Shown here: positions 1 to 64,000 of the stretch, piece after piece | How positions within the stretch are numbered: the stretch's first letter is position 1 | Layout of the letters: each line of letters opens with the position of its first letter | Source: Aggregatilineales bacterium | Lineage (GTDB): Bacteria; Chloroflexota; Anaerolineae; Aggregatilineales; Ch27 | Assembly: GCA_029976025.1 (NCBI GenBank) | Contig: JARKNX010000177.1 | Location: 8,897-72,896 of the forward strand | Direction: 5' to 3' | Length of the DNA: 64,000 bases | Program-made: the position numbers and the translations under genes | The notes under the pieces: model-generated | Database searches by the model: none | Told to the model about the DNA's origin: nothing | Seen by the model: only the letters and a program-made list of their open reading frames with translations

Positions 1-64
1 CCGCGACCGGCCCGATATCTGGGACTACCCCGCCGACCTGATCCGCTACGCCTCAAGCGCCGGG

Positions 65-1381
65 ATGGCCCTGGGCAGTCTGATACATCCGATCGCCGGC
101 GGACTGGCGACAATCTTCATCGGGGTGGCGCTGGCCGTAGCGCTGTGGCTGGGAGTCCTGGTCACCGGCCTGCTGATGATCCTGATCGGCCTCTTCAACC
201 GCGCCCAGGCCGCCCGCTACCGGATGTCCTTCCGCTGCCCGAACTGCCACGAGCAGATGAGCGTGCCCGTCATCATCTGCCCGGTGTGCGGGGAGCGCCA
301 CACCCGCCTGTGGCCGAGCGTCTACGGCGTATTCCGCCATACCTGCGTCTGCGGGGAGCGCCTGCCCACGCTGGATCGCTTCGGGCGGCGGGAGCTGGTG
401 CAGCGCTGCCCATCCTGCGACCACGTCCTCAACAAGGCTATTGGCCGGGCCACCAACATTCATATCCCTATCGTCGGCGGCCCGTCGGCGGGCAAGACGC
501 ATTACCTGACGGCCTGTGTCCGCGAGCTGATGCAGTCTTACGGCCCGGCGCACCGGCTGTCCGTCACCATGCCCGACGAAGCCGACTACCGCGCCTACCA
601 GACCAGCCTGGCGCTGCTCAACCAGGGCCAGCAGTTGGGCAAGACCACAGTCGAACAGGGCGGCCACACCCGCGCCTATAACCTGCAAATTCGCCGCCGC
701 CGGCAGCGCATCCCCACCCTGCTCTACATCTATGATGGCGCGGGTGAGTATTACACCGACCAGGACAGCGCCGCGCAGCAGGTTTACTACCGCTATGTCA
801 CCGGCTTCATCATGATCGTAGATCCCTTCACCATCGAGGGCGTGCACCGGCAGTACGCCGATCGCCTGCAGGCCGCCGGCACAACTCTGGCTGTGAACGC
901 TCAGGAGCGGCTTTCGGGCATCTATGAGCGGATGCTGGAAACGCTGGAGATTCATTACGACTTGCAGCCGGGAGTGCGCTTCCCCCACCCGATCGCCGTC
1001 GTGCTGACCAAGCTGGATGCCTTCGACTTACAGGAGCGTATCGGCGGACCCGCGGCCCGGCGGGAGATGGCCCGCAACCCCGACCTGCACACCGAGGAGC
1101 AGGCGATTCACGCGCTGGTGCAGCGCTTCCTGATCCGGAATGGCGAGGGTAACCTGGTGCGGAATCTGTATGCGCAGTTCGAAGCCGTGCGCTTCTTCGC
1201 CTGCTCCTCGACCGGCCGCATCATCCGGCCCGAGGATCACCGGCCGCTGACGCCGGAGCGCGTGCTGGACCCGCTGCTGTGGCTGCTGGCTCAGACGAAT
1301 GTCCTGCCGGCGGCGAAGCCAACCGCCGCCGGGAACGGCAGTTCCGACAGCCCGCCTGAAGGCCAGATGAGCGCGCCATAG
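65..1381 (+). CDS. Membrane-anchored double zinc-ribbon / TRAFAC-class P-loop GTPase (possibly 5'-partial)
   Basis: 438-aa ORF. N-terminal hydrophobic hairpin (IFIGVALAVALWLGVLVTGLLMILIGL). Cys pairs CPNC..CPVC and CVC..CPSC. Then Walker A GGPSAGKT, G3 YIYDGAGE, G4-like LTKLD and G5-like ACSS. The same frame stays open and GC3-rich back to nt 2, so the real start may lie upstream of the window. Confidence 0.7.
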   Translation: MALGSLIHPIAGGLATIFIGVALAVALWLGVLVTGLLMILIGLFNRAQAARYRMSFRCPNCHEQMSVPVIICPVCGERHTRLWPSVYGVFRHTCVCGERLPTLDRFGRRELVQRCPSCDHVLNKAIGRATNIHIPIVGGPSAGKTHYLTACVRELMQSYGPAHRLSVTMPDEADYRAYQTSLALLNQGQQLGKTTVEQGGHTRAYNLQIRRRRQRIPTLLYIYDGAGEYYTDQDSAAQQVYYRYVTGFIMIVDPFTIEGVHRQYADRLQAAGTTLAVNAQERLSGIYERMLETLEIHYDLQPGVRFPHPIAVVLTKLDAFDLQERIGGPAARREMARNPDLHTEEQAIHALVQRFLIRNGEGNLVRNLYAQFEAVRFFACSSTGRIIRPEDHRPLTPERVLDPLLWLLAQTNVLPAAKPTAAGNGSSDSPPEGQMSAP

Positions 1382-1382
1382 C

Positions 1383-2324
1383 CTACAGGTCGAAACAGTA
1401 AATCTCTTGATTCGCCCCTTCTGGCTCCACATCAGCGCCCAGCAGGCGTTCTGCCCCCTCCGCCACGACAGCATCCAGACGGCGGTAGCCGAGCTTGTAA
1501 GCCTGATCGCTGACTGCGGTCATCATGGGGCCGGTTGGCGGAGTCGCCGACCACAGATACACGCTGGTCCAGCGCGGCTCATAAGGGGACTGGGCGTACA
1601 TCACGAAGAACGGACTCCCGGCCACCATGAAGCGCAGCCGCTCAATCCGCTGTTCGCGCAGGCCGGGGACCGCTGCCCACAGGTCAGGCCAGCGCGTAAC
1701 CCATTCCTGCCAGGCGCTCTGCCGGCGGCCAAGCGGCATTGCCCACCCCCGAATCTGCGCCGGGGACGACTCCAGATGGGGGACGGCCTGGTAGAACACC
1801 TGCCCGGGGCGCGCCGGCCAGTTGATATGCCGGCTGCTGGACAGGAGCCGCCAGTCCACCCCGGCGTAGAATTCCTGCGCCTCCGGGCTTGCCAGGCACA
1901 CGCGCTGGCATTTCAACTCCCGCGCCAGGGCCGCGCTGTACTCCAGTAGCGCCCTCTCCACCCCCTGTCCCGCCCGGTCAGCGTGGACATAGAGCACCGA
2001 AATATGCAGATGATTCCCGAACGGGGGCGGCTCTTCGCCGTGGAACGCCTCCGCATGACCCACCACCCGACCATCGACTTCCGCCACAATCGGGAAGCCG
2101 GCCCCGCGCAGGAGATGCGTCAGGTGCACGGCGCAGGTCTCCACGCTCATCCAGGGACCACCGTGCAGCCAGCGCTCAAACAGCGTCAGCCGGCTGTAGG
2201 GCACATCTTCTACATCGCCCTGCTCATTGAGGCGTTGCCAGCGCTCAATTGCAGCGGTGTGAAGGGCGGCAATCGCAGCGGTGTCATCCAGGGTTGCCGC
2301 GCGCACAAGCAGAGAATCCATCAT
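1383..2324 (-). CDS. GNAT-family N-acetyltransferase with C-terminal extension
   Basis: 313-aa ORF. N-terminal ~160 aa has GNAT features (VRAATLDDTAAIAALH; acetyl-CoA motif-A-like region VHADRAGQGVERALLEYS). Last gene of a co-directional run with the two genes upstream. Confidence 0.7.
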   Translation of the reverse strand: MMDSLLVRAATLDDTAAIAALHTAAIERWQRLNEQGDVEDVPYSRLTLFERWLHGGPWMSVETCAVHLTHLLRGAGFPIVAEVDGRVVGHAEAFHGEEPPPFGNHLHISVLYVHADRAGQGVERALLEYSAALARELKCQRVCLASPEAQEFYAGVDWRLLSSSRHINWPARPGQVFYQAVPHLESSPAQIRGWAMPLGRRQSAWQEWVTRWPDLWAAVPGLREQRIERLRFMVAGSPFFVMYAQSPYEPRWTSVYLWSATPPTGPMMTAVSDQAYKLGYRRLDAVVAEGAERLLGADVEPEGANQEIYCFDL

Positions 2325-2367
2325 AGTCTCATCATTCTGTCATACATAAAAAACAGGTACAGCGCAC

Positions 2368-3645
2368 TCACAGGATATCAGCCATGCCGATGCGCGGCTC
2401 TCGCTTGGGGAACAGCACGCGCAGCAGATCGCGATGTACCTCGTTGTAACAATCCGGCGCAATATCATCAATGGTGAACCAGCCGGTGACCAGCCGGACA
2501 AAGTCTGTACCCGGCAGTTCCAGCGTGACATGCTCCGTGCCATAAGCGAACGTCATATCGGCGTAGACATCGCCGGTCGTAATGTGCAGGTGGAAGCCCC
2601 GGCTGTTGAACCGCGACTCCGCCAGGCGTTCTTCGAGCGTCGGCTGGAGCAAGGCTGCCAGCGCCGGCAGATCGTGCAGCCGCAGGAAAGCCGCGCCGGT
2701 GAAATCGCGCCGCGCCCCGCCGTGGGCGATAATATGGCGCATCAGGCGGCTTTCAGGGTGGATAAACACGCCGATGCGATCGGCGTCGTAGTCGCTGGCC
2801 AGTTGGGCCGCCGCCCCCAGCAGCGCCTCGGCGACGTCCGGGTCCTCCCCGGCGCTCTCGATAATGGAGAAACGGGCCGCTTCGGCCTCGCGGAACCAGT
2901 TGATCTGGCCGGAGCTGACCATGCGCACGTACCCGCACAGGTTGCCGTTGCGCTCCGCCACCAGAAAGTCGTCGCGGTCATAGCGCCCGATCTGCTGCAA
3001 AAAGGAAAGCTGCCATTCCCACGCGGCGATATCGCGCTCGATCAGGTAGTGCCCGGCGGCGGCTTCGGCGTTATAGAGCGCCATGACGGCGGGCAGATCG
3101 CTGTCGCCATATGGGCGGACTTCCACTTCGCGCTGGGTGATGCCCAGATAAGCCGCGGCGCGGCGCTGATAGCTGTGCCTTGTATCCCACTTCCCGGCCT
3201 GAAGCGCCAGTTCCGTCTCTATTTCAGATTCAAAACTGGTCAGGTACAGCCCGACGGCATACTCGTAGTCCCAGCGCTCGTAGAAGTTGGGGATGCCCAG
3301 GATCAGCCCCAGGACATCCCCGCGCTCGCTCATGCGGGCCAGCGCCCGATCTATCAGCGCGCCGGCGTATCCCTGCCCCCGGTATGTCTCCAGCGTGCCT
3401 ACAACACCGATCTCGCTGGCCGGGATCGCCGCCTGGCCGATGCGCAACGTGCGCGGAATCAGCATCGTATGCGCCGCAATCTCGCCGTTCTCTCCATCAA
3501 TGACGAAGCAGTCCGCCGGGTCAAAACCGGGGAATTCCCCGTACCACTGCATCAGGAAGTCGCTGTCGCCGGGGCCATGAACCAGCCGGATGTGCTCCGC
3601 GACTTTATCGCGATCCGCCGGCCAGCGAACATTACGAATCAGCAT
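2368..3645 (-). CDS. Eis-like GNAT acetyltransferase (GNAT + second GNAT-like + SCP2-like C-terminus)
   Basis: 425-aa ORF. Core IGVVGTLETYRGQGYAGALIDRALARMSERGDVLGLILGIPNFYERWDYEYAV matches the pattern I recall for Eis / Acetyltransf_9 proteins, and the ~400-aa three-lobed length fits. The start overlaps the stop of the upstream ABC-F by 14 nt. Confidence 0.65.
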   Translation of the reverse strand: MLIRNVRWPADRDKVAEHIRLVHGPGDSDFLMQWYGEFPGFDPADCFVIDGENGEIAAHTMLIPRTLRIGQAAIPASEIGVVGTLETYRGQGYAGALIDRALARMSERGDVLGLILGIPNFYERWDYEYAVGLYLTSFESEIETELALQAGKWDTRHSYQRRAAAYLGITQREVEVRPYGDSDLPAVMALYNAEAAAGHYLIERDIAAWEWQLSFLQQIGRYDRDDFLVAERNGNLCGYVRMVSSGQINWFREAEAARFSIIESAGEDPDVAEALLGAAAQLASDYDADRIGVFIHPESRLMRHIIAHGGARRDFTGAAFLRLHDLPALAALLQPTLEERLAESRFNSRGFHLHITTGDVYADMTFAYGTEHVTLELPGTDFVRLVTGWFTIDDIAPDCYNEVHRDLLRVLFPKREPRIGMADIL

Positions 3646-5299
3646 TGGTGCGCGTCCTCAGGTATTCCGCCCGATCGATATACAGCCGCACCCGGCCATC
3701 CTCCGCCACCCACAGGCCCGTAGCGAAGCGATCCACGAAGTAGCGATCGTGGACGACAGCCAGCACGCTCCCATCATAGGCAGTCATGGCCTGCTCAAAC
3801 CGTTCTCGCGAAGGCACGTCAAGATGATTGATGGGTTCATCCAGTATAAGCAGATTACAGCCCTGCGCCACTAACAGCGCCAGCATCAGCCGCGCCCGCT
3901 CGCCAAAGCTCAACTCGGCCACCGGCACGAATACATCATCCCCGGCGAAGAGGAAGTAGTGCAGGAAGGATCGCGCTTCCGTCTCTGACATGGGCGCGGT
4001 CGCCAGGATGGCCGCCAGGGCGTCCTCGTAAGGCGCGAGCGTGTCCTGCTCCTGCGAGAGATAGCCAGGCCGGGTGCCGGGCCCCAGCCGCACCTCGCCG
4101 GCCAGCGGCGGGATGATGCCTGCAATCGTCCGCAAGAGCGTGGTCTTGCCCACCCCGTTAGGGCCGATCAGGGCGATGCGCTCCCCGGCGCGGAGCGTGA
4201 GCGTGATGTCGCTCAGCAGCGGCGTCCGGGCGGAATACCCGACGGTCAGGTTTTGCAGCCGGAGCGCTTCCTGGCTGCCCGGCGGCATATCGGCAAAGTC
4301 CAGCTTCATTTGCCAGTCAAGCCGGGGCTTCTCAACGCGCTCATCGGAAGCCAGGTAGCGATCCAGCCGTTTCTCTTTGGCTTTGGCGCGGCTGGCGACC
4401 TTTCTGGCGTAGCGGCGCTGAGTGCTGTCGCGGGTGGCATTTTCCTTGCGGACGGCTTTCGCCATCGTCTGCCGGGCGTCCCGTTTGAGGCGCTCCGCCT
4501 CCACTACCTGATCGCGCCACTGCCCCCACTGCTTATCCCGCGCCCGGATCACTGTCTCTACATAATCGCTGTAGTTCCCGACGTAACTCCTGACGCTCTT
4601 CTCGACCGGATCGAGCGCGACAATGCGCGTGACCGTCCGATCCAGGAAGGTCCGGTCGTGGCTGACCAGCAGGGCCGCCGCGGGGTAGCTGGCCAGCCAG
4701 TCCTCCAGCCACTCCAGCCCGGTGATATCCAGATGGTTAGTCGGCTCGTCCAGCAACAGGAGCTGCGGCGCGCTGATCAGCAGCCGGGCCAGCCCCAGGC
4801 GCGTCTTCTGCCCGCCGCTCAGCAGCCCCACCGGCGCATCCAGGTCCAGATGATCGAGGTTCAGGCCAGCCAGGATGGGAGCGGCGGCCTCCTGATCGGT
4901 CGCCGCATCCAGATCGGAGAGCTGATCGAGCGCCCGGGCGAACGCCTGCTGAGTGGCCCGATCGTCCGGGCGGTCGGCCAGCGCCGCGCTCAGGCGCTCC
5001 AGTTCGGTCTCCAGGGCGGCCATCTGCCCGGCCTGCGGATACAGCACATCGCGCACGGCAGCTTCCGCCGCCAGCTCCAGCCCCTGCGGCAGGTAGCCGA
5101 GCCGCAGATTGCCCGGCGTCAGGCTGATATGGCCGCCAGTAGCGCTTTCTTCACCGGCGATGATACGCAGGATCGTGGTCTTGCCACAGCCGTTCGGCCC
5201 GAGCAGGCCGACCCGTTCCCCGGCGTTGACGGTGAAGCTGACATTGGCGAAAAGGAGGGTATCCCCGTAGCGTTTCGTGAGTTGGTGAACAGCAAGCAT
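3632..5299 (-). CDS. ABC-F family ATPase (ribosome-associated; no TM domain)
   Basis: 555 aa with two ABC cassettes. Walker A GPNGCGKT and GPNGVGKT; signatures LSGGQKTRL and LSFGERARL; Walker B LLLLDEPTNHLD and LLILDEPINHLD. A long Arg/Lys-rich interdomain linker (RDKQWGQWRDQVVEAERLKRDARQTMAKAVRKENATRDSTQRRYARKVASRAKAKEKRLDRY) separates them. Confidence 0.9.
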   Translation of the reverse strand: MLAVHQLTKRYGDTLLFANVSFTVNAGERVGLLGPNGCGKTTILRIIAGEESATGGHISLTPGNLRLGYLPQGLELAAEAAVRDVLYPQAGQMAALETELERLSAALADRPDDRATQQAFARALDQLSDLDAATDQEAAAPILAGLNLDHLDLDAPVGLLSGGQKTRLGLARLLISAPQLLLLDEPTNHLDITGLEWLEDWLASYPAAALLVSHDRTFLDRTVTRIVALDPVEKSVRSYVGNYSDYVETVIRARDKQWGQWRDQVVEAERLKRDARQTMAKAVRKENATRDSTQRRYARKVASRAKAKEKRLDRYLASDERVEKPRLDWQMKLDFADMPPGSQEALRLQNLTVGYSARTPLLSDITLTLRAGERIALIGPNGVGKTTLLRTIAGIIPPLAGEVRLGPGTRPGYLSQEQDTLAPYEDALAAILATAPMSETEARSFLHYFLFAGDDVFVPVAELSFGERARLMLALLVAQGCNLLILDEPINHLDVPSRERFEQAMTAYDGSVLAVVHDRYFVDRFATGLWVAEDGRVRLYIDRAEYLRTRTNADS

Positions 5300-5389
5300 A
5301 GCTGTGGCGTCCTTTCCAGATTCAGCGCGGGCGCCACCTGCGGCAGGAGGCGGGGTGAATACCCCGGGCGGCCAGCTCCCTGGCCGGGC

Positions 5390-5422
5390 AACAAAAAGCC
5401 GCAGGCAGACACGCCCGCGGCT
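5390..5422 (-). terminator. Intrinsic terminator/attenuator hairpin in the ABC-F 5' leader
   Basis: Minus strand reads AGCCGCGGGC-GTGTCT-GCCTGCGGCT followed by TTTTTGTT: a 10-bp stem (one G-U), a 6-nt loop and a U-tract. It lies 91 nt upstream of the ABC-F ATG and downstream of a consensus promoter. Confidence 0.7.
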
Positions 5423-5554
5423 GTTGTTGGTGATGTTATCGACAGAATCGCAGTCTGAGGCTCGAAGGCTCAGCCCCGAACAAACGTCGGAGGAGATTGC
5501 TCCGGCGAGCCATAAGTCCGGGTAACGTCACGGTTCAAACGCGCGGCGCGTCCT

Positions 5555-5578
5555 TTAACGAGTCGTTACGCGGAACAT
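5555..5578 (-). CDS. Candidate leader peptide uORF (MFRVTTR) of the ABC-F leader
   Basis: Minus strand reads AGGAGG-GTGCGC-ATG TTC CGC GTA ACG ACT CGT TAA. Strong SD with 6-nt spacing and 7 sense codons, located between the promoter and the terminator. Confidence 0.45.
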   Translation of the reverse strand: MFRVTTR

Positions 5579-5610
5579 GCGCACCCTCCTGCTGCACCAA
5601 TACTACCGGT

Positions 5611-5640
5611 ATTGTAGGGTCAGGCGGCATGATATGTCAA
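5611..5640 (-). promoter_or_regulatory. sigma70-type promoter (TTGACA-18 nt-TACAAT) driving the ABC-F leader
   Basis: Reverse complement of 5611-5640 is TTGACATATCATGCCGCCTGACCCTACAAT. It sits immediately downstream of the stop of the acidic-protein gene. Confidence 0.65.
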
Positions 5641-5661
5641 CGGCGATTCAGCCCGCCGCCA

Positions 5662-5916
5662 TCATCCGTAGCGATCATCCTCCTCTTCGTCGTATTCGTC
5701 GAATTCCTCTTCGTCTTCGAACTCGAAATCTTCTTCGAAGTCGAGGTCTTCCTCATCATCAAAGGGGAAGTCCTCATCCTCAAGGTCGAAATCCTCATAT
5801 TCGAGTTCGTCTTCGGGTTCTTCGAACAGTTCGTCCAGTTCGTCGTCTTCGGACAGGTCCCAGTCACGGCCGTCATCCGGCTCAAATCCATAATTGAACT
5901 TGCGGCGGGGATCCAT
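5662..5916 (-). CDS. Extremely acidic small protein (84 aa, 48 Asp/Glu)
   Basis: An internal ATG at 5916 is preceded by GGAGGATAACC (SD). The longer 173-aa track ORF would overlap the upstream aminopeptidase gene. Product: MDPRRKFNYGFEPDDGRDWDLSEDDELDELFEEPEDELEYEDFDLEDEDFPFDDEEDLDFEEDFEFEDEEEFDEYDEEEDDRYG. Confidence 0.6.
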   Translation of the reverse strand: MDPRRKFNYGFEPDDGRDWDLSEDDELDELFEEPEDELEYEDFDLEDEDFPFDDEEDLDFEEDFEFEDEEEFDEYDEEEDDRYG

Positions 5917-6127
5917 GGTTATCCTCCAATCCGGTTGTGGCGATGAAAGGCATCGATCAGCGTGCGCTGACGCACACAAGATAGAATCAACCGGCCACGC
6001 TGTCAACCGCCGATCTCCGCGATTTGCAGCTCCGGCTATCACCTGTGCGTCGTGCGCTATAACCAGCATATACCAAAAGACGATTCGATAGTCTGTATAT
6101 TCGCCAGCGCACCTGTTTCCCGGCGGC

Positions 6128-7231
6128 CTAGATGACAAAATCGCCGTCTTTGTAGAACAGATCGCCGTCCACGTGAATCTCACCGCCGCCGCGCATATCG
6201 CAGATCATATCCCAGTGAATCCCCGACTGGTTGATACTGCCGGTCTCCGGATAGCCCGCGCCAAGCGCCATATGAATCGTGCCGCCGATCTTCTCATCGA
6301 ACAGGATATTGCCGGTGAATTTCTGGATGCCAAAATTGGTGCCGATGGCGCACTCGCCCAGGTAGCGCGCCCCGGAATCCAGATCAAGCTGGCTGAGCAG
6401 AAATTCCTCATTCTTGCTGGCCCGGGCCTGCACCACCTTGCCGGCTTCGAACGTAAGCTCCACATCCTCCACCGAACGGCCGCTGTAGATCGCCGGGACG
6501 GTGAAGCGCACCCAGCCGTTAACGGAATCTTCCACTGGCCCGGTGAAGATTTCACCATCGGGCATATTGTGATCGCCGCTGCAGTTGATAAAAGCGCGAT
6601 CCTGCACAGACAGCGATAGATCGCAGTTGGCGCTCCGGACCGTGACCTGCTTCTTGCCCCGGAGCCAATCCACCATCTTCTGCTGGCGGGCGGCCAGCGC
6701 TTCCCACTGCGCCACCGGGTCGTCCTGATCGACAAAGGTGGCGCCAAAGACGAAATCCTCGTACTCGCGCAGGCTCATCTCCGCCTCCTGGGCGCTGGCC
6801 TGCGTCGGGTACTGCGTCAGCACCCACTTCAGCTCATTGCGGGCGGCACGGGCCATATAAGTCTGCATCAGCTCGCGCCGGGAAGCCTGGCGGCGGGCCT
6901 GTTTGGCCGGAGCCACGTTGTTCATAGCGCGGGTGTTGTTGGTCGCCCGCAGATTGATCATCGAGTCAAGCTGGTTGAAGAGCAGCGTCTCAGCGGGGGA
7001 CACCCATTCAAGCTGGGCATCGCTCGCCTCTTCATACAGGATGGAGGCCATGTCCTCGTCGTTCAGCATGACCATCGGGTGCGCGCCGGCGCGCAGCACA
7101 GCCCGATACACCTCGCGGGCCAGCGGCACGGCCGCAACTTCCGCCGTCACCATTGTCCATTCGCCGGGCTGCAACTTCAGGCTGTAATTGACCAGCACAT
7201 CGGCCAGCCGGGTCAGCCGTGGATCAACCAT
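6128..7231 (-). CDS. M29-family aminopeptidase (AmpS/PepS/aminopeptidase T-like)
   Basis: Motifs typical of M29: LADVLVNYSLKLQPGEW at the N-terminus and ILFDEKIGGTIHMALGAGYPETG..GIHWDMICDM near the C-terminus. The ATG at 7231 is preceded by AAGGAG with 6-nt spacing, so it is preferred over the GTG at 7252. Confidence 0.85.
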   Translation of the reverse strand: MVDPRLTRLADVLVNYSLKLQPGEWTMVTAEVAAVPLAREVYRAVLRAGAHPMVMLNDEDMASILYEEASDAQLEWVSPAETLLFNQLDSMINLRATNNTRAMNNVAPAKQARRQASRRELMQTYMARAARNELKWVLTQYPTQASAQEAEMSLREYEDFVFGATFVDQDDPVAQWEALAARQQKMVDWLRGKKQVTVRSANCDLSLSVQDRAFINCSGDHNMPDGEIFTGPVEDSVNGWVRFTVPAIYSGRSVEDVELTFEAGKVVQARASKNEEFLLSQLDLDSGARYLGECAIGTNFGIQKFTGNILFDEKIGGTIHMALGAGYPETGSINQSGIHWDMICDMRGGGEIHVDGDLFYKDGDFVI

Positions 7232-7498
7232 TTCGCGCTCCTTGTCTTGCACCAGAATCGGATAAGGTCCGCCCGGTGGGTGCGGTCACCGATCTCTTGA
7301 TCGGAGAGGATCAGCCATGTCCCACTTTATTATACGATGCCCCCGGGGAAAACCGCCGAAAACCATACCCTATTTGCTCCGGCCCTGCTACCTCGCTTAT
7401 ACTGGAAACGGCTCGTACAGGGTTCTCATAGGGACAGCGTTACAGGGATCACGATACCCTGCCGCCATCGAGACCGACGCCCTGTAGAAAGGTGTACC

Positions 7499-10120
7499 AT
7501 GGCCGGGCATATCTTCATCAGTTACTCAAGAAGGGATATCGATTTTGCCTCCAGACTGGCGGAAGATCTGAAGGATCGGGGCTTCAAAATCTGGATTGAC
7601 CGCGAGATCGAAGGCGGCGAACGCTGGCGCGCTTCTATCGGGAAGGCCCTGCGAGAAGCTAACGAAGCGATAATCGTCGTGTCGCCGCACTCCATGGCAT
7701 CGCGCTGGGTGATGTACGAAGGGTCGGTCGCCAGCGGCTTCGAGAAGCCGATCTATCCGGTGATGCTGGAGCCAGTCAGCGAGCTGCCTGTCTGGATGGA
7801 AGAAGTGCAGTATATCGACTTCCACCAGAAGCCTTACGAAACCGCCTTTCAGGAACTCGTAGATGCGCTGACGCCGCCCAACGTGTTTCAGGACCTGCTC
7901 GATCAACAGGTGCTGGCCTACCGGCAAACCGGCGAGCTGCTGGGGGAAGCCGTGCTGCGGTTGATCGACGAAAAGCGCGATCATCTGACTCTGACCGAAG
8001 AGGCCGAAGACCTGATCCAGCGGAGCAAGCAGGCGCTGGAATATCGCCGCCGCCTGGTTCGGGCCAGCGCCGGCGCGGCTATCCTGTTGAGCATCGTTGC
8101 CGTGATCGCCGGCATCCTCGCCCTGCGAGCCGGCAGCGAAGTGACCGCCGCCAGCGCCAGCCTGAGCACCGCCCAGGCCGATATGCTCCTGGCCAACAAT
8201 GACCTGGCCACCGCCCGGCTCGCCGTCACCGCCGCCGTCGGCGAACAAAGCACCGCCCAGGCCGAGATCGATATCGCCGCCACCCGGCAGGTTCAGGCCC
8301 AGCAGCAGCTTGCCACGGCCACTTCCGCCGTCGGTCAGGCCCAGGCGCGGATCGCGTTGGCCGAAGCACAGCTCGTGCGCCTGTTCGAGTCGACCGGCAC
8401 TGTGCCGGTCGGCCGCCGACCGCGCAGCATGATCTGGACCGGCGAGCGCCTCTGGGTAGCCAGCGAAGACAGCACCGTGATGCGCATCAACCCTGAGACA
8501 GGCCGCGTGGAGCAAACTGTCGCCCTGGATGCGCCGCCCACCACGCTGACCTGGGATGGGAGCAACCTGTGGGTCGCCTATCAGGACCGGCATCAGGTCC
8601 AGCGCATCGATCCGCAAACAGGGTCAGTCCAGCCGCCGCTCACTGTCGGCAACAATCCTTCCGCGCTGGTCTGGGCCGGGGACGGGCTGTGGGTCGCCAG
8701 CCGGCGCGATAACACCATTCAACGCCTGACCTCAACCGACGGCAATACGTGGACGGCGGGCGAGCCGATCGCCGTCGGGGTTGACCCGCGCGCGCTGCTG
8801 GCCGATGACCAGGGGCGGCTGTGGGTGGCCAACCGGGGCGATAACACCGTACAGGGTTTTGATAGCGCCAGCGGAGAGCTGCTGATAACCCTGTCCACCG
8901 GCCGCGGGCCGATGGCGCTGGCCTGGGACGGCCAGGCGCTCTGGGTCGCCAACCGGACGGAAAATACCGTCCAGCAGCTTGACCCGACCAGCGGCCGCGT
9001 CCTGACGACCGTGCCGGTGGATAAGGTTCCCGTCGCTCTGTTGTGGGACGGAGCCAGCCTGTGGATCGCCAACGACGGGCAGGACACTCTGATGCAGGTT
9101 GATCCGGGCAGCGGCAGAGTGCTCGTCCAGTTGGCGACCGGGCGCGATCCGCTGGCTATGGCCTGGGACGGCAGGCGGCTGTGGGCCATCAACAGTCGCG
9201 AAGATGCCATCAAGCGCATTGATGTCGATCAGGCCGCCATCCTGAGGACAATCTCCCTGCCGGACACGCCGCTGACTATGGTAGCGGTAGGCAGCAGCGG
9301 GCGGCTTTCTGTCGCCAGCGCCAGCGCCAACATCGTGCGCCACATCAATACCGCCGACCCCGAGCGCATGTCCTACACCGAATTGAATGACCGGCCAACC
9401 GACCTGGCCTGGACCAGCGGCAGCACAATCTGGATAGGCCGGCAGAACAACGCCCTGACCCCGACCAATGCTGTTGCGGGGGGCGTTCTGGGCAGCTCAA
9501 TCTCGCTCAGCCACACGCCGGCCGCGCTGGCCTATGACGGCAGCCATATGTGGGTCAGCAGTGAAGCTGAAAATCTGGTGTTCGAGGTTGATCTGCAGAC
9601 GGGCGCCCAGATTGGACGGCCCATTGTCGTGGGAAACGCGCCGGTGGACGTGCTGTGGGACGGCGAAAGGCTGTGGGTCGCCAACAGCGGCGACGACAGC
9701 GTGATGCGCGTCAACACCAATATCGGCCTGGTCTGGTCGCCGGTTCAGGTTGGCCACAACCCTCGCGCGCTGGCCTGGGATGGCGCTACGCTGTGGGTCG
9801 CCAACCGCGACAGCAACAACATTATGCAGATCAGCCCCGGGGGCACGGTGCTGGCCACCGTGACAGGCGTGGGCGAGCAGCCCTCAGCGCTGGCCTGGGA
9901 CGGGCACAGTCTGTGGGTCGCCAGCACCGGCAGCAACACCGTGCAGCAGATCGATCCGGTGACGGCCACTGTGCAGGCCACCGTGCCCGTCAATGAGCGC
10001 CCGATCGCCCTGAGCTGGGACGGCTCCAGTCTGTGGGTTGCCACTGAGCTGAACAGCCTGCAGGAGATCAATGCCCGCAGCCTGAATCTGCTGATGGACG
10101 CACGCCGGGCGATCAGATAG
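7499..10120 (+). CDS. TIR-domain / single-TM / coiled-coil / 14-blade beta-propeller receptor-like protein
   Basis: Start at MAGHIFISYSRRDIDFASRLAEDLKDRGFKIWID. TIR_2-like pattern includes the conserved Glu in SRWVMYEG (GAA at 7718-7720). TM helix AGAAILLSIVAVIAGILAL (8069-8125). An Ala/Gln-rich heptad region follows. From ~8396 there are 14 repeats of ~42 aa, most ending in (L/I)WVA(N/S/Y/T), a few degenerate. Confidence 0.85.
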   Translation: MAGHIFISYSRRDIDFASRLAEDLKDRGFKIWIDREIEGGERWRASIGKALREANEAIIVVSPHSMASRWVMYEGSVASGFEKPIYPVMLEPVSELPVWMEEVQYIDFHQKPYETAFQELVDALTPPNVFQDLLDQQVLAYRQTGELLGEAVLRLIDEKRDHLTLTEEAEDLIQRSKQALEYRRRLVRASAGAAILLSIVAVIAGILALRAGSEVTAASASLSTAQADMLLANNDLATARLAVTAAVGEQSTAQAEIDIAATRQVQAQQQLATATSAVGQAQARIALAEAQLVRLFESTGTVPVGRRPRSMIWTGERLWVASEDSTVMRINPETGRVEQTVALDAPPTTLTWDGSNLWVAYQDRHQVQRIDPQTGSVQPPLTVGNNPSALVWAGDGLWVASRRDNTIQRLTSTDGNTWTAGEPIAVGVDPRALLADDQGRLWVANRGDNTVQGFDSASGELLITLSTGRGPMALAWDGQALWVANRTENTVQQLDPTSGRVLTTVPVDKVPVALLWDGASLWIANDGQDTLMQVDPGSGRVLVQLATGRDPLAMAWDGRRLWAINSREDAIKRIDVDQAAILRTISLPDTPLTMVAVGSSGRLSVASASANIVRHINTADPERMSYTELNDRPTDLAWTSGSTIWIGRQNNALTPTNAVAGGVLGSSISLSHTPAALAYDGSHMWVSSEAENLVFEVDLQTGAQIGRPIVVGNAPVDVLWDGERLWVANSGDDSVMRVNTNIGLVWSPVQVGHNPRALAWDGATLWVANRDSNNIMQISPGGTVLATVTGVGEQPSALAWDGHSLWVASTGSNTVQQIDPVTATVQATVPVNERPIALSWDGSSLWVATELNSLQEINARSLNLLMDARRAIR

Positions 10121-10153
10121 GGAGCAGCGCGCCTGATCCAGCCTGAAAGCAGC

Positions 10154-10178
10154 GGCCCGACCGGTGCCTGGTCGGGCC
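10154..10178 (+). terminator. Hairpin terminator after the TIR gene
   Basis: GGCCCGACC-ggtgcct-GGTCGGGCC (9-bp GC-rich stem), 34 nt after the stop, followed by GTCTTGTG. It abuts the 3' end of the convergent tRNA. Confidence 0.5.
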
Positions 10179-10184
10179 GTCTTG

Positions 10185-10256
10185 TGACTCCGGGAGGACT
10201 CGAACCTCCAACCAATTGATTAAGAGTCAACTGCTCTGCCATTGAGCTACGGAGCC
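10185..10256 (-). tRNA. tRNA-Lys (anticodon CUU)
   Basis: Reverse complement folds as a cloverleaf: GGCTCCG TA GCTC AATGGCA GAGC A GTTGA CTCTTAA TCAAT TGGTT GGAGG TTCGAGT CCTCC CGGAGTC A. The anticodon loop C-T-CTT-A-A gives CTT. 72 nt; CCA is not encoded. Confidence 0.9.
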
Positions 10257-10270
10257 TCAACTACGACGGA

Positions 10271-10298
10271 ATTATACGCGGCAGGGGATGAATGTCAA
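10271..10298 (-). promoter_or_regulatory. Consensus sigma70 promoter of tRNA-Lys (TTGACA-16 nt-TATAAT)
   Basis: Reverse complement reads TTGACATTCATCCCCTGCCGCGTATAAT. The mature tRNA 5' end lies 14 nt downstream of the -10 element. Confidence 0.7.
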
Positions 10299-10332
10299 GT
10301 CAAAATCCGGCCTTAACACCCCTCGCCAGAGG

Positions 10333-11199
10333 CTACCGCAGGTTCACATCCAGCCAGACGACGAGGTCATTCAGAAGCGCCGGATCGGCGGTCAGCAGAT
10401 CGGTACCGTGTGCCGCGGTATCCAGCAGGCGCATCTCGTGCGGGCCGGTCGCCAGGCGGTCCAGCGCCTGCGCGGATGTGGCGCTGGTGACATCGCCCAC
10501 CCCGGCCACCAGCAGCAGCGGGCGATCGCCCAGTTGGGCTACAGCCCCCTCAGTAGTTACACCGCGGTAGTCCAGCCCCGGGCTGAGCGCGGCTACAACC
10601 TGACAGAACAGGTCCACCGCGCAGTCGTTTAGCGCCAGGTTTGCGCCGATGCTGGCCCCGACGAGGCCCAGCCGCTGCGGATCCACCCCGTCAATACCTC
10701 GCAGCGCGTCCATCATATCGGCCACATCCTGCCGGGCCAGCGCCCAATCCGGGGCGCCACCTGTCTCGCCAGACCCACGCAGATCGAACACGAGGACCGT
10801 GTACCCGGCCATCTGCAAAGGCGTCACCAGCGGCAGCCAGTCCTCCTTGCGCCCGCCCAGCATATGCAGCAGCAGGACAGCCGGCGTCGGCTCCGGCGTT
10901 CCCCGGAACAGCCACCCGCTCAGCCGCAGACCGTCGCTCCTGGCGACCGTCTGGAAAGGCTCGCTCGGCGGCAGCGGCACCGTGCTGTCGATATTGGCCC
11001 CGCTGGGCACGGCGGCGGCCGTCGGATCGTTGCGGCCCACGGCGGCCTCGATATCTCCCTGTTCGGGCAGCCTGATGACAACGGTCGGGCTGGCGGCAAT
11101 TTCCGGCAGGCTGGTGTGCGTCGGCGCGGGCGCCGGCGTCTCCGGCACGCAGGCCGCCAGCAGCAGCGCCGCCGCCACGATGGCTGATCGGCGGCTCAT
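10333..11199 (-). CDS. Secreted alpha/beta-hydrolase lipoprotein
   Basis: Lipoprotein signal MSRRSAIVAAALLLAAC. Nucleophile elbow LVGASIGAN (GxSxG). Fold markers LLLHMLGG...VLVFDLRGSG. Confidence 0.75.
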   Translation of the reverse strand: MSRRSAIVAAALLLAACVPETPAPAPTHTSLPEIAASPTVVIRLPEQGDIEAAVGRNDPTAAAVPSGANIDSTVPLPPSEPFQTVARSDGLRLSGWLFRGTPEPTPAVLLLHMLGGRKEDWLPLVTPLQMAGYTVLVFDLRGSGETGGAPDWALARQDVADMMDALRGIDGVDPQRLGLVGASIGANLALNDCAVDLFCQVVAALSPGLDYRGVTTEGAVAQLGDRPLLLVAGVGDVTSATSAQALDRLATGPHEMRLLDTAAHGTDLLTADPALLNDLVVWLDVNLR

Positions 11200-12005
11200 C
11201 GCTCTGCCTCCGGTCCGGGTGAAGCGTCACCCCGCCGGGCGGCCACAATCATGCGCGGGCATCCGTCCTCAAACGGGCCGCCCTCGTAGTCGCCATAAAA
11301 GGCCACCTTCTCCAGCCCGGTCAGGCGCAGCAGAAGCTCCATTTCTGCCGGAAAATAGTAGTGTAGCGTCAGGGGAGCCACCGTGCGCCGCACCGCGCCA
11401 TCCTGTCCCAGCTCGTCGTAAATCCAGGTGATGAACATCCTCTGGCTGGACCGGTCCAGATCGCTGACAGACTGCTGCATCACCATGCAGCCACTCTCCG
11501 GCTCGATGAACGTGCGCTCCAGCACGATGGAGCCATCATCCGGCGTGGAAAAGATGAAGCCCGTATCCGGTAGATCGATGATCAGCAGGCCATCCGGGCG
11601 CAGCCATTCTCTGAAGCGTCGCAGGGCCGCAAGCTGTTCTTCCTGAGTGCGCACATGCATGAACACATTATACGACACCAGAATCAGGGCGAACTGCTCG
11701 GCGAGATCGGCGCCGGTGATATCGGCCTGAAAAAAAGTCACCTGTGAGCGGAGGTCGGGCAGGACTTCCAGCTTGCGCCGGGCGCGGGCCAGCATCGGCG
11801 CGGTCGGCTCAAAACCGACCACCCGGTACCCTTCCTGCGCCAGATGCAGCACCACGCGGCCTGTCCCGCTGCCGACATCGAGGATCGGCCCGCCCGTCTC
11901 CGCCGCGACTTCGCTGTAAAACGGCAGGTCGTCTTCCTTATCGGCATTCTCAGCGTCATAGTAGCGGGCTACAATCTCGTAGAAATCGACCGATTCCTGT
12001 GACAC
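11196..12005 (-). CDS. Class I SAM-dependent methyltransferase
   Basis: Motif I ILDVGSGTGRVVLHLA. A GTG at 12005 is preceded by AGGAGGATACCAC, so it is preferred over the long N-terminal extension of the 327-aa track ORF. Confidence 0.75.
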   Translation of the reverse strand: MSQESVDFYEIVARYYDAENADKEDDLPFYSEVAAETGGPILDVGSGTGRVVLHLAQEGYRVVGFEPTAPMLARARRKLEVLPDLRSQVTFFQADITGADLAEQFALILVSYNVFMHVRTQEEQLAALRRFREWLRPDGLLIIDLPDTGFIFSTPDDGSIVLERTFIEPESGCMVMQQSVSDLDRSSQRMFITWIYDELGQDGAVRRTVAPLTLHYYFPAEMELLLRLTGLEKVAFYGDYEGGPFEDGCPRMIVAARRGDASPGPEAER

Positions 12006-12310
12006 GTGGTATCCTCCTGCGCCATCCCGCAACCTTCCACCCGAGAGCGCCAGCCCTGATTCTGTCATCCCCGCCGGCTTCCGGGGCGCCCCTTCAAACG
12101 TGCCCGGCGGAATGCCCGGCCGTCGTCGCCCGCCCGCCAGCATAACACGGATCAATCCGGGGCCACAATCTGCTGTCACCCGGACCCAATGCGGAGCCGT
12201 CAGCCAGGCCCGGAGCGCCGTAAGGAGAGCGTCAGGATCAAGCCGGTTGCATTCGCCCCTGTGGATGCTACACTACGGGCAGGCGTCACAGAGCATCTGA
12301 TTGTGTATCG

Positions 12311-12345
12311 GGGCGCACGCTGCAATCCGCCGTGCGCCGTTTTTG
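12311..12345 (+). terminator. Orphan intrinsic terminator upstream of the GH gene array
   Basis: GGCGCACG-ctgcaatccgc-CGTGCGCC followed by GTTTTTG. No plus-strand CDS lies upstream. A TTGCAT-16 nt-TACACT promoter-like element sits at 12247-12274. Confidence 0.5.
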
Positions 12346-12409
12346 ACTGTATTTCTACCGATCGATTATCTGTCCACTGATTAGCAGCACATTTCATGGA
12401 GCACTGGAA

Positions 12410-14065
12410 ATGACCCCCATGACCCTGTTCAGACTTCGGACCGTCCTCTTCATCTTCGTCGTGGCAGCGGTCGCCGTCGGCGGGATGCTCGCCCCCGCGC
12501 CGCGCGCCCTGGCTCAGGGACCGATCGCCGATGCGCAGGTCGTCACCGACTACCTGAACCTGCGGGCGACTCCTGATATAAACGCCCCGATTGTGCAGCG
12601 CCTCCCTTACGGCACGTTGCTGACGGCCCAGGGGCGTAACGCGGACGGCGCCTGGCTCTATATCAGCACGCCAGCCGGCGTCATGGGCTGGGTCCGGACC
12701 AACTGGCTCGCTCTGCGCAGCGGCCTGGATGTCATGTCCCTGCCGGTCACTCAGGCGTCGGGAACAGCCTCCCCGGCGCCTGTCGTGCCGGCGCCCGCAG
12801 CGGCGCAGCCCCCTGCCCAACCCGCAGAGGCTCCAGCCCCGATCGCGGCGGGCAGCCTGACAGTCAGCGCCACCAGCCGGGTCAATATGCGGAGCGGCCC
12901 CGGTACGCAGTACGGGCGGCTGGGCGTATTGTCGATCGGCACTCAAATGACCCTGCAGGCGCGCGACGCAACCAGCCAGTGGCTGTACGGCAGCACCGGC
13001 AGCATGACCGGCTGGGTTTCTGGCCTTTACCTCAACGCCGATCCGAACGTGATCGGCGGCCTGCCGGTAGCTGACGCTTCCGCCCCGACCAGCGGCGGAT
13101 CGGCGGGGGCGGCCCCGGCCCCGGCGGCCTCCTCTGCCGCCAGAGGGAGCTTCGGACTGGGCGGACAGGTCGCGGACTTCAGCCAGGACGGCTGGATGCG
13201 CAGCGCCGGCATGAGCTGGGTCAAGCGGCAGGTGGTCTACAACAACGGCGCCAACCCGGGCGACCAGGCCGGGCTGATCGCCGATGCGCATAACCGCGGC
13301 TTCCGTATCCTGCTCAGCGTTAAGGGGCATCCTGGCGAGCTGGCTGCCGACCCTAATTACCTCAACAATTTCGCCGGCTATCTGGGCGGGCTGGCCGCCG
13401 CCGGAGCCGACGCCATCGAAGTCTGGAATGAGATGAATATCGATCGCGAATGGCCGGCGGGCCGAATCGACCCGGGCTGGTACACCCAGATGCTGGCGGC
13501 CGCCTATAACGCGATCAAGGCCAATAACGGGAGCACAATCGTCATCAGCGGCGCGCCGTCCCCGACCGGGGCGGAAGGCGCTTTCGGCCTCTCCCGCGTG
13601 TGGAATGACGACCGTTATGTGCGCGGGATGGCCGCCGCCGGAGCCGCCAGCTACATGGATTGCGTTGGCGTGCACTACAATGAAGGCATTGTCTCGCCCT
13701 CTCAGCGAAGCGGTGACCCCCGCGATGGTTACTACACCCGCTATTTCTGGGGCATGGTGGACACCTACTGGAACGCCTTCGGCGGGCGCAGGCCGCTGTG
13801 CTTCACCGAGATTGGCTACCTCTCGCCAGAGGGCTACGGGGCGCTGCCCGGCGGCTTCGCCTGGGCGCAGAATGTGACCGTTGCCCAGCAGGCGCAGTGG
13901 CTGGGCGAAGCGGCGCGGCTGGCCCGCAACAGCGGCAAGGTGAGCCTGTTCATTGTCTGGAACGTGGACTTCACCGGTCGCTGGGGCGATGACCCGATGG
14001 GCGGCTACGCCATCGTGCGCCCCGGCGGCGATTGCCCGGCCTGTCGCGCGCTGGCCAGCAGCTAA
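12410..14065 (+). CDS. Secreted 2x SH3b + clan GH-A (GH5-like TIM-barrel) glycoside hydrolase, paralog A
   Basis: Signal/TM at the N-terminus. Two SH3b-like modules (YLNLRATPD...GWVRTNWL; RVNMRSGPG...GWVSGLYL) with PA-rich linkers. Catalytic-type motifs IEVWNEMNIDREW (acid/base NE) and CFTEIGY (nucleophile TE). C-terminal YAIVRPGGDCPAC. Confidence 0.8.
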   Translation: MTPMTLFRLRTVLFIFVVAAVAVGGMLAPAPRALAQGPIADAQVVTDYLNLRATPDINAPIVQRLPYGTLLTAQGRNADGAWLYISTPAGVMGWVRTNWLALRSGLDVMSLPVTQASGTASPAPVVPAPAAAQPPAQPAEAPAPIAAGSLTVSATSRVNMRSGPGTQYGRLGVLSIGTQMTLQARDATSQWLYGSTGSMTGWVSGLYLNADPNVIGGLPVADASAPTSGGSAGAAPAPAASSAARGSFGLGGQVADFSQDGWMRSAGMSWVKRQVVYNNGANPGDQAGLIADAHNRGFRILLSVKGHPGELAADPNYLNNFAGYLGGLAAAGADAIEVWNEMNIDREWPAGRIDPGWYTQMLAAAYNAIKANNGSTIVISGAPSPTGAEGAFGLSRVWNDDRYVRGMAAAGAASYMDCVGVHYNEGIVSPSQRSGDPRDGYYTRYFWGMVDTYWNAFGGRRPLCFTEIGYLSPEGYGALPGGFAWAQNVTVAQQAQWLGEAARLARNSGKVSLFIVWNVDFTGRWGDDPMGGYAIVRPGGDCPACRALASS

Positions 14066-14148
14066 CTGGTCGCTCCGCGGCCCGGGACGCTTTTCTTCAG
14101 GAGAAGTCAGGAATTCTCCTGAAAACTGTGGTACACTTGCCGGCTTGT

Positions 14149-14188
14149 GACGGCGCTCCCGCGACACAAGTACAGTGGGAGCGCCGTC
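14149..14188 (+). other. Perfect 12-bp inverted repeat (hairpin) in the GH-A/GH-B spacer
   Basis: GACGGCGCTCCC-16 nt-GGGAGCGCCGTC. A second 10-bp hairpin TTCAGGAGAA-8 nt-TTCTCCTGAA lies at 14096-14123. Confidence 0.5.
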
Positions 14189-14262
14189 AGGGCAGTCATC
14201 AATTCAGACGTGACAGCCCCCGGAACTCGAACAATTACAGGCAGTGTAAGGAATGATGACGC

Positions 14263-17200
14263 ATGACTTTTGTAATGAATGAAGACCACCAGCCAGAGGA
14301 TGAGCATCTGGATCAGGAGGTGCAGGAAACGCCTGAGCAGGGACCTCCGCCTACCCCGCCGTCAACCCCGGCAGTCCGGGTTGAAGTACAGCCCGCCCAG
14401 CCAGCTTCACAGCAGGGAATGCGCCCGGTCCCGCCCCCTCAGGGGCGCAAGCAAGCCGCTAAAAAGCGCGGCGGATGCCTGGTTCCAGCGTTGATTATCG
14501 GGCTGATCGTGCTGGTGCTGGTCGGTATCGCTGTCCTGCTGCCCCCATTCTCGCTGCTGGATCGCCTGACCGGCTCGCAATATGTCGCCCTGAATGCCGA
14601 AACTCCCGGCGTCAGCCATCCGGACGGCCTGACGCTGACCATCGACGCCAGCGACCCCGGACAGGATTTTGCGGTATCACTGGATGCGATTGCCCGGGCG
14701 GACTTCGACAGCGGCCAGACTGAGGCTGAATGGGCCTCCGGCGCACGGGCGGCCCTGCCCCCCGCCCTGACTCTGATCAGCCCGCTTTATACGGTCGATT
14801 ACACCGGCTCCGCCCCCGATACGGTGGCCCTGCGCATTGATGCTCCGGCGGGCGCCAGCCCGGACACAATCGATCTCTATGCCTATGTCCCGGGCAAACG
14901 GCAGTGGGAGTTCGTGCCGTCGCAGTTCGCCGAAGGCAATACGGCCATGGTGACCGATCTGGATTACGTGCCCACTACAATCGGCGTGTTCCAGAGCAGC
15001 GCGGCAAGCCCGGCGGTGATCATCCCGCTGGATGTGACCCAGCCCCTGACCCCCGAAGTAGCCCAGCTCGCCAACATGATTCTGCCGGCGGGCTTGCAGC
15101 CGACGGTGCAGGGCACGCTCCAGGGCAGCCTGGCGGCGAACTTCCAGGCCAACGCCGGGTACGGCGTCCTGCTGGATATCCGCAACTACGCCGATCCGAA
15201 TGCGCTGGACACAGATACTATCGAGACAATCCTGGGCAGCGATGGACTGATTGCCGAGCATATCCGCCAGCTTGCGGCCTGCGTGGAAAGTTGCTATCAG
15301 GGCAGCGCAGTGGACGGCATCGCCATTGACTATCAGGGCATCGACCCGGCCTTCCGCGATCGGTTCTCCCTCTTCGTCCGCGAGCTGGCCCGCGCGCTGC
15401 ACGCTAACGGCCGCAGCCTGCTGGTCGTCCTCCCGGCGGCGCAGGAGCAGGCCGTGGGCGAGCCGTGGGCGACCGGCGCTTACGACTGGCGGGCAATCGG
15501 CCGCTACGCCGATTATGTGCAGGTTGTCATGAGCGACAACCCGATGGACTACGTGCCCGGCGGCCTGGTGGAACGGCTGCTGCGCTGGGGCAAGGGCGAG
15601 ATCAGCCGCTACCAGTTACAGATCAGCCTGTCTTCCGCCAGCCACCAGCAGACAGGCGGCGACACCCCCGCCTTCATCCCCATCAACTATCAGGAAGCCG
15701 TCGCCGGCCTGGGCGATGTCCAGGTGACGACTGAGAGCGAGGGGAGCTACTTCCTGCCGGGGACGACGATCGAGGCGGTGCTCAGCGGCACTCCGGCCAG
15801 CGCCGGCTTTGAGCAGGCCGCCCGGACGCCGTACATTGAATACGAAGAGGGCAGCCGTATCTGGCTGACCACGCCGGGCGCCCTTTTGTACCGGATGAGC
15901 AGCGGCAAGCCGTTCAATATCAGCAGCGTCGCCATCCGCGATCTCCTCAGTCCCGAAGCGATGCCTCACGCGCTGCAGGCAATCGCTGATTTCAGCATGA
16001 ACGCCCCGGCTCCGCTGGAGAATGCGCTTGAGCTGGCGCTCAACTGGACGGTTCTGTCATCGTCCGGCGCGCTCATTCAGGAGAATACGACCGGCCTGAA
16101 CGAGCCATTCCAGTGGGAAGCGGTGGAGCAGGACGGCAACTACGCTATCAACGTCAGCATCGCCGGCGGGGATGAACTGGAAAGCGTCCGGCGCGGTCAG
16201 CAGGTGGCCGTCGCCTACCCGACCCCCACGCCCGCGCCAACCGCCACCCCGACCCCCACCCCGACGCCCACGCCGGTCGTGGTGGTGCAGCAGGCGCCAG
16301 TTCAGCAGAACGCCCCGGCCGCAGCGCCAGCCCCGGTCACCGGGACGATCAGCGGCGGATTCGAGACTGGCGGGCATGTGGCTGACTTCAACAGCGCCGT
16401 GCCCTACATGCAGTCGGCCCGGATGCGCTGGGTCAAGGTGCAGGTGCGTTATAACTACGGAGCCGATCCGGGCGGAAACGGCGGCATAATCCAGGCCGCC
16501 CACGCCAACGGCTTCAAGATACTGTTCGGGTCGGTCGGCTACCCCAACGAGCTGGCCGGCATGGATGAGGGGACTTACTTCGCCGACTTCGCCCGCTTCA
16601 ACGCCGGGCTGGCTTCCATGGGCGCGGACGCGATCGAAGTCTGGAACGAGATGAACATCGATCGCGAATGGCCGACAGGCCGGATCGACCCCAATATGTA
16701 CGCCCGCATGCTTCAGGCGTCATACAACGCGATCAAGGGCGCCAATGGCAGCACGCTGGTCATCAGCGGCGCGCTGGCCCCGACCGGCGCGGAAGGCGCC
16801 TTCGGCACGGACCGGGTCTGGAACGATGATCGTTACTATGCGGGCATGGCTGCCGCCGGCGTCGCCAACTACGCCGACTGCATCGGCGCTCACTACAACG
16901 AAGGCATCGTCCCACCAGACCAGGTCGGCGGCGACCCGCGCGGTGGCTACCCGACTTACTTCCTGACGTCAATGACCAACCGCGCCTGGTCGCCTTTCGG
17001 CGGCTCGCGCCAGGTCTGCTACACCGAGCTGGGCTACCTCTCACCGGAGGGTTACGGCCCGCCGCCGGGCGGCTTCGAATGGGGTGGCAACACCTCCGTC
17101 GCCCAGCAGGCGGCGTGGCTGGCCCAGGCCGCCGTAATCAACAGCAACAGCGGCAAGGTCCGGCTGATGATCATCTGGAACGTTAACTTCACCAACTACG

Positions 17201-17289
17201 CGGGCGATCCGATGGCCGGCTACGCGATTGTGCGCCCCGGCGGCGGTTGCCCCGCCTGTGATACGCTGCGCTCCGTCTCCGGCGGCTGA
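14263..17289 (+). CDS. Membrane-anchored multidomain protein: GH18-like (mutated catalytic motif) + PT linker + clan GH-A hydrolase, paralog B
   Basis: 1008 aa. Pro-rich N-terminus, then TM LVPALIIGLIVLVLVGIAVLL. GH18-like block ...VDGIAIDYQGIDPAFRDRFSLFVRELARALHANGRSLLVVLP. Linker PTPTPAPTATPTPTPTPTP. The C-terminal ~330 aa looks roughly two-thirds identical by eye to paralog A (IEVWNEMNIDREWP, CYTELGY, YAIVRPGGGCPAC). Confidence 0.8.
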   Translation: MTFVMNEDHQPEDEHLDQEVQETPEQGPPPTPPSTPAVRVEVQPAQPASQQGMRPVPPPQGRKQAAKKRGGCLVPALIIGLIVLVLVGIAVLLPPFSLLDRLTGSQYVALNAETPGVSHPDGLTLTIDASDPGQDFAVSLDAIARADFDSGQTEAEWASGARAALPPALTLISPLYTVDYTGSAPDTVALRIDAPAGASPDTIDLYAYVPGKRQWEFVPSQFAEGNTAMVTDLDYVPTTIGVFQSSAASPAVIIPLDVTQPLTPEVAQLANMILPAGLQPTVQGTLQGSLAANFQANAGYGVLLDIRNYADPNALDTDTIETILGSDGLIAEHIRQLAACVESCYQGSAVDGIAIDYQGIDPAFRDRFSLFVRELARALHANGRSLLVVLPAAQEQAVGEPWATGAYDWRAIGRYADYVQVVMSDNPMDYVPGGLVERLLRWGKGEISRYQLQISLSSASHQQTGGDTPAFIPINYQEAVAGLGDVQVTTESEGSYFLPGTTIEAVLSGTPASAGFEQAARTPYIEYEEGSRIWLTTPGALLYRMSSGKPFNISSVAIRDLLSPEAMPHALQAIADFSMNAPAPLENALELALNWTVLSSSGALIQENTTGLNEPFQWEAVEQDGNYAINVSIAGGDELESVRRGQQVAVAYPTPTPAPTATPTPTPTPTPVVVVQQAPVQQNAPAAAPAPVTGTISGGFETGGHVADFNSAVPYMQSARMRWVKVQVRYNYGADPGGNGGIIQAAHANGFKILFGSVGYPNELAGMDEGTYFADFARFNAGLASMGADAIEVWNEMNIDREWPTGRIDPNMYARMLQASYNAIKGANGSTLVISGALAPTGAEGAFGTDRVWNDDRYYAGMAAAGVANYADCIGAHYNEGIVPPDQVGGDPRGGYPTYFLTSMTNRAWSPFGGSRQVCYTELGYLSPEGYGPPPGGFEWGGNTSVAQQAAWLAQAAVINSNSGKVRLMIIWNVNFTNYAGDPMAGYAIVRPGGGCPACDTLRSVSGG

Positions 17290-17304
17290 GCCGCGCACAA
17301 CCAG

Positions 17305-17337
17305 GGCAGGCTTCGTTGTGAAGCCTGCCTTTCTTTC
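17305..17337 (+). terminator. Intrinsic terminator after GH paralog B
   Basis: GGCAGGCTTC-gttgt-GAAGCCTGCC followed by TTTCTTTC, 16 nt after the stop codon. Confidence 0.8.
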
Positions 17338-17368
17338 AGGTCTCTTGAAACAGTAGGAGATACTCCCC

Positions 17369-18826
17369 ATGTCTGTGGAAATCCCTCCCGTTCAGGCGCC
17401 ATCGTCCAACCGCAGTCACAAACGCGCCTTCGTGATTATCTGGAGCGTGCTGACTTTGCTGATCGGCATCGCGACCTTTATCGCCATCTTTGTAGCAACG
17501 GGGTTCATCCTCGGCGGGCCTGAGCCGGCGGTCGTCAGCGCGGCGCAGATCACCACCTCGACGCCCATGAATGCCGCCAGCACCCTGGCCGTGACCCCTA
17601 TCCCCCAGATCACGATAGTCCGACCGACAACAGCGCCACAGGGCGCCGCCCCGGCGCAGCCCGCCGCCACGACGGTCAGGGCGCAGGAACCCACGCCGGA
17701 GCCGACTCTTTCGGCGATGGAGCGCACCGGTTTTGACTTCGGTATCCAGGTGCAGGAAAGCTATGACCTGTACGATTACTGGGCGACCGTCGTCGCTGAC
17801 CAGCTTCACCTGGACTGGATCAAGCAGCAGGTGCGGTGGGGCGATATGGAACCGACAAAGGGCGAGATCGACTGGACCATCCTGGATATCGTGGTCCCGA
17901 TCGCCCACCGGAAGGGCATCACCCTGATGCTGAGCATCGTCACCGCGCCAGACTGGGCGCGTGAAGCGGGCGCAGACCTGTCCAAGCACGGCCCGCCCGC
18001 CAACCCCCAGGACTACGTGAACTTCGTCACCGCCATTCTGAGGCGTTATGGCAGCGAATACCCGGGCACGATCGGCGCGATCGAAGTCTGGAACGAGATG
18101 AATATCGACCGCGAATGGTCTTCTCCGCGCGGCCTGAATACGCAGAACTATGTCAACCTGCTGGCTCAGACCTACAACGCCGTCAAGAGCATTGATCCCG
18201 GCATCATCGTGATCAGCGGCGCGCTTTCCCCCGGCGGCGGCTGGGTGGAGCCGAGCGGCATGGTGAGCGCGATGGACGACTTCGACTACCTGGATGCTCT
18301 GCTGCGCGACGGGTTGCTCAACTATACTGACTGCGTCGGGGCGCACCACAACGGCTACAACATCGGCCCGCGCGTCCCCTGGGACGAAGCGCCGGCTGAT
18401 CCCAACGGCGCGACCGCTCGCTTCCGCGGCCCGTTTGATAACCCCCATCACTCCTGGAGCATGTACAGCACGCTGTCCACTTACGCCAACAAAATCCGGC
18501 TGGCCGGCGGCAGTCAGCCTCTGTGCGTGACCGAATTCGGCTGGGCGGTATCTGAGGACCTGGCCGGGTTCCCGCGGGGCTTCGAATTCGCCCAGGACAA
18601 TACGCTGGAAGAACAGCGGGATTACCTGCTGGGAGCCGTCCAGTGGTTTGAGGAATCGGGCTTTATCTGGTTGGCCTGGATCTGGAACCTCAATTACGGA
18701 GCGCAGGCCGGGTGGGACCCCAACAATGACAATGTGCCATACGCGATTCTGCGCCCGGATAGCGTCCCCGCGCCGGCCTGGGATGCCATTGCCCAGTACC
18801 GTCTGGAGCACTTCAACCAGGAATGA
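17369..18826 (+). CDS. Membrane-anchored clan GH-A hydrolase, paralog C
   Basis: N-terminal TM (FVIIWSVLTLLIGIATFIAIFVATGFIL), Pro/Thr/Ala-rich linker, then a TIM-barrel domain with IEVWNEMNIDREW and CVTEFGW. Confidence 0.8.
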   Translation: MSVEIPPVQAPSSNRSHKRAFVIIWSVLTLLIGIATFIAIFVATGFILGGPEPAVVSAAQITTSTPMNAASTLAVTPIPQITIVRPTTAPQGAAPAQPAATTVRAQEPTPEPTLSAMERTGFDFGIQVQESYDLYDYWATVVADQLHLDWIKQQVRWGDMEPTKGEIDWTILDIVVPIAHRKGITLMLSIVTAPDWAREAGADLSKHGPPANPQDYVNFVTAILRRYGSEYPGTIGAIEVWNEMNIDREWSSPRGLNTQNYVNLLAQTYNAVKSIDPGIIVISGALSPGGGWVEPSGMVSAMDDFDYLDALLRDGLLNYTDCVGAHHNGYNIGPRVPWDEAPADPNGATARFRGPFDNPHHSWSMYSTLSTYANKIRLAGGSQPLCVTEFGWAVSEDLAGFPRGFEFAQDNTLEEQRDYLLGAVQWFEESGFIWLAWIWNLNYGAQAGWDPNNDNVPYAILRPDSVPAPAWDAIAQYRLEHFNQE

Positions 18827-20085
18827 CAAACGCACGAATTCGCCGGGTCAGGCCGGGCGCAGCCGCGCTCAGCCTGACCCTTTTTGCTGCTGTTCTGCTG
18901 GCGGCCTGTGCCTCCGCCTCTCCGACGCCGGCGCCCCCTACCCCTACGCTCGCCCCGTACACAGGCCCGCTGGACTCTGCGCCGATTACCGGGCCGCAGT
19001 TCGAGTCCGTGACCTACGGCATCCAGGCCTTCCTGTGGTGGGACCCGACAGCCCGCCCCTTCGACCTGGAGATGATCCGGCTGATGAACTTCAGCCATGT
19101 CAAACAGATCTTCGGCTGGAACGATATCCAGCCGGGGCCTGATACCTGGGACTGGACAGGGGCCGATGACGTGGTTGCCGAAGTCGCGTATCGCGGCCTC
19201 CGGTTAGTCGCGCGTCTGGATCATCCGCCGGCCTGGGCGATCGTGGACCCGGCCAGCCGCGCCGACGGCGTGCCCTTCAACGTAGAGGCTTACGCCGCGT
19301 TCTGCGGCGCGCTGGCAGATCGTTACCGGGGCCAGATCGCCGGCTATCAGGTCTGGAATGAGCCGAATCTCCAGCGCGAATGGGCGGGGCACACGCCGGA
19401 CGCCGCCGGGTATATCACGCTACTGCGCGCCTGCTATACGGCCATTAAGGCCGCCGACCCCGATGCGATTGTAATTTCCGCCGGGCTGGCTCCAACCGAC
19501 ACCGAGCCGCCGACAGCCGTCCCGGACGAGGAGTATCTCCAGCAGATGTTTGACGCCGGCCTGAGCGATGCCTATGATGTGCTGGGGCTGCACGCGCCGG
19601 GCTACCTCAATCCGCCGGAGATGTCGCCGGACGAGGCGGTAGAAGCGGGCTACCGGCGCTGGATGGCCTTCCGTCACGTTGAAGATATGCGCCGGATTAT
19701 GATCGCCAACGGGGATGCCAATCGCCAGATCGCCGTTCTGGAGTTTGGCTGGACTATCGATCCCGGCATCCACCCGGATTACGCCTGGTTCGCCGTGGAC
19801 GAGCCGACGCAGGCCGCCTATCTTGTCCGGGCCTATCGCTATGCTGTGGAGAACTGGCGGCCCTGGGTCGGGCTGATGAGTATGATCTACATCGCCGCCC
19901 CGGACTGGGACGAGCAGGACGAGGAGTACTGGTGGGCCATTACGACGCCGGGTTATGGCGCGGATTACGGCGTCCGGCAGGCATACATCGATCTGGCTAA
20001 CATGGAAAAGGTGACGGGCGATACAGTTATCCCGGCCCGCGACCCGGAGAATGTGCAACATGAGCCTCTCAGCCCTCGCGATTAG
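18823..20085 (+). CDS. Lipoprotein clan GH-A (GH5-like) hydrolase, paralog D (more divergent)
   Basis: Lipobox LLAAC. Motifs YQVWNEPNLQREW and AVLEFGW. The start ATG overlaps the stop of paralog C (ATGA), suggesting translational coupling. Confidence 0.8.
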   Translation: MTNARIRRVRPGAAALSLTLFAAVLLAACASASPTPAPPTPTLAPYTGPLDSAPITGPQFESVTYGIQAFLWWDPTARPFDLEMIRLMNFSHVKQIFGWNDIQPGPDTWDWTGADDVVAEVAYRGLRLVARLDHPPAWAIVDPASRADGVPFNVEAYAAFCGALADRYRGQIAGYQVWNEPNLQREWAGHTPDAAGYITLLRACYTAIKAADPDAIVISAGLAPTDTEPPTAVPDEEYLQQMFDAGLSDAYDVLGLHAPGYLNPPEMSPDEAVEAGYRRWMAFRHVEDMRRIMIANGDANRQIAVLEFGWTIDPGIHPDYAWFAVDEPTQAAYLVRAYRYAVENWRPWVGLMSMIYIAAPDWDEQDEEYWWAITTPGYGADYGVRQAYIDLANMEKVTGDTVIPARDPENVQHEPLSPRD

Positions 20086-20569
20086 CTACTTCTTTCACCT
20101 GCTGGCAACCATCATCTGGATCGGTGGGCTGGCCCTTCTGGTGCTCGTGGTCTGGCCCGCCGCCCGGCGGGCCTTCGACAGCGATGACCCGCGCCTGGCG
20201 GCATTCCTGGCCGCCCTGCGCAAGCGCTTCGAGCCGCTGGCGAACCTCAGCCTGGTTGTCCTGATCGTCACCGGGATGTTCCAGACAAGTGGCGACCCCA
20301 ACTACGGCGGCTTGCTGGTCTTTGACAATGACTGGAGCCGGATCATCCTGCTCAAGCACATCGCTATGCTGGGCATGGTCGGGGCTGGCCTGATCCTCCA
20401 GTTCGGGATCACCCCGGCTGTGGAACGGCTGGCGTTGCTGCGGTCCGGGGGGCGCCAGGACCCGGCAGCAGAAGCGCGCCTCGCCCGCCGGGAGCGCCAG
20501 TTGTACGCGCTCAGCCTGGGCCTGGGTGTGCTGGTACTGGCTTTTACGGCGGCGGCAACCGCGTTATAA
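20051..20569 (+). CDS. Small polytopic membrane protein (CopD-like, tentative)
   Basis: About 4 predicted TM helices (LLATIIWIGGLALLVLVVW; LSLVVLIVTGMF; IAMLGMVGAGLILQF; LGLGVLVLAFTAAA). The start may be the ATG at 20060, 10 nt after a GGAG. Family assignment is from memory only. Confidence 0.5.
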   Translation: MCNMSLSALAISYFFHLLATIIWIGGLALLVLVVWPAARRAFDSDDPRLAAFLAALRKRFEPLANLSLVVLIVTGMFQTSGDPNYGGLLVFDNDWSRIILLKHIAMLGMVGAGLILQFGITPAVERLALLRSGGRQDPAAEARLARRERQLYALSLGLGVLVLAFTAAATAL

Positions 20570-20664
20570 TCGGCGCGGTATTCCCTGGGATTCTCGCACA
20601 GCGCGACATCTGTAACCGGCTGCCTGCCGCAAATAATTGTCTGCCGGGAACTCTGAGGAGTTGC

Positions 20665-22695
20665 TTGTTGGCACATTCTCGCACATTTGCCGTCGTCGTG
20701 GCGCTTCTACTCCTCTCCGGCGCCCTCCATATATGGAGTCTGGACACACTGCCGCCCGGCTTCAATAACGATGAACTCCAGACGCTGGCCGTGACCGGGC
20801 GCGTGCAGCACGGTCAGCTTCAGGTCTTCGTCCAGTCGGGCGCCCAGGCCCAGGAGACATTCTTCCACATCATTCAGGCCATCACAGCCGGGTTCACCGG
20901 GTCCGGCCTGATCACGCTGCGGATGCCGGCTCTGTGGGCCGGGCTGCTGACGGCGTCGGCAACTTACGCGCTGGCCCGGCGGCTCTACGGCAGCCGGCTG
21001 GCGTTGCTGGCGACGGCGCTGCTGGTGACCGGCTTCTGGCCGGTCCTGCTCACCCGGCTCTCGCTGCGAGAAGCCTTCGTACCGCTCTTCACCGTCTTCA
21101 TCCTGCTCGCGTTCTGCAAAACCTTCCATGTCGCCTGGCGGATCACCCCGGATGCTCCCAGCACCGTCCTCTACTCACTGCTCGGCCTCACGACAGCGGC
21201 CAGCCTGTACGTCCACTGGTACGGCCTCTTTCTGTGCGCCATCATCACGGGAGCGGTCATATATCTCTTCGTCACACGCCAGCCGATCTCGCGCCGGGCG
21301 GCCCGGGCCAGCGGCTTCGCCATCCTGATCTCTATCATTGCCATTATCCCGTACGCTATCACGACCGCCCTGCAGCCCGACGCCAGCGGCCTGGCCTCCA
21401 TGCGTGCGGCGATGTCGCCGCCAAACGCGCTGCAATCGGCGCTCAGCGGGATTCTGGCAATCTTCCCCGACGGCGATCTGAGCGCTGTCTACAATGTGCC
21501 AGGGCGGCCGCTGCTAGGCCCGATCAGCGCCATACTGCTGGCAGCGGGCTGGATCAGCGGCCTGCTCTCCTGGCGGCGCCCGGCCCGTTTCATACCGGCC
21601 ATGGCCGCCCTGATCGGCTTGCTGCCGCTGCTGCTCAGCACAGAAAGTGGCTCATTTCTGGCTGCGGTGGGGGTCCTGCCGCTGCTGTACATTCTGGCAG
21701 GCAGCGGAGCCGGGCAGGTGATGGATTTCCTGACCGCGCACCGGCCAGGATGGCGGCGGGCCGCTCCCTGGTTGATGGCAGCTCTGGTGGTGGCCAATCT
21801 GGTGTGGACCGGCTACGATCTATTTCAAGTCTGGCCAGCTCAGGAAGAGACGCGCATCGCTTACCGGGCCACGCGGGGGCTGCTGGCGCACTATCTGGAT
21901 CAGACCGCCGGGGGCCTGCCCAGCGTGGTCTGCAGCCCGCACCTGACTGATACCGAGGGCGATCCTGGCGATATCACCCTGCTGGAGCTCATGATGCAGC
22001 ACGAGAACGCCCCCATCCGGTTTGTGGACTGCGCCAACGGCATCGTCATCGCCTCAGGCGGGGAGCAGCAGCAGTTCGCTTTTACTGATCGCAGCATCTA
22101 TGAGCGCATGGTCCCGGCTATGCAGCGCTGGCTGACAGGGCATCCAGAAATCGCGGTCCCCGGGCTGGAGCCCGGCAGCGTGCTCGATATTCAGGTAGAT
22201 ACGGAATTACAGGATGCCGTAGGGCGTCTGTTGACCACAGCGCCGGCCGGGTATGCCCCCGAATCGCCCGGCGGGACAGGTCCGGTGAGGTTGCCAGTGC
22301 GCTTCGGCGGCAACATCACGTTCCTCGGTTATGAGCCGCCGGAAAGTACGACATTCGCGCCGGGCGGCGTCATCCCGCTTATTACCGACTGGCGAGTCGA
22401 TGGCGCAGTGCCGCGCGACCTCCGCATCTTCGCCCATGTCCTGTCAGACCCGGCGGCTATCGTCGCTCAAAGCTCAGCTATGAACTCCTGGCCCCCATCG
22501 CTGCGCAGCCGCGATATCTTCATGCAGGCGAACTACATCACGCTGCCAGACTCCATCCCGCCGGGCACGTATGACCTGTCCATCGGCGCTTACCGGGCCA
22601 ACAGTGGAGAGCGCCTGCCCGTCTTCGACGGGGAGGAAGAGCGTGGCAACCGGCTGTTCCTGTACCAGATCACGGTCAAACCGGAGGAAGACTGA
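20665..22695 (+). CDS. GT39/ArnT-like (PMT_2) membrane glycosyltransferase
   Basis: 676 aa. TTG start preceded by GAGGAG. The N-terminal ~430 aa has many TM helices with the early-loop pattern SLDTLPPGFNNDE. A large soluble C-terminal domain follows. Confidence 0.7.
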   Translation: MLAHSRTFAVVVALLLLSGALHIWSLDTLPPGFNNDELQTLAVTGRVQHGQLQVFVQSGAQAQETFFHIIQAITAGFTGSGLITLRMPALWAGLLTASATYALARRLYGSRLALLATALLVTGFWPVLLTRLSLREAFVPLFTVFILLAFCKTFHVAWRITPDAPSTVLYSLLGLTTAASLYVHWYGLFLCAIITGAVIYLFVTRQPISRRAARASGFAILISIIAIIPYAITTALQPDASGLASMRAAMSPPNALQSALSGILAIFPDGDLSAVYNVPGRPLLGPISAILLAAGWISGLLSWRRPARFIPAMAALIGLLPLLLSTESGSFLAAVGVLPLLYILAGSGAGQVMDFLTAHRPGWRRAAPWLMAALVVANLVWTGYDLFQVWPAQEETRIAYRATRGLLAHYLDQTAGGLPSVVCSPHLTDTEGDPGDITLLELMMQHENAPIRFVDCANGIVIASGGEQQQFAFTDRSIYERMVPAMQRWLTGHPEIAVPGLEPGSVLDIQVDTELQDAVGRLLTTAPAGYAPESPGGTGPVRLPVRFGGNITFLGYEPPESTTFAPGGVIPLITDWRVDGAVPRDLRIFAHVLSDPAAIVAQSSAMNSWPPSLRSRDIFMQANYITLPDSIPPGTYDLSIGAYRANSGERLPVFDGEEERGNRLFLYQITVKPEED

Positions 22696-22700
22696 CCTTC

Positions 22701-23666
22701 ATGTTTGAGATTGTCTTCCTCGGCACGTCGGCATCTGCGCCTTCGGTCTATCGGGGCCTGCCCGCCCAGGTGGTGATCGCCGAAGAGTACCGTTTCCTCG
22801 TCGATTGCGGCGAAGGCACCCAGCGCCAGATACTCAAGAGCGGCATCGGCTTCAAGCGCCTGAACCGCATCCTGCTGACGCACGGGCATCTTGACCATAT
22901 TCTGGGGCTGGCCGGGCTGCTTTCCACATTCATGCGGTGGGAGAGTATCGACAGCCTGGAAATCTGGGGCGGCGACCGGACGCTGGATCGGGTCCAGGAG
23001 CTGCTCTTCGGCGTGGTGCTGCGCGGACAGGAAGCGCCGATGCCCATTCACCTGATCGACCTGAAGCCCGGCCTTCTGTTCACCAGCAAGAAATTCACAA
23101 TCGAAGCCTTCCCGGTCACGCACCGGGGGCCGGGTAACTTCGGCTTCGCTTTCATCGAGAAGGCGCGCCGCCCCTTTTTAGCTGAAAAGGCTGAGGCGAT
23201 AGGCGTGCCAGTCGGCCCGGAACGCGGCCTCCTGACGGCCGGTAAGTCGATCACCCTGCCGGGCGGTCAGGTAGTTCATCCTGATGATGTGCTGGGAGAT
23301 GTTATGCCAGGCGCCAGACTGGTCGTGGTCGGGGATGTCGCGCGGACGGACAACCTGCCGGATATCATTCACGGCGCCGACGCGCTGGTGATAGAAGCGA
23401 CTTACTGCGCAGCGGAAGCTGACTTCGCCGAAGATTACGGCCATCTGACGGCTGCACAGGCGGCCCGCTTTGCCGCAGAAGCCGGGGTGCAAACGCTGAT
23501 ACTAACGCACCTTTCCCGGCGAAATCGCGAACGCGACGTGCTGGCCGAAGCGCGGGCGATCTTCCCGCAGACCTACGTCGCCCGCGATTTTGATCATTTC
23601 AGTGTGAGCAAAGGAAAACCGGTCGTCCGCCTCGAGCCTGCGCGAATAACAGACTCAGCCACGTAA
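22701..23666 (+). CDS. rnz: Ribonuclease Z (MBL fold)
   Basis: MFEIVFLGTSASAP...FLVDCGEGTQRQIL...ILLTHGHLDHILGLAGLL...LILTHLSRR, collinear with RNase Z of Bacillus. Length ~320 aa. Confidence 0.85.
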   Translation: MFEIVFLGTSASAPSVYRGLPAQVVIAEEYRFLVDCGEGTQRQILKSGIGFKRLNRILLTHGHLDHILGLAGLLSTFMRWESIDSLEIWGGDRTLDRVQELLFGVVLRGQEAPMPIHLIDLKPGLLFTSKKFTIEAFPVTHRGPGNFGFAFIEKARRPFLAEKAEAIGVPVGPERGLLTAGKSITLPGGQVVHPDDVLGDVMPGARLVVVGDVARTDNLPDIIHGADALVIEATYCAAEADFAEDYGHLTAAQAARFAAEAGVQTLILTHLSRRNRERDVLAEARAIFPQTYVARDFDHFSVSKGKPVVRLEPARITDSAT

Positions 23667-23726
23667 CCGGTTAGCCAGGAGTTATACGCTGCACCGCCCG
23701 AACAGCGGGCGCGCCCGGGAGCCGTA

Positions 23727-24158
23727 TCAGGCTACGACGGTCTTTTGAAGCGCCTGCTGCCGATCCAGTAGATCGTCAAAGCGGGTATTCTGAAGCCGGT
23801 GGATCAGCTCACGCTGAGCATCACACCAGACCTCGTGCACCGGGCAGGTGGATATGTTGGGGCAGACATCTTCGTTCAACACGCAGCGATTGAACGCAAT
23901 TTCGCCATCGATAGCCTCGATTACTTCCAGCAAAGAGATTTCGGCGGCAGGACGCGCCAGACGAACACCGCCGCTGGCCCCCCGCATCGCATCCAGGATG
24001 CCCTTGACCGAAAGCTGCGACACGATCTTGGCCAGAAATGGAAGCGGGATGTTCTCTTCTTCAGCGATCACGGAAGTAGCAAGGCGCTCGCCATCTTTGA
24101 GTTGAGCAACATGAAGGACAGCGCGAACTGCGTAGTCAGCCTGACGAGTGATTTGCAT
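23727..24158 (-). CDS. Rrf2-family transcriptional regulator (three-Cys, likely Fe-S)
   Basis: MQITRQADYAVRAVLHVA winged-helix N-terminus. Cys cluster CVLNEDVCPNISTCPVH. ATG at 24158. Confidence 0.85.
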   Translation of the reverse strand: MQITRQADYAVRAVLHVAQLKDGERLATSVIAEEENIPLPFLAKIVSQLSVKGILDAMRGASGGVRLARPAAEISLLEVIEAIDGEIAFNRCVLNEDVCPNISTCPVHEVWCDAQRELIHRLQNTRFDDLLDRQQALQKTVVA

Positions 24159-24519
24159 ATCGATAGCCCCCGGAGCAACAGCAATTACTGCCACTCATGA
24201 CCCGTTTTATTCTATAAAGGTAAATAAAAATAATCCCTGTCTCAAGTGACACACGTCATTACAAGAATAGCCAATAGGCCTATCACATCCTATTCCTATC
24301 TTTAATCACGTATTTTACCGCAGACCGCCTTTTCTGTCACCCGTCAGCCCGGCACAACGGCCATACAGGGTCGCTTTTTTCGCCGGAGCATATGGGGGAG
24401 AATACTATATGTCCGCCCCTCGCCACGTTTGCAAAGGCAATCCGCGCGGCGGCTGGCGACTATCAGGATCGGGCAGGCCAGCACTTCTTTATGCTTCAGC
24501 AGCCTCTCCGGCCGCCGGT

Positions 24520-24972
24520 CTAGTCGTCCCTGCCGCCAAAGGTGGCTTCGATTCCGGCGACCAGTTGCGCCCGCTGCTGCTCGGTGAGGCGGGCCTCGGG
24601 GTGCATCAGCAGGTAAACCGGGAGCGGCATCTCGCCACTGGTGACCAGATCGGCGATGCCGATCACGTCGTACCGACTGTCGGTGGAAAAGTTCATATGG
24701 TCACGGCCTTGCAGGACATCCCTGGTCACCAGCCACCTGATCGGGGCGATGCCGGCGTACCACGGCCACGCAGTCTCATTGCTGTGGCAGTCGTAGCAGG
24801 CCAGCCGGACCAGCCGCTCCGTTTCCGGCGAATCCCAGGCAATCTGCGTTGTCACCGGCGGGTTAGTCAACTGGCCGCCAACCGGCAGAATCTGAAGTAC
24901 CACAAACGCGATAACGACAAGCCCGATAAGTAACAGTACAATACGCCCCTTGCCCATTGTTCTATCCATCAC
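24520..24972 (-). CDS. Haem-binding-domain protein (membrane-anchored, CxxCH)
   Basis: N-terminal TM (IVLLLIGLVVIAFVVL), then CYDCHSNETAWPWYAGIAPIRWLVTRDVLQGRDHMNFS, typical of the Haem_bd domain. Confidence 0.7.
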   Translation of the reverse strand: MMDRTMGKGRIVLLLIGLVVIAFVVLQILPVGGQLTNPPVTTQIAWDSPETERLVRLACYDCHSNETAWPWYAGIAPIRWLVTRDVLQGRDHMNFSTDSRYDVIGIADLVTSGEMPLPVYLLMHPEARLTEQQRAQLVAGIEATFGGRDD

Positions 24973-25057
24973 CTTTTGTGTAATCCCGACCCCGCAGCAT
25001 TCCCCGACGGTCGATCAGATACAGGCCCTCTGGCCGACAAAAGATCGCCGCGAGGGG

Positions 25058-25450
25058 TCAGCCGGGCGGCATGTTACGCGACCGTTCCGCCAGTATCTGG
25101 CGCGCTTCTTCAACCGATGACGCGACCGTCAGGTTCCTGCCCAGGGTGGGATATATCCGCATAAAAGTGCTGGTCAGCAGGTCAATCAGGAGGCTCCCCG
25201 GGACAATCAGAACAATGCTCCGGCTGGGAGCCATCTCCTGTATAGCGCGTTTGAACTGCCCCAGCGCCCCCAGCGGCGGCGAAGCGCTACCTTCAAAGTT
25301 GGCAATCAGATCTACCCGGTACGGCATAGCCGTCATCATCGTATCGGACTGTCTGACGGCTGTCCAGAACTCCTCCCAGTCCCATTGTTTGCTGAAGTCA
25401 AAGCGGATAACCGTCTTGCTCTCATTGTCCCACACGACCTGAATGGGCAT
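25058..25450 (-). CDS. Hypothetical protein (130 aa)
   Basis: Clean ORF with good GC3 bias. TACAAT -10 element and GGGGA SD upstream. No motif recognised. Confidence 0.55.
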   Translation of the reverse strand: MPIQVVWDNESKTVIRFDFSKQWDWEEFWTAVRQSDTMMTAMPYRVDLIANFEGSASPPLGALGQFKRAIQEMAPSRSIVLIVPGSLLIDLLTSTFMRIYPTLGRNLTVASSVEEARQILAERSRNMPPG

Positions 25451-25585
25451 CAGCTATCCCCATTCTGACAAATTGTAGAATTAATACAGCATTAACCGAA
25501 GAAGGGCAAGTTTACATACAGACAGAGAGGACTGTCAAGGCAAGCAAGCGTCAATAAAACGCTTCCTGCGCCCACCAGGCCCCAA

Positions 25586-27016
25586 TCAGATTGTGATATC
25601 GCCGGGGCCAAATATGCTCCCCGGCTGTATCAACTGGCCCGGGCCGGCGTCAACCGCGCCCACCAGATCGTAGACCATAGCGCCGGTGATGCGCACCGGC
25701 ACAATCTCGCCCACCGGCAGTTCCCCCTCCACCAGCACGTAACCGTCGATCTCGGGAGCATCCCGGTAGGAGCGTCCCAGGCTGATCCTGTCCGGCAGCG
25801 GCCGGCCCTGTTCATCTTCGGCCTGGCCGTAACCTTCTACCAGTATTCCCAGTGTGCGTCCCGCCTGCGCCTGGTTGCGGGCCAGGGAGATTCCCTGCTG
25901 CAATTCCATGAGCCGGTCGTGGCGCTCTGCCTTGACGGCATCGGGCACCTGGTCGGGCAGCGCCGCGCTCGGCGTCCCCACCTCGTACGAGTAGGTGAAG
26001 GCCCCGACCCGGTCGAATCGCAGATCGCGGACCATCGCCAGCAGCGCCTCAAATTCCTGCTCGGTCTCGCCGGGGTAGCCCACAATAAACGTGGTGCGGA
26101 TAGCCAGATCGGGTATCCGCTCCCGCATCAGGCCGATAGTCCGGTATACCCACTCCACGTTGGCCGGGCGGCGCATGCGCAGCAGCGTATCCCGGTGGCC
26201 GTGCTGGAGGGGGATATCGAGGTAGTGCAAAATCTGGGGGGCGTCGGCCATCAGATCGATCAGGCGCGGCGTGACCGCCCCCGGATAGGCGTACATCAGC
26301 CGAATCCAGGGCAGGTCCGGTACCGCCACAGTCAGGCGTTCCAGCAGCTCAGCTAACCCTTCCTTGAGGCCGAGATCGTGGCCGTAATCGGTCAGGTCCT
26401 GAGCGATCAGGATCATTTCTTTGACACCGGCGTCACGAAGCTGCCGGGCTTCTTCCAGAATCAGCTCTATCGGGCGGCTGACCGCGGTGCCTTTGATGCG
26501 GGGGATGGCGCAAAAGGCGCACGGCCGGCGGCAGCCGTCGGCAATCTTGAGGTAAGCGCTGGCGCCCTCGCGGGCAATCCGGAGTGCCCCGCGTTCATCC
26601 GACCCGACTGTCTGCGCCTCATCCGGCAGGTGGTAGATCGGCTGTGGATGGCGGCGCGCCCGCAGGCGCCGCACCAGATCGACGATATCCATCCAGCGGC
26701 GCGTCCCGATGATACCGTCCAGGCCGGGAATCTCCTGGACAAGCGCCTCACCATAGCGCTGTGAAAGGCAGCCCGCCGCGATCAGCATCTGGCCGTCCGC
26801 CTTGCCCTCGGCCAGCTCGGCCAGCGCATCGAGCGATTCCCGACGCGCATCTTCAATGAATCCACAGGTGTTGACGATCAGAATCTCCGCGGCAGCCGGA
26901 TTCTCCACGCCGCGCAGCCCGGCCCTGTTCAGGAGCTGAGCCATACTTTGCGAATCAACGGTATTTTTAGAACATCCCAGGCTGAGCAGGTAGTACGCAT
27001 CGCGGCGTCGAGTCAT
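25586..27016 (-). CDS. rimO: Ribosomal protein S12 methylthiotransferase RimO (radical SAM, MiaB family)
   Basis: N-terminal SLGCSKNTVDSQ...IVNTCGFI. Radical-SAM CRRPCAFC. C-terminal TRAM-like region. Confidence 0.85.
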   Translation of the reverse strand: MTRRRDAYYLLSLGCSKNTVDSQSMAQLLNRAGLRGVENPAAAEILIVNTCGFIEDARRESLDALAELAEGKADGQMLIAAGCLSQRYGEALVQEIPGLDGIIGTRRWMDIVDLVRRLRARRHPQPIYHLPDEAQTVGSDERGALRIAREGASAYLKIADGCRRPCAFCAIPRIKGTAVSRPIELILEEARQLRDAGVKEMILIAQDLTDYGHDLGLKEGLAELLERLTVAVPDLPWIRLMYAYPGAVTPRLIDLMADAPQILHYLDIPLQHGHRDTLLRMRRPANVEWVYRTIGLMRERIPDLAIRTTFIVGYPGETEQEFEALLAMVRDLRFDRVGAFTYSYEVGTPSAALPDQVPDAVKAERHDRLMELQQGISLARNQAQAGRTLGILVEGYGQAEDEQGRPLPDRISLGRSYRDAPEIDGYVLVEGELPVGEIVPVRITGAMVYDLVGAVDAGPGQLIQPGSIFGPGDITI

Positions 27017-27035
27017 GATGGCAGCGTCTTTACGG

Positions 27036-28202
27036 TTATCGGGAGGCAGCGGGCGTGCTCGTCCAGCGCGGAGGCAGCACCGGCGTGGGCGATGGCGTGA
27101 GGGTGAGCGACGGCGTCGCCGTCACAGTCGGCGTTGCGGAGGCGGGCACAGCGAGCGTCTCGGTCGCAACAGGGGCAGAGATCATCGGGGTCGAGCCGAC
27201 GACATCGGCGGCCTGACCGGGCAGCGGCAGGGGCGTCGGCGCCAGGACGGTCTCTTGTCCGGCGGCGTCCGGCGATTCACCCTGCCCCAATTCCTCGAAG
27301 AAAGCGGGCGCATCCGCCCCGGGCGGGGTGAAGGTTGGGACAGGCGCCTGATCGGGGGTCGGAGTCAGCACCAGATCGGGCGTGAAAGTGGTATCCACCG
27401 CTTCACCGCGCGCCCCCAGAAGGCCGAGCGGCAGGTTGTTGAACACGACATCCAGCGCAGCGCCGCTGCCGGCCTGTAAGGTCAGCGACTGCTGCGCCTG
27501 GTACTGAAGGGCTGTCCCGGGCCGGACCACCCCTTCGAAGATTAGAATGCCATCGGCAAGCACCCGCATGAAGGTGCGCTCCGTCACCTGCACATCCAGC
27601 ACCACCCGATCCGTGATCAGCGCCGCGCCGACCTGCCCGCGCGAACCGGGGGGTGGCGTTGGCGAAGGCACAAAAGTGGCGCTGGAAGTGAGCGTGGGGA
27701 CGGTGGGCAGCACCGCCAGAAGGCCGGCACGCTGGCGGCTGGCATCGCGATTGAGCACTTCCTGAACCGCCAGTATGACGCCGCCGCACAACAGGACGAC
27801 CACGCCCGCCAGGAGAACCACAATCACCCCCCGCCATCCCCGGCGCGGGCGCGCTTGCGAGGCTGTCCCATAGCTGTCTTCCGCGGGCGGCGGGACAGGC
27901 ACGGGCGCAGTCACGGCAGTCTGGGGTCTGGTCCGCGTCGCAGGGGAAGATCGGGAGGGGCGCGCCGCCTGGATCGCATCAAACCGGGCCAGCACCGCGT
28001 CGTCATCGAGGGCCAGAAAACGCGCGTAATTACGCAAAAAGCCGCGGGCCTGAACAGCCCCCGGCAAATCATCATACTGGCCCGACTCAAATGCGGCCAG
28101 GTAACGGGCGCGAATACGGAGCGCCTGTTCCACCTGTTCCAGCGTCAATTCCCGGGACTCGCGCGCTTCCTGTAGCTGTTGTCCCAGTCTTTCGGCTTCC
28201 AT
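27036..28202 (-). CDS. RodZ-like HTH / membrane protein
   Basis: HTH N-terminus LGQQLQEARESRELTLEQVEQALRIRARYLAAFESG...RGFLRNYARFL. Pro-rich linker, TM VIVVLLAGVVVLLCGGVILAV, and a C-terminal DUF4115-like domain. Confidence 0.75.
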   Translation of the reverse strand: MEAERLGQQLQEARESRELTLEQVEQALRIRARYLAAFESGQYDDLPGAVQARGFLRNYARFLALDDDAVLARFDAIQAARPSRSSPATRTRPQTAVTAPVPVPPPAEDSYGTASQARPRRGWRGVIVVLLAGVVVLLCGGVILAVQEVLNRDASRQRAGLLAVLPTVPTLTSSATFVPSPTPPPGSRGQVGAALITDRVVLDVQVTERTFMRVLADGILIFEGVVRPGTALQYQAQQSLTLQAGSGAALDVVFNNLPLGLLGARGEAVDTTFTPDLVLTPTPDQAPVPTFTPPGADAPAFFEELGQGESPDAAGQETVLAPTPLPLPGQAADVVGSTPMISAPVATETLAVPASATPTVTATPSLTLTPSPTPVLPPRWTSTPAASR

Positions 28203-28279
28203 GCTGATCCGTTCGCCTGTACTGGCCGCCCGCCCGCGACATACGGAGGCGACTCGCCGGGGCAGTCTGGCCGCGCCGG

Positions 28280-28579
28280 CTAACCCAGCAGAAGATCGCG
28301 CAGATCGCCATCGAACTGCGCCAGAAACTCCCGCCAGGCAGTAATTTCGTAGTCGTCCGGAGGGGTGAGATACCCGGGCAGGGCATCTCCCATGTACGCT
28401 TTGACCAGGCTCTCTGCGCCGCAGCGGGTGCAGAAGGCCACCAGCGTCCAGGTGTCAGAGTCCTGTTCAATCACGTAAATATCCTCGGCCTCATAGGCGC
28501 CGCCGCATTCGCTGCACGGCAGCGTATCCACAAGGCGCTGAATCAGGATATCGTGATCCGATTCCGAATATGTGGCCAT
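28280..28579 (-). CDS. Hypothetical small zinc-ribbon protein (99 aa)
   Basis: CSECGG...CTRCGA Cys pairs. Sits between rplI and the rodZ-like gene on the same strand. Confidence 0.55.
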   Translation of the reverse strand: MATYSESDHDILIQRLVDTLPCSECGGAYEAEDIYVIEQDSDTWTLVAFCTRCGAESLVKAYMGDALPGYLTPPDDYEITAWREFLAQFDGDLRDLLLG

Positions 28580-28599
28580 GCGCTGTTCAGAGACGCCTG

Positions 28600-29184
28600 C
28601 TACTCAGCCGCCAGGGTCTCAGTACGGGATTCTGCCTCGTCGATCAGCTCGACAATCCGATCAGCGGCCATTTCTGGCGCAAGCTCCGGCTCGGCCGCAG
28701 CCTGTGCGCCGGTCCGGCGCGCCATGAAATCGGCGTATTCTTCTTCCCGCACCACAATCACCTTGAGCATGGGTATAAATTCCGAGCCGAGGCGGACAGC
28801 AACATCGTGCTCACCCAGCTCGCGCAGCGCCTGCTGGCTGATACGGCGGCGGTTGATATCAACCCCGGTCTTTTCCAGCAGCGCTTCCTGCATCTCCATC
28901 GTGGTCACCGAGCCATACAGCTTGCCATTGGCGCCGGCGCGGCGGGCAAAAACCAGCTCCACGCCGTCGATCTGGCGGGCCAGCTCATTCAACTCGTTCT
29001 CCAGCGCGGCGCGGCGCGCAGCCGCCGTCTCGCGCAATCTCTGGCTTTGCTTGAGCGACGCCGGGGTCGCTTTCACTGCCAGGCGCTTGGGAATCAGGTA
29101 GTTCCGCCCAAACCCATCAGCAACATCAACGACCTCGCCCGCGACGCCATGCTTGTACACATCCGCCGTGAGGATAACTTTCAT
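28600..29184 (-). CDS. rplI: 50S ribosomal protein L9 (with acidic C-terminal extension)
   Basis: MKVILTADVYKHGVAGEVVDVADGFGRNYLIPKRLAVKATPASL is the canonical L9 N-domain. Confidence 0.9.
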   Translation of the reverse strand: MKVILTADVYKHGVAGEVVDVADGFGRNYLIPKRLAVKATPASLKQSQRLRETAAARRAALENELNELARQIDGVELVFARRAGANGKLYGSVTTMEMQEALLEKTGVDINRRRISQQALRELGEHDVAVRLGSEFIPMLKVIVVREEEYADFMARRTGAQAAAEPELAPEMAADRIVELIDEAESRTETLAAE

Positions 29185-29413
29185 CTTGCGGGTTCCCTTC
29201 TATCCTGCCTAACTGGTTTCAGGGGCCTATCTTACCTGATGGAAGCCCCGCCGACAAGAGTCGATCTCGGTCGCCCCGAATTGTCTGGCCGCTATACAGC
29301 AGGATGAAGATGACTATTTTCCTTGCCAACCGGGAACAGACAGGGTAACTTAACCAACTCTGAGAACCGGCCACAGCCCTGTCCGCGACCTGGTATGAAG
29401 GATCGAACTACCG

Positions 29414-30790
29414 TTGAACACCCTCGGACTCGACTTCGGGACGACTAACTCCAGCGCAGCCCTCTTCAGAACCGGCGATCTGACTGTCATTCGCTCCCCC
29501 GCCAGCGAACCTTCCGGGATTCTTCCTTCGCTGCTCTACATCATGCGCGACCACAAGCACCGGCTGGGCAAGGAGGCCGCCCGGCGTTATCTGCATGAGG
29601 ATACCGGCCGTCCGGCGGAGTGGGAGACCAGGCACGCCGGGACGCTGGAATACTGGGTATCTATCGATATGCCGTCTGTGCTCGGCGGCCGCGTGGAGCC
29701 GGTTCTGATCCGGCAGGACGTATTCGTACAGGAAGACGTCGGGGCCAAAGGGCGGCTGCTCCAGTCGATCAAGACGGCGCTGCGCAACCCGAATTACGCC
29801 GGCACGTCAATCTTCGGGCGGATGTACACAGTCGAAGAGATGATCACCCTGATTCTGGTTGAGCTGCGAACAGCAGCGGAGGAGGCGGCCGGCGGGCCGG
29901 TGGAGCAGGTGCTGCTGGGCCGCCCGGTGACCTTCACCCACAATCTGCACGATGACGCGCGTGCCGAGGCAATCCTGTGTCAGGCGGCACGCGCCGCGGG
30001 CTTTGAGCGTATCGCCTTTATGCTGGAGCCGATTGCGGCGGCCTACTCGTACCATATCAACGCGGACCGCCGGCAGACCGCCCTGATTTTCGATTGCGGC
30101 GGCGGCACGCTCGACCTGACAGTCTGCGAAATCGGGGGCAGCGAGCCGCCGCGCGTCCTGGCGACGCGCGGACTCCTGATCGGCGGCGATGACTTCGACC
30201 GGCGCATCATGGAACGGTTCCTCTGGCGGCACTTCGGCTACGGCAAGCCACATGAGGACGACCGCCGCCTCTCCTACGAGGTATACGATTACCTGCTGGA
30301 CTGGGCGCGCCACCCCGATCTGACCCGCCACGAATACTACCGGGACATCAAACGGGCGGCGACCGTCAACAAGGCCGGCCCGGAGTTCACCGCGCTGTAT
30401 TCCCTGATCAACAACAAATACGGCTATCAGCTTTTTGAAGCTATCGAGAAGGCCAAGATCGCCCTTTCCTCACAGGAGGAGGTCACCCTCTCTTTTCACG
30501 TGGACGGCATCGACATCGATCAGCGGATCACGCGGCAGTCCTTCAGCCGGGCCATACAGGACTACCTCAGCCAGATCGACGACGCCGTACAGGAGGTCGC
30601 GGCCCGATCCGGCCTGGCAGAAACAGCCATCGATCTGGTGATCTGCACCGGAGGGTCGTCCGCAGTGCCCGCTATCAGGTCACTCCTCGAATCGCACTTC
30701 GGAGCGAAAAAACTGCGCCAGCATAATTCCTTCCTGAGCGTTTCCTCCGGGCTGGCGATCGCGGCCTCGCTGAACGGGCATATGGGCTAG
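29414..30790 (+). CDS. Hsp70-family ATPase, nucleotide-binding domain only
   Basis: TTG start. Phosphate-1 LGLDFGTTNSSAA, phosphate-2 IFDCGGGTLDLTV, adenosine motif LVICTGGSSAVPAIR. 458 aa, so no room for a DnaK-type substrate-binding domain. Confidence 0.8.
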   Translation: MNTLGLDFGTTNSSAALFRTGDLTVIRSPASEPSGILPSLLYIMRDHKHRLGKEAARRYLHEDTGRPAEWETRHAGTLEYWVSIDMPSVLGGRVEPVLIRQDVFVQEDVGAKGRLLQSIKTALRNPNYAGTSIFGRMYTVEEMITLILVELRTAAEEAAGGPVEQVLLGRPVTFTHNLHDDARAEAILCQAARAAGFERIAFMLEPIAAAYSYHINADRRQTALIFDCGGGTLDLTVCEIGGSEPPRVLATRGLLIGGDDFDRRIMERFLWRHFGYGKPHEDDRRLSYEVYDYLLDWARHPDLTRHEYYRDIKRAATVNKAGPEFTALYSLINNKYGYQLFEAIEKAKIALSSQEEVTLSFHVDGIDIDQRITRQSFSRAIQDYLSQIDDAVQEVAARSGLAETAIDLVICTGGSSAVPAIRSLLESHFGAKKLRQHNSFLSVSSGLAIAASLNGHMG

Positions 30791-30826
30791 ACGGCCTCGC
30801 CGGGGCCGCCGGCAGGGGTCCGACCG

Positions 30827-32383
30827 ATGAGGAGCCAACCGAAGCCGCTCTCGCTCTCCACCTGGGCTGTTCTGGCCGTCGTCCTGGCCGCGTTCGGCCT
30901 GTCGGCGGCCGTCAGCCGCGCCCCCTTCGAACGCCTGCCGCACCTCGAAGATGAAGTCACATATCTGTGGCAGGCTCGCCTGTTTGCCAGCGGGCAGATC
31001 ACCATGCCCTCACCGGCGCCGCGCCAGTCCTACTGGCAGCCGTTCGTCATCGATTATCAGGGGCAGCGCTTCGGCAAATATCCGCCAGGATGGCCGTTGC
31101 TGCTGGCCGCCGGGGTCCTCCTCGGCCAGCCCTGGATCGTCAACAGCTTCCTGGCCGCTCTGACTGTCGCCCTGACCTATCGCCTGGGGCGCGCAATCTT
31201 CGACGCTCCGACCGGCCTGCTGGGCGCTTTGCTGACAGCGGCTTCCCCCACCTTTCTGCTGCTCTCCGGCTCTCTGATGAACCACACCGCCTCGACCTTC
31301 TGGGGGCTGGTGATGGCGTGCGCCTTCTGGCGCCTGGCGCGCCGGCCAGGCCGCCGTCCGGCGGCGCTGGGCGGCCTGGCCCTGGGCATTCTGATCAGCA
31401 CCCGCCCGCTGACCGCCGCCGGGCTGCTGTTGCCCTTCGCCGTTGCTGCCACTTTGACCGCGCGCACGCTGTATCGCCGCCTCCGGCATCAGGCGATCGC
31501 CCTGCCCCTCCGCCGCGCCGCCGGGCTGGCGGCCATCCTGATCGGCTGCGCCGCGCTGGCTGCATCCCCTCTGCCGCTGCACAATGCCGCCGCCACCGGC
31601 GACGCGACAGCCAATCTCTACCAGTTCGTGTGGGAATACGACCAGATCGGCTTCGGGCCTGACCATGGGCGCTACGGCCACACCCCGGAGGGCGCCCTGC
31701 GCAACATGCGCCAGGACCTCAGCCTGTGGAGCTCCGACCTGTTCGGCTGGCAGATGTCCCCGGCGTTTCACGACTGGCTGGCCGGGCAAACGGGCTGGCA
31801 GCTCGGCGCGGGGATAAGCTGGCTGCTGCTCCCGATCGGGCTGGCGGCGTCCCGCCGGAACCCGTGGGCGTGGCTGCTGTCGGGGATGTTCCTGGGTCTG
31901 GTGGCCGTTCACCTGCTATACTGGATCGGGGCGCAAACCTATAGCGCCCGCTACTATGCAGAGGCGATCCCGGCGCTGGCTCTGATCAGTGCCGCCGGAG
32001 TCCGGGCGCTGGCCGGCCGCTTCCCCGCCCGGCTGATCTACGGCTTGCTGCTGGCCGCCCTCAGCGTCAGCCTGCTCACTTACACCCCTCCCCGGCTGGC
32101 TGCTCTGTGGCGGCTGAATGATATCGGCCGGGACGATATCGCCGCGCTGGAGGACCTGCGCGATGGCCGGCCTGTCCTGATGCTGGTCACCGGGGCGGAA
32201 CGGCGAAGCTGGCGCGAATGGGGCACGTACATGGCCCTGACCAGCCCCGATCTGATGAGCGATGTCGTGGCCGCTCGCGAACACGGCTGGCCGGGCGAGC
32301 TGGACGCGATACTGGCCCGCTTCCCCGACCGGCAGATCATCATCCTGCCGCCGGATGGCCTTTTGCGGCCCTATGGGCGCTGA
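30827..32383 (+). CDS. GT39/ArnT-like membrane glycosyltransferase (second copy)
   Basis: 518 aa, >10 TM helices. The first-loop motif LEDEVTYLWQARLF and GKYPPGWPLLLA are typical of PMT_2/ArnT-like enzymes. Confidence 0.7.
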   Translation: MRSQPKPLSLSTWAVLAVVLAAFGLSAAVSRAPFERLPHLEDEVTYLWQARLFASGQITMPSPAPRQSYWQPFVIDYQGQRFGKYPPGWPLLLAAGVLLGQPWIVNSFLAALTVALTYRLGRAIFDAPTGLLGALLTAASPTFLLLSGSLMNHTASTFWGLVMACAFWRLARRPGRRPAALGGLALGILISTRPLTAAGLLLPFAVAATLTARTLYRRLRHQAIALPLRRAAGLAAILIGCAALAASPLPLHNAAATGDATANLYQFVWEYDQIGFGPDHGRYGHTPEGALRNMRQDLSLWSSDLFGWQMSPAFHDWLAGQTGWQLGAGISWLLLPIGLAASRRNPWAWLLSGMFLGLVAVHLLYWIGAQTYSARYYAEAIPALALISAAGVRALAGRFPARLIYGLLLAALSVSLLTYTPPRLAALWRLNDIGRDDIAALEDLRDGRPVLMLVTGAERRSWREWGTYMALTSPDLMSDVVAAREHGWPGELDAILARFPDRQIIILPPDGLLRPYGR

Positions 32384-32515
32384 GAGTACAACTTCAGAAG
32401 ACAACCTGCGTATTCAGTGTTAAAGATCGACAGGGCGGGCAAGGTCCGAGCGGCCCGCCCCCGATCCGATGATGAATCGCCACCTGATATCGCTTACAGG
32501 GAGCAAGACACAGCT

Positions 32516-33697
32516 ATGCGCGTCATCGTTCACACCGGCAAAGGCGGGGTTGGCAAGACCAGTGTCTCTGCTGCGACAGCCCTCCGCTGTGCAGAAATGG
32601 GCCTCAAGACCATCGTCATCAGCACCGACACGGCGCACAGCCTGGCCGATTCGCTCGACATCAAGATCGGCCCGGAACCGATCCAGATTCAGGCCAATCT
32701 GTGGGCACAGGAAGTTGATGCCCGCTATTCCATGGAAAAGTACTGGGGCAAGTTCCAGGAATACATGGTCACGCTATTCACCCAGCGCGGCGTCAACGAG
32801 ATCGTGGCGGAAGAAGTTACGCTCCTGCCCGGCCTGGAAGAAGGCGCGCACCTGCTCTGGATTAACAAGTTTTATGAGGAAGGCGAGTTCGACGTGCTGG
32901 TCGTGGACGCCGCCCCCACCGCCGAGACGCTGCGCCTGCTCAGCCTGCCCGACGCCAGCCGGTGGTGGCTGGAGAAAATCATCTCGCTGGCCAGCGGCAC
33001 GGCCGGCCGGCTGCTGCGCCCCCTCAGCCGGCTGGCGATCGGGACGGAGCTGCCCGATAACGAGGCGTGGCGGGCGATCAAGGACCTGTTCGACACGCTG
33101 GACCGCGTGCGCGCACTGCTGGCGCAGCCAGAAGTGAGCAGCATCCGGCTGGTGGTGAACGCCGAAAAGATGGTCATCAAAGAGACACAGCGCACCTACA
33201 CCTACCTCAACCTGTATGGCTACCCCACTGATGCCGTGCTCTGCAATCGCATCATCCCGGATACTGTGATCGACCCCTACTTTCAGGCCTGGAAGGATGC
33301 CCAGAAGCTCAACCTGGAGCTGATCAACGAGGCTTTCGGCGGCCTGCCCGTCCTGAAGGCGCCGCTGTTCGGGCAGGAGATGGGTGGCTTTGACACCCTG
33401 CGCCGGCTGGCCGACGCATTCTACGGCGACCGCAGCCCGGCGGAAGTGATGTTCAGCGGCCAGACGCACACGATCGAGAAGGATCTCAAGACGGGCGGGT
33501 ATCACCTCCGTGTGCCGCTGCCCTTCGCCGATAAGGATGACATGGACCTGTTCCGCTCCCGCGACGAGCTGACCCTGCGCGTGGGGCCTTACCGCCGCAA
33601 CATCATCCTGCCTTACGCCCTTCATACGCTGCAGATCGACAGCGCCCGCTTCGACGCCTCGGTCCTGGATATTCATTTTGTCGGCCAGAAGACGTGA
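32516..33697 (+). CDS. Single-domain ArsA/Get3-family ATPase with HSP20-like C-terminal domain
   Basis: ATG at 32516 follows AGGGAG. Deviant Walker A TGKGGVGKTSVSAA. Switch DTAHSL. VVDAAPTAETLRLLSLP. The C-terminal ~80 aa (YHLRVPLPFADKDDMDLFRSRDELTLRVGPYRRNIILP) resembles the ArsA_HSP20 module. Confidence 0.8.
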   Translation: MRVIVHTGKGGVGKTSVSAATALRCAEMGLKTIVISTDTAHSLADSLDIKIGPEPIQIQANLWAQEVDARYSMEKYWGKFQEYMVTLFTQRGVNEIVAEEVTLLPGLEEGAHLLWINKFYEEGEFDVLVVDAAPTAETLRLLSLPDASRWWLEKIISLASGTAGRLLRPLSRLAIGTELPDNEAWRAIKDLFDTLDRVRALLAQPEVSSIRLVVNAEKMVIKETQRTYTYLNLYGYPTDAVLCNRIIPDTVIDPYFQAWKDAQKLNLELINEAFGGLPVLKAPLFGQEMGGFDTLRRLADAFYGDRSPAEVMFSGQTHTIEKDLKTGGYHLRVPLPFADKDDMDLFRSRDELTLRVGPYRRNIILPYALHTLQIDSARFDASVLDIHFVGQKT

Positions 33698-33827
33698 GTA
33701 TGCCCGGCCGGCCCGCCGCAAGACCAAGCATTTCAGAGTCCGGGCGTGTAGATGCTATACAAGCGCGGCCGTCTTCATCCCGCCGCGCTCGCTGCGACGC
33801 CCTGGCGCCTGATCCGAGGTCCCGTCC

Positions 33828-35606
33828 ATGACTGCACCTGCCGCGACACTCTACCGGCTGAACCGCCTGCGCTACCTGCATATCGTCTTCTTCTTCGGCT
33901 ATCTGGCCCTGCAGATCATCTGGTGGTATCTGTTCGTGCAGCCGATTACCGGGCGGGCCTTTGTCCGGCGCGGAGAGAAGCGGCGCTTCCGCCGCTGGGC
34001 GCGGCAGTTCCGTAATCTGGCCGTGCGGCTGGGCGGTGTGATGATCAAGCTGGGCCAGTTTGTCTCCAGCCGGAGCGATATCCTGCCGCCGGAAATTACC
34101 GGGGAGCTGGCCGACCTGCAGGATGAAGTCCCCCCCGTCCCCTTCGATCAGATGGCCCGCACTCTGCACGAGCAGCTCGGGCCGGACTGGCGGAGCCGCT
34201 TCAGCACGCTGGACACAGACACCGTAGCCGCGGCTTCGCTCGGCCAGGTCTACCGGGGGGCGCTGGCGGAAAATGGCGATCGGGTCGCCATCAAAGTGCA
34301 GCGCCCCGGCATCGCCAACGTCGTCTACACCGATCTCAGCGCCCTGGAAGTCGTGGTTCACTTCGCCATGCGGTTCCGCTATATCCGCCGGCGGGCGAAC
34401 CTGCCGCTGCTGCTTGAGGAATTCGCCCGCGTCCTGTGGGAGGAATTAGACTACACGAAGGAAGCCGCCAACGCTGAACGCTTCGCCGCCCTGTTCAAAG
34501 ACGATATGGGGGTCTACATCCCCTCCGTCTATCACGCCCACAGCACCCGCAGCGTGCTTGTCCTGGAAGATGTCACCGCCATCAAGCTGAACGACTACGC
34601 CGCCATCGCGGCGGCCGGCGTTGATCGCCGCGAGGCCGCCCAGCGCCTGCTGGACACTTACCTGACCATGGTCTTTGTCCACCGCTTCTTCCACGCCGAT
34701 CCTCACGCCGGCAACATCTTCCTCTACCCCCTCCCGCTGAAAGAAGCCCCGCGCCACAAAAGCCACCCGTTCTACCTGATCTTCGTCGATTTCGGTATGA
34801 CGGCGGAGCTGACGCCTCCGCTGGTCGCCGGCCTGCGCGAGACGCTGATCGCCTTAATCACGCGCGACTCAGAGCGCCTGGTGCGCGGCTACCAGCAGCT
34901 AGGCATCCTCCTGCCGGAAGCCGATCTCGACCGCATCAAACAGGCTAACGAAGCCGCCTTCGAGCAGGTGTACGGCCTGAGCATGTCCGAAATGGCCGGC
35001 ATGGACCCGGCCGTCATGCACCGTCTGATGCGCGACTTCAGCGACCTGCTGCTGGACCTCCCCTTTCAGCTCCCGCAGGAATTCGTCTATCTGGGGCGCG
35101 CGGTCGGCATCCTGTCCGGCATGTGCACCGGGCTGGACCCGGCCTTCGACCCCTGGAAGCAGATACAACCGTTTGTGGGCAGGCTCTTGCTGGAAAATAA
35201 CGAAACAGAAACGGCGCAGTCAGGCGAGAGCACCTGGTCGCTGCCGCTGGACTGGAAAACGCTGCGCGGCCTCATCACCCCGAAGACGGCGACGCTCGCC
35301 CTGACGACGGGCCGCGATCTGCTCTCTCAGGTCATCGCCCTGCCGGCCAGAGCCGATAACGCGCTGAGCCGCCTGGAACGCGGCGAGATCAAGGTGCAGG
35401 TACAGCCGACCCGGCAGCTTGAGGAGCGGCTTGATCGGCTGGCCCGGGCGGAAAGACAGATCGCAGCCGCCGTGGTCTTCAGCGGGCTGGCCGTTGCCAG
35501 CGCCCTGCTGTATCTGGGGGGCGAGCCAGCAATGGGGACAGCCGGGGCGATCGCGGCGGGCTTCACGCTGGTCGTCGGCTTCCTGCGCGGACGCTCGCCC
35601 GGCTGA
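33828..35606 (+). CDS. ABC1/UbiB-family atypical kinase with C-terminal TM segments
   Basis: AAASLGQVYRGAL..GDRVAIKVQRPGI and FFHADPHAGNIF motifs. 592 aa. Confidence 0.85.
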   Translation: MTAPAATLYRLNRLRYLHIVFFFGYLALQIIWWYLFVQPITGRAFVRRGEKRRFRRWARQFRNLAVRLGGVMIKLGQFVSSRSDILPPEITGELADLQDEVPPVPFDQMARTLHEQLGPDWRSRFSTLDTDTVAAASLGQVYRGALAENGDRVAIKVQRPGIANVVYTDLSALEVVVHFAMRFRYIRRRANLPLLLEEFARVLWEELDYTKEAANAERFAALFKDDMGVYIPSVYHAHSTRSVLVLEDVTAIKLNDYAAIAAAGVDRREAAQRLLDTYLTMVFVHRFFHADPHAGNIFLYPLPLKEAPRHKSHPFYLIFVDFGMTAELTPPLVAGLRETLIALITRDSERLVRGYQQLGILLPEADLDRIKQANEAAFEQVYGLSMSEMAGMDPAVMHRLMRDFSDLLLDLPFQLPQEFVYLGRAVGILSGMCTGLDPAFDPWKQIQPFVGRLLLENNETETAQSGESTWSLPLDWKTLRGLITPKTATLALTTGRDLLSQVIALPARADNALSRLERGEIKVQVQPTRQLEERLDRLARAERQIAAAVVFSGLAVASALLYLGGEPAMGTAGAIAAGFTLVVGFLRGRSPG

Positions 35607-35685
35607 TCGCAAACTGGCATTTGGCGCCGCATCCGGCTATTATGCGGGCGGGTATTCCCGCCTTATTTGTTCGCCAGGCCTGACC

Positions 35686-37383
35686 ATGCCCGGACTGCCC
35701 GGTAATCATCAGCATTGGCCTTCCATCGTGCGCGGACGGCTGCTGCGAATCGCGCTGGCGACAGCTACCTTGCTGGGAGCGGCACTCTCCCCCGCGTTCC
35801 TGGCTGCGCAGCAGGGCGGCCGGATTCCGCTCTCGCCGGTCGGCCCCTGGCTGCTCTACACCGCCGTTGACGGCCTGATCATCAGCAACCTCGACGGCAG
35901 CGGGCGGACGATCCTCCAACCGCCCGCGGAGGGGTTTACCTTCCACGTCGCCCCCGCTCCGACCGGGGATCGTCTGATTGTTTCGGCCCGGCGGCTGCCC
36001 GATTCGCCGCTCCGAATCGCCGGGGCGAGTGCCAGCCTGCGCCTGCTGACTGTGCCCGGCGGCGGCGCGCGGCGGCTGTTGAACGAGCAGGTTCCGCCGG
36101 GGATGGGGTCGCGCTTCGACGCCCTGAACATCATAGATGCGCTGGATGCGCCGGGACAACCGGCCTGGGCGCCGGGCGGGGATCAGGCTGTCTTCGCCAG
36201 CGCCCATGACGATGGGGATCGCGCAGGCCCCATGCCCGATCTGTACCTCTACCGCCTGTCCGGAGGGAGCATCACCCGCCTGACGCATACCGCCGCCGCG
36301 CCGGTCGAGCTGGTCTGGTCCCCCAGTGGCCGGCGGCTGCTGTGGGAAGATCGGGACGGGCGCGGCAGCCGCGCGAGTCACACCGTCATGATGAAGACAT
36401 TCGCCAGCGCGTCGGGCCGCACAATCGATTCGGATCCCATCCCGCTGGATCTCGCCCTGCCCCCCGGGCAGGCCTGGATCTTCCTCGGCTGGGATGGTCC
36501 GGACCGCTTCTTTTACAGCGGCCAGAGAGACGGCGAACCGCTCCTGCGCGGCCTCTATATTTATGACGCCGAAACTGGCGCGGTTAATTTCCTGCTGCCG
36601 CCAGAGGCGAGGCTCCTCCCCCCCGCTTTCGATCCCGGCAGCCGGGCGCTCCTGGTCGCCCTCACCGGGGGTGACGGCGGCACTCCCGGCCTCTACCGGA
36701 TTGATCCGGATACCGGCACCCGCGCCTTCCTGATGCCCATCCCGCCCGCTATTGAGGCCGTCCGCTGGGAGCCTGCACTGGCCGGTTTCGTCATCGTGGC
36801 CGCCAACGAATCGCGGCTCTTCCGGATGTCAGAACTCCCGTTCACCATCCCCTTGCCGGCCGGGATGCCGTTCCCCGCCCCGACAGGCGAAGCAATCGTG
36901 TTCCGCACGCCCGGCGTGGAACTGGCGTTATCGGTCCGCCTGGATGCCCCGGCGCAGGTTATCTGGAGCGGTGAGAGCACGCCCCCGCTCTGGTCTCCCT
37001 CCGGAGAGGCTGCTTACAGCATCATCAGCGGGGCGCCCGCGCCGGGCATCAACATAACGCCGGGGCTGCTGAGCATCCCGGGCGATGGGAGCGCGCCGGT
37101 GACGCTCGATGCAGAGGCCGTGCCCGGCGTCCTGTTCTGGATATCGCCCCGGGAAATCGCCGTCCTGGCCGACTCCCGGATCGCGCTGCGAGCAGGTCCG
37201 TCTGACGATGCCGCCATATACAGCGTGCTGCGCGGAGATGAGCCGCTGGCCCGCCTCCGGGGGCGCAACCGGGCCGGCAACTGGCTGCTGGTGGAGCTGA
37301 GCGATGGGCGAAGCGGGTGGATGCTGGCCGGGCAGCTCACGTTCAGCGGCGTGTCGGACGCCCTCCCCATCCTGGCCGATTGA
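35686..37383 (+). CDS. Secreted PD40/TolB-like beta-propeller protein with C-terminal SH3b-like domain
   Basis: ATG at 35686 gives signal peptide RIALATATLLGAALSPAFLAAQQ. Repeated W.P.G../..SP.G patterns (AWAPGGDQAVF, VWSPSGRRLLW, LWSPSGEAAY). C-terminus IALRAGPSDDAAIYSVLRGDE...GWMLAGQL. Confidence 0.65.
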   Translation: MPGLPGNHQHWPSIVRGRLLRIALATATLLGAALSPAFLAAQQGGRIPLSPVGPWLLYTAVDGLIISNLDGSGRTILQPPAEGFTFHVAPAPTGDRLIVSARRLPDSPLRIAGASASLRLLTVPGGGARRLLNEQVPPGMGSRFDALNIIDALDAPGQPAWAPGGDQAVFASAHDDGDRAGPMPDLYLYRLSGGSITRLTHTAAAPVELVWSPSGRRLLWEDRDGRGSRASHTVMMKTFASASGRTIDSDPIPLDLALPPGQAWIFLGWDGPDRFFYSGQRDGEPLLRGLYIYDAETGAVNFLLPPEARLLPPAFDPGSRALLVALTGGDGGTPGLYRIDPDTGTRAFLMPIPPAIEAVRWEPALAGFVIVAANESRLFRMSELPFTIPLPAGMPFPAPTGEAIVFRTPGVELALSVRLDAPAQVIWSGESTPPLWSPSGEAAYSIISGAPAPGINITPGLLSIPGDGSAPVTLDAEAVPGVLFWISPREIAVLADSRIALRAGPSDDAAIYSVLRGDEPLARLRGRNRAGNWLLVELSDGRSGWMLAGQLTFSGVSDALPILAD

Positions 37384-37463
37384 AACGCAAGAGGAGCCTC
37401 CCCGGCCGGGAAACTCCTCTGTGCGTATCGGCAGATGTGAGGCGCGGATACGCCCGTTGAATC

Positions 37464-37826
37464 CTAGCTGACCTCGACCCTGACCTTGGTCTTGCCGGTG
37501 GTGCTGGGCGGCTCATCTTCCTCAGCGTCATCGACATCCATCGCCTCAAGGCGGGCGCTCAGATCGGCCAGGACCACCTTGAACGAACGCTTGAAAGCGC
37601 GCTTGGCCTCACGACTATGAACCCTGAAGCCATCGGGGATCAGGGCCTCCAGGGCGAGCCGGGTCTCCTCGGCGGCATGCTTTTGATGACGCATAAAGGC
37701 ATCGAACACCGTCTCATCTCCCTGCCGGAGTTCTTCTTCGGCGGCTGCTTCCTGCCCGATCGGTTCCTGTTCCATCGCTTCCTCGACTGGCTCAATCGGC
37801 GGTTCTTGCTTCTTGCGCGGACTCAT
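37464..37826 (-). CDS. Hypothetical protein (120 aa, acidic termini)
   Basis: ATG at 37826 is preceded by GGAGGTGTACTG. The longer 207-aa track ORF overlaps the upstream dehydrogenase gene. Confidence 0.5.
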   Translation of the reverse strand: MSPRKKQEPPIEPVEEAMEQEPIGQEAAAEEELRQGDETVFDAFMRHQKHAAEETRLALEALIPDGFRVHSREAKRAFKRSFKVVLADLSARLEAMDVDDAEEDEPPSTTGKTKVRVEVS

Positions 37827-37933
37827 CAGTACACCTCCATAAAGATACCGGCCCTGTTGACTATCTGCTTTATAATACGCAGCAGGCGGCCAGCGGTTGC
37901 GGGCGCTCATCAAATCCTCATACCGGGGCGGCG

Positions 37934-38956
37934 TCAATACCTCCGCTCCCAGTCCACGACGTTGACCATTTCCCGGCCGGCCACATAACGCCGCAGGTTC
38001 TCCACAAATACATCCACTGCCCGGTCCAGATAGTCCGGCATCGCGCCGGCGATGTGCGGGCTGATGATCAGGTTCGGCGCAGCCCACAGCGGGCTGTCCT
38101 CCGGCAGCGGCTCCGTCGCAAAGACATCAAAGCCTGCCCCGGCAAGCGCGCCCGATTGCAACGCCTGCAGCAGGGCCGCTTCATCCACGATCCCGCCCCG
38201 CGCCAGGTTGATCAGCACCGCGCCCGGCTTCATGGCGGCAATCGCCTCAGCATCAAAGATATTCTCGGTCTCCGGCGTGCGCGGCGTCAGCACCACCACG
38301 TAATCGCAGTCTTTGAGCATGGATTTGAGCGCCTGCGGAGGGTACAGCCGGTGGGAAAGAGTGCCGTCCGGATCTCCAATCCCCGGCAGGGTATATTCCA
38401 CACGCTCGCCCGGACGCATAGCCTCGCGCTTGGTCGCCAGAATCTGCATCCCCAGCGCCCGGCCCAGCCGCCCCAGCTCCCTCCCGATGCTCCCGTAGCC
38501 GACGATGCCCAGCGTCGCCCCGCGCAGCAGGCGCGGCTCCAGCAGGCGGTGCGCCTCGCGCGGCCACTCATGGGCGGCCTGATGCCTGAGCAAAGCCGGG
38601 ATATGGCGGGCGCAAGCCAGCATCAAAGCCAGCGCGTGCTCGGCCATTGTCACCGCGTGAATACCGCTCGCTGTGCTCAGGAGCACGTCATGCGTGTCAA
38701 ACAGCGGATGTTCGATCAGGCGATCGACGCCGGCGGAGGTCACCTGCACCCAGCGCAGGTTAGGCGCCATCTCGCGATCGGGCACCAGATCGCCCGTGAA
38801 AAGCACCTCCGCTTCGCCCCATACATCGGGCGGAATATCGGCGGCGGTATGGGCCGGGTGGTATACCACCCGCAATCGCGGAGAAACTTCCTGAAGCTGC
38901 TGAAGCAGCCGATCGTCCGCTCTGACCGTCACCAGCACCGTGATCTTGTCCTGCAT
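37934..38956 (-). CDS. D-isomer-specific 2-hydroxyacid dehydrogenase (NAD-binding)
   Basis: GIVGYGSIGRELGRLGRALGM Rossmann motif. LINLARGGIVDE and ISPHIAG catalytic-region motifs. ATG at 38956 follows GGAGGAGAAGAACAC. Confidence 0.85.
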   Translation of the reverse strand: MQDKITVLVTVRADDRLLQQLQEVSPRLRVVYHPAHTAADIPPDVWGEAEVLFTGDLVPDREMAPNLRWVQVTSAGVDRLIEHPLFDTHDVLLSTASGIHAVTMAEHALALMLACARHIPALLRHQAAHEWPREAHRLLEPRLLRGATLGIVGYGSIGRELGRLGRALGMQILATKREAMRPGERVEYTLPGIGDPDGTLSHRLYPPQALKSMLKDCDYVVVLTPRTPETENIFDAEAIAAMKPGAVLINLARGGIVDEAALLQALQSGALAGAGFDVFATEPLPEDSPLWAAPNLIISPHIAGAMPDYLDRAVDVFVENLRRYVAGREMVNVVDWERRY

Positions 38957-39029
38957 GTGTTCTTCTCCTCCGGTGACAACGCGCATATCAGCGCCGCGCT
39001 GCCAGCATACCACAGACAGCGCCGCACGC

Positions 39030-39215
39030 CTAACCGCCCCACAGGCCGATCAACATCCCCAGGGTCACCACAATCAGCCCCAGCCAGGCCAGCCAATCCA
39101 GCCCGTTCTGCAGGCCGATATAGATGGGCAGCACCGGGATCGCCACCAGCAGCAAAGCCGCCGTCTGGATCGCCTGCTTATGCTGTTTTGTGATCCGCCG
39201 CATTGTCTCTATCAT
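39030..39215 (-). CDS. Small two-TM membrane protein (61 aa)
   Basis: ATG at 39215 is preceded by GGGAGGACGCTGAC. Product MIETMRRITKQHKQAIQTAALLLVAIPVLPIYIGLQNGLDWLAWLGLIVVTLGMLIGLWGG. Lies directly downstream of the lactate permease stop. Confidence 0.5.
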   Translation of the reverse strand: MIETMRRITKQHKQAIQTAALLLVAIPVLPIYIGLQNGLDWLAWLGLIVVTLGMLIGLWGG

Positions 39216-39229
39216 GTCAGCGTCCTCCC

Positions 39230-40822
39230 TCATATAATCCGCAGCAAAGCGGCGCCCAGCACGGCGACAAAGAGCAGAAGCACAACGGTATAGATCAACA
39301 GCTTCCGCATAATCAGGCCTTCCTGCCCGCTCAGGCCGACAGTGCTGGCCCCCACAATGATCTTGGCCGGGGCCAGGACGCTGGCGATGCCCGCCGCCGT
39401 CGTCTGAATCCCCAGCACCAGGGCGACATTCAGGCCGAGCAGCGCCGCCGTTTCCATCTGAAGACCTCCGAATACAGTGTTGGAATTGGTGTTGCTGCCG
39501 GTCATGAAGGCTCCGATCGCCCCGATCAGCGTAGAGACGAAGGCGTACAGGCCGGGCGGCACAGCCTGGCTGAGCCATTCAGCCAGCGCCCGCGTCATCC
39601 CTACGTTGGACATGATGGTCGCCATCCCGACCATGGAGATCACCCCCAGCGCCGGGCTGATCGACCCCTTGATCGTATCGCGCACAATGATCCCGGTGTC
39701 GCCGGGCCGGTAGAACCCCTTGATCCGGAAGATAACATGGATAATGACTGACGTATACAGCAGAACCGAGCCGGTATGCCCCACAATATCCAGCGACAGG
39801 TCGGGAGCCGCTGGCGTCACCCAGCCGAGCGTCGTGGTCACTTCCGGCACGGGCGTCATAACCAGAAAACGCGCGAGGAAATCGCCCACTGCCGGTATGC
39901 CCTTCATCACAATAGCCAGCACAACCAGAATCACGTAGCCAGAGATAGCCAGGGCGAAAGGCGGCATCGGCCGTCCGTTGCGCGGCGCAGCAGCGGACGG
40001 GTTGGCCGGAGCGGCCTCCGGCGTAATCTCAGCGGCGCGGCGGTAGAACGGCCAGCGCGTCACCCACAGGCCGACGATCAGGCCGGCCAGGGCGGCCAGC
40101 ACTGCGGCGATGCTGTACAGATTCCGGCTCGCCAGCATGTACTGTATGACGGCCATCACCGCCCCCAGCACGAGCACTGCCGGCAGCCCGCGCCGCACGC
40201 CGCGCCAGCCGGCGTAGGCATAGGCAGCGAGCAGGCCACAGGCGAAACCGCCCGCGCCCAGCAGGACGGCTGACGGCGGCGCCAGCACAGCCGGGTCCAT
40301 GCCGGTGACGCCGACCAGGGCGATGAAAGAAGAGCTGAGCGAGCCAAAAGTCACTGCCCAGCCGTGGGCGACGGAAGGCACCAGGACAGCCACCAGCGGC
40401 GTCAGCCCCAGCCCGAGCAGCAGCGGCGAAACTACGGCCACCGGCAACCCGAACCCTCCCACGCCCTGCAAAAACGACGCAAATACCCACCCCACCAGCA
40501 GCACACGCAGCACATCGTCTCGCGTCAGGGCGGTGAACCAGCGGGCAATCGACCCCATCCCGCCGGCCTGCTCCACCACGTGATACAGCAGGAGCGCGGA
40601 CCACACGATATAGACAACGTCGAAGGTCAGGGCGAACGAGCTGACCTGGGCGTAACCGATCACTTCCAGCGTAGCCCCGAACCGGAGGAGCGCGATCAGC
40701 AAGGCGACAAACCATCCTGCGGGTCCGGCTTTGCTGCCGCCCCAGTTGAAGCCAACCATCAGCACCAGCACAAACAGCGGCGGTAAGGCGGATAATAAGA
40801 TGTCGATAGGTGCTACAGACAT
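39230..40822 (-). CDS. L-lactate permease (LctP family)
   Basis: About 530 aa, polytopic, Gly/Ala/Leu-rich, with overall LctP-like organisation. Start ambiguous (ATG 40822 versus TTG 40843). Confidence 0.75.
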   Translation of the reverse strand: MSVAPIDILLSALPPLFVLVLMVGFNWGGSKAGPAGWFVALLIALLRFGATLEVIGYAQVSSFALTFDVVYIVWSALLLYHVVEQAGGMGSIARWFTALTRDDVLRVLLVGWVFASFLQGVGGFGLPVAVVSPLLLGLGLTPLVAVLVPSVAHGWAVTFGSLSSSFIALVGVTGMDPAVLAPPSAVLLGAGGFACGLLAAYAYAGWRGVRRGLPAVLVLGAVMAVIQYMLASRNLYSIAAVLAALAGLIVGLWVTRWPFYRRAAEITPEAAPANPSAAAPRNGRPMPPFALAISGYVILVVLAIVMKGIPAVGDFLARFLVMTPVPEVTTTLGWVTPAAPDLSLDIVGHTGSVLLYTSVIIHVIFRIKGFYRPGDTGIIVRDTIKGSISPALGVISMVGMATIMSNVGMTRALAEWLSQAVPPGLYAFVSTLIGAIGAFMTGSNTNSNTVFGGLQMETAALLGLNVALVLGIQTTAAGIASVLAPAKIIVGASTVGLSGQEGLIMRKLLIYTVVLLLFVAVLGAALLRII

Positions 40823-40958
40823 ATCGTTCTCATTCTGAGGCAATGGAAGCGAAGGGATTCCGTAGGGTACGCGTAGGGTAATCGTCAGGAAATTTGGATA
40901 ATTTCAGGTTATTATTCACCGCGAAGGGCGAAATCTCTTCTTCTCCTCCTTTTTGACA

Positions 40959-40997
40959 GCGACCTGGAGTTCGGCGTCTCCAGGTCGCGCCCTTTTT
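40959..40997 (+). terminator. Orphan 11-bp perfect hairpin + T-tract in the lctP / mpg divergent spacer
   Basis: GCGACCTGGAG-ttcggcgt-CTCCAGGTCGC followed by GCCCTTTTTAG. No plus-strand CDS lies upstream. Could be an sRNA terminator or an operator palindrome. Confidence 0.4.
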
Positions 40998-41138
40998 AGC
41001 GCGCGCCAGAGTATACCGCACATGACAATGGGCAACAGAAAGCAGGAAAAAAAGCAGCCCGCAGAAGACACCCGCCCCCGAACACCATCTATCGCACATT
41101 ACTGTTCTCACCCTGAACTTCGAGGTACAATTCCCGCC

Positions 41139-41744
41139 ATGTCCGTCCTCCCCCGTACCTTTTACGATCGCCCCACTGTCGTTGTCGCCCGCGATCTGCT
41201 CGGCCGCGTCCTGGTGCGCATGCTGGATGGGGAGCGGCTGGCCGGGCGTATCGTGGAGACCGAAGCCTATATCGGGCCGGAAGACCTGGCCTGCCACGCG
41301 CGGGCAGGCCGCACGGCGCGCACCAACGTCCTGTTCGGCCCACCCGGACACGCCTATATTTATTTCACCTACGGCATGCACTGGAAGCTGAAGCCTTTCA
41401 CCGAGAATGAAGGGCACGGCAGCGGCGTCCTGCTCCGGGCGCTGGAGCCGCTGGAAGGGGTGGAGCGGATCGCGGCGAACCGCCAGGCCGCGCGCGGCCC
41501 TATGCCACCCCGCGCCTGGACATCCGGCCCGGCGCGGCTGACCCAGGCGCTGCAGATCGACGGCTCGCTGAAAGGGACCGACCTGACCGGCGACGTGTTA
41601 TTTATTGAGCCAGGCGAGCCAGTCCCGGATGAAAACGTGCAAACAGGGCCGCGCGTGGGGATCACCTACACGCCGGAACCCTGGCGGTCGCAGCCCTGGC
41701 GCTTCTGGCTGAAAGACTCCCCGTTCGTATCGAATTCACGCTAA
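41139..41744 (+). CDS. mpg: DNA-3-methyladenine glycosylase (Mpg/AAG family)
   Basis: MSVLPRTFYDRPTVVVARDLLGRVLV...RIVETEAYIGPEDLACHA...PGHAYIYFTYGMHW is the characteristic family signature. 201 aa. Confidence 0.85.
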   Translation: MSVLPRTFYDRPTVVVARDLLGRVLVRMLDGERLAGRIVETEAYIGPEDLACHARAGRTARTNVLFGPPGHAYIYFTYGMHWKLKPFTENEGHGSGVLLRALEPLEGVERIAANRQAARGPMPPRAWTSGPARLTQALQIDGSLKGTDLTGDVLFIEPGEPVPDENVQTGPRVGITYTPEPWRSQPWRFWLKDSPFVSNSR

Positions 41745-41846
41745 AAGCGTTGTATAGTTTATGTCACCGCAATCGGGGAAGGTGTGCCCCGTGCAGCAGA
41801 CGCCGGTCTGCCCGAAGAGTTATTCCTGCCAGAAGGAGTTAATATC

Positions 41847-42659
41847 ATGGGGTTGGTAGACGGAAAAAATGCGCTTGTCTTTGGCGTTGCCAATAACCGT
41901 TCCATTGCCTGGGGGATTACCGAAGCCCTGCACCGCGAAGGGGCCAGAATCGGCCTCAGCTATGCCATTCCGCAGTTGGAAAAGCGCGTCTTTCCGCTGG
42001 CCGAATCAATCGGCTGCACCTTTGTCGAGCGCGCCGATGTCAACAACGATGAGGAGCTTGACGCCGTTTTCGCTAAGGCCGGGGAGGCTTTCGGGCGGCT
42101 CGATATCCTCGTCCACGCTGTGGCCTACGCCGAGCGCGAAGACCTGGCCGGCAACTATATCAATACCAGCCGCCAGGGGTTCATCACCGCGCTGGAGACC
42201 AGCGCCTACAGCCTGGTGGCGCTCGCCAAACGGGCCGCCCCGTTGATGACCTCTGGTGGCAGCATCATCACCCTCTCCTACTTCGGCGCGGAGAAGGTCA
42301 TGCCCCGCTACAACGTGATGGCGGTGGCGAAGGCCGCGCTAGAATGCTCCGTCCGCTATCTGGCCAGCGACCTCGGCCCGCAGAAAATCCGCGTTAACGC
42401 CATCAGCGCCGGGGCGATCAAGACGCTGGCTGCGTCCGGAATCGCCGGCTTCCGCCTGATGCTCAAATATAGCGAAGAGGCGACGCCGCTGGGTCGCAAC
42501 GTCACGCAGGAAGATGTCGGCAACACGGCGCTGTGGCTGTGCTCCGACCTCAGCAGCGCCGTCACCGGGGAGACAATCTACGTCGATGCCGGCTACAACA
42601 TCCTCGGCCTGCACCTGACCAACGAGCAACGCCAGGCTTTTCTGGAGCCGGAGGAATAG
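41847..42659 (+). CDS. fabI: Enoyl-[acyl-carrier-protein] reductase (NADH) FabI
   Basis: [27 protein letters not shown]. Catalytic region [23 protein letters not shown] (Y...K). Confidence 0.9.
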
Positions 42660-42700
42660 GCGCGCCTGCAAGTCGCCTGTCCAGATGAGAAATTCGTGAG

Positions 42701-42722
42701 GGGGCGGCATCAGCCGCCCCCG
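42701..42722 (+). terminator. GC-rich hairpin after fabI
   Basis: GGGGGCGGC-atca-GCCGCCCCC, 42 nt after the stop. No clear U-tract. Confidence 0.4.
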
Positions 42723-42809
42723 TACTATATCCGGCCCCGCCCAACCTGGCTATACTTATTCCAACAATCTGGACTAACAGCATACAGTAGTAACAAGGGA
42801 GTACAGCGC

Positions 42810-44093
42810 ATGACAGGACGACGTCTAATCGTAACAGGTGTGCTGGTTGTGCTGGCGCTGACGGCCATCGTAACCGTCCGGCACGCTCAGGCGCAGGCAG
42901 GCAGCTCGCCCTTCACTGTTGAAGGGACAACCTTCGAATCGAACTATCCGCGCGGCATGACCTTCACCATCACCGCAGACAGCAACGCCGGTGATATCAC
43001 CCGGGCCACGCTTTTCTACCGGTTCCGCTCCGGCCTGCGCGAGCGTGAAAATGCCGCGCTGGACCCGGAAACGGGCGCCTGGGTCGCCCGCCCCTACAGC
43101 CTGCGCGGCGGGCTGCCCCCCTGGGTGGACTTCAACTACTGGTGGGGTCTGACCGATGCGGCGGGCAACACGTTCGAGACCGAGCCGCAGTATGCCGTCT
43201 ACGAAGATAAGACGCGCGACTGGTGGCATGTCGATACGCCCGATCTCACCCTGTACTGGTTCGGCGACATGCCCGATCTCGGTGAGGCTACAGCGCAGGC
43301 GATGGCTGAGATGCGCCCATTTTTCGAAGAAGGCTGGGGCCGCACCCTGAGCTACAAGCCGCTGGCTATCCTGTTCCCGCCGGGCAACATATGGGATGAG
43401 TATGTGGAAGGTGGCAACAACCCGAACTCCGCCGGCTTCACCAGCCCGTCGGAGGGCTTCACCATCCAGCGCATCCCCTCCCTGCGCGATCCGGTGGTGC
43501 ATGAGGAGCGGCGGGATATGTGCGGCGGCTACTGGTACGGCGAGCGCGAAAACACGCCGGAAGAGTGGCGTCTGCAGGACATGGTGCACACTGTAGTCCA
43601 TGAGATCACCCATCTGTACCAGTCTGACTTCCGTGAGAGCGGGCCAATCTACTGGACTGAGGGTCAGGCCGATTACTTCGCCGCCATGTCTGGCTGGCAA
43701 AATCGCTATGCCGAAGGGCGCATGCGGGCTTATGGCGCAGCGGGCTACGACCTGTCCACGCTGCAGGGCGGCACATTCGCCGGCGGCAGCACCAACGCCG
43801 CAGACGGCTGCCGGGCGATCGGCTACGCGGTTGGCGAGACGTTCATCCGCTTCATCACCGACAATTTCGGCGGGCTGGCCACGCACCGTGCCATCCTGGA
43901 AGCGATGCCGGGCCGGGGTCTGGAAGGCGCGATCGAAGCCGTCACCGGTATGCCGTTCGTGGATGTGGAGAATGCCTACCGCGCCCATTACGGCATCGCG
44001 ACGGTAGAGCCTCTGCCCACGGCGACGCCGTTCGTCATCCCCACCGCGCCGGTTTTCACCTTCCCCACCGCGGTCCCGAGCACCGGGTCGTGA
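42810..44093 (+). CDS. Secreted HExxH zinc-metallopeptidase-like protein
   Basis: ATG at 42810 follows AAGGGAG. Signal/TM LIVTGVLVVLALTAIVTV. Motif VVHEITHLYQ. No family recognised beyond the motif. Confidence 0.6.
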   Translation: MTGRRLIVTGVLVVLALTAIVTVRHAQAQAGSSPFTVEGTTFESNYPRGMTFTITADSNAGDITRATLFYRFRSGLRERENAALDPETGAWVARPYSLRGGLPPWVDFNYWWGLTDAAGNTFETEPQYAVYEDKTRDWWHVDTPDLTLYWFGDMPDLGEATAQAMAEMRPFFEEGWGRTLSYKPLAILFPPGNIWDEYVEGGNNPNSAGFTSPSEGFTIQRIPSLRDPVVHEERRDMCGGYWYGERENTPEEWRLQDMVHTVVHEITHLYQSDFRESGPIYWTEGQADYFAAMSGWQNRYAEGRMRAYGAAGYDLSTLQGGTFAGGSTNAADGCRAIGYAVGETFIRFITDNFGGLATHRAILEAMPGRGLEGAIEAVTGMPFVDVENAYRAHYGIATVEPLPTATPFVIPTAPVFTFPTAVPSTGS

Positions 44094-44105
44094 GGCATTC
44101 CAGCA

Positions 44106-44137
44106 CAGGGGCGCTCGATAGTCGCTGAGCGCCCCTG
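44106..44137. terminator. Bidirectional hairpin between convergent genes
   Basis: CAGGGGCGCTC-gatagtcgct-GAGCGCCCCTG (11-bp stem), between the stop at 44093 (+) and the stop at 44174 (-). Confidence 0.5.
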
Positions 44138-44173
44138 AACTATTCCTGCAGCAAAGCCGGCTAAATCGTCCCG

Positions 44174-44458
44174 CTACGCGATCGGCTCGATGCGCGCCTC
44201 GACAAATTCCGGCTTGAACTTGAGTCTGTCGCTGCCGTCGCCCATCGGCTCATCGTGGTCTCGCTCCACCAGCGTGACCATCACGCCGCGGTTAGGCAGG
44301 CGGTAGCGCGTCAGAATTTCGCCCCCCACGCCCACCCGCAGCATCTGTACTACGACCTCGTTATCCAGCCGTCGGGTGTAACCGCGCGCCCGGTTGATCT
44401 TCATCTTGATCAGTTTGTCAGCCAGTTCCTGCATCTCTTGCCCGGTCATTTTCGCCAT
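44174..44458 (-). CDS. Hypothetical protein (94 aa)
   Basis: Clean ORF with a convergent terminator hairpin downstream. No motif recognised. Confidence 0.5.
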   Translation of the reverse strand: MAKMTGQEMQELADKLIKMKINRARGYTRRLDNEVVVQMLRVGVGGEILTRYRLPNRGVMVTLVERDHDEPMGDGSDRLKFKPEFVEARIEPIA

Positions 44459-44546
44459 GCGCTCGCCCGCCCTCTCACAAAAAGACCCCTTTCAGGAAAA
44501 CACGTTAGAATTGTAACATGCGTCGCCGGTCAGGGGGAGTGTTGCC

Positions 44547-45761
44547 TTGCTATCGCATCCCAGCGCTTACACCGTCTCCAGTATCACCGAATATATCCGC
44601 CATTTATTTGAAGCCGACCTGCGGATGCAGGATGCCTGGGTGCAGGGTGAAATCAGCAATTTCACCCGCCACAGCTCAGGCCACTGGTACTTCACCCTCA
44701 AGGACGAAAAGGCCGCCCTGCGCTGTGTGATGTGGAAGGGCAAAGCCAGCCTGCTGCGCTATATCCCCCGGGAAGGCGACGTTATTCTGGTGCATGGCGA
44801 GATCAGCGTCTACGAAGTCAGCGGTCAGTACCAGCTCTACGTGGACAAGCTCCAGCCGGCGGGCGGTCAGGGTGAGCTATACGTCCGCTTCGAGCAGCTC
44901 AAAGCCATCCTGGGCGCGGAAGGGCTGTTCGACGCCGAACGGAAGCGCCCGCTGCCGGCGTTCCCGCGCCGCATCGGCGTGGTGACTTCGCCCACCGCCG
45001 CCGCCTTTCAGGACGTGCTGAACGTGCTCCGCCGCCGCTTTCCGCTGGCGGAGGTGATCCTCAGTCCGACGCTGGTCCAGGGGGACGATGCGCCGCCGCA
45101 GATTGTGGCGGCACTGGACCGGATCAACGCAGAGGGCGTGGATGTCATCCTGCTGGTGCGCGGCGGAGGCAGCATAGAAGACCTGTGGGCGTTTAACGAC
45201 GAAGCCGTCGCCCGCGCCGTCGCCCGCAGCCGCGCTCCGGTTGTCAGCGGCATCGGGCACGAGGTGGACTTCACGATTGCCGACTATGTGGCCGACCGGC
45301 GCGCTCCCACGCCCTCCGCCGCCGCCGAAATCGCCACGCCGGATATTGCGGATTTGCAAGCTGCGGTGGGGGGCCTCCAGGAGCGGCTGCTGGCCGGCGT
45401 GCAGGAGCAGTTTGCCGAGCGCCGCCGCCAGGCTGACTACGAGGCGCGTCTGCTGCGCGGCCTTTCCCCCGCCCGCCGTCTGGACACCACCCGCCAGAGT
45501 CTGGATGAGCTGGTTATACGCCTGGATCGCGCGTTGAGCCAGATCGTCGATCGGGGTCGGGAGCGCCTGACCGCGCAGCGCAGGGCGCTGGCCGCCGCCG
45601 ATCCGCGCGCTATCATGGCCCGGGGATACGCCATTGTCGAGCGCAAGGCCGATGGCGCCCGCCTGCGAGAAGCCGCCAGCGCCGCGCCGGGCGAAGCGCT
45701 GAGTGTGCACTTCAGCCGGGGCCGCCTGCACGTCATTGTGGATGAGATTTATGAGGAGTAA
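44547..45761 (+). CDS. xseA: Exodeoxyribonuclease VII large subunit
   Basis: TTG start after GGGGAG. OB-fold N-terminus SVSSITEYIRHLFE...WVQGEISNFTRHSSGHWYFTLKD. Followed by xseB 3 nt downstream. Confidence 0.9.
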   Translation: MLSHPSAYTVSSITEYIRHLFEADLRMQDAWVQGEISNFTRHSSGHWYFTLKDEKAALRCVMWKGKASLLRYIPREGDVILVHGEISVYEVSGQYQLYVDKLQPAGGQGELYVRFEQLKAILGAEGLFDAERKRPLPAFPRRIGVVTSPTAAAFQDVLNVLRRRFPLAEVILSPTLVQGDDAPPQIVAALDRINAEGVDVILLVRGGGSIEDLWAFNDEAVARAVARSRAPVVSGIGHEVDFTIADYVADRRAPTPSAAAEIATPDIADLQAAVGGLQERLLAGVQEQFAERRRQADYEARLLRGLSPARRLDTTRQSLDELVIRLDRALSQIVDRGRERLTAQRRALAAADPRAIMARGYAIVERKADGARLREAASAAPGEALSVHFSRGRLHVIVDEIYEE

Positions 45762-45764
45762 CTG

Positions 45765-45959
45765 ATGGCCAAATCGGAAGGGCCGACATTTGAGGCAGCG
45801 CTGTCCCGCCTGCAGGAAATTGTCAACCGGCTGGAAGAAGGCGATCTGACGCTGGAAGAATCCGTCGCGTTGTTTGAGGAGGGCCAGCGTCTGGCCGATC
45901 GCTGTCAGAATCTGCTGGATCAGGCCGAGTTGCGAGTGCGCCAGATCAGCGAGACGTGA
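45765..45959 (+). CDS. xseB: Exodeoxyribonuclease VII small subunit
   Basis: FEAALSRLQEIVNRLEEGDLTLEESVALFEEGQRL is the canonical XseB helix pair. 64 aa. Confidence 0.9.
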   Translation: MAKSEGPTFEAALSRLQEIVNRLEEGDLTLEESVALFEEGQRLADRCQNLLDQAELRVRQISET

Positions 45960-46020
45960 TCAAGCCCGGCGTGTCACACTTCTCGATCCCGGAGGTATGC
46001 CCGATAGGCGAGCGACGCCT

Positions 46021-46734
46021 TCAGCCCTCGATAAATGGGGCATCCGGCCCGAGGATGGCCGGCAGGAAGGCGCCCCCGGAATAAGCCTCCAGCAGCGCCA
46101 GCAGGTCATCGAGCGCGGCGCGTACATCCGCTTCCGCTTCCGCGTGGTGCCCCTCGACGGTGATGATCGCCTCAGTCGTGTCATCACGGGCGGCGCTCTG
46201 AGCGCTCTGCCGCCAGCACCAGCGCCGCGCGCTGACCAGCCCCGCTTCATCCACGAAGATCACTTCCCCCGGCTGCGGATGCCTGACTTCATCTGAGCCT
46301 AACTCGGTGAAGCGCTCCCCTCCGGCAGCCAGCCGGACAGTGACCGCGCCGGTGATCTGCCGCGCGTCGAATACAGCCACCGGCAGGGCATAGCGGATGC
46401 TGACCAGATTGCCCAGGTCCACCAGGGCGTTCAGGCCGGGGATATCGCCCTTCTTGGTCAGGCGGCGCAGCAAGGCTTCCGCCGCGCTGCGATGCTGGGT
46501 CGGCTCCGCGCCAAAATCGCGGAAGGCCCGCCGCCATGCCGCCAGACTGGGGACCTCCGCCAGCGGCGTATCGCCCAGCCGGGCCAGCGCCGCCGCCTGC
46601 TCCGCGCGGAAGGCCTCTTCCAGCGCGAGCGGCGCCGGCCCGTTGCGCAACCCGCGGGCCAGGATCACCCCGCCCCGGACAGTCGGGAACTTCGCCAGCA
46701 GAAGCGGGTCGTAGCCAAAGCGCAGCAAAGCCAC
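46021..46734 (-). CDS. Stand-alone B3/B4 tRNA-binding-domain protein (PheT-beta related)
   Basis: LLRRLTKKGDIPGLNALVDLGNLVSIRYALPVAVFD matches the B3_4 domain pattern. GTG start after GGAGGG. Confidence 0.65.
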   Translation of the reverse strand: MALLRFGYDPLLLAKFPTVRGGVILARGLRNGPAPLALEEAFRAEQAAALARLGDTPLAEVPSLAAWRRAFRDFGAEPTQHRSAAEALLRRLTKKGDIPGLNALVDLGNLVSIRYALPVAVFDARQITGAVTVRLAAGGERFTELGSDEVRHPQPGEVIFVDEAGLVSARRWCWRQSAQSAARDDTTEAIITVEGHHAEAEADVRAALDDLLALLEAYSGGAFLPAILGPDAPFIEG

Positions 46735-46788
46735 AGGAACAGCCCTCCGATTGTCAATTGTACGTCGGGCATCCCGACGCCCGTTGAA

Positions 46789-46821
46789 TATCCCAAATTA
46801 TCCCAAAATTTACTTGGGATA
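46789..46821. repeat. TATCCCAAA direct repeat x2 plus inverted TTGGGATA
   Basis: TATCCCAAA at 46789-46797 and 46799-46807; TTGGGATA at 46814-46821. AT-rich island 12 nt downstream of the murJ stop and upstream of the B3/4 gene. The adjacent hairpin GTCGGG-cat-CCCGAC is at 46764-46778. Confidence 0.6.
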
Positions 46822-46832
46822 ACCGTCCTGCA

Positions 46833-48470
46833 TCACGACCGCCGCAGCCGGCGGAACAACGCCCGCGGGACTGCCGCCGCTTCCTCCAGGCCGAGCGCCA
46901 CAGCCAGGCCGCCATAGACAGCCAGGCCCACCGCCGAGCTGGCGAACAGGGCGGCCAGGGGCGGCGCCCCGGCCAGGGCGATTTGAGCAACCCGGACGGC
47001 CGCGCCCATCGCCGCCGCCGCCAGCAACGCCCGCCAGGTCAGCGCCCAGACGCGCGCCCCGCCGATGCCGCCGATTCGCCGCCGCAACAGCAGCCAGAGC
47101 ACGATCGCTTCCACCCAGGTGGACAGGCTCATCGCCAGAGCCAGCCCGGCGAACGATCCATTGGCGAGGCTATCCGGCTGGCCGATGACGTGCATCAGCA
47201 GCACGGCCAGGGCGAAGTTGAGGATCATCGTCGCCACGCCGACGATGACCGGCGTCCGGGTGTCGTGCAGCGCGTAAAACGAACGGGCCAGAATCTCCAG
47301 CAGCGCGTGCCCGACCAGGCCGAGGGCGAAATACTGCAGCGCCAGACTCGTGCCCGCCGTCGCCTCTGCCGTCCACCGCCCGCGCTCGAACAGCCCCGCC
47401 ACCAGCGGCAACGCCAGAATAATCAGGCCGATTGTGGCCGGGATCGCCAGGAACAGCACCCCGCGCACGGCTGTGCTCAGCGTGCGCCGGTAGCCGGGCC
47501 AGTCTGTCTGCGCCGCCAGCGTGGAAAGCGAAGGGAAGACGGCCGTGCCCAGGCCCCGCCCGATCACCCCCAGCACGAAGAACATGAGGGCGAAGGCTGT
47601 GTTGACCGCCGTCTGTGCGCCATCAACCATGAATGAAGTGAGGGCCGTGATCAGGATGAAATTGACCTGGACAACTGCCTGCCCGAAGATGCGGGGTATC
47701 ATCAGCCGGAACACTTCCAGCACGCCGGGCGTGCGGATGCGCAGGGAAGGGAACCACTGCGCCCCGATCTGGCGCAGCCCGGGCGCCTGAATGCCCAGGT
47801 GCAGCAACGCTCCCAGCACCGTCCCCCAGGCCAGGCCGTAAATGCCCATGATCGGCGCCAGGAATACAGCCCCCGCGATGATGCCGATGTTGTAGAGGCT
47901 CATGGCAAAAGCCGGGCGCCAGAAATGCTGGTGCGCGTTAAGGATGCCCATCAACAGGCCGCTCAGGCTGAAGATCACGACCGTGCTGAGCATGATCCGC
48001 AGCAAATCCACCGTCAAAGCCTGATCTGCCAGCGGGTCGCCGGGTCGCAGCAGGGTCGCCACTACCACCGGCGCAGCGACGTACATCGCCGCAGCCAGCA
48101 CAATCGAGATTGCGGCCAGCAGGGCGGCGATGGCGCCGGCCAACCGCCAGGCGCCCTCCCGGTCGGAGCGCACCAGAAACGCCGCGAATACCGGAATGAA
48201 GGCCGACCCAAGCGCCCCGCCGGCGATCAGGTTGAACAACAGCTCCGGGATGCGCGTCGCTGCGTTGAACGAATCAAGCTCGGCCCCGGCCCCGTAGATC
48301 ATGCCGATCACGACCAGCCGGACCAGCCCCAGCACTCCGCTGGCGACAAAGGCGATCATGACGACCAGAGCGGCCCGCGCCAGCCGCTCGTTGGAGAGCG
48401 CAGCCGATGCCCCGCGGCCCTCAGAAGTCGCCAAGGTATCCGCACCGGTTTGCCGCCTGGAGTCAGTCAT
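46833..48470 (-). CDS. murJ: Lipid II flippase MurJ (MviN family)
   Basis: 545 aa, about 14 TM helices, with the N-terminal pattern I recall for MurJ/MviN proteins (SGVLGLVRLVVIGMIYGAGAELDSFNAATRIPELLFNLIAGGALGSAFIPVF). Confidence 0.85.
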   Translation of the reverse strand: MTDSRRQTGADTLATSEGRGASAALSNERLARAALVVMIAFVASGVLGLVRLVVIGMIYGAGAELDSFNAATRIPELLFNLIAGGALGSAFIPVFAAFLVRSDREGAWRLAGAIAALLAAISIVLAAAMYVAAPVVVATLLRPGDPLADQALTVDLLRIMLSTVVIFSLSGLLMGILNAHQHFWRPAFAMSLYNIGIIAGAVFLAPIMGIYGLAWGTVLGALLHLGIQAPGLRQIGAQWFPSLRIRTPGVLEVFRLMIPRIFGQAVVQVNFILITALTSFMVDGAQTAVNTAFALMFFVLGVIGRGLGTAVFPSLSTLAAQTDWPGYRRTLSTAVRGVLFLAIPATIGLIILALPLVAGLFERGRWTAEATAGTSLALQYFALGLVGHALLEILARSFYALHDTRTPVIVGVATMILNFALAVLLMHVIGQPDSLANGSFAGLALAMSLSTWVEAIVLWLLLRRRIGGIGGARVWALTWRALLAAAAMGAAVRVAQIALAGAPPLAALFASSAVGLAVYGGLAVALGLEEAAAVPRALFRRLRRS

Positions 48471-48514
48471 GGTCCGCGCCTGAAGGAAAGGTCTGCAGAG
48501 ATACAGAGAACATG

Positions 48515-49438
48515 TCAGGACCTGAAGCGGGTATCGAGCGCCAGCGTCTGGCGCAGCCCCTCTTCAAGCTGGTAGCGCGGCTCCCAGCCCAGCAGCTCGC
48601 GGGCCAGCGTGATATCCGCGCGCAGCCGGGACGCGCCCGCCGATGTCCGGGATGTGAGCATCTGGGCGTGCTTGCCGGTGACTGATTCGATCAGGTGCAT
48701 CAATTCCAGCACGCTGGTTTCCACCCCGCTGCCGATATTGATGATCCGGCGGTCGATATTAGGGGCGGTGGAAGCGGCGATCAGGGCATCCATCACATCG
48801 GCGAGATACACGTAGTCGCGGGTGTTGTTGCCATCCCCGTGGATGATCACGCTGCCACCGGAGAGGATACGCTGGAAAAAGGAAGGCACCACCGGCGGGA
48901 AGGAAGCCCGCAGCGGCTGCGTCGGCCCATATGTGTTGAAGATACGCAGACAGACGGTCTCGATGCCCCACAGCTTCCCGATCGTGCGAACATAGTATTC
49001 CGCGGCCAGTTTGCTCACAGCGTAAGGCGATTGCGGCTCGGGAATCAGGTTCTCATGCACCGGCTGAATCTCCTGATCGCCGTAGACCGCGCCCGACGAC
49101 GTGAATACCACGCGCCTGACCCCGGCGTCGCGCATCGCCTCCAGCACGCTGACGGTCCCCCCTACGTTGATGGCATTGTACTCGCTGGGGTACTGAAGGC
49201 TCTCCGGCACATGCACGCGCGCCGCCAGATGGTAGACGCACTCTACGCCCTGCAGCAGCGTCCACAGGCCCGGCACATCGGTCACACTGCCGCGCGTGAA
49301 CGCGACGCCGGGCAGCAGACGCGACTCATCGCCGCCGCTGAGATCGTCCACCACGCGCACCTCATGCCCGGCCTCAACCAGCTGGTTAGCCAGCGCCGCG
49401 CCCAGAAATCCCGCCCCACCTGTGATCAAGTACCGCAT
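48515..49438 (-). CDS. NAD-dependent epimerase/dehydratase (SDR, UDP-sugar 4-epimerase-like)
   Basis: MRYLITGGAGFLGAALANQL. Catalytic YAVSKLAAE (YxxxK). Confidence 0.85.
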   Translation of the reverse strand: MRYLITGGAGFLGAALANQLVEAGHEVRVVDDLSGGDESRLLPGVAFTRGSVTDVPGLWTLLQGVECVYHLAARVHVPESLQYPSEYNAINVGGTVSVLEAMRDAGVRRVVFTSSGAVYGDQEIQPVHENLIPEPQSPYAVSKLAAEYYVRTIGKLWGIETVCLRIFNTYGPTQPLRASFPPVVPSFFQRILSGGSVIIHGDGNNTRDYVYLADVMDALIAASTAPNIDRRIINIGSGVETSVLELMHLIESVTGKHAQMLTSRTSAGASRLRADITLARELLGWEPRYQLEEGLRQTLALDTRFRS

Positions 49439-49549
49439 TTCACCATCCCTTCAGAGTTGCTGTCACCCCGCCCCGGTTACGCCCCCGCCCTCCGCCGTGA
49501 ACTCGCCGGGGCATGTTATAATGCAGGAGCGCCGCCCTGAGCAAGCCTT

Positions 49550-50446
49550 TTGACAGACAGGGTCGCACGGACGATCATGCCACGTTCCTCACCCAACTTG
49601 CAAGATACCCGGCCAGCCTTCGTAGCGATCTCCGATCGGCCTTACGGGCGGCTGGCGTCCGGGGCGATCGTCGCCGCTGCGGTGCTCGTGATTGCGCTCT
49701 GGCTGCTGGGGACGCCGGAGGGCATCCCCGGCAAGGCGGACGCCATCGGCTACGCCATCTGCCACCAGATTCCCGAGCGATCGTTTCACGTTCACGACAC
49801 CCCCCTGCCCCTGTGCGCCCGCTGCACCGGCACATATCTGGGCGTGATGGTCGGGCTGGGCATTCTGCTGGCGGCGGGCCGCGGCCGGGCCAGCCAGCTC
49901 CCTCCTGCGGCGGTGCTGGTCATCCTGGTGCTGTTCTTCATGCTGATGGGCCTCGACGGCGTCAACAGCTTCCTGCACCTGCTCCCCGGCTACAGCGGCC
50001 CCTACGAGCCGACTAACTGGCTGCGCCTGATCACCGGCTCCCTCGCCGGGCTGACCATGATCACCATCCTGCTGCCGGTATTCAGCGCCTCAACATGGGC
50101 CGCCCCGGAGTCGAAGCCGGTGCTCCGCCACGTGGGCGAGCTGGCGGGTATGCTGGCGATCATCGGGCTGGTGGACGCGCTGGTGCTCACCCGGGAACCG
50201 CTGCTGCTGACCTTTTTCGGCCTGCTCAGCGCCGCCGGCCCGGTCGTCATCCTGACCCTGGCCTGGGCCGTGCTCTTCCTCAACATGACCCGCCGCGAAG
50301 GCACGATTCGCCGCCCGCGCGATCTGATCCTGCCCCTGCTCGCCGGGCTGACTCTGGCCTTCGTGATGATCGGCCTGATCGACTTCCTGCGCCTCCAGCT
50401 CACGGGAACCTGGGCGGGGTTCAGCCTCAGCCAGTTTGGCTGGTAG
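49550..50446 (+). CDS. DUF2085-like polytopic membrane protein
   Basis: YAICHQIPERSFH...PLCARCTGTYLG signature followed by several TM helices. Start uncertain (TTG 49550 or ATG 49577). Confidence 0.6.
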   Translation: MTDRVARTIMPRSSPNLQDTRPAFVAISDRPYGRLASGAIVAAAVLVIALWLLGTPEGIPGKADAIGYAICHQIPERSFHVHDTPLPLCARCTGTYLGVMVGLGILLAAGRGRASQLPPAAVLVILVLFFMLMGLDGVNSFLHLLPGYSGPYEPTNWLRLITGSLAGLTMITILLPVFSASTWAAPESKPVLRHVGELAGMLAIIGLVDALVLTREPLLLTFFGLLSAAGPVVILTLAWAVLFLNMTRREGTIRRPRDLILPLLAGLTLAFVMIGLIDFLRLQLTGTWAGFSLSQFGW

Positions 50447-51086
50447 ACGCCGTCTGGACGGCCAGAAGCATCCCCCCTCGCAGCCGGACAACCGCCTCCG
50501 GCCCGCTGAAAGTATTGCTGATGCCGCGCGCCGGCCCAAATACCAGTGTTTCATCCCGCAGGGGGTACTCCAGCCCTTCTGTGGCAACGCCTGACACATC
50601 CCCTCCCAGCGGGATCAGCGACAGGGTGTCGCCGACAGCGCCATCCAGAACGTATTCGCCGGGGGGCATCACCCAGGCCGTCTGCTCCCCGGCAACCAGC
50701 CGCACATCTCGCTGCTGCAGGAACGGGAGCGTGAGCAGCAAGATATTAGCCAGGGTCTGGTCCAGCCGATCACCCATGGCGCCAACGATCCGCACCCACG
50801 ACGCGCCGCTCTCGGCGACAAAATGCAGCCCAAGCTCCAGATCAGTTTCGTCTTTGGCCGGGGGATAGCGGTGAATTGCCGCCCCCTGCGCCGCAAAACG
50901 CGCCAGGTCATCTTCGCTCAGCGAATCCATATCGCCGATCACGACCTGTGGGGTGAGGCCCAGCGCCAGCAGATGCCGCCCGCCGCCATCCACCGCGACG
51001 CACAGCGATTCCGGCATGAAGCGAAGTGCGGAGTCAACCGCCGTCCCGGGGTTCAGATCGCCATTTGCAAAAAGGATGGCCCGCAT
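50427..51086 (-). CDS. thiN: Thiamine pyrophosphokinase
   Basis: MRAILFANGDL...VVIGDMDSL...PPAKDETDLELGL motifs. ATG at 51086 follows AGGGAGAG. Confidence 0.75.
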   Translation of the reverse strand: MRAILFANGDLNPGTAVDSALRFMPESLCVAVDGGGRHLLALGLTPQVVIGDMDSLSEDDLARFAAQGAAIHRYPPAKDETDLELGLHFVAESGASWVRIVGAMGDRLDQTLANILLLTLPFLQQRDVRLVAGEQTAWVMPPGEYVLDGAVGDTLSLIPLGGDVSGVATEGLEYPLRDETLVFGPARGISNTFSGPEAVVRLRGGMLLAVQTASTSQTG

Positions 51087-51172
51087 GACTCTCCCTCGCC
51101 AGACAGAAATCGCGCCGCCCACTCAACCGGACGGCGCAGCGCCTCATGACAATGCAGCCGGGCAGCGGTGGC

Positions 51173-52243
51173 TCAACGCACCTTGCGCACCCAGCGATCT
51201 TTATACAGCACAATATCGGACAGGCTTTGCACTTCCAAAAAGTCCATGATCAGACGGTGGAAGTTGGCCGGGTCGGAAAGCATCGGGAAGTGCCCCACTT
51301 CTGGCACCACCTCGCAGCGGAAGCTGCTGTTGTTGTAGCCCAGAAAAGTCATCAGCTCCGCGCTGGGGGCCTTGAGGAAGCGATCATTCTCCCCGTGGAT
51401 CATCAGGGTCGGCGTGGCCAGCCGGCGGATATCGTGGGCCAGATCGATCCGGTCAAAGGACTGCATGCTGCTGGCGAAGGCTGTCGGCGCCGTCTTGGCC
51501 ACTTCAGCCACATACCGCTCGTACTCCGGCGTATCGCGATCAAGATGTTCCGCCAGCAGGTCCTGCGGCGTCTTATCCGCCAGCACCTTGCGCAGTGGAC
51601 CGGGCGTCACAGGGGTCTCCTTTGCCGCCGGCGCGCCGGGCAGGCCCAGATCAGATAGCCTGGGGATCGGGTCGCCGGGTTTGATCTCCGTTCCCGCCAG
51701 GGGGGCCATGCCGGGGCGCCGCAACACAGTCGCATCGCTGGCCGAAGCGGGCGGCGCGGCCTGCCCCTCGGCGATGCGCTTTTGCAGCTCCGCCGGGCGG
51801 GCCATGACCGTGGGCGGCGCAGGCACTGGCGGCGATGGTGGCGGCGTGTCAGGTACCGGGGCAGAAGCCTGCTCCGACTCGAAGACGGGCGGGCTGATAA
51901 CCATCAGCCGCGCCACCCGGGCCGGGCTGCGGAGCGCGTAGCGGATCATCACCGCCGCGCCGAGCGAATGCCCCACAAACGCCGCCTTGGGGATGCCCAG
52001 CCGGTCCATGAAGGTATTCAACAGCTCGATCTGAGCATCCAGGCCCAGCTTCTGCGGGTCCTTGCCCGAATCGCCGTAGCCCCACAGGTCCACGGCGTAT
52101 GTCCGATACTTCATGGAGAGCTGCTGCATTGAGGGGAGCCAGTACCGCCACGAATTCAGCCAGCCGTGCAGCAAAATAACCGGGCGGCCGCGGCCAAGCA
52201 CCTCATAATGGACCAGATCGTTGTCAATGGTTACAGCACTCAT
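51173..52243 (-). CDS. Alpha/beta hydrolase with ~100-aa Pro-rich insertion
   Basis: ILLHGWLNSWRYW, nucleophile elbow FVGHSLGAAV, C-terminal GHFPML. A Pro/Ala-rich segment (PVPDTPPPSPPVPAPPTV...) is inserted where the cap/lid normally sits. Confidence 0.75.
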   Translation of the reverse strand: MSAVTIDNDLVHYEVLGRGRPVILLHGWLNSWRYWLPSMQQLSMKYRTYAVDLWGYGDSGKDPQKLGLDAQIELLNTFMDRLGIPKAAFVGHSLGAAVMIRYALRSPARVARLMVISPPVFESEQASAPVPDTPPPSPPVPAPPTVMARPAELQKRIAEGQAAPPASASDATVLRRPGMAPLAGTEIKPGDPIPRLSDLGLPGAPAAKETPVTPGPLRKVLADKTPQDLLAEHLDRDTPEYERYVAEVAKTAPTAFASSMQSFDRIDLAHDIRRLATPTLMIHGENDRFLKAPSAELMTFLGYNNSSFRCEVVPEVGHFPMLSDPANFHRLIMDFLEVQSLSDIVLYKDRWVRKVR

Positions 52244-52274
52244 ACCTGCCCTTTACCCGACTCCGATAAACCTG

Positions 52275-52652
52275 TCAGCTCAGCTCAAGCCCTCTGAGAA
52301 TCTCCGCCACGCGGCGCGTGAGTTCATCCGGCGCGAACGGCTTGAGGATATAGGCCATGGCGCCGGCTTCAAGGCCAGCCTGCATCTCTACATCCTGCCC
52401 CTTGGCCGAAAGAAACACCACCGGGATTTCCTTGACCCCATCCATCTGCTTGAGCACCCGGCAGGCTTCGTAGCCGGTCATCTTCGGCATACGCACGTCC
52501 ATCAGAATCAGGTCCGGCATCACCGTCGGAGCCATCTCTACGGCCTCAGCGCCGTTAGATGCTTTGTGCACCTCATGCCCGGCATACTTGAGCGTGAACT
52601 CCACCAGGTCCCGGATATCACGCTCGTCTTCAGCGATCAGGATTCTCGCCAT
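52275..52652 (-). CDS. Single-domain response regulator (CheY-like receiver)
   Basis: ARILIAEDE...LILMDVRMPKMTG...LSAKG...ILKPF. ATG at 52652 follows GGTGGAG. Confidence 0.85.
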   Translation of the reverse strand: MARILIAEDERDIRDLVEFTLKYAGHEVHKASNGAEAVEMAPTVMPDLILMDVRMPKMTGYEACRVLKQMDGVKEIPVVFLSAKGQDVEMQAGLEAGAMAYILKPFAPDELTRRVAEILRGLELS

Positions 52653-52718
52653 GCTCACTCCACCTTACCTATAGATTCAGCGGCAGGCCGGCTTCCGGAA
52701 GGCTTCAACGCCGCCCGG

Positions 52719-55700
52719 TTACTCAGCCTGCATCTGGGCCAGCTCCGCCGGCAGCTCGGTTATCAGAGGGATGACCACATAAAAGGTCGACCCGGCTCCT
52801 TCCTGACTTTCCAGCCAGATGCGGCCATTGTGCATCTGGATCAGCTCCTTGACCAGAGCCAGGCCCAGCCCGGTGCCGGGGGTCTCGATCACCAGGGGGT
52901 CCTCATCATAGCGATAGAAGCGATCGAAAACGCGGCTCTGCTGATCTTCGGGGATGCCGATGCCGGTGTCAGCTACGGAGAACAGAATAGCATCCGCGCC
53001 TTCCATCCGGACAGACAGGGTAATAGTACCATTTTCGGGGGTGTACTGGTAGGCATTATCGACCAGATTGGTCATAACCTGCATCAGTTTGTCCGGGTCC
53101 GCGTAGGTATCGGGGAGGCCCTCATCGATCGCCTCGACCACCGTCATGGCTTTGCGTTCCGTCCCGATACGCCCGCGCAGATTGTCCAGCACCGTGTGCG
53201 CGATCTGGCCGAGGTTGATCTGCTGATAGTGGAGCGTAGAGCTGCCGGAATCGATGCGGGAGATGTTGAGCAGGTCATTGACCAGAATGCTCAGACGATC
53301 GGCGTTGTTCTTGATGACCGTCAGGAAGTCCCGCTGGTGCTCGTTTATTTCACCGACCGCGCCCATGACCAGCAGATCAGCATAGCCCTTGATGCTCGTC
53401 ATTGGCGTCCGCAGCTCGTGCGAGACATTGGAGATGAACTCCGTCTTCATGCGGTCCACTTCGACATCGCGGGTGATATCGCGCACCACCGATACCGTCC
53501 CGAGGAACTGGTCGCCCATATGGACCGGGGCCAGAGTAACCTGAACGACGCGCTCGCCTAACTCCAGCGTCTCCGCCAGGTAATCGCCGGAGCGAATCTG
53601 GCTGGGGTCGTTCATCCAGCGCTGGATGGTATCGGCCCACTGCCGCCCGCCGCCGCCGTAGAGGCCGCGCAGACTGCTGATCGGGCGGCCCAGAATCTCG
53701 TTACGCCGGATGCCCAGCACGCGCTCAGCAGTCCGGTTGAACAGGGTAATTTCGCCTGTCTCATTGGCGAACATCACGCCGTCAGCGACGCCTTCCAGAA
53801 TAGCGTTGCTCTTGGATGCCTCGATCTGCTGCTCGCGGACCATATCACCCAGCCGCTCAGCCTGTTCGCGGATGAAGAGGTACAGTTCCGCGTTATTGAT
53901 GGAGGTCGAAAGCTGGTTGGCGGAGGCCATCGCCAGCCGCAGGTGATCCTCATTGAAGATCCCCGGCTGGCTGTTGTAGAGCATCAGAACGCCAAGCACC
54001 TCGTCGCTGGTTTCCAGCAGCACCGCCAGCGTAGCGCGCGGGATGCGATCGCGGGGCGAGTCCTGCATCCAGCGCGAGTCCGTCTGAACATCATCAACAA
54101 CAATCGACTGTCGATTCTGGATCACCCAGCCGGCCAGCCCTTCATTGAGGCGCTGCCCGCCCTCCGGGCCGGGGCCGGCCACCTGATCGCCCAGTTCAGC
54201 CCGCCTGTACAACTGCTCGGAGTGGTGGTCGATGAGCAGGATCAGCCCCTGCTCCGCGCCGGTCGCCTCCGCCAGCAGGTGCAGCGCGCGGTCCAGCACG
54301 CGGTCCATATCAAGCGTCGCCGACAGTTCTGCCGTGATGGTGTACAGCACGTTGAGCCGGTCGCGCTCCGACCGCACTTCTTCGGTCTGGGCGCGGACAC
54401 GCCGCTCCAGCTCCTGGTTGAAGCGCCTCAGCTCGCTGAAGAGGTTAGCGTTCTGGATAGCGACGGCAAGCTGACTGGCGACGGTGGTCAGGATGCGCTG
54501 GTCGTTAATACCGAAGGAACGCGGGTCATGCTCGTCTCCAATCGCCAGCACTCCGACGGTCTCCAGGCCGACTGACAGCGGCACAGCCACAAAGCTGGCC
54601 AGGTCCGGTATCGTCGTCTCAATCTCGAGGTTGCGGCGCACGCCAGCCAGTTCATCGCCCAGCAGGATCAGTGGCCTGTTGTGGCGGATGATCCACGAGA
54701 ATTCGTCCTGTCCCAGCGGCCGGGTCGGAAGCGCAACATCCTTGCCCTGGTATATCGCAACCGGGAAGCTCAGTTCGTCGTTTTCGCGCTCGTACAGGGC
54801 AAGGTACAGCCATTCGGCATGCGTCAGAGAGGGAATCTGGGTGCGGACGATTGGCAGCAGCTCCCGCATATCGACCGCCGCCGACACCAGGCGGCTCAGA
54901 TCGTTGATCAGGAAGGCGAGCTGAACCTGAGCGGCTGTCTCGGTATTCAGGCGGGCGTTTTCAATGGAGATGGCCGCCTGCCCGGCCAGGGTGCGCGCGA
55001 TACGCTGGGCGCTCAGGCTGAAGCTCCGGTAAGCGCCGCAGGCATCAATCCTGACCAGCCCGATGGCGTTTTCGCGCACAACCAGCGGGATCAGCATGCG
55101 AGCGGTGCTCCCGGCTTCTTCCATCTCTGCCAGCTCATGTGGCTCAATCTCATCCCCGCGCTCGCGGTGCAGGACAATGGCGGTGCGCTCCTGCAGGACT
55201 TCCCGGCGCAGCGGATACTGACGCAGCGCGTAAATTGTCCCCGCCGGGGCGCTCCGATCCGCGTCGATCTGATTGACATCCGCATAAACGCGCAGTTCCT
55301 GCTCAACCTCGTCCCACAGCATAACGGAACAGGCATCGGCGCCGAGCGCCGCCAGCATTTGCTGGGCCACGCTGCTCATAACTGTGTCCAGCTCCAGCGT
55401 CAGCGAGGTGGCCTGTGAAGCCTCAAACAGAGTTTCCAGTTCGCGCGTACGGACGAAAGACTGCTCCAGAAGGTTGGCATTCTGGGCGGCGATGGCGGCC
55501 TGCGAGGCCACTATCTGCGCCAGCTCCACCTGCTCCGGAGTGAAGCGCCGCCGCTCCCCCGCCGCCTCAAACAGGAAGAAGCCGATCACCTGGCCGCCGA
55601 CAACCAGCGGAGTGATCATCAGCGAAGCAATATCGCGCGCGTGCAGGGCGACGCGCATGCTGCGCAGCAGGGGGTCGCCCATCGCGTCTTCCACAACCAG

Positions 55701-58700
55701 CGGCTGCGAAGTTCGCCGGATGTAATCAACCGCCGAGTCCTGATCCAGCACGATGATCTCGGTCGGCGGCGCATCCCCGCGCGGATACTCAACGATGACG
55801 GAGCCGATCGACTGCTCCAGATCGAAGAGCACGGCGCGGGCGCCGGGCAGGTCCAGCGCCTCGGCAGTCTCGCGCAGGGCGACTTCGAAGATATTCTCGA
55901 CATCCAGCGACTGGGCCAGCCGCACCGACACACGGTTCAACAGGCTGAGGCGCTCGGTCTGCTGGGTCAGTTCGTACGTACGGCGGCGCGCGTCGGCGAA
56001 CAGGCGCGCATTTTCCAGCGCCACCGCCGCCTGGTTAGCGAAGGCCAGCGTAAGCTGCACATCGTTGTCGGTGTAATAATTCGGCTCCACCTTATCCAGC
56101 GCCAGCAGGCCGATGATCTCCCCTTTGCTGATCAGCGGCGCGCCGAGCCAGTTCAGCGTAGGACGGTGCTCGCTGGCCGGGAAGCGTTCATCCTGCCGCA
56201 CATCCAGGACGTTGAGAGCCTGCTGACGTTCGGCGATATCGCGGAAGAGGGCGCTGTCCTCAATGGCGACAGTCAGGCCGATCAGCTCAGCGGCAGTGCC
56301 GCCGTATCCACGCGCTGAGGCGATGCGCAGATTCTGATCCTCGCGCAGCCAGAGTGTCACGCCGTCGTACACCACCACTTCGCCAAGCTGGTCCAGCACC
56401 AGGCTGATCACCTGCTCCGGCTCCAGGGTCGCGGTCAGGCGGCTGGAAACATCGGTCAGCGCGGTAAGCTGCTCGGCGCGGGCCGCCAGGTCCGCCTCCA
56501 GCCGGGCGCGCTCCGTGACATCCTCCACCAGCAGCACCACGCCGGTGACCTCACCCTCCTGCTGGAGTGGATACAGATAGAAGTTCTGGACAAAGTGCTG
56601 ATCGGCGGAGGGCTGGCTGACCACGTTGAACAGCACTTCCGGCCGGCCCGTGGCGATCACGTTGCTCAGGCCGCCGGCCAGAATTTCCCGGTATTCCGGG
56701 CGGTACGCAAATAAATGCTGCCCTTCCGCCTCAGAAGTCCATCCGTAATGGAGACGCATGAAGTTGTTAAGAGTCGTCACCTCTCCATCGCGATCCATCA
56801 CCACAATGCCCTGCTGAATGGACTCGACGATGGCGCCGGTGTAGCTCTGCAGATCGCGCATCTCCTGATACAGCCGGGCGTTCTGGATGGCGATGGATGC
56901 CTGGGTGGCGAAGATGGCCGCGCGCTCCATAGCAGTGACGCTGAACGGCTCTTCTGAAGCGATGCGAACTACCACCAGCACGCCCAGGGCCACTCCTTCC
57001 CGCAGGAGCGGGACGCCCATGACCGACCGCGGCGTGAAGAGGCCGGTGAGCGCGCTGTCGAACTCGTTCTGGAGAGACACATCGTTGACATAAAGCGGCT
57101 GCTGATCTGTGAATACGCGGGCCGCCAGCACGCGGCGATCGTCCAGCCCCACCCGCATCCCTACGAAATCCTGGTGGGCCAGCCCCACGCCGGCGATGCC
57201 GAGCAATTCGCCGTGATCGGCCTGGAAGATATAAGCGCCCTCCACCGCCAGAATTTCCAGACTCTCCTGGCAAATACTGGCCAGCGTCGTGGGCAGGTCC
57301 AGCGTGGCGTTGAGGTGGCTGCCCAGGCGTGCCAGCACTGTCGAGAAGCGCTCGCGCTCGGCTGTCTGCTGGTACAGGCGGGCGTTCTCGATGGCGACTG
57401 ATGCCAGGTTCGCCACACGCTGCACCAGGGGCACGCTCCGGGTGTCGAAGCCAAAAGCGTTGTTCAGCTCGCTGCCCATATGCAGCACGCCGACGACGAT
57501 GCCGCCGACCGTCATCGGCACAATCAGGCTGCTGCGATCGCGCTGCGCGTACCACTCCGCCAGGTCCTGATACGGGATATCAGTCTCGTCTTCGCCCAGC
57601 AGGTACACATGGCCGCTGGCCTCGCTGAAGCAGCGCCCCATTGCCGTGTCGGTCACAGGAATCGGGCGACCAGGCCGGACATCCATCCGATCTATATTGA
57701 CGAAGTGCACTTCCAGCGTATCGAAATAATCGTTGACTTCGTCATAAAAGCCCACGGTGAGCCGCGTAAAGGGCAGAAAACGCTGCAACGCCTCAGCCAC
57801 CGCCCGCACGATCCGATTGATGTCCAGCGTGCTGGTGACCGCCTGCATCATCTCATTAAACAGAGCTTCTTGTTCAGCGGAGCGGCTTGTTTCCTGATAC
57901 AGGCGAGTCATCTCGATGGCGTTGGCTGCCTGGTTGGCGAACAGCTCGATCGGGCGGATGCTCGCCTCAGTCGGAGCCTGGCCCCGGGCCGGATCGCGCA
58001 TGCCGATCACGCCGATCAGGCGATTCTCAGCGCCGTAAATCGGCAGGTACACCTGATCATCCGGATGCCAGACGCCGGCCGGCACAGCCGTCCCGGGGTC
58101 CGGCGGCTGCCCGCCGCGCAAATGCTCAATCACCCAGGGAGCGTCATAACGCAGGTAAAACGCCGTCCCCAGCCGCATTTCGTAGAAGGCCGGGTCGGAC
58201 AGGCGCTGGCGCCACTCCGCGCCGGAGCCGAGCAGGCTGTTCAACTCGTCAACTTCCTCGTCGTCATAGCCCGCGTAGATCAGCGTAGTCGGCTCCATGC
58301 GCTCATCGCGCAGCGTGATGAAGACACGGCGCCAGCCAGCGCTCCGGATGCCCTGAGTGACCACCTGCAGACGGGTGGGGACATCCGCCGCCCGCTGAAT
58401 CTCGGTAGAAACAGCGTACAGACGCTCCAGCAGGTCGCGCTCCCGGCGGGCGGCGTCAACCTCGCGCTGCACTGTCTCCAGCAGCCAGAAGTTCTCCACC
58501 GCAATGGCCGCCTGCTGGGCAAAAATCTCCAGCGGCTCGATAACCGAACGCACCGGACGCCGGCCATCCGTCGGGGCGTCCACGCTTATGTAGCCGACCA
58601 TGGTCCCATGTGAGTCGCGCAAGGGGACCATCAGAAGATCGTCCGGCTGCCAGAGGGCCGTCGACTCGGCGTCGGTGACGTACTCCTCGTGGTAAAGCAG

Positions 58701-61700
58701 ATCGCCGTCAGTGAGGAAATGCGCCCATTCCGACGACGCTTCCGTCGGCAGGAAGTAGGACTGGCTGATACGGAATTTCTCCTGCATCAACCCTTCAATC
58801 CGGGAGCGGGGGGTGGTCTTCTGCTTGATCTCGGCGAACGTAGCCAGCGGGATGCCGGCCTGAGCCACCCGGCGGAACGCATCGATCTGCTCATCGAAAA
58901 TGCTGATCAGGACGACGGCGTAACCCGCCGACATCTGAATGGCGTGTGCGACCGCCTCCAGGACGCCCTCCACATCGCGCTCGGAGCGCAGCACCTGGCC
59001 CAGCTCGAAAATCTGGTTGAGCTGCTCCACGCGGCGGCTGAGGAGCAAGTTGCGGCTGATCTGCTCGCGGAAGCTGGCGTAGTTGCCGTAGGCAGTGGCC
59101 GCCTTCAGCGCCAGAGCGCTGACGAACAGCTCCGTCTGGGAGTCAAATACCCGGGCCGCAGTATGCGCCAGATGAATGACGCCGACGGGTTTTTCGTCAT
59201 ACAGAATCGGCACGATCAGGGCTGAGATCGCTGAGGCAGGCTCCGCCTCCCAGGGGCTATCGGCGTAGTCAGCCACCGCGATCACCGATCGGGTGCGCAG
59301 CGCTTCCTCCTCCACCGGCAGGCTGGCCGCCGGCAGGACATCTTCGGCCCCGTAACGCCGCATCTCCTCCGGCTGCGCGACATCGGCCCATTCCTCGCGC
59401 GGGGAAAGCATGAGCAGGGTGCATTCAGCCACCCCGGTGACCTGCATCACTTCGCGCCGGATCACCCGGGTGATGCGGTCCAGCTCCACCGTCAGGGCCA
59501 ACTCGTTGGCGACGCGGTTGATAGCGTCGAGTTCGGCCACCCGCGTCCGGAGGGCGGCATCGTTCATATCACGCAGACGCAACCGTTCGATGGCGGCGCT
59601 GATCTGCAAAGCAATCAGCCGCAGGCCGTCCAGGTCCTGCGGCCGGTAGTCGCCGGGACGATTCGCCACGACTAGCTCGCCCAGATTCTGTCCGCCAGCT
59701 TTCAGCGGGGCGACCGCGAGCCGGGTCAGATGCAGCCGGTCGAGCAGCGGTCGGTACACAGCCGGCAGGTCAGAGTCCTGATTCGGGTTATTGCTCAGCA
59801 GCGACCGCCCGGAGATCAGGGCGCTGCTTTCGCTGCCCGGGGCGTAGACATCGATCGTCAGCTCATCCGCCGGAGATGCCCCGTAGACGTATTCCGGCAG
59901 AATCCGCAGCGCCCCGCTGGATTCATCCAGGAAGTCCACCAGCGCAATCGGGCTGTCGAAGAAATGCGCCGTCTCTCGCAGGGCGCCCTGCAGCATCTCC
60001 GTAAGCGAAGCCGGGCGGCTGAGAATCTCCGAGATGACGCGCAGAGCGCGGGACTCGCTGATTTGCGCCTGAATCTCGCTTTGCAGATGCGTGTTTTCCA
60101 GCGTCAACGCCAGTTGCGCCGCCAGAATACCGGCAATCCGGGCATCATCCCCGGTGAAACCCAGATGCCCGCGCTTGTTGCAGATCAGGATCGCGCCGAT
60201 AGCAGCGCCGCGGACGAGCAAAGGCGCCAGCAAAATCTGCTGGATGCCCACCCAGCTTGTCAGTTGTTCCAGCCCAATTTCAGCGGCAACCGGGTCAGCG
60301 CTCAGATCATTGCACAGCCAGTACTCGCCCTCCCGCCACAGGCGCTCCATCTCGCCCTGGATCGGAATCTGGATGTACTGAAGCAGCTCCGGATCAACGC
60401 CCTGGAAGGTCGGATCGGGGACCAGCGCCCGGCGGGGGGCCTCAAACAACAGCACGCCGGCCATCTCGGCGCCGAAGAGCGCGATCATGCGCGCCGACGA
60501 GTCGGTATACAGCGCAGCGTAGTCGCGCGTCCGCCCCGCCGCCAGCCCGATCTCGTGCAGGGCGCGGACCTCGGCGCTGCGGCGCTGGTCGCGCTCAATC
60601 AGGCTCAGGCTGTCCAGCACGATGGCGGCCTGGGCAGCGAACAGGCTCAGCCGCTGGATCTCCCCGGGACCGATATTTTCACCGTTACGCCGGTTGCAGA
60701 TCTGCACCATGCCGATCCGCCGCCGGCCAATCATCATGGGGACCAGGGCCATCGAGCGCAAGCCAAGCGGCTCGCAATAGTCCCGCAGGCCAATCTCGTC
60801 GATCAGGGTTTCGTCGCGCAGCCGGTTGGCGTACCAGCCCTCATCGCGCAAGAAGACTCGCCGGGCGGCCGAGCCTTCCGGAAGATCAAAGTGATAAGCG
60901 TCCAGGATAGCGTCGGGCATCCCCTGGAAGGGCCGCTGCGGGATCAGGCGTTCTTGCAGCGGGTCATGCAGGAGCAGGCCGCAAACCTGAACGTCAAGGG
61001 CCTGGGCGATATGCTGGACAAACCGCGCGACAAGCTGCCCCTGATCGGTGAGCGTCGCCGAGCCTTCCAGCATAGCCTGCACGCCGGAAAGCTCGTTATA
61101 GCGCAGAACCCGGTCTTCATAAAGCCGGGCTTTATCAATCGCGGCGGCTATCTGGTTAGCGGCGGCTTCCAGGAGCGAAAGGTCCTCATAATTGAACAGC
61201 CGGGGCTGGGCGCCGACAAGTTGTACGACCCCCAGGAACTGCTCCCCGATGAGCAACGGAGCGCCGATGTAGCTGCGACACTCCACGCCCCGCTCCGTCG
61301 ACAAAGCGATGCCGGGGTTGTTCAGGCCATCTTCGACCAGGAGCGGCTGCCGGTAGGTGACTACCCAGCCCGTATATCCCTGCCCGCTGGAGGCTTCTTC
61401 TCCCAGCAGTTCCAGCCCCTGAAGGTGGTCAGGATTCCCCTGCCCGGCCAGGGCTGTGAACGTCCCCGCCTCCGCGCCCCACACCGCAATCTGCCCGGCT
61501 TCGTAGGTGATCGCCCGGCTCAGGCTGGTGAGGATGGCTTCCATTGTCTCAACAAGAGGCTGGTTAGCCGCGATATGCTGGCCGATCTCGCTCAGCGTGA
61601 CCAGAGATCGGGCGGTGCTCGCGCCATATTCTACGCGGTCCGCGGCCATGTCGCGCAGGACGACGACCATATGCCGCGCCGCCCCCTCCCCCGGTAGCTG

Positions 61701-62045
61701 GTGTGACGAAGCGTCCAGCCGGCGCAGGCCAAGCTGAAAAGTCGCCCGGCCCTCTGTCGCGAAGAGATCGCGGAACGCATCAGCCGGGCTGACCATGGCT
61801 GCCATGACTTCCAGATCGGGTTCACCGCCGTTCATGCCGAACCACTGGCGGGCATGCTGGTTGGCAAACGTGACACGCCCGTAACCTGACGACAGCAGAA
61901 TCGCGTCCGTGGTGCTGGCCAGATTGACAGGCACCGGCGGGCGATCGTGCAAAGCCAGATCGGCACGCTTACGCTGGCGGAGTAACCAGTACACCGCTCC
62001 AAGCAACACCAGGCCAGCAATGAGTAGATAAACAGCCAGATTCAT
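52719..62045 (-). CDS. Giant (3108 aa) membrane-anchored sensor histidine kinase with ~14 GAF and >=2 PAS domains
   Basis: N-terminal TM LAVYLLIAGLVLLGAVYWLL. Fourteen recurrences of the GAF-terminal helix (for example FANQAANAIEMTRLYQE, VANLASVAIENARLYQQ, FATQASIAIQNARLYQE, FANQAAVALENARLFAD). PAS segments (IVESIQQGIVVMDRDGEV..; ILEGVADGVMFANETGEI..). HisKA SHELRTPM (His codon at 53418-53420). HATPase DTGIGIP...GTGLGLALV. Confidence 0.9.
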   Translation of the reverse strand: MNLAVYLLIAGLVLLGAVYWLLRQRKRADLALHDRPPVPVNLASTTDAILLSSGYGRVTFANQHARQWFGMNGGEPDLEVMAAMVSPADAFRDLFATEGRATFQLGLRRLDASSHQLPGEGAARHMVVVLRDMAADRVEYGASTARSLVTLSEIGQHIAANQPLVETMEAILTSLSRAITYEAGQIAVWGAEAGTFTALAGQGNPDHLQGLELLGEEASSGQGYTGWVVTYRQPLLVEDGLNNPGIALSTERGVECRSYIGAPLLIGEQFLGVVQLVGAQPRLFNYEDLSLLEAAANQIAAAIDKARLYEDRVLRYNELSGVQAMLEGSATLTDQGQLVARFVQHIAQALDVQVCGLLLHDPLQERLIPQRPFQGMPDAILDAYHFDLPEGSAARRVFLRDEGWYANRLRDETLIDEIGLRDYCEPLGLRSMALVPMMIGRRRIGMVQICNRRNGENIGPGEIQRLSLFAAQAAIVLDSLSLIERDQRRSAEVRALHEIGLAAGRTRDYAALYTDSSARMIALFGAEMAGVLLFEAPRRALVPDPTFQGVDPELLQYIQIPIQGEMERLWREGEYWLCNDLSADPVAAEIGLEQLTSWVGIQQILLAPLLVRGAAIGAILICNKRGHLGFTGDDARIAGILAAQLALTLENTHLQSEIQAQISESRALRVISEILSRPASLTEMLQGALRETAHFFDSPIALVDFLDESSGALRILPEYVYGASPADELTIDVYAPGSESSALISGRSLLSNNPNQDSDLPAVYRPLLDRLHLTRLAVAPLKAGGQNLGELVVANRPGDYRPQDLDGLRLIALQISAAIERLRLRDMNDAALRTRVAELDAINRVANELALTVELDRITRVIRREVMQVTGVAECTLLMLSPREEWADVAQPEEMRRYGAEDVLPAASLPVEEEALRTRSVIAVADYADSPWEAEPASAISALIVPILYDEKPVGVIHLAHTAARVFDSQTELFVSALALKAATAYGNYASFREQISRNLLLSRRVEQLNQIFELGQVLRSERDVEGVLEAVAHAIQMSAGYAVVLISIFDEQIDAFRRVAQAGIPLATFAEIKQKTTPRSRIEGLMQEKFRISQSYFLPTEASSEWAHFLTDGDLLYHEEYVTDAESTALWQPDDLLMVPLRDSHGTMVGYISVDAPTDGRRPVRSVIEPLEIFAQQAAIAVENFWLLETVQREVDAARRERDLLERLYAVSTEIQRAADVPTRLQVVTQGIRSAGWRRVFITLRDERMEPTTLIYAGYDDEEVDELNSLLGSGAEWRQRLSDPAFYEMRLGTAFYLRYDAPWVIEHLRGGQPPDPGTAVPAGVWHPDDQVYLPIYGAENRLIGVIGMRDPARGQAPTEASIRPIELFANQAANAIEMTRLYQETSRSAEQEALFNEMMQAVTSTLDINRIVRAVAEALQRFLPFTRLTVGFYDEVNDYFDTLEVHFVNIDRMDVRPGRPIPVTDTAMGRCFSEASGHVYLLGEDETDIPYQDLAEWYAQRDRSSLIVPMTVGGIVVGVLHMGSELNNAFGFDTRSVPLVQRVANLASVAIENARLYQQTAERERFSTVLARLGSHLNATLDLPTTLASICQESLEILAVEGAYIFQADHGELLGIAGVGLAHQDFVGMRVGLDDRRVLAARVFTDQQPLYVNDVSLQNEFDSALTGLFTPRSVMGVPLLREGVALGVLVVVRIASEEPFSVTAMERAAIFATQASIAIQNARLYQEMRDLQSYTGAIVESIQQGIVVMDRDGEVTTLNNFMRLHYGWTSEAEGQHLFAYRPEYREILAGGLSNVIATGRPEVLFNVVSQPSADQHFVQNFYLYPLQQEGEVTGVVLLVEDVTERARLEADLAARAEQLTALTDVSSRLTATLEPEQVISLVLDQLGEVVVYDGVTLWLREDQNLRIASARGYGGTAAELIGLTVAIEDSALFRDIAERQQALNVLDVRQDERFPASEHRPTLNWLGAPLISKGEIIGLLALDKVEPNYYTDNDVQLTLAFANQAAVALENARLFADARRRTYELTQQTERLSLLNRVSVRLAQSLDVENIFEVALRETAEALDLPGARAVLFDLEQSIGSVIVEYPRGDAPPTEIIVLDQDSAVDYIRRTSQPLVVEDAMGDPLLRSMRVALHARDIASLMITPLVVGGQVIGFFLFEAAGERRRFTPEQVELAQIVASQAAIAAQNANLLEQSFVRTRELETLFEASQATSLTLELDTVMSSVAQQMLAALGADACSVMLWDEVEQELRVYADVNQIDADRSAPAGTIYALRQYPLRREVLQERTAIVLHRERGDEIEPHELAEMEEAGSTARMLIPLVVRENAIGLVRIDACGAYRSFSLSAQRIARTLAGQAAISIENARLNTETAAQVQLAFLINDLSRLVSAAVDMRELLPIVRTQIPSLTHAEWLYLALYERENDELSFPVAIYQGKDVALPTRPLGQDEFSWIIRHNRPLILLGDELAGVRRNLEIETTIPDLASFVAVPLSVGLETVGVLAIGDEHDPRSFGINDQRILTTVASQLAVAIQNANLFSELRRFNQELERRVRAQTEEVRSERDRLNVLYTITAELSATLDMDRVLDRALHLLAEATGAEQGLILLIDHHSEQLYRRAELGDQVAGPGPEGGQRLNEGLAGWVIQNRQSIVVDDVQTDSRWMQDSPRDRIPRATLAVLLETSDEVLGVLMLYNSQPGIFNEDHLRLAMASANQLSTSINNAELYLFIREQAERLGDMVREQQIEASKSNAILEGVADGVMFANETGEITLFNRTAERVLGIRRNEILGRPISSLRGLYGGGGRQWADTIQRWMNDPSQIRSGDYLAETLELGERVVQVTLAPVHMGDQFLGTVSVVRDITRDVEVDRMKTEFISNVSHELRTPMTSIKGYADLLVMGAVGEINEHQRDFLTVIKNNADRLSILVNDLLNISRIDSGSSTLHYQQINLGQIAHTVLDNLRGRIGTERKAMTVVEAIDEGLPDTYADPDKLMQVMTNLVDNAYQYTPENGTITLSVRMEGADAILFSVADTGIGIPEDQQSRVFDRFYRYDEDPLVIETPGTGLGLALVKELIQMHNGRIWLESQEGAGSTFYVVIPLITELPAELAQMQAE

Positions 62046-62108
62046 GGTCTTGTTTCACCATTGGCGCCAGCTCGCTGCGATAGAATCCGGGGCAGCGTCC
62101 GGGCGCCG

Positions 62109-63035
62109 CTACCACTCTGTTTCGTATTCTTCAACAGGCGCGCCCCCCAGGCGGCGATCTTCCGCAGCCAGCTCCGTGATCTCGCGAATGTCGGCGAACG
62201 TCTGCGTCCGTGCGGAAACCGACCCGACTGAGAGCGTCATCAGCGGAACCTGCCGTTCAGCGCCGTCGCTGGTGTGGACGATCATGTAACCGCGCTCGCG
62301 ATCAATGAACGAATAATGCTGCTTGATGTCATCCGCGAAGCGCCTGACAATCCGATCCTTGAGGCCCTGCAGGTTATCCGTGTGAGTGATGACAACAAAA
62401 TTGTCACCGCCAGGGTGGCCGACGAAATCGTTGGGCGTCCCCATCTCGTCTATCACCTCGCCCAGCAGCAGGGCCGTGAACCGCTGCACTTCGTTGCCGG
62501 CCACGAAGCCATACACTTCGCGGAAGGCATCGAGCTGGTTAACTTTGATGTCGATATAGCTCCAGGTGTTGTTGCTCGGCGTGCGCATCAGGTCGCGAAG
62601 CTGCTCTTCAATCAACCGGCCGCTGGGCAGCCCGGAGTTGGCATCGGTCAGGGAGATCATCTCCGAACGCTGGATGGCGTTCTGGACGCGCAGCTTAAGC
62701 TCCTCGATATCGAACGGCTTGGTGATGTAATCGTCCGCGCCCAGCTCCAGCCCGGCGATCTTATCGCTGCGCTCATCCTTCTGGGTCAGGAAGATGATCG
62801 GGATATGGCTGGTCCGCGTTGTCGTGCGCAATTCCTTACAGACGGCGTACCCATCCATGTCCGGCAGCATAATATCCAGCACAATCAGGTGGGGGAGTTG
62901 TTTGCGCGTGTAATTAAGCGCATCACCCCCACGCGGCGCGACCTGAACATCGTACCCCTGTCCGCTGAAATAAATACGCAGCATGTTGGAGATATCGACA
63001 TCATCCTCAACTATCAGAATCTTGGTTTTGCTCAT
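62109..63035 (-). CDS. Response regulator: receiver + degenerate GGDEF-like domain (GGDNF)
   Basis: Receiver ILIVEDD...IVLDIMLPDMDG...TQKD...ITKPF. Output domain has TDANSGLPSGRL, IDIKVNQLDAFREVYG and GHPGGDNFVV (GGC GGT GAC AAT TTT at 62397-62411). Confidence 0.85.
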   Translation of the reverse strand: MSKTKILIVEDDVDISNMLRIYFSGQGYDVQVAPRGGDALNYTRKQLPHLIVLDIMLPDMDGYAVCKELRTTTRTSHIPIIFLTQKDERSDKIAGLELGADDYITKPFDIEELKLRVQNAIQRSEMISLTDANSGLPSGRLIEEQLRDLMRTPSNNTWSYIDIKVNQLDAFREVYGFVAGNEVQRFTALLLGEVIDEMGTPNDFVGHPGGDNFVVITHTDNLQGLKDRIVRRFADDIKQHYSFIDRERGYMIVHTSDGAERQVPLMTLSVGSVSARTQTFADIREITELAAEDRRLGGAPVEEYETEW

Positions 63036-63356
63036 ACCTGATCACTCCCCAACGTAAAGGGCGAACCCTCGTTGAAGTGGTGCGGCGTCTGTGCCACAGG
63101 CAGCCGCGCCACTCGATTAAACAAGGTTTACGGTCCATCATTACTATACATGTGAACGTTTTGAGACGCCACCGCACTCCTAACGAAACCCTAACCTGAG
63201 CAGGCTCCTCCGGCGCAGAAGAATGCCCGGCCCTTCCGCCACAATCCGGCCGAGATTCCTGTAGATTCCCGGGGATTCTGTATCTTCTGTCGCCAGTACG
63301 CAGGAGAATACAGGCCCTTCTCCTCCGTTGTGACCGTTCAGAACAGGTTAGAACGG

Positions 63357-64000
63357 TTAAGAAATTCCTACCCCGGCGGGCGGCGACCACGCGCGGCGGT
63401 TCGCAGCCGCCCGTTCGCGCACATGAGCGATATGCTCCGCGGTGACAGGGCCGCGCTCAAAACTGCGGAAGTAACCGAGCCGGAAGCCGTGCCGCCTGGC
63501 AATCTCGCTGATCTCGCGCACCTGTGCCCGCGAGATTTGCTTGCCCAGGCTGTAATCCTCATACCGGCCTTCCAGCGCCAGAGCCATCGTCTCCGCCATG
63601 CAGGCGTACGCCATCCGCGGCGGGAAGCCGAAATCAAAGTGGAAGTCCACCGGGCCGGGCACTTCAACCATCCCGCCTTCAATAACCAGCACATCATCCC
63701 GCAGGGCAGCGACCTGTTTGGAGACATCGCGCGGGCGGGCGACATCGCAGACAACTGCCCCTGGCTTGAGGTGCCGGGCTTCGATCACGGCCGTTGTGGC
63801 GCTGGTCACGGTCAGGACCAGATCAGCGTCGTAGATGCTGTCCACCCCGGTGCTCGTATCCAGATCGGCCCGCCCGCCCTCCTCGCACAGCTCTCGCACA
63901 GCCGCCAGCGCTTCCTCCCGGCGCCCGATCAGAGTCAGGTGGGCCACTTCTTCAGCCAGCATCTGGGCGCACACACTGCCAATCGCGCCGGTCGCGCCAA
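63357..64000 (-). CDS. Rossmann-fold dehydrogenase of the COG5322 / acyl-ACP-reductase-like type (5'-partial, continues beyond window)
   Basis: The frame is open to nt 64000. The last in-window codons read GATGAIGSVCAQML (GxGxxG). The track 'M' at 63974 is an internal GTG (Val). The C-terminal part VVCDVARPRDV...VIEGGMVEVPG...MAETMALALEG resembles cyanobacterial AAR-like proteins (from memory). Confidence 0.6.
   Translation of the reverse strand, partial: GATGAIGSVCAQMLAEEVAHLTLIGRREEALAAVRELCEEGGRADLDTSTGVDSIYDADLVLTVTSATTAVIEARHLKPGAVVCDVARPRDVSKQVAALRDDVLVIEGGMVEVPGPVDFHFDFGFPPRMAYACMAETMALALEGRYEDYSLGKQISRAQVREISEIARRHGFRLGYFRSFERGPVTAEHIAHVRERAAANRRAWSPPAGVGIS

Follow-up and report, generated by a model that had tools for sequence, protein, structure and literature searches.

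Oligomerisation turns the TIR domains of SPARTA and SARM1 into active NADases. To our knowledge, the bacterial TIRs investigated to date act as enzymes, and every characterised bacterial TIR system senses infection in the cytoplasm. The protein described here shares with AbTir, the TIR entry 7uxr, SPARTA TIR-APAZ, ThsB and SARM1 a TIR_2-type domain, in which a Trp-x3-Glu motif aligns with the W..YE of AbTir. What sets it apart from AbTir, SPARTA, Thoeris and SARM1 is, first, that neither an APAZ/Ago nor a ThsA, STING, SAVED or ARM/SAM domain or partner accompanies the TIR and, second, a predicted membrane anchor that connects the TIR with a sensor outside the cytoplasm.

Two groups of membrane receptors share parts of this layout. 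Sensors of the Mycobacterium tuberculosis PknD type, and the STPK, SARP and cyclase relatives found in this analysis, also have an N-terminal cytoplasmic output domain, one hydrophobic segment and C-terminal YVTN/NHL-type propellers; here, the output is a TIR, and there is a long coiled-coil stalk with two propellers. Animal Toll-like and IL-1 receptors cross the membrane once, between an ectodomain built of repeats and a TIR in the cytoplasm, as is predicted here, and ligand-driven TIR apposition is presumed for both. However, the TIR of Toll-like receptors is C-terminal in a type I protein, whereas here it is N-terminal in a type II protein. Their ectodomain is made of LRR or Ig domains rather than of propellers on a coiled-coil stalk, and the present TIR resembles those of bacteria, SARM1 and SPARTA more than those of animal receptors. 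These three differences argue that the likeness is convergent. Accordingly, the marks of a metazoan Toll-like receptor are lacking: the TIR begins at residue 4, there is neither a signal peptide nor LRRs, and the propeller is C-terminal. The Toll-like logic of the original prediction thus holds for the layout, with repeats outside and TIR inside, but not as a shared architecture, since the chain order is reversed.

The idea of relaying envelope events to a cytoplasmic effector is shared with Zorya (ZorAB), an envelope-sensing anti-phage system in which several genes encode a motor complex and nuclease effectors, although the proteins are unrelated. The conflict systems of multicellular bacteria (Kaur et al. 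2020, 2021) also occur in filamentous lineages and have TIR among their effector heads. Compared with nSTAND1/effector-NTPase-repeat systems, the present protein has no NTPase switch, and its TIR is joined to the sensor directly through the membrane. The conflict-system papers in the literature searched do not describe such a TM-separated TIR-propeller arrangement, and a bacterial TIR-TM-propeller protein is described nowhere in the full-text literature searched, which is an absence of evidence within that scope.

The gene lies in a window of 64,000 nucleotides (the whole stretch of DNA that was analysed) from a filamentous-type lineage of Chloroflexota. Profile searches, hydrophobicity and an AlphaFold2 (AF2) model agree with the domain order that had been proposed from the sequence: TIR, linker, TM helix, stalk and 14 blades. 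The features are as follows.

7487..7492, + strand: Shine-Dalgarno-like GAAAGG, 6 nt 5' of the ATG at 7499 (sequence inspection; homologs start at the equivalent Met)
7499..10120, + strand: whole gene, encoding TIR, linker, TM helix, stalk, double propeller and tail (873 codons plus stop)
7499..7861, + strand: TIR domain, aa 1-121, predicted cytoplasmic (Pfam TIR_2 match and AF2 alpha/beta fold)
7718..7720, + strand: codon of Glu74, putative catalytic glutamate (W70-x3-E74), within RWVMYEG (homolog and AbTir alignment)
7862..8062, + strand: helical juxtamembrane linker, aa 122-188, with the basic EYRRRLVR at its end (AF2; 72% identity in the clade)
8063..8125, + strand: predicted single transmembrane helix, aa 189-209 (hydrophobicity, charge bias, conservation)
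8132..8395, + strand: Ala/Gln-rich heptad stalk, aa 212-299 (88 aa), predicted extracytoplasmic coiled coil (heptads, AF2)
8396..9238, + strand: blades 1-7, aa 300-580, first YVTN-type propeller, boundaries approximate (profile, AF2, Foldseek, blade alignment)
9239..10072, + strand: blades 8-14, aa 581-858, second propeller (AF2, Foldseek, conservation, blade alignment)
10073..10117, + strand: C-terminal helix LQEINARSLNLLMDARRAIR (AF2 helix 859-872; kept in homologs and in the nSTAND1 relative P0018)
10152..10180, no strand assigned: GC-rich hairpin of 13 bp, 3' of the stop codon and before the convergent tRNA, whose 3' end faces it
10184..10256, - strand (opposite to the gene): tRNA-Lys (CTT), conserved syntenic neighbour of the TIR gene

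The ATG at 7499 is preferred over an in-frame ATG at 7337, because all 14 full-length homologs share the N-terminus MAG/MAR..F.SYS.

We propose, with about an even chance of being right, that the product is a type II single-pass receptor of Chloroflexota (Anaerolineae, near Aggregatilineales) in which extracytoplasmic sensing leads to TIR oligomerisation and NAD+ cleavage. The TIR and the juxtamembrane linker would lie in the cytoplasm, and the stalk, the propellers and a closing C-terminal helix outside the cell. The propellers would respond to a ligand, to mechanical change or to a change in the envelope; candidate stimuli are phage particles, neighbouring cells and components of the cell wall or sheath. 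Sensing would shift the register or the oligomeric state of the coiled coil, and this change would be relayed via the TM helix, which is continuous with the juxtamembrane helix in the AF2 model. The cytoplasmic TIRs would then assemble into an active oligomer able to cleave NAD+, and the affected cell of the filament would stop growing or die. The NADase activity, the ligand-induced clustering and the defence role are what we infer for this protein. Because no effector gene is linked to the locus, we consider NAD+ depletion more likely than a dedicated pathway with a second messenger. One point runs against the receptor reading: a constitutive coiled coil would pair the TIRs permanently, so that an extra inhibitory step would be required.

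The genes found next to the TIR gene in the window encode an ABC-F protein, an M29 peptidase, tRNA-Lys, a hydrolase and a methyltransferase. As had been noted, the neighbourhood holds no ThsA, SIR2, SLOG, STING, SAVED, CD-NTase or NTPase gene. When neighbours were clustered over 15 homologous loci, the recurrent ones were ABC-F, M29 peptidase, UvrD helicase, a hydrolase and an SH3 protein, that is, housekeeping synteny; a conserved partner or effector gene, for which a survey of homolog neighbourhoods had been suggested, was rejected, since none recurs in these 15 loci. In a second clade, the divergent neighbour encodes a CAP+LysM protein, which is probably secreted. Recent transfer or carriage as prophage cargo was also rejected, as the gene agrees with its neighbours in GC and GC3 and has no paralog elsewhere in the window. 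About nine to ten related Anaerolineae genomes have the gene at the same syntenic position next to tRNA-Lys; the tRNA-Lys noted earlier is indeed present, with the anticodon CTT, and adjoins the gene in the 3 orthologous loci where it was detected. By contrast, two equally close genomes lack the TIR gene in the stretch beside tRNA-Lys that was examined, and have other genes there, among them TPR or WD40 repeat genes and small unknown ORFs. Inheritance in place touches the fixed core gene that had been named as a refutation of the hypothesis, while strict fixation is weakened by these two genomes. In terms of mobile defence-island features, composition is native and the gene is syntenic in about nine to ten genomes and lacking beside tRNA-Lys in two; we read it tentatively as a surveillance gene that has become "institutionalised" in a semi-stable slot rather than as a mobile defence cassette. 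Synteny over about nine to ten genomes together with native composition is unusual for classical defence genes, and this also runs against the receptor reading.

The TIR domain matches Pfam TIR_2 (PF13676) over aa 5-121 with 91.7 bits (cut-off 28, E=6e-26). This score above the curated cut-off, together with a flavodoxin-like alpha/beta fold, places it in the TIR superfamily. Glu74, whose conservation the original prediction had pointed out, is invariant in 14/14 homologs, and Trp70 and Glu74 align with the W..YE motif of AbTir (7uwg, 8g83) and of the second TIR entry 7uxr. As judged from these alignments, conservation of Glu74 is a feature necessary for NAD+-cleaving TIRs but insufficient alone. 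The best Foldseek matches of the AF2 TIR are SPARTA TIR-APAZ (rmsd 2.1-2.7 Å) and the SARM1 TIR, and the best PADLOC TIR matches are short-pAgo TIR models. Taken by sequence and predicted fold, an enzymatic type of TIR is supported, and the domain is probably NAD-cleaving. Within the syntenic clade, TIR (73% identity) and linker (72%) are the most conserved parts, the propellers being at about 50%.

None of the known TIR defence systems compared here fits. The ThsB_TIR model of Thoeris reaches 13.1 bits, below its cut-off of 21.2, and the PADLOC ThsB models match weakly (E=1.9e-5 to 0.04) and over part of the TIR; in addition, no ThsA (SIR2/SLOG or Macro/TM) is adjacent and no effector recurs over the 15 loci. 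For SPARTA and short pAgo, the Aga_TIR models match the TIR part only (aa 4-132), and there is no Ago gene nearby. Pfam and PADLOC reveal no domain of TIR-STING, TIR-SAVED or CBASS in the protein beyond the TIR itself, and none in the neighbours. Regarding STAND/NLR-like systems (Avs, TIR-NB-ARC, nSTAND1), no P-loop NTPase profile matches the protein. Finally, the PADLOC candidate "TIR-TM" (PDLC03016) matches aa 36-75 only, with E=0.009 and 13.9 bits.

Two points tell against catalysis by this TIR: the non-enzymatic TIRs of animal Toll-like receptors also have a Glu at the position equivalent to Glu74, and the TIRs of MyD88 and Hydra TRR-2 are also among the Foldseek fold matches (E around 1e-6). 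An alternative, unlikely in our view although it ranks first among the alternatives, keeps the same architecture but makes the TIR a non-catalytic scaffold, which on stimulation of the ectodomain would recruit another cytoplasmic TIR or a partner protein encoded elsewhere and convey a developmental or cell-cell signal with no loss of NAD+. Besides the MyD88 and Hydra Toll-related matches, a linker conserved like the TIR suggests a partner or regulatory surface, and the gene is inherited stably in place, as a housekeeping signalling gene would be. However, the closest relatives in sequence and fold include the NAD+-cleaving AbTir, SPARTA and SARM1, Glu74 is invariant, no partner gene is linked, and the bacterial TIRs studied are, as far as is known, enzymatic.

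Between the TIR and the stalk, the linker (aa 122-188) has no Pfam family match. It is helical in the AF2 model up to EYRRRLVR, as expected, with helices at 129-144, 150-158 and 167-210 in the linker and TM region. The TM helix foreseen at 8069-8125 coincides with aa 191-209, the sole 19-mer stretch with a Kyte-Doolittle value above 1.6 (peak 2.67). Of the 15 residues on either side of the uncharged aa 189-209, 6 are K/R in the N-terminal flank and 1 in the C-terminal flank, in line with the positive-inside rule and with the cytoplasmic N-terminus and outward-facing propellers predicted earlier. The TM helix and this charge bias are present in all homologs examined, while AF2 confidence is low across aa 190-222. 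The sequence thus has the features of a single-pass, N-in/C-out protein with a propeller ectodomain, following PknD-like logic, and P0049, P0041 and P0062 are parallel cases. A cytoplasmic TIR with an extracytoplasmic propeller sensor is the supported, best reading of the predicted topology.

The same region bears on another, improbable scheme, activation by release, in which shedding of the ectodomain and intramembrane cleavage, set off by ligand binding or by damage to the envelope, would free the TIR-linker to self-assemble in the cytoplasm and consume NAD+. A membrane tether has been proposed to restrain the otherwise auto-active TIR NADase of the amoeba protein TirC (PMC13142454). Furthermore, the stalk would hold the TIRs paired but apart until release lifts the constraint, and short TIR-linker-only database entries keep the linker with the TIR, though most of them are fragments. 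Against release, no protease gene is linked and no cleavage motif was found, and the continuous AF2 helix 167-210, running from the linker through the TM segment, suits the conformational coupling of the receptor reading.

The stalk (aa 212-299) contains 28% Ala and 12% Gln and lacks Pro, as does every homolog with a delimited stalk. It follows one heptad register, in which a/d positions are 88% hydrophobic as compared to 62±5% in shuffled sequences (0/2000 shuffles reach 88%), in agreement with the Ala/Gln-rich heptads noticed at first. AF2 places stalk helices at 215-245 and 250-299. Beyond the stalk, the TIGR02276 YVTN repeat scores 107 bits (cut-off 27.85), which identifies a YVTN propeller protein; the profile searches that had been recommended therefore returned both TIR_2 and YVTN above their cut-offs. 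The xW(V/I/A)x motif is found in 13/14 blades and is degenerate in blade 8 (RLSVAS); variation is greatest in blades 8-10, which are degenerate. The 14 blades can be aligned with one another at a mean pairwise identity of 33%, and their period is about 40 aa instead of the 42 aa first given; they are neither recently amplified nor hypervariable, a further point against the receptor reading. The AF2 model (pLDDT 85.6, propellers >90, about 55 strands) points to two 7-bladed propellers, the arrangement that had been expected, and the best Foldseek matches of the propeller region are presumably tandem double 7-bladed propellers.

The protein is not a singular case: a profile search of representative proteins returned 455 clusters at E<1e-30. 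This census is an exhaustive search of representatives; a word-indexed search with a TIR-linker-TM profile gave mostly short fragments. Among the top matches, 108 of the 124 that could be tested have a hydrophobic helix C-terminal to the last of 1-7 tandem TIRs, at a median of 87.5 aa past it in these 108 wider relatives. K/R residues are more numerous on the N side of the helix in 91/108, and most wider relatives scanned carry WD40-type propellers past it. By sequence, the protein belongs to a large class, as yet uncharacterised, with the layout TIR (1-7 copies)-linker-TM-beta-propeller, of which it forms the YVTN branch. The named relatives come from Anaerolineae, Thioploca, Parabeggiatoa and cyanobacteria, names that point to filamentous, multicellular lineages.

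The ectodomain is also found with other outputs. Sister proteins with an nSTAND1 NTPase carry the same TM-stalk-propeller module (27-34% identity), and P0018 also has the "(L/V)QEINARSLNL" tail. This identical module, tail included, weakens the contrast drawn at first with STAND-driven systems. A tie to conflict systems is favoured by this shared module, by the caspase genes that flank one nSTAND1 gene and by the other genes found beside tRNA-Lys in the two genomes lacking the TIR gene. A consistent caspase linkage was rejected since caspase genes occur at 1/3 loci only. Related YVTN propellers lie past a hydrophobic segment in proteins with STPK, with SARP/BTAD and SBP_bac_5, or with adenylate cyclase and SBP_bac_5, the latter being an extracytoplasmic solute-binding domain. 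We regard the ectodomain as a sensor module, because it is also attached to nSTAND1 and because propellers related to it serve kinase, cyclase and SARP outputs.

YVTN repeats (TIGR02276) occur in archaeal surface-layer proteins. This would suit a further reading, which we rank third among the alternatives and consider improbable, in which a surface structural or adhesion protein binds sheath, S-layer, polysaccharide or a neighbouring cell, with the TIR in an anchoring or minor regulatory role and no part in immunity or death. The stalk is weakly similar to the PgrA/SEC10 surface-exclusion coiled coil (E=5.6e-4), and the gene is syntenic among housekeeping genes, with the CAP+LysM neighbour in the second clade. 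However, a structural role accords poorly with TIR and linker being the most conserved parts and the putative catalytic Glu invariant, with the use of the same ectodomain on an nSTAND1 NTPase and of related propellers on kinase, cyclase and SARP outputs, and with the lack of the gene at the locus in two close relatives. Lastly, it is very improbable that the hydrophobic segment is no membrane span and that the protein is a wholly cytoplasmic TIR-coiled-coil-propeller sensor, like the soluble TIR/STAND/WD40 proteins well documented in multicellular bacteria (PMC9218822, PMC7159879): low AF2 confidence over aa 190-222 would fit, but 21 uncharged residues (Kyte-Doolittle 2.67) follow an Arg cluster, the segment keeps a constant spacing from the TIR in 108/124 relatives, and similar segments precede the propellers of kinase, SARP and cyclase proteins, two of them with SBP_bac_5.

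Extending the receptor reading to the class, we suggest tentatively, and as doubtful on present evidence, that this protein and several hundred relatives may be true transmembrane TIR receptors, in which outside events would directly switch on a TIR NADase and cause sacrificial arrest or death of single cells in filaments. Candidate triggers are phage adsorption, contact with foreign cells and damage to the filament envelope. If so, the linkage of a TIR enzyme across the membrane to a propeller on the outside would add cell-surface surveillance to NAD+-based immunity or programmed cell death, and the logic of repeats outside and TIR inside would have arisen independently in bacteria, in convergence with Toll-like receptor signalling. 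The nSTAND1-TM-propeller sisters would then be the counterpart of a membrane-spanning NLR. In filamentous lineages, the sacrifice of one cell would protect the filament. The TIR(n)-TM-propeller class is large and essentially unannotated.

At the 3' end of the gene, the terminator given in the original prediction has to be corrected. The T tract is weak and an intrinsic terminator scan called no terminator 3' of the TIR gene, hairpin 10152-10180 included, but the 13-bp hairpin itself is present, with a folding energy of -32 kcal/mol (z=-2.1), and is possibly a two-way terminator.

The TIR gene encodes an 873-aa product in which a TIR domain, a linker, a TM helix, a stalk, two YVTN propellers and a tail follow one another. 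Domain identities, TM helix, heptads, blades, conserved Glu and gene context were established by computation. The gene and its neighbours are arranged in the window as follows.

65-1381, plus strand: DO-GTPase2 (Double-GTPase 2) protein, encoded some 6 kb before the TIR gene; on the same side, two GNATs, an ABC-F and an M29 peptidase
7499-10120, plus strand: TIR gene, delimited by homolog starts, an upstream GAAAGG and the ORF to the stop codon at 10118-10120
10184-10256, minus strand: tRNA-Lys (CTT); on this other side also an alpha/beta hydrolase, a methyltransferase and an SH3_3 protein
14263-17289, plus strand: 1008-aa ORF with no Pfam match

The ORF list gives an upstream in-frame ATG (7337) as the start; the Met equivalent to 7499 (MAGHIFISYS...) is the first residue in all full-length homologs, and GAAAGG is found 6 nt 5' of this ATG. 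The tRNA-Lys is adjacent, as originally predicted, and lies on the strand opposite to the TIR gene. What was first described as the gene's own terminator is a 13-bp GC hairpin that has a weak T tract, and the terminator scan made no call.

The YVTN repeat match reaches 107 bits (NCBIfam cut-off, 27.85). All fourteen expected blades can be aligned, with a mean identity of 33% and a period of about 40 aa instead of the 42 aa first proposed; the xW(V/I/A)x motif is present in 13 of them, the remaining one being degenerate. The stalk (aa 212-299) indeed consists of Ala/Gln-rich heptads (28% Ala, 12% Gln, no Pro), with 88% hydrophobic a/d positions in a single register versus 62±5% in shuffled sequences, none of 2000 shuffles reaching 88%. 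This coiled coil is probably dimeric or trimeric. An AlphaFold2 model of the full-length protein, built with 14 homologs (pLDDT 85.6, repeats above 90), folds the N-terminal part as a TIR, joins linker and TM segment in one helix (167-210), forms the stalk from two helices and ends, after about 55 strands, in a C-terminal helix. Its best Foldseek matches include 2ymu, Utp proteins, Gemin5 and Apaf-1, which we take to be tandem double 7-bladed propellers. Both strand number and matches point to the two 7-bladed propellers of the original prediction.

The N-terminal domain matches TIR_2 over aa 5-121 (E=6e-26, 91.7 bits versus a Pfam cut-off of 28), and PADLOC matches are confined to this part of the protein; the HMM search suggested at the outset thus found both TIR_2 and the YVTN repeat above cut-off. 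Codon 7718-7720 encodes the anticipated Glu (Glu74, within RWVMYEG), which does not vary across the family (14/14 members). Among TIRs of solved structure, the closest in sequence are 7uxr, PdTIR (3h16) and AbTir (7uwg, 8g83). The W..YE motif lines up with Trp70 and Glu74, and its Glu acts as the catalytic residue in AbTir. Fold comparison relied on a second model, covering aa 1-212 (pLDDT 85.7). The closest folds are those of SPARTA TIR-APAZ (rmsd 2.1-2.7 Å) and SARM1 TIR, which turn into NADases upon oligomerisation; next, with similar scores, come MyD88 and a Toll-related TIR of Hydra. Given the AbTir alignment, the SPARTA/SARM1 likeness and the invariance of Glu74, the TIR is of the enzymatic type by all tests available, and catalysis is predicted. 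The same Glu is also kept in animal TLR TIRs, and a TIR serving as a scaffold only, with no catalysis, would be compatible with this and with the rank of MyD88; beside the evidence for an enzymatic type, that reading is unlikely, being nonetheless the alternative that fares best.

About 15 full-length homologs (31-54% identity), those with a named source coming from Anaerolineae, Aggregatilineales and 'Ardenticatenia' MAGs, have the whole architecture in common. Identity within the close clade drops sharply past the TM helix, from 73% (TIR), 72% (linker) and 69% (TM) to 47% in the stalk and about 50% in the propellers, with most variation in blades 2-3 and 8-10. Some orthologs are shorter, having a single propeller and half the stalk length: at the same locus in L008 (37-1728), the ortholog has 563 aa, one propeller and a 42-aa stalk, and is separated from the hydrolase gene by an additional 526-aa ORF. 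A collection of 5.8 billion proteins held no match to the window protein above 54% identity; the neighbouring methyltransferase is present there at 100% (86-kb NCBI contig). The first 212 aa are found at 100% on a 4.6-kb metagenome contig, L024 (WBZO01021208.1), which breaks off about 250 nt further on, still within the TIR gene.

We infer ligand sensing, a switching step, catalysis and a biological role as follows. The propellers, on their coiled-coil stalk, would sense something at the cell surface, and the signal would be conveyed across the membrane by the TM helix and onward by the conserved helices of the juxtamembrane part; the cytoplasmic TIRs would thereby be free to assemble and cleave NAD+. 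Activation via proteolytic release of the TIR, as proposed for amoeba TirC (PMC13142454), ranks second among the alternatives and is also unlikely. NAD+ depletion would be the simplest output, since no effector gene is linked: the neighbourhood survey proposed in the original prediction was run, and no effector-like gene recurs among the neighbours of the homologous loci compared.

Much of the window gene order is found around orthologs in L001, L003, L007, L008, L009, L010, L025 and L028, where identity to the window is 48-79% for the neighbours and 43-54% for the TIR protein. A further ortholog, P0005, has the methyltransferase ortholog on the same 44.8-kb contig. GC and GC3 of the TIR gene are like those of its neighbours. 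With this native composition and its in-place inheritance in the subclade, the gene is probably not a mobile cassette. L020 and L021 retain the SH3-methyltransferase-hydrolase-tRNA-Lys order, with methyltransferases as window-like as those of gene-carrying genomes, and show no TIR gene in the sequenced stretch beside tRNA-Lys. The slot holds instead:

L020, 10760-18789: small unknown ORFs across about 7 kb, then a WD40 gene
L021, 10787-12043: gene ending in TPR_12 repeats, cut by the contig end

The WD40 match in L020 lies near the C-terminal end of its gene, also cut by the contig end, and one of the small ORFs is similar to a phage repressor HTH. In two more distant genomes, tRNA and TIR gene are both missing from the slot. 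As judged from gene order, the TIR gene is inherited in place within the subclade and the slot itself is variable. Of the fixed core gene envisaged earlier, syntenic inheritance is thus retained, whereas strict fixation is unlikely in view of the two close genomes. A surface protein of mainly structural role would agree with such inheritance and less readily with the enzymatic features of the TIR; it comes third among the alternatives and is improbable.

Homologs at 32-35% identity are located elsewhere, outside the syntenic slot, and the gene divergent to them in this distant clade often encodes a CAP+LysM protein. In L004, a CAP (SCP/PR-1) + LysM protein (8761-9954, minus strand) is the divergent upstream neighbour of the TIR-TM-YVTN gene, and an ORF of its family also occurs in L030 and L031. 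The DO-GTPase2 gene has a counterpart at the equivalent place in L001, and a same-family ORF is seen again in L025. The 1008-aa ORF is matched in L001 and L020 by a similar-sized gene (1007-1008 aa) at the equivalent place, with a faint Glyco_hydro_18 match as sole record.

The single TM helix predicted at 8069-8125 corresponds to aa 191-209, the sole strongly hydrophobic 19-mer (Kyte-Doolittle 2.67). The uncharged stretch aa 189-209 is preceded by six K/R within 15 residues and followed by one. The TIR begins at residue 4, which leaves no room for a signal peptide. With one such helix and this K/R bias, the predicted topology is N-in, C-out, as first proposed; helix and bias are preserved in every homolog examined. 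Moreover, related YVTN propellers stand behind comparable hydrophobic segments in proteins whose head domains, taken from precomputed Pfam assignments, are a Ser/Thr kinase (P0049), SARP/BTAD (P0041) and an adenylate cyclase (P0062). SBP_bac_5, an extracytoplasmic solute-binding domain, is also present among relatives of the last two groups, and in P0062 itself; no match is listed for the 716-aa P0041. Propellers outside the cell are therefore the most economical reading of these sequences, and a false TM segment is highly improbable.

An exhaustive profile search with TIR, linker and TM as query matched 455 representative clusters at E<1e-30. Among the top 149 matches, 124 have at least 150 residues beyond the last TIR and were testable; 108 of these contain a hydrophobic 19-mer, at a median of 87.5 aa (IQR 83-92) past the last TIR, with K/R excess on its N side in 91/108. 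These 108 carry 1 (n=37), 3 (n=55), 4 (n=2), 5 (n=12) or 7 (n=2) tandem TIRs, and WD40-type propellers were found in about 28-30 of 41 scanned. Sources include Thioploca, Candidatus Parabeggiatoa and a cyanobacterium. P0121, P0134, P0176, P0180 and many more have 3-7 tandem TIRs, a hydrophobic helix about 88 aa on and, often, WD40 propellers. On this sequence basis, a large and so far uncharacterised class emerges, built as TIR(n)-juxtamembrane domain-TM-propeller, in which the window protein represents the YVTN branch. The class is unstudied and open to testing, its functional steps all being predictions.

The TM-stalk-propeller module is also combined with an nSTAND1 NTPase in proteins some 1200 aa long, which look like membrane-spanning STAND proteins:

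L006, 10001-13624: nSTAND1 sister with TM helix, Ala-rich stalk and YVTN propellers; also P0012, P0024 and P0033

The sister P0018 has the '...QEINARSLNL...' tail of the window protein and is flanked by Peptidase_C14 (caspase) genes; two other sister loci have no caspase flank.

The window protein resembles TLRs in signalling logic, PknD-type receptors in topology, and AbTir, SPARTA and SARM1 in TIR type. Unlike Thoeris, it has no ThsA partner, and its ThsB_TIR match is below cut-off; it also lacks the APAZ domain and Ago gene of SPARTA, the STING or SAVED sensor domains of TIR-STING and TIR-SAVED, and the NTPase domain of STAND/NLR proteins. The TLR-style sensor of the original prediction stands in logic but not in architecture, the chain order being reversed relative to animal TLRs and LRRs absent. 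Publications that define nSTAND1 and TIR-NTPase-repeat proteins, in the context of conflict systems in multicellular bacteria, contained no description that we found of a TM-separated TIR-propeller receptor (PMC7159879, PMC9218822).

The window also encodes a giant sensor histidine kinase (52719-62045, minus strand; 3108 aa). It carries 10 or more GAF domains as well as PAS domains, and its C-terminal part is HisKA/HATPase_c.

Follow-up and report, generated by a model that had tools for sequence, protein, structure and literature searches.

A 3108-residue sensor histidine kinase with fourteen GAF modules in a conserved Anaerolineae gene cassette

The window analysed here, a 64-kb stretch of DNA from an Aggregatilineales bacterium, carries on its minus strand a 9.3-kb open reading frame (52719..62045) that starts with ATG and runs without an internal stop to its stop codon, encoding a single protein of 3108 aa. 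The ORF is the longest in the region, a public collection contains a protein identical to its product, and it is a real, intact gene whose product is a bacterial sensor kinase anchored in the membrane. The domain order is a transmembrane helix, a weak PAS-like segment, GAF1-9, a central PAS (PAS-A), GAF10-14, a second PAS (PAS-B), HisKA and HATPase_c, and a Pfam scan of the whole protein returned GAF_2 in 13 stretches, PAS_4 at residues 1740-1848, PAS at 2747-2858, HisKA at 2866-2934 and HATPase_c at 2983-3094. No further GAF genes were found within the 64-kb window. All neighbouring genes described here are likewise on the minus strand. Upstream, across a 63-nt gap, lies a gene for a 308-aa response regulator composed of a receiver (REC) and a degenerate GGDEF-like domain with a GGDNF motif (62109..63035). 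Downstream, across a 60-nt gap, lies a gene for a 127-aa single-domain CheY-like receiver (52275..52658), followed by an alpha/beta hydrolase (51173-52243) and a thiamin pyrophosphokinase (50427-51122), both identified by Pfam. Scans for sigma-70 promoters and terminators, with consensus patterns that may not suit Chloroflexota, gave nothing above the shuffled expectation.

We divided the kinase at the terminal helix that recurs along its length and scanned every piece separately with Pfam. All 14 pieces match GAF, GAF_2 or GAF_3 over nearly the entire model, and 13 of them exceed the Pfam gathering score alone, the exception being GAF6, which falls slightly below it. A family-specific HMM, itself built from the kinase and its relatives, detects exactly 14 GAFs. 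Its envelopes place GAF1 at residues 136-316 (61098..61640; GAF_2, 53.8 bits, full length), GAF2 at 310-490 (60576..61118; GAF, 38.5 bits), GAF3 at 481-662 (60060..60605; GAF_2, 30.8 bits, and GAF, 30.9 bits), GAF4 at 652-830 (59556..60092; GAF_2, 51.7 bits) and GAF5 at 826-999 (59049..59570; GAF, 44.9 bits). GAF6 (996-1196; 58458..59060) contains an insertion of ~25 aa and is the weakest Pfam match of the 14 when scanned alone (GAF_2, 23.3 bits against a cut-off of 28.6; GAF, 21.6 against 22.4; E = 8e-5, model positions 2-136); it scores 110 bits with the family HMM and has 33 invariant columns among orthologues. The family HMM also delimits GAF7 (1193-1390; 57876..58469; GAF_2, 32.4 bits), in which there is an insertion as well as an invariant WHP motif, GAF8 (1384-1565; 57351..57896; GAF_2, 37.0 bits) and GAF9 (1561-1733; 56847..57365; GAF_2, 48.7 bits). 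Beyond the central PAS lie GAF10 (1847-2023; 55977..56507; GAF, 58.9 bits) and, again with the family HMM, GAF11 (2020-2200; 55446..55988; GAF, 62.2 bits) and GAF12 (2194-2374; 54924..55466; GAF, 43.2 bits). GAF13 (2366-2543; 54417..54950; GAF_2, 48.4 bits) and GAF14 (2551-2731; 53853..54395; GAF_2, 72.1 bits, 46 invariant columns) are both modelled with a GAF fold by AlphaFold2. The canonical pocket motif, GLAGW...DVQxDxRW, is retained in GAF14 and is kept in only some of the modules.

The transmembrane helix at residues 3-22 (61980..62039) marks the maximum of the 19-residue Kyte-Doolittle mean over the whole protein (2.36) and is followed by RQRKR; by the positive-inside rule only ~2 residues would lie outside and the remainder of the kinase would be cytoplasmic. 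Residues ~38-135 (61641..61934) form a conserved segment, with a mean orthologue identity of 0.55, that matches PAS_8 weakly (15.7 bits against a cut-off of 21.8, E = 0.014). Weak PAS_8 matches to this segment are seen in 14 of the 16 orthologues described below (best E = 2.9e-4), and a PDB profile search gave a weak best match (E = 0.18). PAS-A (1740-1848; 56502..56828) matches PAS_4 over its full length with 48.8 bits (cut-off 23.1). PAS-B (2747-2858; 53472..53807) matches PAS, PAS_8 (43.8 bits) and PAS_9 and has a PAS fold in the AlphaFold2 model; on the whole protein the PAS family scores 57.0 bits over two stretches (cut-off 22.6), the better of which spans residues 2748-2791. The HisKA/DHp domain (2866-2934; 53244..53450; PF00512, 72.2 bits, cut-off 26.9) carries the phospho-acceptor His2876 within SHELRTP, a residue invariant in orthologues and encoded at 53418-53420, and the HATPase_c domain (2983-3094; 52764..53099; PF02518, 104.6 bits) has intact N, G1, F and G2 boxes (NLVDNA, DTGIG, FDRF and GTGLGL). 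The protein is thus predicted to be a class-I (HisKA-type) sensor histidine kinase.

A preliminary description of this DNA had proposed a 9.3-kb gene for a 3108-aa histidine kinase with ~14 tandem GAF modules, a PAS domain after module 9 and another just before the kinase core, one N-terminal transmembrane helix, a phospho-acceptor codon at 53418-53420, and a receiver-GGDNF protein upstream with a CheY downstream. The uninterrupted ORF, the HisKA and HATPase_c domains found by Pfam, the HMM count of the modules that it had suggested, the hydropathy profile and the position of the partner genes bear these proposals out. The N-terminal PAS-like segment that it also described is present and conserved, but its identification as PAS is weak and below the cut-off.

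Among Anaerolineae MAGs we found 16 collinear orthologues of the kinase (41-65% identity, 3085-3145 aa), all 16 of which have 14 GAFs that can be matched one to one with only 0-3% gaps per module. Module by module, identity between orthologues is 38-63%, versus a mean of 18% (range 11-26%) between paralogous modules of the kinase, and every module is marked by invariant residues peculiar to it (WHP in GAF7 and SyFlPtE in GAF6, for example). GAF10 is the most conserved of the GAFs (mean identity 0.63, 40 invariant columns), and the least conserved are the N-terminal ones, GAF1-4 (0.38-0.44). No tandem DNA repeats were found in the kinase gene, where the sole recurring DNA is a 50-nt stretch encoding the terminal helix (60-82% identity).

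These figures bear on whether the gene could be an assembly artefact, a chimera or a decaying pseudogene built of repeated GAF units, a possibility to which we give virtually no weight. The gene is indeed long and repetitive, and in at least one MAG it appears to be divided over two contigs, two loci of the same isolate (L003 and L009) resembling its two halves. Against this stand the intact ORF and catalytic motifs, the low identity between repeats at the protein level without long identity at the DNA level, and the 16 independently assembled orthologues of the same length. Since the modules are so divergent, collapse or expansion of near-identical repeats during assembly is ruled out, and the absence of long DNA repeats and the collinear orthologues likewise exclude a recent repeat expansion. 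The earlier view that the repeats are diverged products of an old expansion, and not an artefact, therefore holds, and the orthologues support it independently of long reads.

The kinase belongs to a wider family. Public databases hold members with 10-17 GAFs plus one relative with 25, so that 14 is unexceptional in this family. Positional orthologues confirmed by their locus in the same gene cassette have 11, 12, 14 or 17 GAFs, with modules gained or lost mainly directly before the central PAS, where the gained ones are GAF11-like, modules 7, 9 and 11 present in some and absent from others, and the end modules constant; the 25-GAF relative (P0112) was rejected as a positional orthologue on the grounds that it is without a Pfam kinase domain and lies in a different neighbourhood. 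Entries from Anaerolineae annotated by NCBI or JGI as 'GAF domain-containing protein' or 'PAS domain S-box-containing protein' are of the same family, and ~16 of these uncharacterised entries share the 14-GAF architecture and the gene neighbourhood; the kinase, 41-65% identical to them, does not differ from them substantially and is one further member. A full-text literature search on giant multi-GAF kinases in Chloroflexota or Anaerolineae turned up no publication and no experimental study of any family member; what it did yield was general work on coiled-coil linkers. The kinase thus represents a known kind at unusually large size, in a widespread but unstudied Anaerolineae family, and is not a new kind of system.

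Inspection of the GAF modules for bilin-binding Cys and cyclic-nucleotide signatures, as the preliminary description had advised, revealed neither in any of them. There is no Cys-His dipeptide anywhere in the kinase and the whole-protein Pfam scan found no PHY domain, on which grounds we rejected a bilin photoreceptor of the phytochrome or cyanobacteriochrome type. Only three Cys residues are conserved, C355 and C2239 in the predicted first beta-strand and C1592 in an N-terminal helix, as judged by eye from the alignment. Cyclic-nucleotide-binding GAFs of the phosphodiesterase or CyaB type were rejected for want of a full NKFDE motif (N-K-x(n)-F-x3-D-E) in the kinase; the nearest approach, N623-K-x5-F-x3-D-A in GAF3, has a Lys and an Asp that are not conserved in orthologues. 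Matches to solved GAFs in the PDB were too weak for a ligand to be assigned through them, the best (E = 8e-8) being the GAF of a Geobacter MCP.

Several known systems resemble parts of the kinase. The last ~380 residues (PAS-B, HisKA and HATPase_c) find their best NCBIfam matches in the cores of WalK, VicK, PhoR and PnpS (PnpS 313 bits, WalK 287 bits, all, with PhoR, under the equivalog cut-offs), and in fold the core resembles the WalK model 9a5d and VicK 4i5s; those kinases, however, have extracytoplasmic sensors and HAMP domains where this one has a 2700-aa cytoplasmic GAF array. The nearest folds to the C-terminal fragment in a Foldseek search are WalK, full-length bacteriophytochromes, VicK and HK853. 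The bacteriophytochromes, second in rank at a sequence identity of only 12-15%, also have GAF-type modules on a long helical spine that enters the DHp helix (as in P. aeruginosa BphP, 9eut). In contrast to their PAS-GAF-PHY-HisKA-HATPase arrangement, the kinase is without a bilin Cys and a recognisable PHY tongue, has 14 GAFs rather than GAF plus PHY, and has a membrane anchor. Tandem-GAF regulators (cyclic-nucleotide phosphodiesterases, cyanobacterial CyaB cyclases, DosS/DevS and multi-GAF cyanobacteriochromes) likewise carry regularly spaced consecutive GAFs on long connecting helices, and by sequence the kinase GAFs weakly match one GAF of a cGMP phosphodiesterase and those of DevS/DosT. 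In those regulators the GAFs number from two to a handful and their ligands (cNMP, haem or bilin) are known, whereas the kinase has 14, with neither the NKFDE motif nor the bilin Cys.

The spacing of the GAF modules obeys a simple rule that is a new observation of this work. Measured from the Leu of one terminal helix to the alpha1 Leu of the next module, the GAF-GAF junctions of the kinase are 14, 14, 14, 18, 21, 21, 14 and 14 residues before the central PAS and 21, 14, 14 and 32 after it. Across 120 relatives, 1277 of 1278 junctions are either 7n (1035) or 7n+4 (242) residues long, one being neither; the proteins of the family are related to one another and the junctions are not independent events. 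With each of the 59 distinct architectures counted once, the tally is 522 (7n), 120 (7n+4) and 1 (other). As a control, the distance across PAS-B to the phospho-acceptor His takes values between 145 and 169 in a continuous spread. In the linkers, hydrophobic residues follow the a/d pattern only moderately well. Heptad periodicity in the linkers between sensors, or between a sensor and an effector, is an accepted indication of coiled-coil signalling, and tandem PAS and GAF arrays are known for long connecting helices and regular spacing (PMC6798134). An AlphaFold2 model of residues 2366-3108 as a monomer (pLDDT 75.7, pTM 0.36), a sub-fragment prediction of the kind recommended earlier, not only gives the expected GAF and PAS folds but also predicts unbroken helices of 64 residues from GAF13 to GAF14, 49 from GAF14 to PAS-B and 36 from PAS-B to DHp. 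The quantised junctions fit a continuous coiled-coil spine, which the model also predicts, and lend backing to the rod-like arrangement that was one of two readings first offered. From the spacing and the monomer model we infer that the kinase dimerises through such a coiled coil.

The partner genes are nearly constant. The REC-GGDEF-like / kinase / REC order is found in every locus with sufficient flank, including those of the 11-, 12- and 17-GAF forms, and the full cassette continues with the hydrolase and the thiamin pyrophosphokinase (50427..52243), which follow in the same order in L002-L008 and L010-L013. Downstream, the CheY-like receiver (Response_reg, 104.6 bits) is conserved beside the kinase with 69-86% identity, and it is also present in L012 and L013. 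The upstream partner adjoins the kinase in eight loci at 65-85% identity. Its receiver (Response_reg, 102.8 bits) retains Asp54 as phospho-acceptor, together with the Thr and Lys, and its second domain gives a partial GGDEF match (28.1 bits, model positions 2-106 of 161) and has a GGDEF fold in the predicted structure, with 3bre, 3i5a, 6zxm and 2v0n as the top Foldseek matches. The protein shares the REC, helical linker and GGDEF fold of the Rec-GGDEF cyclases WspR, DgcR and PleD. It differs from them in its active-site motif, G-[GSN]-D-N-F (GGDNF in the window, GSDNF or GNDNF in relatives) in place of the GG[DE]EF with its catalytic Glu, and in its extra invariant motifs (HYSFIDRERG, FADIREITELAAE.RR and a C-terminal TEW). 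In an alignment to PleD the RxxD I-site is absent, with TPND in its place, GGEEF has become GGDNF, and the equivalent of PleD D344 is, by eye, an Asn. Given the degenerate G-x-DNF active site, the upstream protein is probably a nucleotide- or protein-binding effector that would have lost cyclase activity, rather than a diguanylate cyclase.

We consider it probable that the kinase carries its GAF and PAS modules on one coiled-coil spine and signals to the adjoining receivers. It would be almost wholly cytoplasmic, tethered to the membrane by the single N-terminal helix, and most likely a parallel homodimer in which 14 GAF and two, perhaps three, PAS modules are threaded on a single continuous alpha-helical coiled coil. 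The terminal helix of each GAF would pass unbroken into the opening helix of its successor, and the spine would ultimately continue as the DHp helix with His2876. Binding of ligands or partners in some of the modules may alter the spine's register or its supercoiling, and this change may set the balance of autophosphorylation and phosphatase activity at its far end. As gene adjacency suggests, the phosphoryl group would pass to both neighbouring receivers, the CheY-like one serving as a second output or a phosphate sink. Among positional orthologues the GAF count runs from 11 to 17 with nearly constant partners, which speaks against each module being an indispensable input.

How many of the modules sense anything is the point on which other readings diverge. 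Most of the GAFs might be rigid, non-sensing, dimerising beads on the coiled coil, so that the array keeps the kinase core away from its membrane anchor by tens of nanometres or offers a docking scaffold, with sensing left to a few modules such as GAF10, GAF14 and the PAS domains. We regard this as unlikely, in spite of the strict heptad quantisation, the variable module number with constant end modules and unchanged partners, the patchy retention of the canonical pocket motif and the low conservation of GAF1-4, for each module is kept one to one at two to three times the paralogue identity, the module-specific invariant residues of GAF6 and GAF7 are non-structural, and a rod could be made more cheaply from a plain coiled coil. 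Those same module-specific residues and the individual retention of modules are what one would expect if, on the contrary, most or all of the 14 GAFs bound different metabolites and the kinase computed a combined output, and signal integration by tandem sensor modules on coiled coils is documented (PMC6798134). This we hold to be very improbable: no module bears a recognisable ligand signature, and whole modules are gained or lost between close lineages with the partners unchanged. To our knowledge, 14 independent inputs to a single output would be without precedent. A more speculative idea, to which we attach little confidence, is that the array acts as a signalling rod of defined length and locked register, in which the number of modules (11-17) is tuned as a physical parameter and is not a list of ligands. 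The tuned quantity could then be membrane reach or the cooperativity of a long-range allosteric wire, and the 7n / 7n+4 rule would be a selective constraint that lets modules be inserted or removed without a break in transmission. By rough estimate, and not by computation, 14 GAF beads on a dimeric coiled coil would, if extended, reach several tens of nanometres.

With its sensors as beads on a predicted coiled coil, the kinase is a clean natural example of this design stretched far, one that extends known principles to an extreme case and leaves current concepts unchanged. Because the positional orthologues differ only in GAF number and their junctions are ruled by the heptad, the family constitutes a natural experiment on how signals travel in very long helical spines, whether modules can be added or removed in register, and whether most of them are sensors or spacers. 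Anaerolineae have few genetic tools and their signalling biology is little known. Their genomes commonly encode the Rec-G-x-DNF partner, a very highly conserved and uncharacterised output protein.

The kinase gene (52719-62045, minus strand) is one unbroken ORF that opens with ATG and runs for 3108 codons at an even G+C content (~0.63-0.65 over most of its length, ~0.59-0.62 in 1-kb windows at both ends). A Pfam scan of the whole protein finds GAF_2 in 13 stretches, GAF in 12 and GAF_3 in 10, together with PAS_4 (aa 1740-1848), PAS/PAS_8/PAS_9 (aa 2747-2858), HisKA (aa 2866-2934) and HATPase_c (aa 2983-3094). To fix the GAF count, the protein was cut at the recurring terminal helix, the landmark used in the preliminary description, and each piece was scanned separately. 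The 14 modules counted there (GAF1-14 from the N-terminus) hold up: all 14 pieces match GAF models across nearly the whole model length, and 13 exceed the Pfam gathering score when scanned singly. GAF6 (aa 996-1196), which carries a ~25-residue insertion, lies just under the cut-offs (GAF_2, 23.3 bits against 28.6; GAF, 21.6 against 22.4; E = 8e-5). A family-specific HMM, trained on the query and its relatives and so not independent, finds 14 domains, each with E <= 5e-27. The HMM check that the preliminary description called for also bears out its two clear PAS domains, one between GAF9 and GAF10 (PAS-A) and one just before HisKA (PAS-B).

The phospho-acceptor had likewise been placed correctly, as His2876 within SHELRTP (codon 53418-53420), and the N, G1, F and G2 boxes of the kinase core are all intact. 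Residues 3-22, the single N-terminal helix already noted, form the sole credible transmembrane segment; since they are followed by RQRKR, the positive-inside rule indicates that nearly the entire kinase should be cytoplasmic. The PAS-like segment proposed to follow is the weak point of that description: PAS_8 matches it weakly in the query (E = 0.014) and in 14 of 16 orthologues (best E = 2.9e-4), and a profile search of PDB sequences gave no significant match. In every testable respect, the protein qualifies as a HisKA sensor kinase whose input domains are GAF and PAS.

Identity among the 14 modules averages 18% (range 11-26%), no tandem DNA repeats were found in the gene, and the only recurring DNA is a 50-nt stretch encoding the terminal helix (60-82% identity, at spacings of 504-582 nt). 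The public protein collection holds one identical protein and 16 full-length collinear orthologues (3085-3145 aa, 41-65% identity), and in a genome scan such loci turned up in MAGs under the labels Anaerolineae, Aggregatilineales, Ardenticatenia or Chloroflexota. An assembly artefact of identical repeats is ruled out by the low module identity, the lack of tandem repeats and the collinear orthologues, and the old, diverged expansion read earlier from the sequence stands. In the 17-sequence alignment every module has 0-3% gaps, and its identity to the query lies between 0.38 (GAF1) and 0.63 (GAF10), with 0.75 for HisKA. Orthologous modules are two to three times as identical as paralogous ones, and when the modules are compared one by one with those of a 42%-identical orthologue, the matches fall strictly on the diagonal. 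By this one-to-one correspondence the 14-module array is older than the divergence of these lineages, and every module is held under its own constraint. Module-specific invariant residues include GLAGW...DVQxDxRW (GAF14), TLW/ARG/DxRFP (GAF10), WHP (GAF7) and SyFlPtE (GAF6).

Fourteen GAFs are typical of the subgroup and no record, given that the best 120 database relatives have 10-17 each, plus one 4750-aa protein with ~25. From the module map, an 11-GAF form lacks query modules 7, 9 and 11, a 12-GAF form lacks modules 7 and 9, and in 15- to 17-GAF forms an additional two or three GAF11-like modules stand directly before the central PAS; modules 1-6 and 12-14 are found in all forms compared. 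The 4750-aa protein (P0112, locus L015) has no kinase domain on record and sits in a different neighbourhood, with a TMEM260-like gene upstream.

Junctions between modules were measured from the terminal-helix motif Leu (..ENArL) to the second Leu in the first helix of the module that follows (ELxxL). For the query these lengths are 14, 14, 14, 18, 21, 21, 14 and 14 up to PAS-A, and 21, 14, 14 and 32 beyond it. Across 120 relatives we obtained 1278 junctions, which come from related proteins and are not independent events, with lengths of 14 (783), 18 (122), 21 (228), 25 (5), 32 (90), 35 (11), 39 (23), 56 (13) and 10/11 (3). Thus 1035 fit 7n, 242 fit 7n+4 and one fits neither; counted once per distinct junction vector (n = 59 vectors), the figures are 522/120/1. 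The rule holds through all architectural variants, and P0112 follows it save for one junction of 10. The landmark method does not itself force quantisation, since the span between the last-GAF landmark and the H-box His, which crosses PAS-B and served as an internal control, takes a continuous spread of values (145-169).

Junctions of whole heptads, with or without an extra four-residue 'stutter', can be accommodated in a continuous parallel coiled coil (PMC6798134). Because the same review already reports heptad-periodic linkers joining one sensor module to the next, and also regularly spaced tandem PAS and GAF domains, the junction rule is no new principle but bears out a known one over an unusually large data set. 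In an AlphaFold2 model of aa 2366-3108, built with 14 orthologue fragments (mean pLDDT 75.7, pTM 0.36), helices run unbroken for 64 residues from GAF13 to GAF14 (the 32-type junction), for 49 residues from GAF14 to PAS-B and for 36 residues from PAS-B into the His-bearing DHp helix. Foldseek ranked a WalK model, full-length bacteriophytochromes, VicK and HK853 top for this fragment. We propose a cytoplasmic HisKA kinase/phosphatase that is homodimeric and tethered to the membrane and whose sensor modules ride on a single coiled-coil spine; conformational change in some modules might alter register or supercoil and so reach the DHp domain, and the two flanking receivers would take the output. 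In HisKA kinases an H-E-x-x-T motif is linked to phosphatase activity.

What the modules might sense was approached through the ligand signatures that had been singled out for inspection. The Cys-His dipeptide is absent from the whole kinase and none of the only three conserved Cys lies at the expected bilin-attachment position (by eye, from the orthologue alignment), which rejects a phytochrome or cyanobacteriochrome; the NKFDE motif is also absent, which rejects the cNMP-binding GAF class. Two His, H958 and H1327, are conserved within the GAFs. Relatives among PDB sequences are weak (best E = 8e-8) and include a Geobacter chemoreceptor GAF, PtsP GAFs, DevS/DosT GAFs and a cGMP phosphodiesterase GAF. 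Each module may have a function, given its individual conservation, and several may be mainly structural, since middle modules come and go freely and the partners stay the same.

The kinase lies in a conserved gene order: shikimate-dehydrogenase-like, REC-GGDEF-like regulator, kinase, single-domain REC, alpha/beta hydrolase, thiamin pyrophosphokinase. This order is kept in every fetched locus with enough flank; among the 15- to 17-GAF forms it was checked for the 17-GAF form (P0012, locus L008). It also surrounds a 12-GAF kinase (6.2-Mb contig) and an 11-GAF kinase (0.7-Mb contig), which are therefore positional orthologues differing in module number. Identity across loci is 65-85% for the regulator, 69-86% for the receiver and 33-61% for the kinase, so evolution has been far slower in the partners than in the kinase.

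The downstream partner (52275-52658, minus strand; 127 aa) is an ordinary CheY-like receiver in which no phospho-site residue is missing. The upstream 308-aa regulator (62109-63035, minus strand) has a canonical receiver (Asp54, Thr84, Lys106), a helical linker and a GGDEF fold, with WspR, DgcR and PleD as closest structures. It differs from PleD in having GGDNF in place of GGEEF, Asn at the D344 position (alignment read by eye) and TPND in place of the RxxD I-site. With the catalytic Glu lost, cyclase activity is improbable on established GGDEF enzymology. In orthologues (loci L002, L004, L006-L011, L012 and L013 of other assemblies) the motif reads GGDNF, GSDNF or GNDNF (G-[GSN]-D-N-F), 'DNF' being constant. 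For the other invariant motifs, HYSFIDRERG, FADIREITELAAE.RR and a C-terminal TEW, we know of no counterpart in characterised cyclases. Public data hold >120 clusters of the regulator at >= 67% identity, named by pipelines just 'response regulator', 'PleD family' or 'OmpR family', none of them characterised.

The kinase is a further member of an existing, automatically annotated and experimentally untouched Anaerolineae family, and our literature search found no study of these giant multi-GAF kinases. What is new is that positional orthologues range from 11 to 17 modules, that junctions keep strictly to 7n or 7n+4, and that the Rec-G-x-DNF partner is conserved; all three are useful experimental handles yet stay within known kinds.

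Short-read assemblies sometimes break within the kinase gene: in one MAG (isolate H21_247) the orthologous gene is apparently split over two contigs, the N-terminal ~1360 aa at one contig end (L009) and the C-terminal ~1740 aa at another's start (L003). Between the shikimate-dehydrogenase-like gene and the regulator lies a 127-aa ORF without Pfam match (63007-63390, minus strand); L013 has a 139-aa gene without Pfam hits in a similar position, with a beta-lactamase gene between it and the regulator. The 205-aa Shikimate_DH ORF (63357-63974, minus strand) is probably only the C-terminal part of a longer gene whose true start lies beyond the window end, because its L012 and L013 orthologues have ~366-370 aa. 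Terminator-like sites in the region are no more numerous than shuffled expectation; the strongest hairpin (51111-51138, minus strand; 11 pairs, 8 G-C) falls between the hydrolase stop and the thiamin pyrophosphokinase start. The hydrolase itself (51173-52243, minus strand), directly downstream of the CheY-like gene and syntenic in all loci, aligns well at its ends (N-terminal ~120 aa, 53-81% identity), and its middle ~80-100 residues, unalignable in most orthologues, suggest a variable lid or insertion.
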